Assembly: GCF_000012345.1 (NCBI RefSeq)
Contig: NC_007205.1
Location: 1,170,001-1,202,000 of the forward strand
Length of the DNA: 32,000 nucleotides
Direction of reading: 5' to 3'
DNA from: Candidatus Pelagibacter ubique HTCC1062
GTDB taxonomy: Bacteria > Pseudomonadota > Alphaproteobacteria > Pelagibacterales > Pelagibacteraceae
How positions within the stretch are numbered: the stretch's first letter is position 1; the number at the start of each line of letters is the position of its first letter. Below are positions 1 to 32,000 of the stretch, piece by piece. The notes under the pieces were generated by a model that made no database searches, had not been told where the DNA came from, and saw nothing but the letters and a program-made list of their open reading frames with translations. A program made the translations under genes and the position numbers.

Positions 1-486
1 AAATTAATCCATTGGCTAACTGCCGCAGGATTACTAATTCAAATACCTTTGGGGTTTTATTTGGTTGATTTAGACTTTGATCAATTTAGGGTTGATATAG
101 AAAATTATCATATATTATTTGGATTAATCCTATTTTACACAACTCTAATAAGGCTAACTTTTAAACTATTATCTCCTACACCAAATTTCAATGACAATGC
201 TTTTCCTGGTCAAAAAGTTTTAGCAAAGTTAAACCACTTTTTTTTATATTTAGCTTTATTAACAATAACTATATCGGGTATTTTTAAGAAATTATTTAAT
301 GGTGAAAGTTTAGTTATTTTTTTCAAAAAAGTTAATCTAACTTATAATTTTGAACTCTCAGAACAGTTTTATTCAATTCATGTATTAGCAAATTATGTAT
401 TAATTGGATTAATTGCATTACATATTTTAGCAGTACTGTTTCATAAATTTTTATTAAGGGAAAATATTTTAAAGAGAATTTTATAA
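1..486 (+). CDS. cytochrome b561 (CybB-like) family membrane protein, 5' end outside window
   Basis: Frame 1 is open from base 1 (KLIHWLTAAGLLIQIP...), so the TTG at 49 in the ORF track is probably not the true start. Hydrophobic helices carry spaced His residues (HWL, YHILFG, NHFFLY, LHILAVLFH), as in bacterial di-haem cytochrome b561. Confidence 0.7.
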   Translation, partial: KLIHWLTAAGLLIQIPLGFYLVDLDFDQFRVDIENYHILFGLILFYTTLIRLTFKLLSPTPNFNDNAFPGQKVLAKLNHFFLYLALLTITISGIFKKLFNGESLVIFFKKVNLTYNFELSEQFYSIHVLANYVLIGLIALHILAVLFHKFLLRENILKRIL

Positions 487-489
487 TTT

Positions 490-1194
490 TTAATTATCAA
501 ATGCACATCTAAAACCAACATAGATTGCATAAAAGTTCGAGGGTTTATATTGAGCTCCATTAATACTGGTCTTTGAACCTCCATACCACCAGGAGGCCCC
601 TGCTGTTAAAGAGTTATTTTTTTCCTGATCATCGACCCATTCCCACACATTACCACCCATTGCGACTAGCCCATTTATACCTTCTGGTAATGTTGTTACA
701 TCAACATGCTTGTCATAATTTAATAAACCTTGGGAGTTCATTTCTTTAGCTATATCTCCACTAGGGTATCTATAAGTTTTATCTTTATCAAATTTATTGG
801 ATGCAAATATTTGAGTGTAAGCTGCATAAGACCATTCCTCAAATGTAGGCAATCGGCCATTTATAAATTTGCAATAATTCTCAACTTCAAATCTACTTAG
901 ATGAACAGCGGGCTCTAATTCACTATCAGGTTTTTTTCCATAAGGTGTTTTATAATTCCAATTATCACGTTTAACCCAACCAGCACCCCATTCGTAACCT
1001 CCACCATTTTTTTCAGCTTCTGTAATGACTTCGTTTTTAATTGTATAATTATTAAACTCCATAATTGTTACTTCATATTTATTTAGTGAAAATTTTCCAA
1101 AGTTAATTTTCTCATTTTCAAAACTAAATACTTTAATTGGTAAGATTAATATAAATATCGAGAAATACTTTATAGTTTTGTAAATATTATGCAT
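490..1194 (-). CDS. secreted FGE-sulfatase-domain protein (SUMF1/EgtB/PvdO family), probably not a true formylglycine-generating enzyme
   Basis: Signal-like N-terminus (YFSIFILILPIKVFSF). Family motifs RLPTFEEW, GGNVWEWVDD and C-terminal VGFRCAFD are present. No Cys pair lies between GASWW and GFRC, where catalytic FGEs carry one. Confidence 0.75.
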   Translation of the reverse strand: MHNIYKTIKYFSIFILILPIKVFSFENEKINFGKFSLNKYEVTIMEFNNYTIKNEVITEAEKNGGGYEWGAGWVKRDNWNYKTPYGKKPDSELEPAVHLSRFEVENYCKFINGRLPTFEEWSYAAYTQIFASNKFDKDKTYRYPSGDIAKEMNSQGLLNYDKHVDVTTLPEGINGLVAMGGNVWEWVDDQEKNNSLTAGASWWYGGSKTSINGAQYKPSNFYAIYVGFRCAFDN

Positions 1195-1883
1195 TTAAGC
1201 TTATCGTTGAATAAAATATTTTTTTTATAATTTAGATTAATCTCATTAATTCCGTTAGAAATTTGAAGTGAATTAAAATTTAATAAAGTAGATATATAGC
1301 GTTGTTTTATCATTTTTAAATATACGTTTTTCTTAATATTAACTTTAAAGTTAAAGCTAGCAGTACTTTTTTTTATATTAAGCTTAAGTAGTTTTTTCCA
1401 AATAAGACTATCTCTTTTAAAAGATTGGTTAAGTTTTTGTTTCATCAAGGAAAATGTGGGTATTTCATTATCTTTTGTATCTAAAGTTAAAATTAAAATA
1501 ATCCCTCCTACTTCTAAACTAGAGTATGCATAAGTTAAAATTTTCTTAATATCTTTTAGATTAAATAAATGAATAGTTTGTTTAATTAATATTAAATCAA
1601 ATTTCTTTTTATTATTTCCTAGATATTGAATTGCATTTATTTTTTTAAAACTAATTCTTTTGTCAAAATCTTTGTGATTTTCAATATCAAGTCCAACAGG
1701 CTTATTAATTAATTTGAGTTTAGAGGATAACGAACCCATTATCTTACCTCGGCCACAACCAATATCTAGAATTTTTGAGTATTTAGTTAGTTTTTTTTGC
1801 TTTAATAAAAAATTATTAAAGGACTGGATATATTTAGCTGATGAAATCCAAGTTTTATTATCCCAATTTTTTATACTTAACAT
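1170..1883 (-). CDS. class I SAM-dependent methyltransferase
   Basis: Motif I ILDIGCGRGK, then acidic GLDIE and FDLILIKQTIH at the spacing of Methyltransf_11/25-type enzymes. The 3' end overlaps the FGE-like gene by 25 nt. Confidence 0.8.
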   Translation of the reverse strand: MLSIKNWDNKTWISSAKYIQSFNNFLLKQKKLTKYSKILDIGCGRGKIMGSLSSKLKLINKPVGLDIENHKDFDKRISFKKINAIQYLGNNKKKFDLILIKQTIHLFNLKDIKKILTYAYSSLEVGGIILILTLDTKDNEIPTFSLMKQKLNQSFKRDSLIWKKLLKLNIKKSTASFNFKVNIKKNVYLKMIKQRYISTLLNFNSLQISNGINEINLNYKKNILFNDKLKCIIFTKL

Positions 1884-1934
1884 TACCTAATTTAAAACAT
1901 TTTAACTTATATTTAAATAAAGTATTAGTAACTC

Positions 1935-2888
1935 ATGTTTAAAAAGTTGCATATATTTCTTGGCGCAACTGTTGCAGATGCAGCAGCCCGACCTTTGCAC
2001 TGGGTGTATGATGAAAAAAAACTAAAATCTTATATTAAAGGAAAAAAAAATATTGCTTTCTTTAAACAAAATAGATCCCCATTCTACTCTATTAAAACAG
2101 GTGAAGTTTCAGGATATAATGATGTGGGTCAAGTAATGTTTAAAACATTAACTAAGACCACTAATCATAAAGAGGTTATTAAACTTTTTAAAAAGAATAT
2201 TGTCAAAAATTTTGGACCAGGGTCAAAATATTGGAAAAATTTATCTTTAAGAAAAAAATACAAAAAGATTAAGTGGAAAACAGCCATGAAAGGTCCATGG
2301 ATCCATCAAAATATTTTAGAAACTATCAAAAATATTAAATTAAAAAAAACTATCACAGGTGGGACTAAAGTTAACGAGTCTGATGGGTATTGTGCAAGCC
2401 TACCCTTTTATTTTTCAAATAATTCTGACCACAAAACAAAACAAATTATAAGAACGGTTGCTAATGGTAAAATTAGCGAACAATTTGCATTGGCAAAACT
2501 TAAGATTATTGATTTAGCTGATAAGGGGGACAAGGATCCAGTTAATAGCTTTTTAAGAAAAAATATAAAAAATAAATACTTTAAAAATGTCATTGAAAAC
2601 ATCAAAAAAGTTAAAAAGGTAAAATCAAAACCCCACAATTTTGTTGTAAAGAAATTTGGTAAAGCATGTAGTTATCCAGGTACTTTTAATGGAGGAATAC
2701 ATGCAATCATAACCTCTAAAAGTTTTAAAACTGCGGTTATTAAAACAATTAAAGCTGGTGGATGCAATTGTTCTCGTGCTAATTTTGTCGGTGCTTATTT
2801 TGCAGCTTATAAAGGTTTAAAAGGTATTCCTCAGGATTGGATAAAAAAAACAAATCCTGCAAAATCTATACTGAAATTTATTGCTTAA
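1935..2888 (+). CDS. ADP-ribosylglycohydrolase-fold protein with non-canonical metal-site residues
   Basis: N-terminal LGATVADAAARPLHWVY parallels the ARH G-x-GDALG segment. GEVSGYNDVG parallels the TDDTE segment. C-terminal GGCNCSRANFVGAYFAAYKGLKGIPQDW parallels GGD(T/A)DT..A..GA..GA..G...IP..W. The protein is very Lys-rich. Confidence 0.5.
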   Translation: MFKKLHIFLGATVADAAARPLHWVYDEKKLKSYIKGKKNIAFFKQNRSPFYSIKTGEVSGYNDVGQVMFKTLTKTTNHKEVIKLFKKNIVKNFGPGSKYWKNLSLRKKYKKIKWKTAMKGPWIHQNILETIKNIKLKKTITGGTKVNESDGYCASLPFYFSNNSDHKTKQIIRTVANGKISEQFALAKLKIIDLADKGDKDPVNSFLRKNIKNKYFKNVIENIKKVKKVKSKPHNFVVKKFGKACSYPGTFNGGIHAIITSKSFKTAVIKTIKAGGCNCSRANFVGAYFAAYKGLKGIPQDWIKKTNPAKSILKFIA

Positions 2889-4208
2889 ATGCAAAACCCA
2901 TCCATTAAATACATTTTAAAATTATCTATTCCAATTTTCTTTGCAAATTTGGCTATTCCATTAGTTGGTATTATTGATACTGGTTTAATGGGTAACCTTG
3001 GTAACTTATCATATTTATCAGCAACTTCAGTGGCTGCTAATTTATTTTCTATGATTTTTTGGAGCTTTGGTTTTTTAAGAATGGGAACCGTTGGATTGGT
3101 TTCACAAGCCTATGGAAAAGAAGATTATACAGAAATATTTAATATTGTTATTCGAAATTTAGTTTTTGTTTTGCTAATTTCATTGATCTTAATTTTATTA
3201 CAAAGTTTTATATTTAATCTAAGTGCGGGTATTTTTAATTTATCAGACACTACTAGGGAATTTTACCAGGATTACTTTCAAATAAGAATTTATTCAGCGC
3301 CTGGTGAGTTAACCCTTTACATTATAACTGGTTTATTTGTTGGATTACAGAAAACTAAAATTTCAAGTTTAGCTGTTGGTCTTTTTTCGATTCTAAATAT
3401 AATTTTAAGTATTATTTTTGTTTCAAAATTTGATTTAAATATCAAAGGGGTTGCTTATGGGACTTTAGTCTCTGCACTTTTGATATCTACATCTTTTTTA
3501 ATTTATACATTTTGGTATCTAAATAAAATGTCTAAAATCAATATCAATATTAATGAATTAATAGATCTAAATAAACTTAAAAACATTTTTAATATTAATC
3601 TAAATATATTTATTAGAACCATTTTACTAACTTTTTCATTTTTTTGGTTTACTTACCTTGGCAGTCAAATAGGTGAAGATTACATTGCAGCAAATGCAAT
3701 TCTTATTAACCTGGTCTTTTTGTCTGCTTTCATTCTTGATGCTTATGCATTTTCAACCGAAGGTATGGTTGGTTATTCCTTAGGTAAAAAAGATATAAGC
3801 TTGTTTAAAAAAATTGTTAAAAACTCTTTTATTTTAAGCACCCTTACTGGATTAATTATTTCGATAATTTATTTTTTTATTAACAAACACGTCATTACAC
3901 TAATGTCTGATATTGAAACTATTAGAAATCTAAGTTCTTCTTATGCAGTATGGCTAATACTAATGCCTTTAATTTCATCATTTTGTTATCAATTTGATGG
4001 AATATTTATTGGTGCATCACAAACAAAAGAGCTTAGAAATGCCATGATTTTTTCTGTATTTTCTTATCTATTAATGTCTTTATATTTAACAAAATTAATG
4101 GGTAATACAGGTATCTGGATATCTTTATGCTTGTTTATGGTGCTAAGGGCTTTATCTTTATTTTATTACCTAGACAGAATTTATTTAAGATTTAGTACCA
4201 CTAAATAA
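2889..4208 (+). CDS. MATE family efflux transporter (DinF/NorM-like)
   Basis: 439 aa and about 12 hydrophobic helices. MATE-like N-terminus IPIFFANLAIPLVGIIDTGLMG, with an internal duplication of the 6-TM unit. The start abuts the upstream stop (TAA ATG). Confidence 0.8.
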   Translation: MQNPSIKYILKLSIPIFFANLAIPLVGIIDTGLMGNLGNLSYLSATSVAANLFSMIFWSFGFLRMGTVGLVSQAYGKEDYTEIFNIVIRNLVFVLLISLILILLQSFIFNLSAGIFNLSDTTREFYQDYFQIRIYSAPGELTLYIITGLFVGLQKTKISSLAVGLFSILNIILSIIFVSKFDLNIKGVAYGTLVSALLISTSFLIYTFWYLNKMSKINININELIDLNKLKNIFNINLNIFIRTILLTFSFFWFTYLGSQIGEDYIAANAILINLVFLSAFILDAYAFSTEGMVGYSLGKKDISLFKKIVKNSFILSTLTGLIISIIYFFINKHVITLMSDIETIRNLSSSYAVWLILMPLISSFCYQFDGIFIGASQTKELRNAMIFSVFSYLLMSLYLTKLMGNTGIWISLCLFMVLRALSLFYYLDRIYLRFSTTK

Positions 4209-4244
4209 ATACAACTGCCCCTGATAAAATGGTATTCTAAATCA

Positions 4245-5258
4245 ATGTTATTTCGACAACTCTTTGATAAAGCTTCAAGCACATTTACATACCTAATAGC
4301 TTCTGCAAAAGGAAGAGAGGCCTTAATCATTGATCCAGTGTTAGAAAATGTTGAACAATATATTAAGCTCCTTAAAGAACTAGATTTAAAGTTAGTAAAA
4401 GTTATTGATACTCATATCCATGCTGACCATATCTCAGGTATTGCCGAACTAAGAGATAAAACGAATTGCGTTACAGTAATGGGTGACAAAACCCCTGCTG
4501 ATGTGGTTGCAATGCAAGTTGCCGATGAAGAGACAATTAAAATTGATGGCTTAGAATTACAGGCAATTTATACCCCAGGTCACACCATAGAAAGTTTTAG
4601 CTTCTTAATGAATGATAGGGTTTTCACTGGAGATGCATTATTAATTAGAGGAACCGGTAGAACAGATTTTCAAAATGGAAATGCAAGAGATTCGTATAAT
4701 TCTATTTTTAATAAACTTTTAAAACTTCCAGATGAAACATTAATTTACCCTGCTCATGATTATAAAGGAGAGATGGTCAGTACCATAATAGAAGAAAAAA
4801 AATTCAACCCAAGACTGCAGGTAAGTTCTGCAGATCAATATATCGAAATTATGAATAATTTAAATTTGCCTAATCCAAGTATGATGGATGTTGCAGTTCC
4901 TAGTAATTTACAATTAGGAATAGATTTTAATAGACAAAAAGTAAATAACGGTGTCGAACCAGAAAAATTTAATGAAATTAAAAATGATGCTCAGTCAATT
5001 TTAATTGATCTTAGAGAGCAAAATGAAATAGATAAAGATGGTATGATTAAAAATAGTACAGTGGTTCGTTTTCCAGAAATTAACGAGTATCTACAACAAA
5101 ACAAAAATACTTTAAAAGATAAAAGAATTTTATTTTATTGCGCACATGGTCATAGATCGACTCTAGCAGTTCAATTATCAAAATCTTATCAATTTACCAA
5201 TTGTTTTCACTTAATTGGTGGTCTTAAGAATTGGAAAAAAGAAGGTTTAGATTTATAA
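4245..5258 (+). CDS. persulfide dioxygenase (ETHE1-type metallo-beta-lactamase fold) fused to a C-terminal rhodanese domain
   Basis: HIHADHISG (HxHxDH) and PGHT motifs. FTGDALLIRGTGRTDFQNG...LIYPAHDYKG...NPRLQ is nearly colinear with human ETHE1. The C-terminal domain has the rhodanese active-site loop YCAHGHRS. Confidence 0.9.
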   Translation: MLFRQLFDKASSTFTYLIASAKGREALIIDPVLENVEQYIKLLKELDLKLVKVIDTHIHADHISGIAELRDKTNCVTVMGDKTPADVVAMQVADEETIKIDGLELQAIYTPGHTIESFSFLMNDRVFTGDALLIRGTGRTDFQNGNARDSYNSIFNKLLKLPDETLIYPAHDYKGEMVSTIIEEKKFNPRLQVSSADQYIEIMNNLNLPNPSMMDVAVPSNLQLGIDFNRQKVNNGVEPEKFNEIKNDAQSILIDLREQNEIDKDGMIKNSTVVRFPEINEYLQQNKNTLKDKRILFYCAHGHRSTLAVQLSKSYQFTNCFHLIGGLKNWKKEGLDL

Positions 5259-5267
5259 AATTAGAAT

Positions 5268-5693
5268 TTAATAACTTAACTTTAAATTTAATCTTTTAAA
5301 TTTATTTCTAAAACTAAAAAATAATTTATTATGATTACCAGTATCTTTTTTAATTGTTTGTTGCCATAAGTGAACCATTTCATGAGATAAAGTATTTAAA
5401 AACTCCATTTTATTTTTATATTTAGGCATCATCTCAAGTACAAATTTATTTGTACCTTTTCTATAAGAGATATATTCAACACATTGCCCTGATCCTCTTA
5501 CTATTCTTTTAATCATTACATCATTAAAAGGGTTGAGTTTATTATTAAATAAAGATTTATTAAAAATCTTAAAGTAATTTCTAATGTCTTTAAAATTAGT
5601 AGTATATTTTTTTTCTGTTTCTATTGTGTCTCTAAGTATTCTTTTTTTTGTTCTTACAATGTAGCTATCTTTAACAATTTTCTTTTTTTTCAT
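5268..5693 (-). CDS. SprT-like zinc-metalloprotease-domain protein
   Basis: HEMVHLWQ (HExxH) followed by GNHNKLF, preceded by the FNKSLFNNKL segment typical of SprT-like N-terminal domains. No C-terminal zinc ribbon. Confidence 0.6.
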   Translation of the reverse strand: MKKKKIVKDSYIVRTKKRILRDTIETEKKYTTNFKDIRNYFKIFNKSLFNNKLNPFNDVMIKRIVRGSGQCVEYISYRKGTNKFVLEMMPKYKNKMEFLNTLSHEMVHLWQQTIKKDTGNHNKLFFSFRNKFKRLNLKLSY

Positions 5694-5832
5694 TTTTATA
5701 GAGTGTGTAAATAAGTGTTATTAAATGGGTATAATTTCTGATTATCTACTACTAAAACTGTAATATACAAGATAATAAAATCTTTAAAAATACGAATGTT
5801 TTTAACTTTATTATGATGATGTTATTTAAAGA

Positions 5833-6201
5833 TTAAAGAGATTTAATAGCAGAATAAATTTTGTCTTTATTCATTTGACCGATGCTTCTATAGACCTCTT
5901 TGTTATTTTGGTAAATTACAATTGTTGTCCAATAGTCAATTCCTAATTGTTTTGCAATAGTCTTATCCTTTTCTTGCTCAAAGCTTAAAAAGAGGATGTC
6001 CTCAAAGTCTTTTTCGGCTTGATTTAGGATCTTAATTTGAACCTTACAGGTTGTGCATGTTTCATTCCAAGAATTTATAACAACTATTTTTCCATCGAGT
6101 TGAGCTTTTTGGAAAATTTCATTATTAAAGGTAGTATTCTTTTCTACGGCAAATGAGTTAAATGACAATAATATAAAAATTAGAATTAAGATTTTTTTCA
6201 T
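5833..6201 (-). CDS. periplasmic thioredoxin-fold protein (CxxC)
   Basis: Signal peptide MKKILILIFILLSFNSFA. WNETCTTCK active-site-like CxxC in a roughly 100-aa thioredoxin-sized domain. Confidence 0.7.
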   Translation of the reverse strand: MKKILILIFILLSFNSFAVEKNTTFNNEIFQKAQLDGKIVVINSWNETCTTCKVQIKILNQAEKDFEDILFLSFEQEKDKTIAKQLGIDYWTTIVIYQNNKEVYRSIGQMNKDKIYSAIKSL

Positions 6202-6245
6202 ATTTTAAATATATAAGTTGCCAAGTTAATTAACAACTCATTGTT

Positions 6246-7139
6246 TTATTTTATAACCCCAATTTGTTTCTGTCTCGATATGATAATTAAACCACTAATT
6301 ATAATAATTAATGCTCCAATATAACTATTAGTCGAAGGAACTTCATCAAATAAAAAATATCCATAAATAATGCCCCATAAAATCACTGAATATCTAAAAG
6401 TTGATGTAACAGACACAAGTGCAATCTTGATAGTTGCAATTGAAAAAATATAACCCATTGCTAAAAAAAAAGCAGAAATAAATAAAATAAAAATATCTTT
6501 TAACGTAAAATCATAAAATTTGTAAATACTTAATATTCCAAAAAAAATAGTCACAACAAAACATGTCATAAATGCAGTTTGAAGACTGTGATAATCTTTT
6601 TTAAAATTTTTTGTGTACATATCTCTAATTGAAAGCATGATTGCTGCTAAAATTGGAAATATAAAATAATAACCAAACTCTAATTTCCCTGGATTAACAA
6701 CCACAACAACTCCAATAAAACCTAAAATTACAGCACTCCATCTTCTCCATCTTACTTTTTCATTCATAAAGATTGCCCCAAATGCAGTTAAGATAATTGG
6801 TGCCATACTTAATAGAATATAAACTTTTGCAAAAGGTAGTAAGGCAATACCTATAAAAAAAAATAATGCGGCTAAAGACTCAAGAAACCCTCTTATCTTT
6901 AGTTCTGTCGAAGAAAAAATTAACTTAAAATTTAATTGTTTTTTTATGTAAAGAAATAATAAAATAAATAGTAGTGTAAAGATCCCTCTTATAAAAATTA
7001 TTTGATTTAAAACAAATATTTCATTGTAGTGTTGGTATATATTTTTTACAAAAGCATCATTTGTTGCAAATGAAAACTGACATAAAAGCATATATAGTAT
7101 GCCCAATAACTCATTGTTAATTTTAACTTTTGCAAACAT
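6246..7139 (-). CDS. DMT superfamily (EamA-like) transporter
   Basis: 297 aa, about 10 TM helices in two repeated halves, typical EamA architecture. Confidence 0.75.
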   Translation of the reverse strand: MFAKVKINNELLGILYMLLCQFSFATNDAFVKNIYQHYNEIFVLNQIIFIRGIFTLLFILLFLYIKKQLNFKLIFSSTELKIRGFLESLAALFFFIGIALLPFAKVYILLSMAPIILTAFGAIFMNEKVRWRRWSAVILGFIGVVVVVNPGKLEFGYYFIFPILAAIMLSIRDMYTKNFKKDYHSLQTAFMTCFVVTIFFGILSIYKFYDFTLKDIFILFISAFFLAMGYIFSIATIKIALVSVTSTFRYSVILWGIIYGYFLFDEVPSTNSYIGALIIIISGLIIISRQKQIGVIK

Positions 7140-7162
7140 TTTGGGAGTAAATATAGGCTTTT

Positions 7163-7480
7163 TTATTGATAATATACAAAAATTAGAAACCAGTAAGAAG
7201 CTAGGCCTGCTAAAATTGTAACAATAATACTTCTGCTAAAATAACCAACGATAATGGCAAATATGGCTGCTAGTAATTTTGGATTACTATCAATGTCTAT
7301 AGACCCTGTAGCATTAAGAAATATAGGAGGAAATATTATTGCTGGAAAAATAGCTGATGGAACATAGGATAAAACTTTTTTTGTCTTTTCATTCAAAATA
7401 TCTCTCTTTAAAAAAAAGATCATAGAAAATCTTGTCATATAAGTCAAAATTCCACAGTATATAATTGTTGTCCAATGCAT
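7163..7480 (-). CDS. azlD: AzlD-family branched-chain amino acid transport protein
   Basis: 105-aa, 4-TM protein immediately downstream of the AzlC-like gene, overlapping it by 1 nt. Size and position are typical of AzlD. Confidence 0.65.
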   Translation of the reverse strand: MHWTTIIYCGILTYMTRFSMIFFLKRDILNEKTKKVLSYVPSAIFPAIIFPPIFLNATGSIDIDSNPKLLAAIFAIIVGYFSRSIIVTILAGLASYWFLIFVYYQ

Positions 7481-8178
7481 TATTTTTTCTTCTTATCAAT
7501 TAATGTAATTATAGTAGCAACTGATAAGGCTGATAGTGCTGCTACAATAATGTAAGCTTGAAATGGAATAGCATTATAACCAATGGTTGCCACAATACCT
7601 GATACTAGCATTACAATTACGTTCTTAAATTTTCTAAAATCATTAATCAACAAAGCAAGAAAGGTTAAGGAAATCGTAAAACTTAACCCTAACTCTTCAG
7701 GTACTACTGATCCAAGAACTATTCCTAAAATTGTTGAAATTTGCCAAATTGTCCAACAAGTAAATCCAGCACCTAATAGGTGATAATGTTTATACTTATT
7801 ATTTAAATTTTTCTTAAAATAAATATTTGAGACCGCAAACGCTTGATCAATTAACACATAGGATAATATAATTTTCCAAGTAAGCCTTAAGTGAGATAGA
7901 TATTCAGAAAAAACTGCACCGTACAATAAATGTCTAGAGTTTACTGCCGTAACTGATGTTATTGCAACTAATGATGATGCACCTCCAGAAAATAATTGCA
8001 ATAAGACAATTTGAGAGGCTCCACCAAAAATTATAATAGACATACCAAATGTCATATACGCGCTCAAACCTAGCTCCATTCCAATAACACCATATATAAT
8101 TCCAAATGGAACTACCGGTATCATTAAAGGACTTACATCAATAATCCCTTTGGATAATGTTTTTAATCTATTATTCAT
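7480..8178 (-). CDS. azlC: AzlC-family branched-chain amino acid permease component
   Basis: 232-aa polytopic protein with an AzlC-like FGGASQ segment, paired with the AzlD-like gene. Confidence 0.75.
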   Translation of the reverse strand: MNNRLKTLSKGIIDVSPLMIPVVPFGIIYGVIGMELGLSAYMTFGMSIIIFGGASQIVLLQLFSGGASSLVAITSVTAVNSRHLLYGAVFSEYLSHLRLTWKIILSYVLIDQAFAVSNIYFKKNLNNKYKHYHLLGAGFTCWTIWQISTILGIVLGSVVPEELGLSFTISLTFLALLINDFRKFKNVIVMLVSGIVATIGYNAIPFQAYIIVAALSALSVATIITLIDKKKK

Positions 8179-8197
8179 TTTAATTTAAGATTTTGTA

Positions 8198-9256
8198 TTA
8201 GAAACAAACTATATGATCAATATTAATAGGACGCTTGATACCAAATTTTTCGTCAACTTCATGCTGATGAATATGATGTGAATGAACAAAAACAGGTACT
8301 AATCTATTACTTGTAGTTTTAAGGGTGTAGATAAAATTTGTTCCCCTAAATTTTCTATCTACTACTTCTAATTTTAAGTTACTTTGATCATCATGTTCTA
8401 GATCTTCAGGCTGCAATAAAAGTTGAACTTCAGACCCTTTTGGATAATGTTTTATAAAATCTCCAGTTATTGTTCCAAGATCATCATTTTCTAAACTATT
8501 TTCACCTGTAACTTTTGCTGGGATTAATATGCCTCGATTTAAAAAATTAACCACCTCTATTGAGTTTGGAAAATGGTAAACATTATACGGATCATCGTAT
8601 TGTTTAAGTTGACCATCTAAAATTATTCCACATTTTGTTCCCAAATAAAAAGCTTCGTATGAGTCGTGCGTTACAATAATTGTTGTAATTTTATGTTCTG
8701 TTAAAATTTGCTTTAATTTAACCTGTATTTCTTCTTTAAAGTTCTGATCAACATTTGAAAGAGGTTCATCTAATAACAATAAATCAGGATTAGATAGCAA
8801 AGACCTTGCTAATGAAGCTCTTTGAGCTTCTCCAGAACTTATCTGATGTGGATATTTATCAGCAATGTGTTCGATATGAAGAAGCTTATTTATTTCATTT
8901 AAATTTAAGCCTTTCTTCTTCTTTTTATTTCTATCAGCACCAAATTTTATATTTTCTAAAACCGTATAATGGGGAAAAAGTGAATTGTCTTGAAACCCCA
9001 TAGAAATATTTCTATTTTCAGGTTCAATATGAGTTTTATCAGATGATAAGATTTTATTTTTTAAGATAATCTTTCCTGATTGTATTTTTTCCAAACCTGC
9101 AATTGTTCTAAGAATAGTAGTTTTACCAATACCTGATGGGCCTAATAAACAAACAATGTCTCCTTGATTTTCGATTGTAAGAGACACATTATTTACTTTG
9201 CTCTGAGCACTTGCTGCAAATGTTACATTATTTATTTCTAAAAAATTTTTTGTCAT
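8198..9256 (-). CDS. fbpC: Fe(3+)-type ABC transporter ATP-binding protein
   Basis: Walker A GPSGIGKTT, signature ISSGEAQR, Walker B LLLLDEP, H-loop VTHD. C-terminal TOBE-like extension. Operon context with an iron-type permease and binding protein. Confidence 0.8.
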   Translation of the reverse strand: MTKNFLEINNVTFAASAQSKVNNVSLTIENQGDIVCLLGPSGIGKTTILRTIAGLEKIQSGKIILKNKILSSDKTHIEPENRNISMGFQDNSLFPHYTVLENIKFGADRNKKKKKGLNLNEINKLLHIEHIADKYPHQISSGEAQRASLARSLLSNPDLLLLDEPLSNVDQNFKEEIQVKLKQILTEHKITTIIVTHDSYEAFYLGTKCGIILDGQLKQYDDPYNVYHFPNSIEVVNFLNRGILIPAKVTGENSLENDDLGTITGDFIKHYPKGSEVQLLLQPEDLEHDDQSNLKLEVVDRKFRGTNFIYTLKTTSNRLVPVFVHSHHIHQHEVDEKFGIKRPINIDHIVCF

Positions 9257-9260
9257 AATT

Positions 9261-10877
9261 TTAATCCTTAAGGATATATCTAGATGTAATTAAAATAAAG
9301 CAACTTGCAATAAGAATAAGCAGTAATGATGGGGCCGCTGCAGCTTCAAGTAAATCTTGGGAAGCATAAATGTATGCTTTTGTTGCAAAGGTTTCAAAAT
9401 TAAATGGTCTCATAATTAGAGTAATGGGTAATTCCTTAATTATCTCTATAGTTAACAAAATACCTATTAATAAAACAGAATTCTTTAAATAAGGAACATG
9501 AATATTTTTAAATGTTTTAAGTTTTGAATAACCAAGAAGATAAGCACTTTCATCTATAGAATAATTAATCTTTAGGTAGCCAGATTTAATTCCATTATTT
9601 GCTAAGGAATAAAATCTTATAAAGTAAACTAAAATCAGACCAAAAATTGATCCAATAAAAATAGGTTTAATCGTTTCTGTTCCAAGATAATTAATCATAT
9701 TTAGATCTAACCATGAAATAAATGTTATAAAAGCAACTGCTAAAATAATTCCAGGTATTGCATATCCAGAAATAGAAAATGTATTTAATGCTTCTAAAAA
9801 TTTACTTTTTGAAACTCTGTTTCCATAGTTTGAAATAAAGGCTAATAATATTAATAAGCAACACGATAAAAAAACTAACAACATTGTATTTGAGAATAAT
9901 TCAATTAAATTTAAATCTAAAAAGTGTTTTGGAAAAATAATTGTCCAATATAACATTTGAAAAACTGGAAATAAAAAGCTTAAGAAAAATACTAACGTAC
10001 AAAATAAAAACGCTAAAATTGATTTATAATTATATAAATGAACTACAGATTTTGATTTAAACCCTCCTTTTGATGATGTGTGATATTGAGCTTTTTTTCT
10101 AGATAGATTTTCTATAACAAAAAGTCCAAGTATAAAAATTAACAAGTAAGATGATAACCTATTTGCTAAAGTAAGATCGTCAAAAGATATCCATGCATTA
10201 TAAATACCTGTTGTTAAAGTCGACACTCCAAAAAATGAAACAGAACCAAAATCTGATAAGGTCTCCATCGCAACCAACGAAAGGCCAGCAACTATTGCAG
10301 GTCTTGCTGAAGGTAAGATTATCTTAAAAAATGATTTTTGCTTAGAAAAGCCAAGGTTTTTACCAAGTTCTATTAAGTTTTGTGACTGATAATGAAATGA
10401 TGCTCTAGTTAATACGTAAATATAACCAAATAACGAAAATGATATTGAAATTATTGCGCCTAACATTCCATCAAACTTTGGAATATGAGCGTTGTAATTT
10501 CCCTCGCCCAATAAGTTTTTTAAAATTGAAAAAGCCGTTCCATAGTTTTCAAAAAAAGCAGTTAATGAATATGCATAAATATAGGCTGGTACTGCAAAAG
10601 ATAGGATTAAAGCCCATTTAAAGAAATTAACACCAGGAAATTTATAAAATGAAACTAAATAAGCACAACCAACTCCTATAATAAAAGTTAAGGTTAAAAC
10701 ACCTGTCAAAAGTATTAATGAATTATAAATATAATCTAAAAGAAAAGTATTTTTTAAAACTGTTACATAGCCTCCAGTTGTTTCAAAGAAACTACTGAAT
10801 ACAGTTATAATGGGTACAGCTACAATTATGGATATGACAAAAGAACTAAAATACCAAATGTTAATCTTATTACCCAT
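9261..10877 (-). CDS. fbpB: iron(III) ABC transporter permease (fused double permease)
   Basis: 538 aa, about 12 TM, two repeated permease halves as in FbpB/AfuB/SfuB. It sits between the binding-protein and ATPase genes. Confidence 0.8.
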   Translation of the reverse strand: MGNKINIWYFSSFVISIIVAVPIITVFSSFFETTGGYVTVLKNTFLLDYIYNSLILLTGVLTLTFIIGVGCAYLVSFYKFPGVNFFKWALILSFAVPAYIYAYSLTAFFENYGTAFSILKNLLGEGNYNAHIPKFDGMLGAIISISFSLFGYIYVLTRASFHYQSQNLIELGKNLGFSKQKSFFKIILPSARPAIVAGLSLVAMETLSDFGSVSFFGVSTLTTGIYNAWISFDDLTLANRLSSYLLIFILGLFVIENLSRKKAQYHTSSKGGFKSKSVVHLYNYKSILAFLFCTLVFFLSFLFPVFQMLYWTIIFPKHFLDLNLIELFSNTMLLVFLSCCLLILLAFISNYGNRVSKSKFLEALNTFSISGYAIPGIILAVAFITFISWLDLNMINYLGTETIKPIFIGSIFGLILVYFIRFYSLANNGIKSGYLKINYSIDESAYLLGYSKLKTFKNIHVPYLKNSVLLIGILLTIEIIKELPITLIMRPFNFETFATKAYIYASQDLLEAAAAPSLLLILIASCFILITSRYILKD

Positions 10878-10951
10878 TTTTTAACAACGCACTAATAACA
10901 TCAAGCAGGGTAATTAACTTAATATTAAAAGCGCGCTGTGTTATAACCTCT

Positions 10952-11971
10952 TTATTTCCACTTCGCGTTAAGCATTATCTCTAATGCGATAGCTTGATTT
11001 TTTCCGTAATTAGCTACTTTAGTTTTAAGGTCTTGTTTAAAATTAAACCCCATTTGTGTAATTAATCCATGAGGCTCAACACCTTCAATCATTGGATATT
11101 CATACGTATTATTAACAATATGTTGTTGAGCATCTTTAGTTAATAAAAACTCTAACAGTTTAATTGCGTTATCTTTATTTGGAGCATATTTTAATATTCC
11201 ACCTCCACTAATATTCATATGTGTTCCTCTATCACCCTGATTTGGGAAAAATGGTAATACTTTTTTTGCAGCCTCTTGTTGCTCTGCACCTTTACTACCA
11301 GAAAGCATAAGTGCGTAATAATAAGTATTTGCAACAGCAATATCAGCTTCGCCAGCTGCTACAGCTAAAATCTGAGCTCTATCATTTCCCTTTGAGTCTC
11401 TAGCCATATTCTTAACCAAATTTTCTGCCCAAATAGTAGTTCTCTCTTTTCCATTATTATCTATTAATGAAGCTACTAGAGATTGATTATAAATATTATT
11501 AGATTGTCTTATAACAATTCTACCTTTCCACTTAGGATCAGCAAGACCTTCATAAGTCAATCCATTAAGATCATTGTCACTTACTCTCTCTGGAGAGTAA
11601 TAAATTATTCGTGCTCTTTTAGCTATTCCTGTCCAATTTTTAGATCTAAAGTTTGCCGGTACTGCAGATTTAATTGCTGGCGACATAGAGTTTTGAAACA
11701 TCCCTTTTAAATCGAAAAGTCCTAACTTTCCAGCATCAGCTGTAATATAAAGATCAGCTTTTGAATCTTTTCCTTCTTCTATAATTCTTTTTTGAAGAGA
11801 TTTATCTTTGCCGGATATGACATTCACTTTAATTCCAGTTTGAGATGTAAATTTATTGTAAAGCTGGATATCTGAATCGTAATGTCTTGCACTAAAAACA
11901 TTAACTTCATTAGCTAATGTCATGCTTTTAAAAAAACTCAAGGTTAATATAATAAGTATAATTTTTTTCAT
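10952..11971 (-). CDS. fbpA: Fe(3+) ABC transporter periplasmic substrate-binding protein
   Basis: Signal peptide, then VNVFSARHYDSD and a mature domain of about 320 aa typical of the FbpA/AfuA/SfuA family. AAGGAA Shine-Dalgarno 6 nt upstream of the ATG. Confidence 0.8.
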   Translation of the reverse strand: MKKIILIILTLSFFKSMTLANEVNVFSARHYDSDIQLYNKFTSQTGIKVNVISGKDKSLQKRIIEEGKDSKADLYITADAGKLGLFDLKGMFQNSMSPAIKSAVPANFRSKNWTGIAKRARIIYYSPERVSDNDLNGLTYEGLADPKWKGRIVIRQSNNIYNQSLVASLIDNNGKERTTIWAENLVKNMARDSKGNDRAQILAVAAGEADIAVANTYYYALMLSGSKGAEQQEAAKKVLPFFPNQGDRGTHMNISGGGILKYAPNKDNAIKLLEFLLTKDAQQHIVNNTYEYPMIEGVEPHGLITQMGFNFKQDLKTKVANYGKNQAIALEIMLNAKWK

Positions 11972-12010
11972 TTTTTCCTTTATTTTTTACCCTTGATTAG
12001 TTTAGAATGC

Positions 12011-12039
12011 TTATTATTAACATTGCGAATGATTATCAA
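12011..12039 (-). promoter_or_regulatory. candidate sigma70-type promoter of the iron uptake operon
   Basis: Read on the minus strand: TTGATA (12039-12034), a 17-nt spacer, then TAATAA (12016-12011). The -10 ends 39 nt upstream of the fbpA ATG. Confidence 0.35.
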
Positions 12040-12043
12040 TCGC
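12025..12043 (-). promoter_or_regulatory. Fur-box-like 19-bp palindrome overlapping the -35
   Basis: The minus-strand sequence GCGATTGATAATCATTCGC matches the classical Fur consensus GATAATGATAATCATTATC at 14/19 positions. It is self-complementary at 16/19. Confidence 0.5.
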
Positions 12044-12071
12044 ATTTATTGACGCAGTTTACAATGGTTAA

Positions 12072-12365
12072 TTAAGTTAATATCCGGATAAGCAGATTAC
12101 TTAGGAAAGACATGAATGCATAAAACCCTATAAAGAAATTGCAGTACATTATTGAGACAGCCCGGTTTCTAACTCTTCTTTTTCTTACAAATGGCTTATC
12201 ATCAAGGTCTGAAACATCTCTTTCTCCAATTACTTGATAGTCATATGACCAACGCCATACAGAATTACCAAAACGTTCATCTGTCTTATTGTAGTAGATA
12301 ATCCAAGCAACAATGTATCTGTGAGAAATATAAAGAATGACTAAAAGTATACTACTTATAAGCAT
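12072..12365 (-). CDS. hypothetical small membrane protein (two predicted TM helices)
   Basis: 97-aa ORF downstream of aceA on the same strand. Hydrophobic N- and C-terminal segments flank a charged loop (DVSDLDDKPFVRKRRVRNR). No family recognised. Confidence 0.4.
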   Translation of the reverse strand: MLISSILLVILYISHRYIVAWIIYYNKTDERFGNSVWRWSYDYQVIGERDVSDLDDKPFVRKRRVRNRAVSIMYCNFFIGFYAFMSFLSNLLIRILT

Positions 12366-12387
12366 CTAAATATATAATCATATTTAG
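12366..12387 (-). other. A/U-rich intercistronic hairpin abutting the small-ORF start codon
   Basis: CTAAATAT (12366-12373) and ATATTTAG (12380-12387) are perfect reverse complements around a 6-nt loop. The structure is weak, with one G:C pair. Confidence 0.25.
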
Positions 12388-12406
12388 AAAGGTTATTAAA
12401 GACTAA

Positions 12407-13681
12407 TTAAAACTGCTCAGATTCTGTTGATCCTGCCATAGCAGTTGTAGAACTTTTTCCACTACTTATGGTATTTGAAACTGCATCAAAATAAGATGTT
12501 CCAACTTCTCGTTGGTGTTTAACACTTGTATAGCCATCTTTTTCTCTAGCAAACTCAAGCTCTTGGATTTTAGAATAAGCAGTCATTCCTTCTGTTTTAT
12601 ATTTTTCAGCAAGTTCAAAAATTGCAATATTTTGAGTATGAAATCCTGCAAGAGTTATAAATTGGAATTTATATCCCATCTCACTAATTTTTTGCTGAAA
12701 TGTTGCAATCTCAGCATCTGATAAATGCTTTTTCCAATTGAATGAGGGGGAGCAATTGTAAGCTAATAATTTACCAGGAAACTTTTTATGAATTGCATCT
12801 GCAAACTTTTTTGCCTCTTCTAAGTTTGGTGTTGCAGTTTCACACCAGATTAAATCTGAATAAGGCGCGTATGCTAAACCTCTGGAAATTGCTTGATCAA
12901 TTCCGTGTTTAACATAATAAAAACCTTCTGGTGATCTTTCACCAGTTAAAAATGGTTTATCATTTTCATCAAAATCATTCGTAATTAATTTTGCAGCATT
13001 AGCGTCAGTCCTTGCTAAAATTATTAAGGGTACATCTGCGATATCCGCTGCAAGTCTTGCAGCTTTTAAGTTTTTAATCATAGTGCCAGTTGGAACTAAA
13101 ACTTTTCCACCCATATGGCCACATTTTTTTTCGCTAGCTAATTGATCTTCAAAGTGAACTCCAGCCGCACCTGCTTTAATAAATTTTTTTGCTAATTCAA
13201 AAACATTTAATGGACCACCAAAACCTGCTTCACCATCTGCAATAATAGGCAACATATAATCTGTTCTATCATTTGATTTCATTTCACCATCTTGTAATTC
13301 CATATGCTGAATTTGATCTGCTCTAATTAATGCATTATTCATCGACTCAACTAATTTTGGCGCACTATCATATGGATATAAGGATTGATCTGGATACATT
13401 TCACCAGCCGTATTTGCATCAGCTGCTACTTGCCATCCACTTAAATAAATTGCTTTTAATCCAGCTTTTGCATGTTGAATAGCATGGTTTCCCGATAGAG
13501 ATCCCAATGTATTAATATAATTTTCTGAATTTAACAAATCCCATAATTTTTTGGATTGGTGTTTACACATAGAGTATTCAATTTTAAATGAACCTCTTAA
13601 TCTCTCAACCTCTTCTGGGGTATAATCTCTTTTAATTCCTGCAAATCTTTTTAAATCGTATGAGATGTTCTCAGCACTCAT
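12407..13681 (-). CDS. aceA: isocitrate lyase
   Basis: Signature KKCGHMGGK and 424 aa colinear with bacterial ICL ([26 protein letters not shown]). Confidence 0.95.
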
Positions 13682-13726
13682 TTAGTCCTTTACTGTTATG
13701 TTGTGAAAATATTTTAAGTGAACGAA

Positions 13727-13888
13727 TTAATTACTGTCGTTGATTTGATCAACTAAAGCATCCATTCCACTTGAGCCCCAATCACAGTGATCATCTCTTA
13801 TATAAATGCCTTTTGCATTATATTGAGAAATGTCTTCTTCTCTTATGATTTGAGCTTCATTTTCAGTATTTTTAATTTTATCGTCCAT
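13727..13888 (-). CDS. hypothetical small acidic protein (53 aa from the ATG at 13888; ORF track extends to 13927)
   Basis: Open frame 45 nt upstream of aceA on the same strand. I prefer the internal ATG (MDDKIK...) because 13900-13917 carries operator-like 9-mers. No family recognised. Confidence 0.35.
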   Translation of the reverse strand: MDDKIKNTENEAQIIREEDISQYNAKGIYIRDDHCDWGSSGMDALVDQINDSN

Positions 13889-13899
13889 GTAAACTTTAT

Positions 13900-13990
13900 A
13901 ATTTACTAAATTTACAAATTCCAACAAAATCGTTAAAAACCTTGTAAAACAACATAATTTATTGTAAATTAAAATTTACAAAATTTACAA
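13900..13990. promoter_or_regulatory. array of AATTTACAA 9-mers including a perfect palindrome; candidate RamB-type operator and divergent promoter region
   Basis: AATTTACTA+AATTTACAA in tandem at 13900-13917. TTGTAAAA at 13942-13949. Perfect inverted repeat TTGTAAATT-AA-AATTTACAA at 13962-13981, followed directly by another AATTTACAA at 13982-13990. Confidence 0.5.
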
Positions 13991-13999
13991 ATAACTTAT

Positions 14000-15433
14000 A
14001 TGAGTCAATTAGATATTAAAATAGGTCCAAAAATAAAAGCTTTTAGAAGGCAGTTAGGACTGCAAGCTAATAAACTTTCAGAGGATCTAGGAATTTCTCC
14101 AAGCTATTTGAATTTAATTGAAAGTGGAAAAAGAAAAATAGATGGAGATTTATTACTTAAGGTTTGTGAAAAATTAAATATTCAACTTTCAGACTTAACT
14201 TCAAAATCAGATATTAATTTAGAAAATACAATTTCAGAAATTTTAGATGATAAATTATTTGAAGACTTAGATATTCTTGGTCCTGAAGTTAAAGACCTTG
14301 TTGGCACAAACCCAAAGATCGGTAGAGCCCTTGTTAGATTAGGAGATATTCTTAAAAAGAAAGATCACGAACTAATTGATAAAATAGAAAAAATTTCAGG
14401 TAAGATAGTGGATAATAGAAAAAACTCTTTTCCTGGCGAAGTAATATCTGATTTTCTTCAACAGCATAAAAACTATTTTCCAAAATTAGAAGAATTTGCA
14501 AATAAAGTTTTTGATAAAATTCAAAAAAATAATAGAACTCGATATATTGCGTTATGTGAGTATTTAAATAAAGAATATTCAATTACAGTAAAAGATATTT
14601 TACCTGAAGAAGGAAAGCCTTTTTCTAAAATCTATAATAAGAGCAAAAAAGAACTTTTGTTAAGTGATTATAGTTCCCTAGAAACAAAAAAACTTCATGC
14701 AGCAGCTCAGATAGCTCAAGAAGGAGCAATGAAAGATATTGATATTTATTTATCAAAATTTTCTTTTCCATCAGATGAGTCTAAAAAATTAACTAAAGTT
14801 GCATTATTGAATTATTGTGGTGCTGCAATTTTAATGCCTTACAAGCCCTTTCATGCTGAATGTAAAAAATTAAAATATGACTTGGAACTTTTACAAAATA
14901 CATTTGCAACTTCTTTTGAGCAAGTTGCTCACCGTGTAACATGTTTACAAGACCCAAAATTACCTGGAATTCCTTTTCACATGTTAAGAGTTGATATGGC
15001 TGGAAATATTTCAAAAAGATTTTCATTATCAGGAATTGATATACCAAGATATGGTGGTGCATGTCCTAGATGGAATGTTTATTCAGCCTTCACAAGACCC
15101 GGTGTTATTCAAGCAGCAGTTAGTAAAATGACTAATGGTGAAAAATATGTGTGTATTGCAAGAACAGTTGAAAAAGGTGTCGGACGATTTGGTCAATCAA
15201 AAAGTATTTTATCAATTGGACTAGGTTGTGACGCAAAGTATGCAAAAGATTTTGTGTACACTGAAAACATTAATGTAAGTGATAAAACTACAGAAATTCC
15301 CATTGGTGTATCTTGCAGAACTTGTGATAGATTGGATTGTCCACAAAGAGCGTTTCCACCTTTACACAAAAAATTTGATGTAGATATCAATTCTAGAGGT
15401 GTTTCAGTTTATGTTAATGATAAGTCTAGTTAA
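14000..15433 (+). CDS. ramB: RamB/ScfR-type short-chain fatty acyl-CoA regulator (XRE HTH + ImmA/IrrE-like domain + Cys-rich C-terminal domain)
   Basis: N-terminal XRE HTH with the family-typical LGISPSYLNLIESGKR. Central IMPY..F segment. C-terminal GACPRWNV ... CRTCDRLDCPQRAFPP cysteine motif. Divergent from aceA, as in actinobacterial and Paracoccus RamB loci. Confidence 0.75.
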   Translation: MSQLDIKIGPKIKAFRRQLGLQANKLSEDLGISPSYLNLIESGKRKIDGDLLLKVCEKLNIQLSDLTSKSDINLENTISEILDDKLFEDLDILGPEVKDLVGTNPKIGRALVRLGDILKKKDHELIDKIEKISGKIVDNRKNSFPGEVISDFLQQHKNYFPKLEEFANKVFDKIQKNNRTRYIALCEYLNKEYSITVKDILPEEGKPFSKIYNKSKKELLLSDYSSLETKKLHAAAQIAQEGAMKDIDIYLSKFSFPSDESKKLTKVALLNYCGAAILMPYKPFHAECKKLKYDLELLQNTFATSFEQVAHRVTCLQDPKLPGIPFHMLRVDMAGNISKRFSLSGIDIPRYGGACPRWNVYSAFTRPGVIQAAVSKMTNGEKYVCIARTVEKGVGRFGQSKSILSIGLGCDAKYAKDFVYTENINVSDKTTEIPIGVSCRTCDRLDCPQRAFPPLHKKFDVDINSRGVSVYVNDKSS

Positions 15434-16324
15434 TTAAGACTTCCAATCACCAATTTTACTAAACAAAAAGTTCCTAAAAGCGGTTATTCTTGCTGTGTTT
15501 TTAAGTGATTGAGGATAGACAAAGTGAGCCTCTGTTATAGGTCCTTCCGAACTAGGAAGTACTTTTATTATATTATTTGAATTTGAAACTAAATACTCTG
15601 GAAGTGCTGCAAGACCTACACCAGCTTCAACTGCTAAAAGTAAACCCATAACACTATTAACTTTCATTACTGGTTTTCTTTTTTTACCATCTTTAATTCC
15701 AAGTTTTAAAGCCCAATCTGGATCATAGACAGGAGATGGTGCTCCTTTTCCAAATGAAATGAATTTATGTTTATTAAGGTCTGAAATAGTTTTAGGCATC
15801 CCATGTTTTTCTAAATATTTATTAGAACCATAAATATAATATTTTAAATCCACTAATTTTTTTTGAATATAATTAAGCTGCTTAGGTCTTCTCATGAAAA
15901 TACCTATATCTGCCTGTCTCGTACTTAAGTCTAATTCCCTATCTTCAAAAATTAATTCAATTTCTATTTCAGGGTTTAAAGTCATAAATTCTTGAATACG
16001 AGGTGTTAACCAATGGGTACCAAAACTTCTAACTGTTGTAATGGTTAATTTACCAGTTGGTTTATTTTTTTGATCTCCCAAAGTAGATTCAACTTCTTTT
16101 AATTTACTAATTACATCATGAGCTGTTTTAAATAAATATTCACCATTTTCAGTTAATGTAAGACCTCTTGCGTGTCTTTCAAAGAGTTGTACTTTAAGAT
16201 CTTGTTCTAAAGATTGAATTTGTCTGCTAATTGCTGACTGACTTAAGTTTAGGTTTATTGTTGCGTTAGTAAAGCTTCCAGCTTCTGCAACTGCATGAAA
16301 TATTTTTAGTTTATCCCAATCCAT
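15434..16324 (-). CDS. LysR-family transcriptional regulator
   Basis: N-terminal wHTH (LKIFHAVAEAGSFTNATINLNLSQSAISRQIQSLE) plus a substrate-binding domain of about 200 aa. Confidence 0.9.
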   Translation of the reverse strand: MDWDKLKIFHAVAEAGSFTNATINLNLSQSAISRQIQSLEQDLKVQLFERHARGLTLTENGEYLFKTAHDVISKLKEVESTLGDQKNKPTGKLTITTVRSFGTHWLTPRIQEFMTLNPEIEIELIFEDRELDLSTRQADIGIFMRRPKQLNYIQKKLVDLKYYIYGSNKYLEKHGMPKTISDLNKHKFISFGKGAPSPVYDPDWALKLGIKDGKKRKPVMKVNSVMGLLLAVEAGVGLAALPEYLVSNSNNIIKVLPSSEGPITEAHFVYPQSLKNTARITAFRNFLFSKIGDWKS

Positions 16325-17326
16325 TTATTTATTAAGATCAACAATATATCGTCCAGATGTCTCACCTTTTAGCATTTTCGGATATATATCTATTAAATCT
16401 TCTAAACTCACAGTTTTAATTGATTTTTCTAATTGTTCAAAATCAATAAGACTTTTAACTTCATTCCAAACAAACTCCCTTCTTTTAATCGATGCTGTAA
16501 CCGAGTTAATTCCCCAAAGTTTAACACCTCTAATAATAAAAGGCATAACTGTTGTATTTAATTTATAATCAGAGGCGTTTCCACAGGCTGCAACAATTCC
16601 ATTGTCTCTTGTTTGTGCAAGCGCATTAGCAAGTATCTTTCCACCAACAGTATCAACAACACCGTCCCATAAACCTTTGTCTAATGGTCTAGCGTCTTTA
16701 TCTAAATCTGCTTTATTTATTATATTTTTAGCGCCTAATGATCTTAAATATTTTTCATTTTCTGCCTTTCCAGTAACAGCTGTAACATCATAACCAAATT
16801 TATTTAAAATCATCACTGCAATACTTCCAACACCACCGGATGCACCAGTAACTAAAACATCTTTTACTTTTTCACCTAACAAAAGTTCTTCTCTAGCTTT
16901 GATTGCAAAAGAACATAACAATGCTGTTAATCCAGCAGTCCCTAAGATCATTGCTTGTTTAGATGAGATATCTTTTGGTTTTTTAACTAAGTAATCTCCA
17001 TTAACTTTAGCAAACTGAGAATAGCCACCAAAGTAAATTTCGCCAACTCTCCAACCTGTAAGGATTACTTCATCCCCTTTTATAAATTTAGAATTATCAC
17101 TTTCTAAAACAGTGCCTGCGAAATCAATTCCTGGGATATGTGGAAATTCTTTTACTAATTTTGCCCCATTATTTAAAATAAGTGCATCTTTATAGTTTAA
17201 GTCTGAATAATCTACTTGAACAAGTACATCGCCATGTTTTAAAAATGATTTATCTATTGATTTTACTTCTCGTGTAAAATTTTCACTTTCTTGATTGACA
17301 ACTAGTGCTTTAAAATTATCTGACAT
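16325..17326 (-). CDS. acuI: YhdH/AcuI-type acrylyl-CoA reductase (MDR-superfamily NADPH oxidoreductase)
   Basis: Colinear by eye with E. coli YhdH: SDLNYKDAL, FPHIPGIDFAGTV, LTGW.VGE..GGY, VTGASGGVGS, TTVMPFIIRGVKL. Confidence 0.8.
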   Translation of the reverse strand: MSDNFKALVVNQESENFTREVKSIDKSFLKHGDVLVQVDYSDLNYKDALILNNGAKLVKEFPHIPGIDFAGTVLESDNSKFIKGDEVILTGWRVGEIYFGGYSQFAKVNGDYLVKKPKDISSKQAMILGTAGLTALLCSFAIKAREELLLGEKVKDVLVTGASGGVGSIAVMILNKFGYDVTAVTGKAENEKYLRSLGAKNIINKADLDKDARPLDKGLWDGVVDTVGGKILANALAQTRDNGIVAACGNASDYKLNTTVMPFIIRGVKLWGINSVTASIKRREFVWNEVKSLIDFEQLEKSIKTVSLEDLIDIYPKMLKGETSGRYIVDLNK

Positions 17327-17346
17327 GCTTTTCCTCCTTAAGAAGG

Positions 17347-17955
17347 TTACTTACTAATAAATCTCAAATATCTATTCTGAACACTTAAATCTTTTTTAAA
17401 TTCCCCTAAGAAATAATTTGTAACCGTTGTTGCATTTTCTTTTTTAATACCTCTCATCGTCATACATTGGTGTGCTGCATCAATTGTAACAGCAACTCCT
17501 TTTGCATCTAATGAAGTCATTAAAGCTTGAGCAACTTGCATTGTTAATCTTTCTTGTGTCTGTAATCTTTTTGAAAAAACTTCTACTACTCTTGCAAGTT
17601 TACTTAAACCTACAACTCTTTCATTTGGAATATAAGCAACATGTGCTGTACCAACTATTGGTGCCATATGATGTTCACAATGACTTGATACTGAAATATT
17701 TTTTTCAACAACCATGTCATCATAACCTTCAACATCGCCGAAAGTTTTCTCTAAAATTTTTTCAGCATCTTCAGTGTATCCACCAAAATATTCTTTAAAT
17801 GCTTTAACAACTCTTTTTGGAGTTTCTAATAACCCTTCTCTACTAGGGTCTTCACCCATCCAAGTTAAAATAGTTTTAAAAGCCTCTTCAGCTTCTTTGT
17901 CAGAAACTTTTTTGGTATCTAAAATCTTGCTATCTGTGTCTTCGACTAATTTCAT
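17347..17955 (-). CDS. folE: GTP cyclohydrolase I
   Basis: SSHCEHHMAPIVGTAHVAYIP and QERLT motifs, about 200 aa. Confidence 0.95.
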   Translation of the reverse strand: MKLVEDTDSKILDTKKVSDKEAEEAFKTILTWMGEDPSREGLLETPKRVVKAFKEYFGGYTEDAEKILEKTFGDVEGYDDMVVEKNISVSSHCEHHMAPIVGTAHVAYIPNERVVGLSKLARVVEVFSKRLQTQERLTMQVAQALMTSLDAKGVAVTIDAAHQCMTMRGIKKENATTVTNYFLGEFKKDLSVQNRYLRFISK

Positions 17956-18032
17956 AAGGCAACTTTATACAGTAAATCATTGTTTTTAAAATATTTAATA
18001 TATCTAACAATATGCTACATAATTACCTAATT

Positions 18033-18500
18033 ATGTTTAAAAAAAGAGAAAATATAGTTGAAATCGAAGAGGGCAAACTCCTTTCACCAAAATTTGATAA
18101 TGATGGATTAATTCCAGTTATTACAATGTGTTCAAAAACTAAAGATGTTTTGATGCATGGTTACATGAATGTTGAAGCTTTTAAAAAAACCATTGAGACT
18201 AAAGAAGCTCATTATTTTAGTAGATCTAGACAGCAAATTTGGCACAAAGGCAAAACTAGTGGCTTTACTCAAAAAGTAACTGAAATTAGAATTGATGATG
18301 ATCAAGACTCTATTTGGTTAACGGTTGATATTGGAGATGGTTCAAGCTGTCATGTTGGTTATAGATCGTGTTTCTATAGATCAATTCCACTCGGCCCAAT
18401 TGAAAATGGTAGAGAAATTGAAATGAAATTTGAAGAAAAAGAAAAATCTTTTGATCCAGAGGTTGTCTATAAAGGTCAACCTAATCCTACAAAAATTTAA
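18033..18500 (+). CDS. hisI: phosphoribosyl-AMP cyclohydrolase (monofunctional HisI)
   Basis: GLIPVI, SRSRQQIWHKGKTSG, IDDDQD and SSCHVGYRSCFYR motifs. I prefer the ATG at 18033 (MFKKREN) over the track start at 18012. Confidence 0.9.
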   Translation: MFKKRENIVEIEEGKLLSPKFDNDGLIPVITMCSKTKDVLMHGYMNVEAFKKTIETKEAHYFSRSRQQIWHKGKTSGFTQKVTEIRIDDDQDSIWLTVDIGDGSSCHVGYRSCFYRSIPLGPIENGREIEMKFEEKEKSFDPEVVYKGQPNPTKI

Positions 18501-18875
18501 ATGAGTGACAATCAAAAAAATGTTCTAGGTGAAGATCTAGAAGAGTGTTCTAACGATCCTTTAACTGGATGGCATAGAGATGGTTGTTGTAGTACTGATG
18601 AAAATGATCACGGTGTTCATACAGTTTGTGCAAAGGTTACAACAGAATTTTTAGAGTGGTGTAAAGAAGCTGGGAATGATTTAATAACTCCTCATCCTGA
18701 ATTTGGGTTTCCAGGTCTAAAAGCTGGAGATGGTTGGTGTGTATGTGCTAGTTGGTATGCAAGAGCTGCTGATGCTGGAAAACCATGCCCTGTTTATTTA
18801 AAAAGAACACATGAAAAAACTTTAAAGCTTGTTTCAATGGAGGTTTTAAAGAAAAATGCTATTGATTTATCTTAA
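18501..18875 (+). CDS. DUF2237-family Cys-rich protein
   Basis: PLTGWHRDGCC...GVHTVCA...WCVCASWY pattern recalled from the DUF2237 family. The start abuts the hisI stop (TAA ATG). Confidence 0.65.
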   Translation: MSDNQKNVLGEDLEECSNDPLTGWHRDGCCSTDENDHGVHTVCAKVTTEFLEWCKEAGNDLITPHPEFGFPGLKAGDGWCVCASWYARAADAGKPCPVYLKRTHEKTLKLVSMEVLKKNAIDLS

Positions 18876-18880
18876 TTAAT

Positions 18881-19852
18881 TTAATTATCTTTCATTAAAC
18901 TTAAATTATAAATACGTGCAGAAAATTTAGATAAGTTGTTTAGGGTGTTTTTTTGTACGTCTAATATTTTTTTTTGGTAAACTCCTGTTATAGAATAATG
19001 TTTTTTACTATCTATTGTTAAAAATTTTTGTTTTAATAATATATTTAATTTTCTAATAACTGTAGCTCTTGGGATACCTGTAATATCTGAGATAGACATT
19101 GCGTTAACACCTACTTCATCCTTTTGCTCAGCAAAGAAGTACTTTTCTAAGTAAAATTCTTTATTCATTTCACTATTATCATTTTTTTTTGAGTGCAAAG
19201 CGTGATTGACTAAACAAATGCCATGAATATGAAAGGATTCTAGATCGCCATAAACTTTTTTATATCCTAATAACATAGGCATTTGCATTTCATAATAAAG
19301 TTTCCAAACAAATGAAAAATATTCCTTGCTTGTTTCTGTTAAACGTTCACTGCTGAATGGTTCTGATATTATCCCTTCTTCAACACATACATTTGAAAGA
19401 GTTGATAAAAATCTCGTCATTCTTTTTACTGTTTCTTCAGGTTTAATGCTTGGCCAAGTGTTTCTATCAATTATAATCTTTCTATTTACTCTTTTTATTA
19501 CACCGATTTCTTCTAATTCATTAATTTTTCTTCTAGTAGTTTCTTTTGGTATATTAAGTGATTTGGATATCTCTATTACATTTATTGTTTCTATTTCAAC
19601 CTCATTTTGATCAAAATACTCCTCATAATTTAACTTCACAAAATTCTTTGAATAAGCTTCAAATGTGTTCATTAATAAATGCATAATGATCATAAATTTT
19701 TCATAATCATGAAAAGTTCTGTAAACATTATTAACCCAAGCTAATTGTAGTGGTACCCAAACAGGCATTATCGAAACAAAGTTTTTCTCAATTACTTCTC
19801 TTATATTCTTACTCCGAATTTGCTTTGATATTTCAGGTAATAATTTCTTCAT
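18881..19852 (-). CDS. hypothetical transcription regulator with two winged-helix HTH modules (internal duplication)
   Basis: Two similar halves, each ending in an HTH-like segment: ISKSLNIPKETTRRKINELEEIGVIKR and ISDITGIPRATVIRKLNILLKQKFLTI. No specific family recognised. Confidence 0.5.
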   Translation of the reverse strand: MKKLLPEISKQIRSKNIREVIEKNFVSIMPVWVPLQLAWVNNVYRTFHDYEKFMIIMHLLMNTFEAYSKNFVKLNYEEYFDQNEVEIETINVIEISKSLNIPKETTRRKINELEEIGVIKRVNRKIIIDRNTWPSIKPEETVKRMTRFLSTLSNVCVEEGIISEPFSSERLTETSKEYFSFVWKLYYEMQMPMLLGYKKVYGDLESFHIHGICLVNHALHSKKNDNSEMNKEFYLEKYFFAEQKDEVGVNAMSISDITGIPRATVIRKLNILLKQKFLTIDSKKHYSITGVYQKKILDVQKNTLNNLSKFSARIYNLSLMKDN

Positions 19853-19866
19853 AAAATTATATTTCC

Positions 19867-19913
19867 ACCCAAAATGGACATGATTTAAGCAAGAGTCAAC
19901 CCAAAATGAACAT
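19867..19913. repeat. two copies of a 15-nt direct repeat (ACCCAAAATGRACAT), 32-nt period, in a divergent intergenic region
   Basis: 19867-19881 ACCCAAAATGGACAT and 19899-19913 ACCCAAAATGAACAT (14/15 identical). They lie 15-61 nt upstream of the regulator start at 19852. Confidence 0.6.
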
Positions 19914-19956
19914 CTAGTGATTTGTGTTGTTTGTATTTTGATGGTTTATTATCTAC

Positions 19957-20175
19957 ATGAGTGCTGAAAAAATAAGTTCTACAGAGTTAAATGATCTTCC
20001 TCCTTTAGCAACCCCTGAAAAGAGTGAGGAAGTTTCATCAGTAGGTCGAGTTGATATAAATATTCTCTTAAATAGAGCTAGAAAAGAAAAAGAAAAAGAA
20101 AATCTAACAAACCTAGTTTTTGCTGGATTAACGTCTTGCTTAATTATTGTTGCCGGTATTATCTTATCCTTTTAA
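19957..20175 (+). CDS. hypothetical small C-terminally anchored membrane protein
   Basis: 72 aa: acidic/Ser-rich N-terminus, charged RARKEKEKEN segment, single C-terminal TM (LVFAGLTSCLIIVAGIILSF). No family recognised. Confidence 0.4.
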   Translation: MSAEKISSTELNDLPPLATPEKSEEVSSVGRVDINILLNRARKEKEKENLTNLVFAGLTSCLIIVAGIILSF

Positions 20176-21795
20176 CTACATATTTCCATATTTAGGCCCA
20201 CCACTTCCTTCGGGTGTTACCCAAGTAATATTTTGAGAAGGTTCTTTAATATCACAAGTTTTGCAATGAATACAATTTTGAGAATTTATAACAAATTTAT
20301 TTACACCATTTTCATTTTGAACTTCATAAACGCCTGCGGGGCAATATCTTTGAGCAGGTTCATCAAATTTTTCTAAAGTATAATTTATCGGTAAGTTCGG
20401 ATCTTTTAATTGTAAGTGTACAGGTTGATTGTCGGTATGATTTGTTCCTGTTAAATAAACAGAACTTGTTTTATCAAATGTAATCACATTATCTGGTTTA
20501 GGGTAATCAATTTTTGGCATTTCATTTGCTGGTTTTAATGTTTCATGGTCAGCATGCTTATGTCTTAAGGTAAAAGGTAATTTTCCTCTAAATAATATTT
20601 GATCAATTCCTGTAAATATTATTCCAAGAATTAAACCCCAGCTAAAACTTGGTTTAACATTTCGAGCTTGGTAGAGCTCCTCATAAATCCAACTTTTTTT
20701 AAATTTATCCTCATAAATTGATAAATCTTTATTTTCTTTTAAATGTTCGTTTATTGTTTCTGCAGCAATCATTCCACTTTTCATTGCAGTATGTGATCCT
20801 TTAATCTTAGGCATATTCAAAGTTCCCGCATCACAACCAATTAATAAAGCTCCAGGCATAAACATTTTTGGTAAACTCTGAAGTCCACCTTCAATTAAAG
20901 CTCTTGCTCCATATGAAATACGTTTTCCACCTTCAATTATCTTTTTAATTGCAGGGTGAGTTTTAAATCTTTGAAATTCATCAAACGGTGAAAGATGTGG
21001 GTTTTTATAATCAAGACCAATTACATATCCTAAAAAAACTTGTTTGTTTTCTGCATGATACATAAAGCTGCCACCATAAGTATTGTTATCGAGTGGCCAA
21101 CCTGCGGTATGCATAACCATTCCCTCTTCATGATTTTTTTCACTGATTTCCCAAATTTCTTTAAACCCAATTCCATATTGTTGAGGATCTTTACCTTCTG
21201 ATAAATTATATTTTTCTATTAATTGTTTTCCAAGATGTCCTCTACATCCTTCTGCAAACACAGTAACTTTTCCTAACAGTTCTATGCCTGGTTCAAAGCC
21301 ATCTTTTTTATTTCCATTTTTATCGACTCCCATGTCTTGAGTTGCAACTCCCTTAACAGATCCATCTTCATTGTATAAAATTTCACTTGCGGGAAAACCT
21401 GGAAATATTTCAACACCTAAAGCTTCTGCTTGTTCTGCTAGCCATCTACATAGATTTGCTAAACTAATTATGTAATTATTATGATTTTGCTGAACCGATG
21501 GCAGCAGCCATGTTGGCCAGCTTAATGATTTAGATTTTCCTAAAAATAAGAATTTTTCTTTAGAAACCTTAGTTTTTATAGGTGAATTAAGTTCTTTCCA
21601 GTTTGGTAATAACTCATCTAATGCTCTAGTTTCAAAAACATTGCCACTTAAAATATGAGCTCCTATTTCGGATGCTTTTTCTAGTAGGCAAATATTTAAT
21701 TCTGGATCTAATTGTTTGAGTTTAATAGCAGTCGATAGTCCTGATGGGCCACCACCAACAATTACCACGTCATACTCCATTGCTTCTCTAGGCAT
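20176..21795 (-). CDS. electron-transfer flavoprotein:ubiquinone oxidoreductase (ETF-QO)
   Basis: N-terminal FAD fold VVIVGGGPSGLS. C-terminal 4Fe-4S segment CPAGVYE...CIHCKTCDIK...W..PEGGGGP-like. 539 aa. Confidence 0.95.
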   Translation of the reverse strand: MPREAMEYDVVIVGGGPSGLSTAIKLKQLDPELNICLLEKASEIGAHILSGNVFETRALDELLPNWKELNSPIKTKVSKEKFLFLGKSKSLSWPTWLLPSVQQNHNNYIISLANLCRWLAEQAEALGVEIFPGFPASEILYNEDGSVKGVATQDMGVDKNGNKKDGFEPGIELLGKVTVFAEGCRGHLGKQLIEKYNLSEGKDPQQYGIGFKEIWEISEKNHEEGMVMHTAGWPLDNNTYGGSFMYHAENKQVFLGYVIGLDYKNPHLSPFDEFQRFKTHPAIKKIIEGGKRISYGARALIEGGLQSLPKMFMPGALLIGCDAGTLNMPKIKGSHTAMKSGMIAAETINEHLKENKDLSIYEDKFKKSWIYEELYQARNVKPSFSWGLILGIIFTGIDQILFRGKLPFTLRHKHADHETLKPANEMPKIDYPKPDNVITFDKTSSVYLTGTNHTDNQPVHLQLKDPNLPINYTLEKFDEPAQRYCPAGVYEVQNENGVNKFVINSQNCIHCKTCDIKEPSQNITWVTPEGSGGPKYGNM

Positions 21796-21818
21796 ATGGT
21801 AATTTTTTATATTATTTG

Positions 21819-22772
21819 TTATTTTTGTATAGTGTTTAATTTATTCAATTCTTCTAGGAATTGAGGAAGGGCTTCAAACAAATCAGCTTCTAAACCGTAA
21901 TCAGCAACACTAAAAATAGGTGCCTCTCCATCTTTGTTTATTGCGACAATAATTTTACTTTCTTTCATACCAGCTAAATGTTGAATTGCTCCAGAAATAC
22001 CAACTGCAATATATAGATCTGGCACTACAACTTTACCCGTTTGACCAACTTGATGTTCGTTACTTATGTAACCTGCATCAACAGCTGCACGCGAAGCTCC
22101 TATTGCAGCATTTAATTTATCTGCAATATCAGTAATTAATTTAAAATTGTCACCATTTTGCATACCTCTTCCACCTGAGATCACAATTCTTGCAGTTCCA
22201 AGTTCTGGTCTATCTGATTTAACTTCTTCTCTTTTAATAAATTTAGATAACGTAAACTCTTTTACCGAATCCATTTTTTCAATGGGTGCTGATCCACCTG
22301 AAGTTTCACAAGGTTCAAATGAAGTTGGTCTAATAGTTACACATTTTTTTGCATCAGTGCTTTTTACAGTTGCAAATGCATTTCCCGCATAAATAGGTCT
22401 GATAAATGTATCTGGAGATACCACTTTGATTATGTCACTAACTTGTGATGTGTCCATTAAAGCTGCTATTCTTGGCATTAAGTTTTTACCAAATGTATTA
22501 GCCGAACTAATTACATGGGAATAATTTTCAGAAACTTTAACAATCAATGGTGCAAAATTTTCCGGTAGAAAATTTTCGTAATGAGTGGCTTCAACTTGTA
22601 TTACTTTTTTAACCAAGGGTATTTCAGATAAAACTTTTGCAACATCAGAGCAATTGTTTCCTATTAGTAATGCATGAACATCGCCATCAATTTGAGAGGC
22701 AGCTGTAATAGCGTTAAGAGTAAATGGTCTTAATTCTTTATTGTTATGTTCAACAATTAATAAAATTGACAT
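21819..22772 (-). CDS. etfA: electron transfer flavoprotein alpha subunit
   Basis: PDLYIAVGISGAIQHLAGM signature and overall ETF-alpha layout. 1-nt overlap with etfB. Confidence 0.95.
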   Translation of the reverse strand: MSILLIVEHNNKELRPFTLNAITAASQIDGDVHALLIGNNCSDVAKVLSEIPLVKKVIQVEATHYENFLPENFAPLIVKVSENYSHVISSANTFGKNLMPRIAALMDTSQVSDIIKVVSPDTFIRPIYAGNAFATVKSTDAKKCVTIRPTSFEPCETSGGSAPIEKMDSVKEFTLSKFIKREEVKSDRPELGTARIVISGGRGMQNGDNFKLITDIADKLNAAIGASRAAVDAGYISNEHQVGQTGKVVVPDLYIAVGISGAIQHLAGMKESKIIVAINKDGEAPIFSVADYGLEADLFEALPQFLEELNKLNTIQK

Positions 22773-23521
22773 TATATAACTTTCGCCTCATTTTTAAGCT
22801 TTTGCACAAGTTCAGCTACACTTGATACTTTAATTCCAGCTTTTCTTTTTGGTGGCTCTTCAACTTTAATTTGTTGAACTCTTGGTGTTGCATCAACACC
22901 TAAATCTGCAGCTGTCATTTGATCTATTGGTTTCTTCTTAGCTTTCATAATATTTGGTAGAGATGCATAACGCGGTTCATTTAATCTTAAATCACAAGTA
23001 ACTACCGCTGGAACGTTAACTTTAATAGTTTCTAAGCCTTCATCAATTTCTCTAATTATTTCTAATTTATTGTCTTTAATGTCAATTTTTGATGCAAAAG
23101 TTGCTTGAGGCCAGTTCAATAAAGCACTCAACATTTGTCCTGTTTGGTTGCAATCATCATCAATTGCTTGTTTACCCATAAATACTAGATCAGGTTTTTC
23201 TTTATCAACAATTTTTTGTAATATTTTAGCTACTGCTAAGGGTTCGACTACGCCATCTACTTTAACATGAATTCCTCGATCAGCACCAACAGCTAATGCT
23301 TTTCTAACTGTTTCTTGTGCTTTTTCTTCACCAATAGTAACCGCAACTATTTCAGTTGCTTTACCTGCTTCTTTAATTTTTACAGCCTCTTCAATTGCAT
23401 TATCATCAGGTGGGTTGGTTGACATCTTAACATTATCCGTAACAATTCCTGTGCCATCTTCTTTAACTCTGATTTGAACATTGTAATCAATAACTCTTTT
23501 TACAGCGACTAATATTTTCAT
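22772..23521 (-). CDS. etfB: electron transfer flavoprotein beta subunit
   Basis: Canonical N-terminus [19 protein letters not shown] and [25 protein letters not shown]. Confidence 0.95.
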
Positions 23522-25953
23522 TATGCTCTTAATAAGTTGTTTTCAGGATCATATGGGCTTTCTTCTAAAATTGTACAATCGTACATTTTACCAAGAATAT
23601 CAATTTTCAATTTTTGCCCTGGTGTCGCAATCTCTGGTTTGACCATTCCTAATGCGATTGATTTTCCAAGTCTAAATCCAAAATCTCCACCAGTTGCACG
23701 TCCTATAACTTTTTCATTATCATAAATTGGATTATTCCCTAAAACATCTGCATCCTCTATATTGTGAACTTCCAAGGTAACCAATTGATTTGAAAATCCT
23801 TTTTCTCTCCATTTATTCAAAGCATCCAATCCTATAAAATTTCCTTTGTTGGGATGAACAAATCTATCTAACCCAGATTCGTAAGGTGAATATTCAATTG
23901 ATAATTCTGTGCCAACAAGTTTATAAGATTTTTCAAGTCTCAAACTATTCATTGCTCTAATTCCATAAGGCTTAAGACCTAAATCTTTTCCAGCTTCCAT
24001 TAATCTATCAAAGATGTGATTTTGATATTCAATTGGATGATGCAATTCCCAGCCAAGCTCACCTACAAAGTTTACTCTCATAGCGTTAACTGGTGCATTA
24101 CCAACATCAATATTTTTTGCACTCAACCATTTAAAATTTTCATTTGAAAAATCATCTCTTGAAACTCTTTTCATTAGTTCTCTAGCTTTAGGACCAGATA
24201 CAACTAGAACTCCCATACTGTTTGTTAAATTTTCAAATTGAACACTACCATCAGTTGGCATCCACTTTTGAATCCAGTCATGATCTAATCTTTGGTTTGC
24301 TCCTGCAGAAACTAAATAGTAACTTCCATCAGCTTCTTTCATGATTGTAAATTCAGAGTGCACTCCACCCTTAGTATTAAGTGCATGACATAATCCAATT
24401 CTTCCAATTTTTTTAGGAAGTTTGTTTGCAACTAAATAATCTAAAAACTCTTCAGCACCAGGTCCTTTAATTCTACATTTAGCAAATGCCGTCATATCTA
24501 AAAGACCAACATTCTCTTTTACATTTTTGCATTCTTGCTCAATTGCTTTAAACCATTTTGATCTTCTAAATGACCAATCATCTTTTTGCTCCATCCCATC
24601 GATTGCGAAGAAGTTAGGTCTTTCCCAACCAAATTTTTGACCAAATACTGCACCTAATGCTTTCATTCTGTCATAACAAGGTGATGTTCTTAATTCTCTA
24701 GCAGCCTCTCTTTCTTCATCTGGGTAGTGAACTTTAAATACATGATTGTAAGCTTCTTCATTTTTTTCTTTTAAATAAGATTTTGTTGCATAATCACCAA
24801 ACCTTCTTGGTTCAACTCCAAGCATATCTATTGTTGGCTCACCATCAATTATCCATTCTGCAAGTTGCCAACCCGCTCCTCCTGCTGCAGTTATTCCAAA
24901 ACTGTGTCCTTCATTAATCCAAAAATTTTTCAATCCCCATGCAGGTCCAACAATTGGGTTTCCATCTGGTGTATAACAAATTGCACCATTATAAACTTTC
25001 TTAACTCCAACTTCTCCAAAAGCTGGTACACGATGAATAGCTCCTTCTATATGCGGTGCTAATCTATCTAAATCTTCTTGAAATAGTTCATACTCTGAAT
25101 CTTTTGATGGCCCATCAACATAACAAGCTGGCGCACCATCTTCGTATGGTCCTAATATTAATCCACCTGCTTCTTCTCTCATATACCATCTGCTGTCGCT
25201 ATCTCTTAAAACTCCCATTTCAGGTAAGCCATCTTTTTTTCTTTTTACGATATCTGGATGAGGTTCTGTTACAATATATTGGTGTTCAACTGGTATTACT
25301 GGAATATCTAATCCAACCATTTTTCCAGTTTGTCTAGCAAAGTTTCCAGAACAAGAAATTACATGTTCGCATTCAATAGCACCTTTATCTGTTTCAACAA
25401 TCCAGCCATCTTTAGTTTGTTTCATTCCAACTACAGCTGTGTTTCTATAAATCTCTGCACCTAAATTTCTAGCACCTGTTGCCATTGCTTGTGTTAAGTC
25501 AGCTGGCTGAATGTATCCATCTTCAGGGTGTTGGATTGCTCCAAGTAAATCTTCTGTACGGCACAATGGCCAAATTTCTTTTACTTGATCTGGTGTTAAA
25601 AATTTTACATCCACACCAATTGTTTGAGCAACACCTGCATATTGATGATACTCATCCATTCTATCTTTAGTGCTTGCTAAACGAATATTTGATACGACAC
25701 TAAAACCAACATTTTGTCCTGTCTCTTCTTCTAATTTTTTATAAAGATCCACTGCATACTTATGAAGCTGTCCAACCGAATAACTCATATTAAATAATGG
25801 AAGTAGACCTGCTGCATGCCAAGTAGATCCAGATGTTAATTCTTTTCTCTCAATTAAAACAACATCAGACCAGCCTTTTTTTGCTAAGTGATAAAGAGCA
25901 CTAACTCCTACTACACCACCACCAACTACAACAACTTTAGCTTTAGATTTCAT
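23521..25953 (-). CDS. dimethylglycine/sarcosine dehydrogenase-family flavoprotein (FAD oxidase domain + GcvT-like folate-binding domain)
   Basis: [10 protein letters not shown] dinucleotide fold. [11 protein letters not shown] matches the covalent-FAD histidine motif of DMGDH/SARDH. C-terminal aminomethyltransferase-like domain of about 400 aa. I prefer the ATG at 25953 over the GTG at 25959. Confidence 0.85.
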
Positions 25954-26012
25954 TAACACGATTCCTACTAAATTTTCATTACGAACGAAACAAAATTCGT
26001 TTACCCTCTAAA

Positions 26013-26513
26013 TTAAATTGAAGATCCTAGGGGCATTGGAGCGGACACCATTGTGGTCAACCAGCAGTCTTTGAAGGGACCATCTATTTTATACTTTTCA
26101 ACCTGCCATTTAAATTTGTAATAGGATTTGTCTTTTCCAAGAACACTAACTTCAAACAAGGCTACTGAATTGTTAAGGTTTTCTTGAACAATTTCATGAT
26201 CTAAATGATCTAATAATATTTTATATGACTTGCCCTTCAGCATGGTCTTAAATCTATCTAAAGGTCCTGTGCTTTTTCTATTACTAGGATGAGCAAATTC
26301 CCAGGTTTGTTCAATGCCATTATCTATAGTGGGAGAGTTGTTTTTTTGTAAACTTTTCAACTGAATTTCCACAACCTGGTATGGCTCAATATTACTATTA
26401 GGCTTTATTAATTCTGCTTGTGAAATTGTAAGACTTAGAAAGTAAATTAATAAGGTTTTATATATTATTTGCTGTCTTTTTAACGTCCTCAAGAAATTCT
26501 TTTCGTTTTTCAT
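26013..26513 (-). CDS. secreted hypothetical protein, DUF4864-like
   Basis: Signal-like N-terminus (LLIYFLSLTISQA). The pattern VVEIQLKSL...WEFAHPSNR...GPLDRFKTML resembles the DUF4864 family as I recall it. Confidence 0.4.
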   Translation of the reverse strand: MKNEKNFLRTLKRQQIIYKTLLIYFLSLTISQAELIKPNSNIEPYQVVEIQLKSLQKNNSPTIDNGIEQTWEFAHPSNRKSTGPLDRFKTMLKGKSYKILLDHLDHEIVQENLNNSVALFEVSVLGKDKSYYKFKWQVEKYKIDGPFKDCWLTTMVSAPMPLGSSI

Positions 26514-27027
26514 CTGTTACAAACGGTACTGCAAAATATCTTCTGTATACAATATTATAAATGCCACACATATGAAACACACCTCTTTTTAGCCTTCTAA
26601 TAGGTAAATTTAAAAAAAATGTTGTAACCGCTAACCTTGGGGATCCATAGGTACAAAAGATTATAGCTTTTTTATCTTTTAAGTTTCCCATTGGATAACC
26701 ATAATTTCCAACTAATTTTTTAAATGTGTAAGCCCATGGGGGTGACAAAACTTTATCTATCCAGCCTTCTACAATAGCTGGCATTCTAAAGTTCCAAATA
26801 GGTGCAATTAGAACAATAATATCACATTTCTCAATACGTCTTCTATGATCTAGAACGTCTTCTCCAGCTTGTTCACCTGCAAAAACTGGATTGAATTTAT
26901 CTTTATATAAATCTACACAATCAACTGTATTACCGTTTTTTTCTGCTGTTTTAATAAATGTATCTCTAATAGCTGCATTAAAAGACTTTTCATTATAGTG
27001 CCCGTATAAAAGAAATATTTTTTTCAT
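26458..27027 (-). CDS. flavodoxin-like-fold NAD(P)H dehydrogenase (quinone)/FMN reductase family protein
   Basis: MKKIFLLYGHYNEKSFNAAI...DLYKDKFNPVF...IWNFRMPAIVEGWIDKV matches the Flavodoxin_2 (NQO/KefF-like) pattern. Confidence 0.7.
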   Translation of the reverse strand: MKKIFLLYGHYNEKSFNAAIRDTFIKTAEKNGNTVDCVDLYKDKFNPVFAGEQAGEDVLDHRRRIEKCDIIVLIAPIWNFRMPAIVEGWIDKVLSPPWAYTFKKLVGNYGYPMGNLKDKKAIIFCTYGSPRLAVTTFFLNLPIRRLKRGVFHMCGIYNIVYRRYFAVPFVTDEKRKEFLEDVKKTANNI

Positions 27028-27065
27028 TACATTAAGGGTGTATAGACTAGAAAAATTAAAAATCT

Positions 27066-27263
27066 ATGAAAAATTTTTACGTAGTTGCTGGTATTCATAA
27101 AGATCCAAATAAAATTGAAACTATCATTAAAGATACAGAAAAAAAATTTGGACCTTTTGAGGAGATTGAAGCTAATAATTTAGCTAAGAGTTTAATTCAA
27201 AAAAATATAGATGATTTTTATCATCGTGCTTGGATTGTTAAATCTAATAATTTAACCAAATAA
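27066..27263 (+). CDS. small hypothetical protein, DUF4170-like
   Basis: 65 aa. The pattern YVVAGI...GPFEE...A......[12 protein letters not shown] resembles the alphaproteobacterial DUF4170 family as I recall it. Confidence 0.4.
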   Translation: MKNFYVVAGIHKDPNKIETIIKDTEKKFGPFEEIEANNLAKSLIQKNIDDFYHRAWIVKSNNLTK

Positions 27264-27643
27264 AACCCAACAAACATAAAAATTACAAAGCTTACAGAAT
27301 TTAAATTTAATAAAGCCAGTGAGGCTATTGCAGGTCCTGGACATAATCCAGCTAAGCCCCAGCCTGCACCAAAAAGTGATGAACCTATAATTAATTTCTT
27401 ATTTAGTTCTTTATTATTTGAATAAGAAAATTTATCAGCAAAAATTGGTTTCTTATTATTTTTAAATAAATGAAAAAATGGTGAGGATATTATTAAAGCT
27501 CCAATCATAACAAATGCTAATGATGGGTCCCATTCTCCAAAAATATTTAAAAAACCTAAGACTTTAGCGGGATCTATCATCTGTGAAACAGTAAGACCTA
27601 TTCCAAAAATTATTCCACAAATTAAAGATATAATCTTATTCAT
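27221..27643 (-). CDS. YeeE/YedE-family sulfur-compound transport protein, second half-channel
   Basis: 140 aa, 4 [17 protein letters not shown] conserved-Cys motif. ATGA overlap with the preceding half. Confidence 0.75.
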
Positions 27644-28059
27644 ATTAAATTTTTTACCAAAACAGTTAAAATTCCAACAATCATAAATGTTACTGTTGCA
27701 ATAATTGATCTTAAAGAAAATCTTCCAATACCACTGATGCCGTGTCCACTAGTACAGCCACCACCTATTCTTGTACCAGCTCCAACCAATAAGCCTGCAA
27801 TTGCTAATAAATAAAATGAGTTTGAAATTGTGATATTGATTTCCTGTTGAGTAAATATTTTATAAACAATAGGTCCGATAATTAATCCAATTAAAAATAA
27901 AAAATTATCAAATCTATTATCTTTTGAAGTTAAAAAATTACTGGCAATTCCACTTATTCCAATTAATCGACCATTAAATACAAAAAAAATAATTACTGCT
28001 AAACCAATTAAGGATCCACCTAGAAATGCAGAGATTGGAGTAAAATTAACTATATTCAT
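27640..28059 (-). CDS. YeeE/YedE-family sulfur-compound transport protein, first half-channel
   Basis: 139 aa, 4 [16 protein letters not shown] motif characteristic of the YeeE/YedE family. Confidence 0.75.
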
Positions 28060-28497
28060 TTAACTTTGTAATACTGGAAAAGCAGGGTTTATATTTAAAA
28101 AAAGCTTTTGATATTCCATCTTTGTACATCTATTTTCAATATACTCAATATCATTACTCTCCACTAATTCTTTAGCATCAATGCTTCTAATTCCAAGTTG
28201 TAACCAAAGAACTTTAGCTCCAATTTTAACACTCTCTTCAGCATACTTGTTAGCTTCAGATGATGGTCTAAATACATCTACGATATCAATAGGTATATTA
28301 ATATCTTCAAGTTTTTCAAAAACCTCTTCTCCTAAAATCTTTTGACCTTTGGCACTTGGATTAACTGGAATAACTTTAAAACCATATTTTTGCATATACT
28401 TCATCACTATTGTTGATGGCTTTTTATCATCTTTACTAACACCCACCATCGCTATTGTTTTATACTTTGAGAGAATTTCTTTTATTTTATCGTTCAC
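28060..28497 (-). CDS. CoA-binding domain protein (YccU/YneT-like)
   Basis: IAMVGVSKDDKKPSTIVMKYMQKYGFKVIPVNP matches the CoA_binding_2 N-terminal Rossmann pattern. 145 aa. Confidence 0.8.
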   Translation of the reverse strand: MNDKIKEILSKYKTIAMVGVSKDDKKPSTIVMKYMQKYGFKVIPVNPSAKGQKILGEEVFEKLEDINIPIDIVDVFRPSSEANKYAEESVKIGAKVLWLQLGIRSIDAKELVESNDIEYIENRCTKMEYQKLFLNINPAFPVLQS

Positions 28498-29282
28498 TAC
28501 TTATGTTTCCACTTAGGTTTTCTCTTTTGTAGAAACGCTGATATGCCTTCTTTAGCATCCATTGCCATCATATTTTTAGTCATCATTTTACTAGTGTATG
28601 CGTAAGCTTTTCTCAATGGCATTTCTAATTGATTATAAAAAGTTTGTTTTCCAATTTTAATTGTAAGACTTGATTTTGAAGCAATAGTTTTAGCAACTTT
28701 TAATACTTCATTGTTTAATTTTGATTTAGAAAAATGATTATTAACTAGTCCAATTTCTTTTGCGTAATCTGCTTTAATAGGCTCTCCCGTTAACAGCATA
28801 TGCATCATTCTTTTTCTATTAACCTTTCTACTAACAGCAACCATCGGTGTGCTACAAAATAAGCCTATATTTACACCTGGTGTTGCAAAAATTGCATCAT
28901 TAGTACTGTAAGCTAGATCACAACTTGCAACTAACTGGCAACCTGCTGCAAATGCTGCTCCATGAACTTTTGCAATAACTGGCTTTTTTCCTTCAACTAT
29001 TTGAAGCATCAACTTTGAGCAAAGATTAAAAAGTTTTTGATATTTTTCTCTTTTCTTTAATCCACTTACTTCTTTTAAATTGTGACCCGCACTAAAACCT
29101 TTTCCAGACCCTTCGATAATTATTACCTTAATATTTTTGTTTTCATCTAGTTTTTTAAAAGCTTTAATTAAATCTCCTAAATTTTTTAATGAAAGAGCGT
29201 TATAGGTTTTTGGCTCATTAATGATGATTGAAGCAATATCTTTATTTAAAAGTTTAATTTTAATATTACTTAAGTTTGCCAT
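28497..29282 (-). CDS. enoyl-CoA hydratase/isomerase family protein (ECHDC3-like)
   Basis: GKGFSAGHNLKE, ATPGVNIGLFCSTPMVAVSR, LLTGEPI and C-terminal EGISAFLQKRKPKW are close to the ECHDC3 subfamily pattern. Confidence 0.85.
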   Translation of the reverse strand: MANLSNIKIKLLNKDIASIIINEPKTYNALSLKNLGDLIKAFKKLDENKNIKVIIIEGSGKGFSAGHNLKEVSGLKKREKYQKLFNLCSKLMLQIVEGKKPVIAKVHGAAFAAGCQLVASCDLAYSTNDAIFATPGVNIGLFCSTPMVAVSRKVNRKRMMHMLLTGEPIKADYAKEIGLVNNHFSKSKLNNEVLKVAKTIASKSSLTIKIGKQTFYNQLEMPLRKAYAYTSKMMTKNMMAMDAKEGISAFLQKRKPKWKHK

Positions 29283-29640
29283 CTTCTCTCATTTTGGCTC
29301 TAATTTTTGTTGCAGAAATTTGTTGAATTTCTTCTGACAAAACAACTTCTTCTATTTTGTAACCAACTCCTCTTCCATAACAAATATTAGTAATATTAGG
29401 AACCATCATTATTTTAAATCTTCCTTCAAATTCTGGGTTTAACTTTTCTTCAATATTTTTTTTAACTGTGTCAAAATCAAACGGATTATCGTCAACACCT
29501 TGAACATCTCTTATTTGAATGCAAACTTGACCTGTTTTTTTAATAATTTCTTGAAATAAAGCATAGTGACCATCATGAAATGGTTGCCATCTGCCAAGCA
29601 TTTGTGCTGTTGGTTTTTTATTATCCCATTCGTACGCCAT
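29266..29640 (-). CDS. minimal HxGH nucleotidyltransferase (cytidylyltransferase-like fold, NMNAT/PPAT/TagD-sized)
   Basis: GRWQPFHDGH (compare archaeal NMNAT GRFQPFHxGH) and C-terminal ISATKIR (ISxT..R). 124 aa from the ATG at 29640, which forms a TAATG overlap with the upstream stop. The track start at 29673 is less likely. Confidence 0.6.
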   Translation of the reverse strand: MAYEWDNKKPTAQMLGRWQPFHDGHYALFQEIIKKTGQVCIQIRDVQGVDDNPFDFDTVKKNIEEKLNPEFEGRFKIMMVPNITNICYGRGVGYKIEEVVLSEEIQQISATKIRAKMREDGKLK

Positions 29641-30047
29641 TATTTTATCTCCTTTATAATTATTGGTGCCCAATGTTTAGCATCTTGAGTTGTAACCTGA
29701 CAATCAAATTTTTCAGGCTTTACAAACATTTTGTTAGTATCGTCAAAACGTCCCTCTTTTATTGTATTTACCCAAACTATATAATCTGCAGGAAACAAGT
29801 TTCTTGCCTCCGGTGTTGGGCAAACAAAGTCTGCTACGACATAATTTCCATCATCTTTTAATTTTTTTGCAAAATCTGCCATTCTACTTGCTTGTCTTGT
29901 TCTGCCTTCTTTTGAAAAATCCCAATCATTAGCTTCTTTTCTAACTTCATCAGCATTAAGTCTTTTAGCATTTAGTAATGGAGCAATTTCATTTGCTAAA
30001 GTTGTTTTGCCAGATCCTGGAAGACCCATAATTAATATTATTTTCAT
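29640..30047 (-). CDS. small P-loop kinase with adenylylsulfate-kinase-like motifs
   Basis: Walker A GLPGSGKTT. LNADEVRK, DWDFSKEGRTRQASR and VADFVCPTPEAR align by eye with APS-kinase LDGDNVR, DLGFS..DR.EN.RR and AFISP....R. Only 135 aa. Confidence 0.55.
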   Translation of the reverse strand: MKIILIMGLPGSGKTTLANEIAPLLNAKRLNADEVRKEANDWDFSKEGRTRQASRMADFAKKLKDDGNYVVADFVCPTPEARNLFPADYIVWVNTIKEGRFDDTNKMFVKPEKFDCQVTTQDAKHWAPIIIKEIK

Positions 30048-30048
30048 T

Positions 30049-31242
30049 TTAAACTAAGTTTGTTGCAACCCATTTATGAAATTCATGTGTAGGGTTATCC
30101 ATTATCGGTGAAAAATTCCCACCATTATATACTGGTGAATTTCTACCTTCTTGCATACCCTCAATAGCTTTTATATCCTCAATCATTACTTCCTTCCAAA
30201 ATTCTGCATTTTTTTTTCTCATCTCAGTAAACTCAGAACCATTTGCACTATCATCACCAACATAATACATCGTTAAATGTTCTTTAGTCTCACTAAAAGA
30301 CTTAGGTTCTAACCAAAAAACATAAAAATGGTCTACATGAAGACCAATCATTACATTTGGAAATAAAGCGATATACTCAGCTTTTTTGAATAAGTCTTTA
30401 GGCCAATTTGGAAAATTATTGAAACTTTGATTTCCTTTAACAGGTTGATCATATTTATTTGTTCCTTGGCCAGCAAATCTATTTGGTAAACCTTGAATAT
30501 GGTAATGATCACTAATATTTGAAACTTTATTTAATTCAGGATGTATCCAAGGCAAGTGATAACTTTCACAGTAATTCTCTATTGCAAACTTCCAATTACA
30601 CTTAACATCAAGACTGAAGTATCCATGATCTTTTGAGTGCTTAAGTAATTTTTGATCTTCCTTAGATATAAATTTTGACCATCTTTCTTCGAGAGGCTTG
30701 ATATATTCATCAAACTCTAATTCATTACTATTTATATTGATAAATATTATATCCATCCAAATTTTGGTTTTAACCTCTTTTAAATTGCTCGATGATTTAT
30801 CGAATTTTTCTGTCTCATGAACATTTAGGCCTCCTATGTGAGGTGTCGCAACCAACTTTCCATCAAAATCGTAGGACCAGGAGTGGTATGGACATCTTAA
30901 GACATTTTTCAAAGCACAAGGCTCATCTAAAAGCTTGAAGCCTCTATGGCTGCAGACATTGTGAAATACCCTTATTTTTTTCTCTTTATCTCTTAAAATA
31001 ATAAGAGGGATGCCTAGTAAATTATAAGGTTGAGCATCTCCTACATTTGGCACAGAACTTCCAACGCCAATCACCGTCCATTTATCCTTGAAAATCCTCT
31101 CTCTTTCAATGCTTAGATAGTCAGAGCTAGTGTAGCACTCGTTTGGTAGGCCATGGGCTTTCTCGATGGGGTTCCCAACCACTCTAATTTTTTCCAAGTC
31201 CAAGATTTTCGAAAGTTGAAGATTTTTAAGATTTTCAGACAT
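30049..31242 (-). CDS. Rieske [2Fe-2S] non-haem-iron oxygenase, alpha-subunit type (choline-monooxygenase/GbcA-like class)
   Basis: CSH-x17-CPYH Rieske motif (CSHRGFKLLDEPCALKNVLRCPYHSW). Mononuclear iron motif ENYCESYHLPWIH. 397 aa. Confidence 0.85.
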   Translation of the reverse strand: MSENLKNLQLSKILDLEKIRVVGNPIEKAHGLPNECYTSSDYLSIERERIFKDKWTVIGVGSSVPNVGDAQPYNLLGIPLIILRDKEKKIRVFHNVCSHRGFKLLDEPCALKNVLRCPYHSWSYDFDGKLVATPHIGGLNVHETEKFDKSSSNLKEVKTKIWMDIIFININSNELEFDEYIKPLEERWSKFISKEDQKLLKHSKDHGYFSLDVKCNWKFAIENYCESYHLPWIHPELNKVSNISDHYHIQGLPNRFAGQGTNKYDQPVKGNQSFNNFPNWPKDLFKKAEYIALFPNVMIGLHVDHFYVFWLEPKSFSETKEHLTMYYVGDDSANGSEFTEMRKKNAEFWKEVMIEDIKAIEGMQEGRNSPVYNGGNFSPIMDNPTHEFHKWVATNLV

Positions 31243-31342
31243 TAAAAAAAATTATCACCAGCACAATTTTTGGCAACAAATATTTTATCCACAAGATGAA
31301 TTTCTTTGACAGCATATACAAAAAAGATAATCATCAGGAAAA

Positions 31343-32000
31343 ATGAATTTTTCACTTGAGGTTGGACCTCAAACAGATCTTAATACACTGCCTCCCGTTA
31401 AGGATGTTTATGTAACTATGCTTCCAGGAGGAGACTATAAAGAGACAGCTAACCAAACAGCGGCGTTAGTTAAAAAAGGATTTAATCCAGTTCCACATTT
31501 TCCAGCACGATCAATTACGGATGATGCTCAGCTTAAAGATTACATTGTAAGATGTAAAGATGTGGGTGCTAAACAAGCTTTAGTTATTGGAGGAAGTAGA
31601 GAGCCAGTTGGAAAATTTGATAGTTCAATTCAAATTTTAGAAACAGGATTTTTTGATGGAATTAAAATAGGAATAGCAGGACATCCAGAGGGAAGTCAGG
31701 ATATTTCTGATAAAGAATTAGAAAAGGCTATGATAGATAAAAAACCTTACGCCGACTATATAGTGACCCAGTGGTTATTAGAGAGTCAACCTATCGTAGA
31801 TTTCATTTCTAAGCAGTCAGTACCAGTGCATGTAGGAATTACTGGGCCAATGAAAATAACTAGCTTAATTAAATTTGCTAATATTGTCGGGGCGAAAAAT
31901 TCTATAAATTTTCTTAAGTCTAATTTTAGTAAGGCATTAGATTTATTGAAACCTAAAGACCCTAATGAATTAATTGGGAAAGTGAAAGAGTTTACTGGTA
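31343..32000 (+). CDS. methylenetetrahydrofolate-reductase-family protein (divergent), 3' end outside window
   Basis: Not in the ORF track because it runs off the window. ATG at 31343 is preceded by AGGA. The frame stays open to 32000. Segments SLEV.P, PHFPARS, ALVIGGS, IGIAGHPEG, IVTQW and VHVGITGP parallel the MetF TIM-barrel motifs in order. Confidence 0.6.
   Translation, partial: MNFSLEVGPQTDLNTLPPVKDVYVTMLPGGDYKETANQTAALVKKGFNPVPHFPARSITDDAQLKDYIVRCKDVGAKQALVIGGSREPVGKFDSSIQILETGFFDGIKIGIAGHPEGSQDISDKELEKAMIDKKPYADYIVTQWLLESQPIVDFISKQSVPVHVGITGPMKITSLIKFANIVGAKNSINFLKSNFSKALDLLKPKDPNELIGKVKEFTG

Follow-up and report, generated by a model that had tools for sequence, protein, structure and literature searches.

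A Probable Mosaic Gene Array of Candidatus Pelagibacter ubique HTCC1062 and Its Candidate Sulfate-Activating Kinase-Nucleotidyltransferase Pair

A Seven-Gene Block on the Minus Strand

The ORF listing and a script place seven open reading frames on the minus strand of the window, i.e., of the whole 32,000-nucleotide stretch of Ca. P. ubique HTCC1062 DNA that we analyzed. We infer that they carry the locus tags SAR11_1257 to SAR11_1263; their products correspond to AAZ22061 to AAZ22067 (with AAZ22063 an inferred assignment for the CoA-binding protein). The block and its surroundings consist of the following features:

27066-27263, plus strand: convergent DUF4170 gene, 65 aa
27221-27643, minus strand: DUF6691 half-transporter that pairs with the YeeE half, 140 aa (AAZ22061, SAR11_1257)
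27640-28059, minus strand: YeeE/YedE half-transporter, 139 aa (AAZ22062, SAR11_1258)
28060-28497, minus strand: CoA-binding protein, 145 aa, GTG start (AAZ22063, SAR11_1259)
28497-29282, minus strand: ECHDC3-type crotonase-fold protein, 261 aa (AAZ22064, SAR11_1260)
29266-29640, minus strand: HxGH/ISxTxxR nucleotidyltransferase (NTase), 124 aa (AAZ22065, SAR11_1261)
29640-30047, minus strand: APS-kinase-like P-loop kinase, 135 aa (AAZ22066, annotated cysC, SAR11_1262)
30049-31242, minus strand: Rieske non-heme iron oxygenase alpha subunit, 397 aa (AAZ22067, SAR11_1263)
31243-31342, no strand: divergent intergenic spacer of 100 nt between the Rieske gene and the MTHFR-like/GcvT-like unit (SAR11_1264/1265)
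31343-32000, plus strand, cut by the window end: MTHFR-like gene SAR11_1264 ("metF"), weak PF02219 match

Recalculation of the junctions between the seven genes gave the same values as those listed in an earlier note on this DNA (+1, -1 [TAATG], -17, -1, 0, and -4 [ATGA] nt), and all of its domain calls were borne out by Pfam and NCBIfam. The SAR11 lineage that it had supposed is correct as well. The NTase gene starts with an ATG codon that has an AAGGAG Shine-Dalgarno sequence. Both proposed boundaries of the block, the 100-nt divergent spacer and the convergent gene, were found as described. The spacer did not match any Rfam family, and promoter-like matches within it occurred only at background level. 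Beyond it, the MTHFR-like gene, whose metF label stems from Table 1 of Smith et al. (2016), is followed by a 452-aa GcvT-like gene, and this pair forms a conserved boundary of the array. The convergent DUF4170 gene (Pfam DUF4170, 25.4 bits versus a cut-off of 25) shares 43 nt with the 3' end of the DUF6691 gene and is kept in the syntenic loci L002-L006, L027, and L039.

Tight packing of genes is the norm of the HTCC1062 genome. Outside the block, 8 of the 19 same-strand junctions in the same window measure 4 nt or less (counted by script), and some of these join apparently unrelated genes (e.g., HisI/DUF2237). Six such junctions in succession are nevertheless unusual, with an expectation of about 0.42^6 = 0.006 if they are independent. 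Where the array of another strain carries inserted genes, these are as closely packed as the rest. The seven genes are real, point in one direction, and very probably share a transcript, at least in part.

Conservation of the Block Among the Pelagibacteraceae

We compared the block by tblastn and gene maps with 34 other syntenic Pelagibacteraceae species-level genomes or loci, in which inserted genes were classified by Pfam. The intact block was confined to near-identical strains, and the full seven-gene set was not found in any of the 34 other species-level genomes. The stable backbone across this set consists only of the kinase, the NTase, the crotonase, and the CoA-binding protein, whose order is held in about 30 Pelagibacteraceae species; it coincides with the core that had been put forward for a neighborhood search. 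The Rieske gene is elsewhere missing, adjoining, or kilobases away, the YeeE/DUF6691 pair occupies this position in 3 of about 29 evaluable loci of other species, and the two have been gained or lost independently of one another. In one locus or another, unrelated genes interrupt most of the junctions in the backbone array; they encode an autotransporter, a HalD-like dioxygenase, a 3-hydroxyacyl-CoA dehydrogenase, SBP56 with a ferredoxin, and a BT1 transporter. In one locus (L010), a methyltransferase gene replaces the Rieske gene and the YeeE pair is absent.

We favor the view, at a probability of roughly 0.55, that the block was assembled strain-specifically from about four modules and does not encode one pathway. 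The array would then be a long, co-directional, and tightly packed collection of C1/methylamine and organosulfur genes in SAR11 that extends from the divergent MTHFR-like/GcvT-like pair to DMGDH-ETF-ETF:QO. The sulfur theme that had been noticed for the block does hold for five or six of its seven genes.

Two Accessory Modules: Rieske Oxygenase and Split Channel

The Rieske protein possesses the Pfam domains Rieske and Ring_hydroxyl_A, and the corresponding Rieske and mononuclear-iron motifs (CSH...CPYH and H-x4-H) are visible in its translation. Carnitine monooxygenase CntA (6y8j; 4e-34) and stachydrine demethylase Stc2 (3vca) are its nearest solved relatives. Together with the best curated matches, they assign it by sequence to the CntA/GbcA/Stc2 clade, although it stays far under the equivalog cut-off of the NCBIfam model for GbcA itself (129 versus 670 bits). 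Unlike the CntA, GbcA, and Stc2 systems, the HTCC1062 gene has no partner reductase gene nearby, and we confirmed that no CntB/GbcB-type reductase is encoded in the window. In other strains, the gene resides among OpuAC, BHMT-like, DMGDH-like, and creatinase-like genes, a glycine-betaine context. The oxygenation step had been tied to the sulfur genes of the block; the protein belongs instead with quaternary-amine demethylation. This first, accessory module would most likely N-demethylate or cleave a quaternary or methylated amine with a reductase that is encoded elsewhere.

The second accessory module may be a split channel for an inorganic sulfur anion. The YeeE half carries the Pfam domain Sulf_transp and aligns to residues 227-319 of TsuA (6leo), including the GGC motif, and the DUF6691 half (Pfam DUF6691, 132 bits) always co-occurs with it. 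Likeness to the TsuA(YeeE)-TsuB(YeeD) thiosulfate uptake system (6leo, 8j4c) extends to the Sulf_transp fold and the GGC(T/N)xGH cysteine motif. In contrast to TsuA, a single polypeptide of about 330 aa, the HTCC1062 channel is made from two polypeptides of about 140 aa, and no YeeD/TusA partner is encoded near the pair or, as had been stated before, anywhere in the window. There is no gene for an ArsR-type regulator close by, and a persulfide dioxygenase-rhodanese gene lies 22 kb away. The two-gene split matches the PmpAB-type arrangement of BigR/PigS-controlled YeeE/YedE pairs.

The Crotonase and the CoA-Binding Protein

The crotonase scores 353 bits with NCBIfam PRK08139 (cut-off 313) and closely resembles the Mycobacterium smegmatis protein 3myb (2e-67) and human ECHDC3 (2vx2; 2e-64); the motifs AAGCQLVASCD and ATPGVN(I/V)GLFCSTP are common to all three. 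A search of the literature for an enzymatic function of the ECHDC3-type family did not retrieve any. Both catalytic glutamate residues of ECHS1 are replaced (Gln116 and Gly135). Since the protein lacks them, generic acyl-CoA hydratase chemistry is an unsafe assumption. The CoA-binding protein is of the stand-alone YccU/TT1466 type (Pfam CoA_binding_2, 114.5 bits; PDB 1iuk, 2.5e-26), and the genes of the two proteins adjoin in both SAR11 and SAR86.

Unlike ECHDC3 and 3myb, the SAR11 crotonase is found in an organosulfur/C1 gene array. Its roseobacter counterparts cluster with genes for methanethiol oxidase, a persulfide-dioxygenase-like protein, and acyl-CoA synthetase; in Phaeobacter pP30_b, the order is SBP56, Fer2, CoA-binding, rhodanese, MBL, crotonase, acyl-CoA synthetase, GcvT-like. 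In six SAR11 species, an SBP56-Fer2-CoA-binding cassette as in Phaeobacter pP30_b is inserted after the crotonase gene. SAR11 bacteria lack an orthologue of DmdD, yet need such an activity (PMC5069961). The crotonase shares its fold with the methylthioacryloyl-CoA hydratases of DMSP demethylation (DmdD/AcuH). An SBP56 methanethiol oxidase gene follows the crotonase in some SAR11 strains, and acyl-CoA synthetase and GcvT-family genes flank it in roseobacters. However, catalysis by DmdD requires Glu121 and Glu141 (PMC3660561), and the SAR11 crotonase has Gln and Gly at the aligned positions. By its context, this backbone module may be linked to methanethiol and sulfane-sulfur metabolism.

The Kinase and the NTase as One Unit

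The kinase is truncated; it matches Pfam APS_kinase with 45.5 bits over residues 3-83 only and the APS kinase 2yvu with 1.8e-8. The lid that APS kinases carry at the C-terminus is missing, and the protein remains under the cut-off of every CysC model (36.5 versus 138.7 bits). The residues that we take to be APS-binding in APS-kinase structures (D..R, F-S, R) are conserved. The NTase displays the motifs GRWQPFHDGH, NPF, YGRGVGY, and ISATKIR. Many relatives with 43-63% identity to the HTCC1062 NTase combine kinase and NTase in a single chain of about 255-268 aa, and the concatenated HTCC1062 proteins can be aligned to these natural fusions over their entire length. PHROG 10255 spans both halves, phages carry the fusion, and in P0234 the NTase is fused to a canonical CysC. 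The proposal that the two proteins act as a pair thus gains from their fusion in many lineages, and sequence comparison identifies them as one unit. When a natural fusion was modeled with AF2 (pLDDT 93), the model retrieved exclusively APS kinases or PAPS synthases at Foldseek ranks 1-22, with PAPSS1 and APS kinases on top.

This architecture, in which one polypeptide or operon unites a domain for adenylyl transfer with one of the APS-kinase fold, resembles that of human PAPSS1/2 and of Sat-CysC fusions (Aquifex aeolicus 2gks). It differs in that the NTase has only about 120 aa, is NMNAT-like, and has neither the PUA-like domain nor the RNP loop of the Sat part, in that the SAR11 kinase has no C-terminal lid, and in the total size (about 260 aa versus about 550-620 aa). 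A search with the NTase family profile did not yield any ATP sulfurylase match at E <= 1, and the Asp of a "GRD"-like loop is a Gly in the HTCC1062 NTase.

Genomic Context Points to Sulfate Activation

As with PAPS synthases, genes for sulfotransferases, CysQ, and APS reductase neighbor the kinase-NTase module. Two SAR11 loci (L046, L049) have the order NTase, aprM-like, aprB, aprA on one strand, and in four others (L070, L071, L073, L075) the pair is positioned tail to tail with aprMBA; the apr products score 993 bits (AprA) and 194 bits (AprB). Alphaproteobacteria other than SAR11 (L021-L023) possess cysQ (295 bits, cut-off 229) two ORFs upstream on the same strand, where the kinase part overlaps a short ORF on the opposite strand. 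Sulfotransferase genes follow the module in L019 and L065, and three genera of haloarchaea have a sulfotransferase gene, then a full-length canonical CysC fused to this NTase, and then YqcI. In Allochromatium vinosum, sat precedes aprMBA and is co-transcribed with it (PMC3779200). The NTase gene of L046 and L049 occupies this very position directly upstream of the aprM-like gene, but is not homologous to sat, and in HTCC1062 itself it is not found beside apr genes. HTCC1062 lacks sat and cysDNHIJ, yet has AprBA (PMC5069961), most SAR11 bacteria are devoid of ATP sulfurylase (PMC10356861), and "cysC" and aprA exhibit the same presence/absence pattern in seven SAR11 genomes (PMC5069961, Table 3).

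We therefore see an even chance that the pair is a compact ATP sulfurylase/APS kinase. This backbone module would be a bifunctional PAPS synthase of about 260 aa, in which the 124-aa, NMNAT-derived NTase would interconvert ATP + sulfate and APS + PPi and the APS-kinase-like protein would phosphorylate the 3'-OH of APS to form PAPS. In SAR11, with AprBA and CysQ but neither sat nor cysDN, the NTase might also clear the APS that AprBA generates from sulfite (APS + PPi to ATP + sulfate). The module is a good candidate for the sulfate-activating enzyme that has long been thought missing from SAR11.

Alternative Assignments

The pair might instead serve envelope decoration as a Kennedy-type kinase and NTase that convert a phosphorylated small alcohol or sugar to its NDP form for transfer to polysaccharide or lipid, possibly along an HldE-like heptose route. 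Several fused modules indeed lie in polysaccharide or phospholipid clusters without an obvious sulfur gene: in glycosyltransferase/Wzy clusters beside a GmhA-like isomerase gene, and beside genes for CTP_transf_3, an epimerase, CDP-alcohol phosphatidyltransferases, UDP-glucose dehydrogenase, and a carbamoyltransferase. The NTase is about as large as known small HxGH cytidylyltransferases, TagD among them. However, no single neighbor recurs across lineages, genes for PAPS-dependent sulfation also reside in surface-polysaccharide clusters, and the canonical CysC fusions and the linkage to aprMBA and cysQ are left unexplained, so that we regard this assignment as unlikely.

That the kinase, the NTase, the crotonase, and the CoA-binding protein constitute a true four-gene functional unit strikes us as rather improbable. 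The product or substrate of such a unit could be, for instance, a thioester or sulfo-compound that contains 3'-phospho-ADP, a moiety common to CoA and PAPS. The CoA-binding protein and the crotonase might then bind PAP(S)-like or CoA-like ligands made by the pair, or the pair could possess a PPAT/dephospho-CoA-kinase-like activity, as the JGI annotation of the NTase as phosphopantetheine adenylyltransferase would suggest. Besides the conserved order, two SAR86 genomes speak for it, in which a mere 7-10 kb separates the kinase and NTase genes from those of the crotonase and the CoA-binding protein. Yet the DMGDH and ETF genes next to the backbone are kept in order at least as well, insertions split each junction of the backbone, and the kinase is missing from one syntenic Pelagibacteraceae locus. 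The two pairs are found apart elsewhere; in the loci examined away from SAR11 synteny, kinase-NTase genes never directly adjoin a crotonase or CoA-binding gene. Retention of the four genes in SAR11 could reflect a functional link, which we discount here.

A split and reordered NadR-like enzyme (ribosylnicotinamide kinase plus NMN adenylyltransferase) for NAD salvage is a still more doubtful identity for the pair. The NTase family profile is nearest to archaeal NMNAT (1f9a, 1e-12; NMNAT/NadM range 1e-12 to 3e-11), with which it shares the GRxQPFHxGH, NPF, and ISxTxxR motifs, NadR also joins an NTase to a P-loop kinase, and the HTCC1062 kinase weakly matches the NadR kinase region over its full length (TIGR01526, 1.3e-4). 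Phages are known to carry NAD-salvage genes; the phage copies of the fusion lie among genes of unknown function. However, only about 80 N-terminal residues of the NTase align with NMNAT, the remainder being shortened (124 versus about 170 aa) and the C-terminal half unaligned. Moreover, the modeled kinase appears to have the APS-kinase and not the NadR-type fold, NTase fusions to canonical CysC occur in haloarchaea and P0234, and the neighbors are aprMBA, CysQ, and sulfotransferase genes, not NAD genes.

Expression of the Seven Genes

The earlier note had read the block as one operon for one pathway (import of a sulfur compound by YeeE/DUF6691, activation by the kinase and the NTase, CoA-thioester handling, and Rieske oxygenation), a very improbable reading that the shared strand, the junctions of at most 1 nt apart from overlaps, the intact block in close relatives, and the sulfur-related associations would favor, but that the conservation data largely refute, since the block is shared only by near-identical strains, presence of the Rieske gene is independent of that of the YeeE pair, and unrelated genes interrupt the supposedly coupled ones. 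In published microarray data, the mean pairwise correlation of the seven genes is 0.60, near the 87th percentile of the background. The Rieske gene correlates with the other six at only 0.24-0.54, and the values for the crotonase and YeeE genes are just as high with neighboring, separately transcribed genes. Overall, the correlations are compatible with one transcript or with several. The DUF6691 gene and its YeeE partner SAR11_1258 are correlated at r = 0.92.

Gene Content and Packing of the Block

The block comprises seven minus-strand genes (27221-31242) encoding, from upstream, a Rieske protein, a kinase, a nucleotidyltransferase (NTase), a crotonase, a CoA-binding protein, a YeeE half, and a DUF6691 protein. 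An ORF listing and a junction script reproduced these reading frames and the junctions of +1, -1 (TAATG), -17, -1, 0, and -4 (ATGA) nt reported in the earlier note. The block is bounded by a divergent spacer of 100 nt upstream and by a convergent DUF4170 gene that overlaps the last gene by 43 nt. All domain calls of the note were likewise recovered by Pfam and NCBIfam (Rieske plus Ring_hydroxyl_A; APS-kinase-like P-loop; weak CTP_transf_like/NMNAT with HxGH; ECH_1; CoA_binding_2; Sulf_transp; DUF6691). Exact protein matches were obtained for six of the seven genes (AAZ22061, AAZ22062, and AAZ22064-AAZ22067) in the 1,308,759-bp genome of strain HTCC1062, and AAZ22063 should correspond to the CoA-binding protein. 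Since Smith et al. (2016) designate the divergent neighbors of the block as SAR11_1264 (metF) and SAR11_1265 (aminomethyltransferase), we infer that the block extends from SAR11_1263 (Rieske) down to SAR11_1257 (DUF6691).

Same-strand junctions of 4 nt or less are also found outside the block (8 of 19 within the window), and some of these pair genes without an obvious functional link; a succession of six tight junctions is still unusual. Genes that are inserted in other strains are packed equally tightly. In the locus L066, an M24 peptidase gene overlaps the start of the kinase gene by 1 nt, and in L030, a locus from a Pelagibacteraceae SAG, the genes downstream of the crotonase gene (SBP56, Fer2, and two CoA-binding genes) are spaced by gaps of -25 to +60 nt. 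Tight spacing is thus a property of this type of genome and not of pathways. In streamlined genomes, junctions in the style of translational coupling are no marker of a pathway; unrelated genes, even one for an autotransporter, enter the array just as tightly. An ADP-ribosylglycohydrolase family gene (window 1935-2888, plus strand) that forms a 0-nt junction with a MatE transporter gene is a further case of apparently unrelated genes in tight packing. Downstream of the block, the DUF4864-like and flavodoxin-like ORFs (window 26013-26513 and 26458-27027, minus strand) overlap by 56 nt as called, likewise in related contigs; for the downstream DUF4864-like gene, the start at 26513 was probably called wrongly.

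The Block Is One of Many Mosaics Among the Pelagibacteraceae

Contigs encoding identical NTase proteins carry the same seven genes. Scanning a single genome for each GTDB species yielded 80 loci, which were annotated from ORF maps and from tblastn searches that used the proteins of the window as queries. Common to 34 Pelagibacteraceae loci (L010 counted) is an array of the order MTHFR-like (-), then kinase, NTase, crotonase, CoA-binding, (flavodoxin-like), DUF4864-like, DMGDH, and ETF; the exact seven-gene set of the window was present in none of the 34 other species-level Pelagibacteraceae loci. The Rieske gene is located directly upstream of the kinase gene in nine loci of the 34-locus set, is one to five genes apart from it in 16, and is missing from the interval in seven, while the YeeE/DUF6691 pair occurs in three of about 29 evaluable loci (L027, L040, and L062). 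Most junctions of the backbone array carry insertions, whose genes were identified by Pfam.

Insertions found at the junctions of the array
Upstream of the kinase: none; MetK; methyltransferase; EgtB/EgtD-like; or a set of OpuAC-permease, Rieske, BHMT-like, DMGDH-like, methyltransferase, and creatinase-like genes
Kinase to NTase: autotransporter of 754-778 aa (L026 at 10431-12767, L029, L068)
NTase to crotonase: HalD/WelO5-like protein, 3-hydroxyacyl-CoA dehydrogenase, GFA, or PhyH
Crotonase to CoA-binding: SBP56 (methanethiol oxidase family), 2Fe-2S ferredoxin, second CoA-binding paralogue
After the CoA-binding gene: YeeE pair, BT1 transporter, or MsrA

In view of this variable gene content and these insertions, the block is one of many mosaics of an array that shows an overall enrichment in C1/methyl and organosulfur functions. 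The idea that the seven genes form a single pathway did not hold, since gene set and order are not kept across lineages. What survives of that interpretation is the sulfur flavor, the pairing of kinase and NTase, and the kinase-NTase-crotonase-CoA-binding core, which was suggested for a neighborhood search and which persists across the Pelagibacteraceae loci. In L072, from a Pelagibacteraceae SAG, an NTase gene (9878-10360) directly follows the MTHFR-like gene without a kinase gene, and kinase-less NTase genes are also found in L046, L049, and L052; the NTase gene can thus be present at a locus that lacks its partner.

Kinase and NTase as a Module

When the NTase was searched exhaustively against 1.8 billion cluster representatives, 1441 relatives were obtained. 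Many of these, with 43-63% identity to the window NTase, are fusion proteins of 255-268 aa whose N-terminal half is the truncated kinase with its DWDFS motif. The concatenated kinase and NTase of the window align end to end with the fusions (50% identity to the homologue P0204), a profile search revealed thousands more kinase-NTase fusions in marine metagenomes, and PHROG 10255, which is labeled "kinase," spans both halves. The two genes overlap or are fused in most lineages, in contrast to the autotransporter-split arrangement of L026, L029, and L068. Kinase and NTase thus form one module. A separate homologue search with the NTase was saturated by SAR11 sequences of more than 85% identity and was uninformative on distant contexts; its "longer" matches were chimeric assemblies that contained internal duplications.

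An AlphaFold model of a natural Pelagibacteraceae fusion (pLDDT 93.3, pTM 0.88) retrieved exclusively APS kinases or PAPS synthases on Foldseek ranks 1-22, with TMt values of 0.52-0.76 for stand-alone APS-kinase chains and of about 0.21 for full-length PAPS synthase entries. The kinase is a P-loop NTPase with the APS-kinase fold and a Walker A motif of the sequence GLPGSGKTT. At the APS-site motifs LDGDxxR, (D)LGFS, DR..N, and FISP it reads LNADEVR, DWDFS, GRTRQ, and FVCP, respectively, so that several positions are altered; across the fusions, D34, R37, F45, S46, and R50 vary little or not at all, and we take these residues, going by known APS-kinase structures, to be the APS half-site. The alignment with CysC ends at about residue 85, the C-terminal lid (RDxKGLYxxAR...FTGI), which is present in the haloarchaeal fusions described below, is missing from the kinase, and the score against the curated CysC model TIGR00455 (36.5 bits) lies below the cut-off of 138.7 bits.

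By descent, the NTase is a relative of archaeal NMNATs (family profile, 1e-12), and its motifs GRWQPFHDGH and ISATKIR conform to the GRxQPFHxGH/ISxTxxR signature of the archaeal-type enzymes (NadM/NadR). A full-length NMNAT match that includes the NMN-binding half was not found: only profile positions 10-80 align well, the protein has 124 aa compared to about 170 aa, and its score in the NMNAT model NF002243 is 27 bits (cut-off 127). The NTase family profile did not retrieve any Sat chain at E <= 1. While Sat possesses an RNP loop (QxRNPxHxxH), a GRD loop, and a PUA-like N-domain, the NTase has GRWQPFHDGH, YGR(D/G)VGY (in which G and R alone are invariant), and no N-domain; the two have only the HUP fold in common. 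A model of the NTase alone (AF2) reached a pLDDT of just 68, and its Foldseek matches to NadM, ATP sulfurylase, and PPAT, all with E > 0.01, are non-discriminating.

Genomic Contexts Suggest APS as a Possible Substrate or Product

Outside SAR11 synteny, no single recurrent neighbor of the kinase-NTase module was found; sulfur-nucleotide genes recur beside it in independent lineages. In the Pelagibacteraceae loci L046 and L049, a lone NTase gene precedes aprM-like, aprB, and aprA genes and a gene for a 116-aa protein on the same strand, and in four further loci (L070, L071, L073, and L075) the kinase-NTase pair is positioned tail to tail with an aprMBA operon. The products of these aprMBA-linked loci scored 993 bits (AprA) and 194 bits (AprB) in NCBIfam. 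In Allochromatium vinosum, the gene directly upstream of aprMBA is sat, and the two are transcribed together (PMC3779200). In three alphaproteobacterial SAG species (L021-L023), a cysQ gene of the same orientation (TIGR01331, 295 bits versus a cut-off of 229) lies two ORFs upstream, beside the kinase part, with which a short ORF on the opposite strand overlaps. Sulfotransferase genes follow the module in L019 (a Bradyrhizobium MAG) and L065 (Pelagibacteraceae). On haloarchaeal plasmids of Haladaptatus, Halomicrobium, and Natrinema (L093-L095), a sulfotransferase gene precedes a gene for a full-length canonical CysC fused to a member of the NTase family, followed by YqcI/YcgG; this three-gene cassette is conserved in all three, and PGAP labels the fusion plain cysC. 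The homologue P0234 is the reverse fusion. By Rosetta-stone reasoning and positional replacement, the aprMBA, CysQ, sulfotransferase, and CysC-fusion contexts suggest APS as a product or a substrate of the NTase. A Rhodoferax match is an ordinary CysC beside a sulfotransferase and was not counted as evidence.

SAR11 bacteria are the most abundant heterotrophs of the surface ocean and a textbook case of reduced-sulfur dependence. Strain HTCC1062 possesses AprBA, which is thought to detoxify sulfite, and lacks sat and cysDNHIJ (PMC5069961); ATP sulfurylase is missing from most SAR11 (PMC10356861). The aprAB genes are SAR11 core genes under the strongest purifying selection (PMC12636525), and the pathway has been called incomplete, with sat missing (PMC5069961, PMC10356861). 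Across the seven genomes in Table 3 of Smith et al., "cysC" (the kinase studied here) and aprA have an identical presence/absence pattern, and cysQ is found in 7/7.

Because the APS-linked contexts match this gap in the SAR11 literature, we propose that the NTase would interconvert ATP + sulfate and APS + PPi, and that the kinase would convert APS to PAPS; as candidate functions assigned by genomic context, we give them a probability of about one half. Slightly more tentative is the broader proposal that the SAR11_1261 family constitutes a third, unrecognized class of ATP sulfurylases and, together with the truncated kinase, the smallest known PAPS synthase. Weighing against a sulfurylase are the NMNAT-like ancestry of the NTase, which does not reproduce any sulfurylase motifs, several module contexts that are polysaccharide or phospholipid clusters without a sulfur gene, and phage copies in uninformative surroundings. 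No description of a small ATP sulfurylase was found in the literature searched, which does not prove absence. An HldE-like heptose kinase/adenylyltransferase would fit the GmhA-like gene that follows the fusion in L007-L009, but was set aside because this neighbor is restricted to one lineage. Roles in NadR-like NAD salvage or as PPAT/DPCK rank low in view of the CysC fusions and the sulfur-nucleotide neighbors.

The block hence yields a testable candidate for the missing sulfate-activating or APS-converting enzyme of SAR11, a possible variant of the PAPS-synthase theme. If the sulfurylase assignment is true, the module would supply the "missing" sat, complete the route from sulfite via APS to sulfate (+ATP) after AprBA, and provide PAPS for sulfation. 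It would likewise serve the sulfotransferase cassettes of haloarchaea and Hyphomicrobiales, and Sanovirus-type phages carry it. An APS-converting enzyme would close the SAR11 pathway gap and alter models of the sulfite and sulfate fluxes that derive from organosulfur compounds. Also affected would be metagenome surveys in which "sat" or "cysC" is scored, as the NTase family numbers more than 1400 representatives at 50% clustering; its members are currently labeled "kinase," "cytidylyltransferase," or "phosphopantetheine adenylyltransferase."

The truncated-kinase-NTase fusion is also encoded by the Xylella phage Sano (gp35; L091:4995-5732) and by 11 other full-length phage records (PHROG 10255). 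These phages are Sanovirus-type phages of Xylella, Xanthomonas, and Stenotrophomonas, one Clavibacter phage, and the Stenotrophomonas phage DLP_6. Phage Sano additionally encodes a "cysteine dioxygenase" and MazG.

Crotonase and CoA-Binding Protein

The crotonase belongs to the ECHDC3 family, as indicated by its matches to 2vx2 (2e-64, with identical active-site-region motifs) and 3myb (2e-67), and it passes the PRK08139 model (NF006008) with 353 bits versus a cut-off of 313. The glutamate pair of canonical enoyl-CoA hydratases (Glu144 and Glu164 in rat ECH) is absent; Gln116 and Gly135 occupy these positions, and human ECHS1 (2hw5, 8zru) has GGGCELAMMCD and AQPEILIG where the crotonase has AAGCQLVASCD and ATPGVNIG. 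The same two residues stand at the positions equivalent to the catalytic pair Glu121/Glu141 of DmdD. With both catalytic glutamates replaced, the crotonase is therefore not a canonical hydratase and a poor DmdD analogue, which weakens the notion that it represents the missing DmdD of SAR11, attractive though its SBP56 and acyl-CoA-synthetase neighbors make it. An enzymatic function for ECHDC3 was not found in the literature searched, which is no proof that none has been described. The CoA-binding protein matches PF13380 (CoA_binding_2, YccU/TT1466) over its full length with 114.5 bits (cut-off 22.8), and 1iuk at 2.5e-26.

The adjacency of crotonase and CoA-binding genes recurs in SAR86 in reversed order. 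On the Phaeobacter plasmid pP30_b the gene order is SBP56, Fer2, CoA-binding, rhodanese, MBL (persulfide-dioxygenase-like), crotonase, acyl-CoA synthetase, and GcvT-like, and on Loktanella and other Phaeobacter plasmids it is Lrp, GcvT-like, OsmC, crotonase, and acyl-CoA synthetase. The crotonase gene abuts an acyl-CoA synthetase gene in Paracoccus and Burkholderia, and in Sinorhizobium meliloti it lies near a CoA-binding gene followed by metY. These organosulfur neighbors link the crotonase/CoA-binding pair by context to methanethiol, sulfane-sulfur, and thioester metabolism. The SBP56, Fer2, and CoA-binding proteins of L030 (11617-13783) are 90, 76, and 76% identical to those of a Phaeobacter inhibens plasmid (L099, 354-2539), which suggests a transferable cassette that SAR11 and roseobacters have recently exchanged by horizontal transfer.

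Rieske Oxygenase and YeeE Pair

CntA (4e-34), Stc2, and GbcA are the closest relatives of the Rieske protein. It contains PF00355 and PF00848, and the metal-ligand motifs CSH..CPYH and HLPWIH are present in its translation; with 129 bits it remains far below the GbcA equivalog cut-off of 670. In larger arrays, its gene is found among glycine-betaine genes. The YeeE half aligns with residues 227-319 of TsuA, including one GGC motif, and scores 32 bits in the TsuA model (cut-off 400). While TsuA consists of one chain of about 330 aa, carries three conserved Cys motifs, and has YeeD/TsuB as its partner, the block encodes split proteins of 139 and 140 aa. No solved relative of DUF6691 was found. 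The earlier note had remarked on the lack of partners for both modules, and indeed neither an FNR-type reductase nor a TusA- or YeeD-like ORF is encoded within the 32-kb window. A fusion of a metallo-beta-lactamase with a rhodanese (337 aa; window 4245-5258, plus strand) lies 22 kb from the YeeE pair and does not adjoin it. Persulfide dioxygenase-rhodanese enzymes of this architecture make sulfite or thiosulfate.

Expression of the Block

From its junctions, co-transcription of the block is plausible. We assessed the expression of its genes in the microarray table of Smith et al., which covers 29 samples and in which the background correlation has a median of 0.11 and a 90th percentile of 0.64.

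Microarray correlation (r) of gene pairs
SAR11_1263/1262: 0.24
SAR11_1262/1261: 0.48
SAR11_1261/1260: 0.78
SAR11_1260/1258: 0.78
SAR11_1258/1257: 0.92

The Rieske gene correlates with the other six genes at r values of 0.24-0.54. The crotonase and YeeE genes are similarly correlated (about 0.7-0.9) with the separately transcribed divergent genes 1264/1265 and with the downstream genes 1255 and 1251-1253, which is more indicative of a common response to growth phase than of a signal specific to an operon. The CoA-binding gene SAR11_1259 (28060-28497) gave a background signal of about 2.3 log2 units, compared to 7-7.5 for its two neighbors; this could reflect probe failure or a real difference in mRNA abundance. 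Signal levels of different genes are subject to probe effects. Promoter and terminator scans remained at shuffle background, and no Rfam families were detected in the window.

The divergent unit SAR11_1264/1265 (window 31343-32000; L003:6219-8298) encodes a 242-aa MTHFR-like and a 452-aa GcvT-family protein. Its mRNA drops 5- to 10-fold relative to exponential growth in sulfur-limited and control stationary cells alike (Smith et al., 2016, Table 1). The GcvT-like protein SAR11_1265 is 34-36% identical to the products of GcvT-like genes that flank the ECHDC3-type crotonase gene on roseobacter plasmids.

Other Genes of the Window

An FGE-sulfatase-like protein (490-1194, minus strand) and a SAM methyltransferase (1170-1883, minus strand), whose genes overlap by 25 nt, resemble a split thiol-histidine enzyme of the OvoA/EgtB type; EgtB-like and EgtD-like genes are found within the array in L030 and L036. 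A gene for isocitrate lyase (724 bits; 12407-13681, minus strand) is located beside a divergent gene for a RamB/ScfR-type regulator (14000-15433, plus strand), and the spacer of 318 nt between them is among the few long ones in the window.

What the first reader, a model, noticed from the sequence alone, without database searches (positions are those of the whole stretch)
29266..30047. Miniature P-loop kinase + HxGH nucleotidyltransferase pair joined by a TAATG junction
Seen: the 135-aa kinase has APS-kinase-like motifs: GLPGSGKTT, LNADEVR, DWDFSKEGRTRQASR and ADFVCPTPEAR. The 124-aa transferase has GRWQPFHDGH and ISATKIR. Its ATG at 29640 shares one base with the kinase stop. Established: kinase/nucleotidyltransferase pairs complete or salvage nucleotide-containing cofactors and donors. 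Examples are NadR-type NR kinase + NMNAT, CoaD + CoaE, ATP sulfurylase + APS kinase, and CDP-alcohol routes. TagD shows that cytidylyltransferases of about 125 aa are functional. Inference: both proteins are near the minimal size for their folds, and they sit between an oxygenase and CoA-handling genes. A CoA-like, NAD-like or sulfonucleotide product are all open possibilities, and I cannot tell them apart by eye.
Basis: partly seen in the sequence, partly recalled or inferred. Interest (0 to 1): 0.6.

Follow-up and report, generated by a model that had tools for sequence, protein, structure and literature searches.

The report
Miniature sulfate-activating gene pair in SAR11
Two tiny overlapping genes in this SAR11-type ocean bacterium most likely encode a cut-down APS kinase and an undescribed, very small ATP sulfurylase, which would supply the "activated sulfate" step that papers say these very abundant bacteria lack.

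Summary
A 135-aa P-loop kinase (29640-30047, minus strand) and a 124-aa HxGH nucleotidyltransferase, here NT (29266-29640, minus strand), overlap in TAATG.

- The kinase is a truncated APS kinase by sequence and by predicted fold.
- Relatives of the NT are fused to a full APS kinase (CysC) in marine bacteria and to the mini-kinase in phages.
- In the viral contigs examined, the commonest neighbour of the pair is a sulfotransferase.
- In other SAR11 lineages the NT lies directly beside aprMBA (APS reductase), where sat lies in Allochromatium. In one genus it does so without any kinase.
- This genome has AprA, two sulfotransferases and a CysQ-like phosphatase, but no Sat, CysD or other APS kinase. 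NadD, CoaD and RibF are all present.

Best reading (about 0.7): the NT is a new minimal ATP sulfurylase and the pair is a minimal PAPS synthase. No enzyme activity has been measured, and the NT's closest sequence and fold relatives are NMN adenylyltransferases.

The link to neighbouring CoA genes holds only within this genus. I found no paper describing the family. Earlier AI notes of this scan reached the same reading on other DNA, and they are not independent evidence.

The parts
29640..30047 (-). Mini APS-kinase-like P-loop kinase, 135 aa. By alignment to CysC it has Walker A at G8-T16, then D33, R36, F44, R49 and the lid Phe F101.
   Evidence: Pfam APS_kinase scores 45.5 bits (cut-off 21.1) but covers only profile positions 4-90 of 152. 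TIGR00455 scores 36.5, below its 138.7 cut-off. The AF2 model has pLDDT 97.6. Its best TM-scores are to APS kinases, 0.85-0.86 (7yq1_C, 2ofx_A).
29266..29640 (-). 124-aa HxGH nucleotidyltransferase, the candidate minimal ATP sulfurylase. Family-conserved residues are G16, R17, Q19, P20, H22, H25, R44, N52, P53, P81-I83, Y88-G89-R90-x-V-G-Y94 and I108-S-x-T-x-x-R114.
   Evidence: CTP_transf_like scores 19 bits, below its cut-off of 21. NCBIfam gives only weak NadM/archaeal NMNAT and PPAT hits. Conserved columns come from 60 sequences. The AF2 model has pLDDT 93.7.
29638..29642 (-). TAATG junction: the kinase stop and the NT start share base 29640.
   Evidence: Sequence read.
29649..29654 (-). 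AAGGAG Shine-Dalgarno for the NT, inside the 3' end of the kinase gene, 8 nt before the ATG.
   Evidence: Sequence read.
30049..31242 (-). Context only: Rieske oxygenase alpha subunit (GbcA-like), upstream in the same gene string.
   Evidence: Rieske plus Ring_hydroxyl_A domains. This neighbour is seen in the same-genus loci only.
27221..29282 (-). Context only: enoyl-CoA hydratase (28497-29282), CoA-binding protein (28060-28497) and two half-size YeeE/YedE-type sulfur-transport proteins (27640-28059 and 27221-27643), all downstream.
   Evidence: Pfam ECH_1 and CoA_binding_2; Sulf_transp and DUF6691. These neighbours are absent beside the pair in the other SAR11 lineages examined.

Best explanation
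The pair is a minimal sulfate-activation module. Inferred from context: the 124-aa NT is a previously unrecognised, very small ATP sulfurylase that interconverts ATP + sulfate and APS + PPi. It would use the HxGH and ISxTxxR motifs that hold the nucleotide phosphates throughout this superfamily. The family-invariant R17/Q19, R44 and R90 are candidate anion ligands. Inferred from homology: the 135-aa protein is an APS kinase that has lost part of its lid helix and phosphorylates the 3'-OH of APS to give PAPS. In Pelagibacter the NT would take the place of the missing sat gene beside AprBA: sulfite + AMP gives APS, and APS + PPi gives sulfate + ATP. The kinase would divert APS to PAPS for the genome's two sulfotransferases, with a CysQ-like enzyme removing PAP. 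Phages carry the same pair, often fused and next to their own sulfotransferase, as a self-contained PAPS supply. The homology, fusions, gene neighbourhoods and phyletic patterns are shown here. The substrates, reaction direction and residue roles are inferred.
For: 1. The kinase belongs to the APS kinase family. It scores 45.5 bits on Pfam. A profile of the mini-kinases hits the PAPSS1 APS-kinase domain at 63 bits over positions 4-89. The fold has TM 0.85-0.86 to APS kinases. The D..R, F-S and R residues align with CysC.
2. Rosetta-stone fusions exist. More than 100 clusters of about 310-aa marine proteins join this NT to an APS kinase domain (precomputed Pfam PF01583). The one scanned against NCBIfam, P0234, is a bona fide CysC (TIGR00455 233.6 bits, cut-off 138.7). 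One fusion is in an OCS116 single-cell genome. Fusions of the mini-kinase to the NT, about 260 aa, are common.
3. In 80 IMG/VR loci the commonest neighbour family is a sulfotransferase (Sulfotransfer_3 39.4 bits, Sulfotransfer_1 32.3 bits, both above cut-off). It occurs in 27 loci and lies immediately upstream in 21.
4. In all 19 NT-bearing genomes of the second SAR11 family, the NT lies about 360 bp from aprA. In 4 genomes of genus g5 it is the gene just before aprM-aprB-aprA on the same strand. This matches sat-aprMBA of Allochromatium (PMC3779200).
5. Three of these four g5 genomes have no APS-kinase match; the fourth has only a weak one (19.8 bits, below cut-off). None of the 8 g5 genomes sampled has a Sulfotransfer_1 match. 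The NT therefore goes with APS reductase by itself.
6. Across genera, NT and AprA show nearly the same pattern. CysD (7 genomes) and NT (122 genomes) never co-occur.
7. This genome has no Sat, no CysD and no other APS kinase. It does have AprA, two full Sulfotransfer_1 proteins and a CysQ-like protein. PMC5069961 states that sat and cysDNC are absent.
Against: No activity has been measured. The NT's nearest sequence and fold relatives are NadM/archaeal NMN adenylyltransferases and PPAT. Sat-type ATP sulfurylase ranks lower (Z 8.5 against 10.6), and the NT lacks the QxRNPxHxxH motif. Six of the seven Sat-bearing SAR11 genomes also carry the NT, so the two are not strictly alternatives. In this genus the pair sits in a Rieske/enoyl-CoA hydratase/CoA-binding operon rather than beside apr. 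Xylella phage Sano has a NADAR gene next to the fusion. Related genomes are not independent samples, and some IMG/VR contigs may be cellular islands.
Confidence: 0.7

Rival explanations
1. The NT acts in APS metabolism but is not a classical ATP sulfurylase. It could be an APS:phosphate adenylyltransferase (ADP sulfurylase), an enzyme adenylylating a different anion such as sulfite, selenate, thiosulfate or a phosphonate, or a regulatory APS-binding protein. The kinase would then phosphorylate that product.
For: All the context evidence links the NT to APS-handling enzymes, not to the sulfate + ATP reaction itself. YeeE/YedE-type sulfur transporters lie in the same gene string here.
Against: Enzymes of the HxGH superfamily transfer a nucleotidyl group from an NTP with PPi as leaving group (established knowledge). 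A bona fide CysC fusion partner and PAPS-dependent sulfotransferases require APS itself. Known APS:phosphate adenylyltransferases belong to a different fold (my knowledge, not tested).
Confidence: 0.15
2. The pair is a split NadR-like module: a nicotinamide riboside kinase plus an NMN adenylyltransferase that salvages NAD.
For: The NT's best sequence and fold hits are NadM/archaeal NMNAT, including the GRxQPFHxGH and NPF motifs. The kinase weakly hits the NadR kinase part (TIGR01526, 21.3 bits). A NADAR gene lies next to the fusion in phage Sano.
Against: All NMNAT and NadR scores are far below their cut-offs (22-27 bits against 127-341). The kinase is APS-kinase-like, not NadR-kinase-like. 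No NAD gene recurs beside the pair in 80 viral loci. The genome has its own NadD above cut-off. The fusion to a true CysC and the operon with aprMBA have no NAD logic.
Confidence: 0.05
3. The pair makes a CoA-like cofactor: a PPAT-like adenylyl transfer followed by DPCK-like 3'-phosphorylation, serving the neighbouring enoyl-CoA hydratase and CoA-binding genes.
For: Some JGI records name the NT phosphopantetheine adenylyltransferase. Archaeal PPAT gives a weak full-length hit (21.3 bits). PPAT is the top VIA match (Z 10.6). The CoA genes lie downstream.
Against: CoaD is present above its cut-off. The CoA neighbours are seen only in this genus. They are absent among the annotated neighbour families of the viral loci and beside the fusion loci examined.
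Confidence: 0.03

Closest known systems
Sat-type homo-oligomeric ATP sulfurylase (PF01747), e.g. Allochromatium vinosum Sat in the sat-aprMBA operon (PMC3779200) and Thermus thermophilus 1v47
   Same: It belongs to the same HxGH nucleotidyltransferase superfamily fold (Z 8.5, 116 residues aligned). In SAR11 genus g5 the NT holds the same genomic position, just upstream of aprM-aprB-aprA. Relatives show the same kind of fusion partner, an APS kinase.
   Different: The NT has 124 aa against about 350-400. It has no PUA-like N-terminal domain, no PF01747 match and no QxRNPxHxxH motif. By sequence it is closer to NadM-type NMNAT.
Bifunctional PAPS synthases and Sat-CysC fusions (human PAPSS1, 1x6v; Aquifex aeolicus, 2gks; Penicillium, 1i2d)
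   Same: A two-step adenylylate-then-phosphorylate logic on one polypeptide or on a translationally coupled pair. The kinase half is homologous.
   Different: Both halves are much smaller. The sulfurylase half belongs to another family. Both domain orders occur: kinase-NT in phages, NT-CysC in marine bacteria.
APS kinase CysC (PF01583, TIGR00455)
   Same: Walker A, the D..R motif, the F-S..R block and the (I/V)-x-P strand align. The fold matches with TM 0.85-0.86.
   Different: The window protein has 135 aa against about 180-200. Only profile positions 4-90 of 152 match. It scores below the TIGR00455 cut-off, has Ser replaced by Cys in the ISP motif, and its lid helix is shortened.
NadM / archaeal NMN adenylyltransferase (TIGR01527; 1f9a, 1ej2)
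   Same: This is the closest family by sequence and fold. It shares the GRxQPFHxGH, NPF and SxTxxR motifs. Foldseek gives TMq 0.70 and VIA gives Z 10.4.
   Different: The NT scores 22 bits against a cut-off of 181. It is about 45 residues shorter, and only 113 of 164 residues align. It carries extra family-invariant arginines (R44, R90). No NAD-related gene context was seen.

Membership tests
APS kinase (CysC), PF01583 / TIGR00455 | Score at or above the curated cut-offs | tested here: inconclusive
   Pfam scores 45.5 bits against a cut-off of 21.1, so it passes, but over profile positions 4-90 of 152 only. The TIGR00455 equivalog scores 36.5 against 138.7, so it fails.
APS kinase (CysC), PF01583 / TIGR00455 | Walker A plus the APS-holding residues: Asp and Arg of LDGDxxR, and Phe and Arg of the GFSxxDRxEN block | tested here: met
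   The alignments to 2yvu and PAPSS1 pair GLPGSGKTT, D33, R36, F44-S45 and R49 with the CysC residues. The first Asp of LDGD is Asn here. The roles of these residues are from my knowledge of CysC structures.
APS kinase (CysC), PF01583 / TIGR00455 | Full C-terminal half with the lid helix (RDPKGLYKKAR...FTGID) | tested here: not met
   No profile match beyond position 90. The protein has 135 aa against about 180-200. Only a short RFxDTN..F.xPE stretch resembles the end of the lid.
APS kinase (CysC), PF01583 / TIGR00455 | APS kinase fold | tested here: met
   The model has pLDDT 97.6. TMq is 0.85 to 7yq1_C and 0.86 to 2ofx_A. Gluconate kinase ranks first by E-value but with a lower TM of 0.73.
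Sat-type ATP sulfurylase (PF01747) | Match to PF01747 and the QxRNPxHxxH motif | tested here: not met
   The NT has no PF01747 hit, and none was found anywhere in the genome. The motif here reads GRWQPFHDGH.
Sat-type ATP sulfurylase (PF01747) | Shared catalytic-domain fold | tested here: inconclusive
   1v47_B gives Z 8.5 with 116 residues aligned. This is below PPAT (10.6) and NMNAT (10.4).
Sat-type ATP sulfurylase (PF01747) | Functional context: operon with aprMBA, and fusion or adjacency to APS kinase | tested here: met
   NT-aprM-aprB-aprA lie on one strand in g5. The NT is about 360 bp from aprA in 19 genomes of the second family. NT-CysC fusions exist.
Sat-type ATP sulfurylase (PF01747) | ATP + sulfate <-> APS + PPi activity | not testable with these tools
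   Needs an enzyme assay.
NadM / archaeal NMN adenylyltransferase (TIGR01527, PRK01153) | Score at or above the curated cut-off, over the full length | tested here: not met
   27.0 bits against 127 and 22.2 against 181.2, covering residues 14-55 only.
NadM / archaeal NMN adenylyltransferase (TIGR01527, PRK01153) | GRxQPxHxGH and SxTxxR motifs | tested here: met
   GRWQPFHDGH and ISATKIR are present.
NadM / archaeal NMN adenylyltransferase (TIGR01527, PRK01153) | Association with NAD salvage genes (NadV, Nudix, PnuC) | tested here: not met
   None appears among the recurrent neighbours in 80 viral loci or in the SAR11 loci. Only a NADAR gene was seen, in phage Sano.
Phosphopantetheine adenylyltransferase (TIGR01510 / PRK00777) | Score at or above the curated cut-off | tested here: not met
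   PRK00777 scores 21.3 bits against 104. The genome's true CoaD scores 174.8 against 103.3.

The most novel reading that the evidence does not exclude
The 124-aa protein founds a third, minimal family of ATP sulfurylase, besides Sat and CysDN. It would be derived from NadM-like adenylyltransferases and would be the missing sat of SAR11. It would complete AprBA-based sulfite oxidation with ATP gain and, with the mini APS kinase, supply PAPS for sulfation by the genome's sulfotransferases. Marine and soil phages would spread it as a portable PAPS cassette together with sulfotransferases.
Probability: 0.65. Interest if true: 0.85.

Novelty: new variant of a known kind. Interest (0 to 1): 0.78.

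Why it matters
[quoted passage not shown] Papers state that it lacks sat and cysDNC (PMC5069961). That leaves two gaps. The APS made by its highly conserved AprBA has no known exit. Its many sulfotransferases, which a preprint on Pelagibacter genomes describes among surface-polysaccharide genes of the hypervariable region that build structures used by phages as receptors, have no known PAPS source.

A minimal ATP sulfurylase plus APS kinase would close both gaps. It would add ATP-yielding sulfite oxidation to SAR11 energy budgets. It would also correct genome-based sulfur-cycle predictions that look only for Sat or CysDN. At least 595 viral contigs carry the family, so it would also define a widespread phage auxiliary module for sulfation. 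At 124 aa it would be the smallest sulfate-activating enzyme known, which makes it useful for enzymology and for making PAPS.

Tried and rejected
- NAD salvage (split NadR) was my first guess. I dropped it after finding the CysC fusions, the sulfotransferase and apr contexts, and a NadD above cut-off.
- A CoA-like product was rejected. CoaD is present, and the CoA neighbours are confined to one genus.
- Foldseek against the PDB gave no match at E <= 0.001 for the NT. VIA-align showed every HxGH family within about 2 Z units. The fold therefore cannot tell the substrate.
- PHROGs gave only the label "kinase" for phrog_10255.
- Six literature searches plus one search found no description of this family or of a PAPS source in SAR11.
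- hhalign of other recurrent phage neighbours against the sulfotransferase cluster found one further divergent sulfotransferase group, c67 (90.8% probability). It found nothing for c20, c16, c49 or c14.
- I could not inspect model coordinates, so the position of R44 and R90 relative to the active site remains untested.
- The look-up of encoding contigs for P0215 gave only a 1.3-kb contig with no context.
Full report
**The observation**

The window is bases 1170001-1202000 of a single-contig genome of 1,308,759 bp. That size and the gene content match Candidatus Pelagibacter ubique HTCC1062; the identification rests on my memory of the genome size.

The first is a 135-aa P-loop protein at 29640-30047. 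The second is a 124-aa protein at 29266-29640. The kinase stop TAA and the second gene's ATG share base 29640, giving TAATG. An AAGGAG Shine-Dalgarno lies 8 nt before that ATG, inside the kinase gene. All quoted motifs are present. The 124-aa start is preferred over a longer TTG frame because most of the close homologues listed are 124 aa.

**What the two proteins are by homology**

The kinase passes the Pfam APS_kinase cut-off (45.5 bits against 21.1), but only over the first 90 of 152 profile positions. It fails the CysC equivalog model (36.5 against 138.7). Its best solved relative by sequence is an APS kinase, 2yvu, with an E-value of 1.8e-8. The Walker A loop, the D..R motif, the F-S..R block and the (V/I)-x-P strand are all aligned. 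A profile of the mini-kinases matches the PAPSS1 APS-kinase domain at 63 bits. The AlphaFold model has pLDDT 97.6. It superposes best on APS kinases, with TMq 0.85-0.86 to 7yq1_C and 2ofx_A. I read it as an APS kinase with a shortened lid.

The NT is just below the Pfam CTP_transf_like cut-off (19 against 21). It has only weak hits to NadM/archaeal NMN adenylyltransferase over its N-terminal third and to archaeal PPAT. Its model has pLDDT 93.7 and shows an HxGH nucleotidyltransferase fold. Foldseek's best match is archaeal NMNAT 1ej2 (E 2e-3, TMq 0.70). VIA-align gives PPAT Z 10.6, M. jannaschii NMNAT Z 10.4, NadM Z 10.1 and Thermus ATP sulfurylase with APS Z 8.5. The fold alone does not reveal the substrate.

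In 60 family members the invariant or nearly invariant residues include the usual G-R-x-Q-P-x-H-x-G-H and I-S-x-T-x-x-R motifs. They also include R44 and a Y-G-R-x-V-G-Y motif containing R90.

**The pairing is conserved, and often the two are fused**

PHROG 10255, a 230-position profile, covers both proteins end to end. In Xylella phages Sano and Salvo, Stenotrophomonas phages and others, the two are one protein of about 245 aa. A search of 1.84 billion cluster representatives found 1441 relatives of the NT. Many are kinase-NT fusions of about 260 aa. In IMG/VR at least 595 contigs carry the NT. In the 80 best loci the kinase is fused to it or lies just upstream in about 75.

**First line of evidence for a sulfur role: fusion to a true CysC**

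P0234 carries this NT at the N-terminus, 41-45% identical to the window's protein. It is followed by a full-length APS kinase that passes the CysC equivalog model (TIGR00455 233.6 bits against 138.7). More than 100 further clusters of about 310-aa marine proteins show the same layout, with a precomputed Pfam APS_kinase domain. One copy is in an OCS116-cluster single-cell genome. On long contigs these fusions lie near TPR-sulfotransferase proteins and giant RTX-like proteins.

**Second line: sulfotransferases in the viral loci**

I clustered the neighbours in the 80 viral loci. The commonest family, present in 27 loci, is a sulfotransferase (Sulfotransfer_3 39.4 bits against 27; Sulfotransfer_1 32.3 against 22). 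It lies immediately upstream of the kinase in 21 loci. A further three loci carry a divergent sulfotransferase (hhalign probability 90.8%).

Other recurrent neighbours are 2OG-Fe(II) oxygenases and an NT5C-like HAD phosphatase. No NAD or CoA gene recurs among the neighbour families I could annotate. These loci fall into a few related architectures, so they are not 80 independent observations. Some IMG/VR contigs could also be cellular islands.

**Third line: APS reductase**

I sampled 151 SAR11-order genomes. One of them, G082, is unpublished and marked so by the tool. It is positive for the NT, Sulfotransfer_1 and AprA, and leaving it out lowers each of those three counts by one.

| Gene or family | Genomes with a match (of 151) |
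|---|---|
| NT | 122 |
| AprA | 124 |
| Sulfotransfer_1 | 126 |
| Sat | 7 |
| CysD | 7 |

By genus, NT and AprA have almost the same pattern.

| Genus | NT | AprA |
|---|---|---|
| g1 | 95 of 101 | 100 of 101 |
| g2, g3, g4, g7, g9 | none | none |
| g5 | 6 of 8 | 4 of 8 |
| g6 | 1 of 1 | 0 of 1 |
| g8 | 17 of 23 | 17 of 23 |
| g10 | 2 of 2 | 2 of 2 |

The two genes are also physically linked. In all 19 NT-bearing genomes of the second family (g8, g10), the NT ends about 360 bp from aprA. The order there is kinase, NT, then convergently a 116-aa protein, aprA, aprB and aprM.

In four g5 genomes the order on one strand is TenA-like, NT, aprM (263 aa, at least four hydrophobic segments, no Pfam match), aprB, aprA, the 116-aa protein and TauE/SafE. 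That is the place sat holds in the co-transcribed sat-aprMBA operon of Allochromatium vinosum (PMC3779200). Three of these four g5 genomes have no APS-kinase-like gene; the fourth has only a weak match of 19.8 bits, below cut-off. No g5 genome sampled has a Sulfotransfer_1 match. So the NT goes with APS reductase on its own, while the kinase goes with the sulfotransferases.

All seven CysD-bearing genomes lack the NT, and none of the 122 NT-bearing genomes has CysD. Sat does co-occur with the NT, in six genomes. Related genomes are not independent, so I give no statistic.

**Fourth line: the gap in this genome**

- There is no PF01747 match, no CysD match, and no APS-kinase match other than this gene.
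- AprA is present at 989.9 bits, and aprM, aprB and the 116-aa gene lie around it.
- Two full-length Sulfotransfer_1 proteins are present (78.4 and 74.2 bits).
- A CysQ-like phosphatase scores 188.7 bits, below its equivalog cut-off of 228.8.
- NadD, CoaD and RibF are each present above their curated cut-offs. The ordinary NAD, CoA and FAD adenylyltransferase roles are therefore filled.

Smith et al. 2016 (PMC5069961) state that cysDNCHIJ and sat are absent and that AprBA is thought to detoxify sulfite. [quoted passage not shown] A 2026 preprint (doi 10.64898/2026.04.03.716430) lists sulfotransferases among the surface-polysaccharide genes that dominate the hypervariable region. None of the papers I found names a source of PAPS or a fate for APS in SAR11.

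**Most likely mechanism**

Inferred: the NT catalyses ATP + sulfate <-> APS + PPi. In the oxidative direction it releases sulfate and ATP from the APS made by AprBA. In the other direction it feeds the kinase, together with the APS that AprBA makes. The kinase makes PAPS for the sulfotransferases, and PAP is then removed by the CysQ-like enzyme.

Translational coupling here, and fusion elsewhere, fit the need to pull the unfavourable sulfurylase equilibrium. This is the same logic as in PAPS synthases. What is shown is the homology, the fusions, the neighbourhoods and the phyletic patterns. What is not shown is any activity, the reaction direction in vivo, or the roles of R17, Q19, R44 and R90.

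**The local operon**

In the 11 closest same-genus genomes the pair keeps its Rieske oxygenase, enoyl-CoA hydratase and CoA-binding neighbours. Those neighbours are absent beside the pair in the other lineages examined. They say little about the pair's chemistry. The two half-size YeeE/YedE sulfur-transport proteins at the end of the string may be relevant, but I did not test this.

**Rivals**

- An APS-related but non-classical reaction, or another anion: about 0.15.
- NadR-like NAD salvage: about 0.05.
- A CoA-like product: about 0.03.

**Novelty**

I found no paper on this family in seven searches. Earlier AI notes of this scan, on other SAR11, phage and archaeal DNA, reached the same reading. 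I saw them only after my own evidence was in hand, and they are not independent support. I class the finding as a new variant of a known kind: a known reaction and pathway logic, carried out by an undescribed minimal enzyme family.

Noticed in passing
own genome, L031:3346-3696; also L207:5168-5518 (-) and L208:7341-7691: A conserved 116-aa soluble protein with no Pfam match follows aprA in all three SAR11 lineages examined (61-72% identity between lineages). It may be an unrecognised partner of AprBA.
   Followed up: partly
L208:3033-8834 (SAR11 genus g5): A one-strand gene string reads TenA/PQQC-like, NT, aprM, aprB, aprA, 116-aa protein, TauE/SafE sulfite exporter. It carries no kinase.
   Followed up: partly
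viral loci L051, L053, L054, L067, L075, L107 and others: A recurrent phage cassette has two unknown genes (c26, c14), then sulfotransferase, kinase and NT, then three different 2OG-Fe(II) oxygenases and another unknown gene (c3). The acceptor that is sulfated and hydroxylated is unknown.
   Followed up: partly
viral loci L035-L045: A second phage architecture has a RecA-like gene, two small unknown genes and an NT5C-like HAD phosphatase directly before a fused kinase-NT. The phosphatase could remove PAP, but that was not tested.
   Followed up: no
L023 and L026 (marine contigs with the NT-CysC fusion); L127 (OCS116 SAG): On the marine contigs L023 and L026 the NT-CysC fusion lies between a PTR2-type MFS transporter and a Pfam-less protein of about 660 aa. 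It is followed by a 1660-2050-aa RTX-like protein and by TPR proteins carrying sulfotransferase or 2OG-oxygenase domains. L127 shows ORFs of matching sizes (492, 659 and 1660 aa), of which only the 659-aa one was scanned and gave no Pfam match.
   Followed up: no
window 31343-32000 (+), running on beyond the window: The divergent MetF-like gene and the next aminomethyltransferase-like gene probably correspond to SAR11_1264 and SAR11_1265. Both are listed among the genes whose expression changed significantly under sulfur limitation in PMC5069961. The locus-tag assignment is my inference.
   Followed up: no
G015:C1:283931-284301 and G132:C8:7199-7540: In one Pelagibacter genome the NT matches in two overlapping pieces, which suggests a frameshift. 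In one g5 genome a 43%-identical copy has an internal TAA. These may be decaying copies.
   Followed up: no
L001:3963-5002 (Xylella phage Sano gp33, gp34): Directly before the phage's kinase-NT fusion lie a protein with a weak Sulfotransfer_4 hit (20.7 bits, below its cut-off) and a NADAR-domain protein (92 bits).
   Followed up: partly
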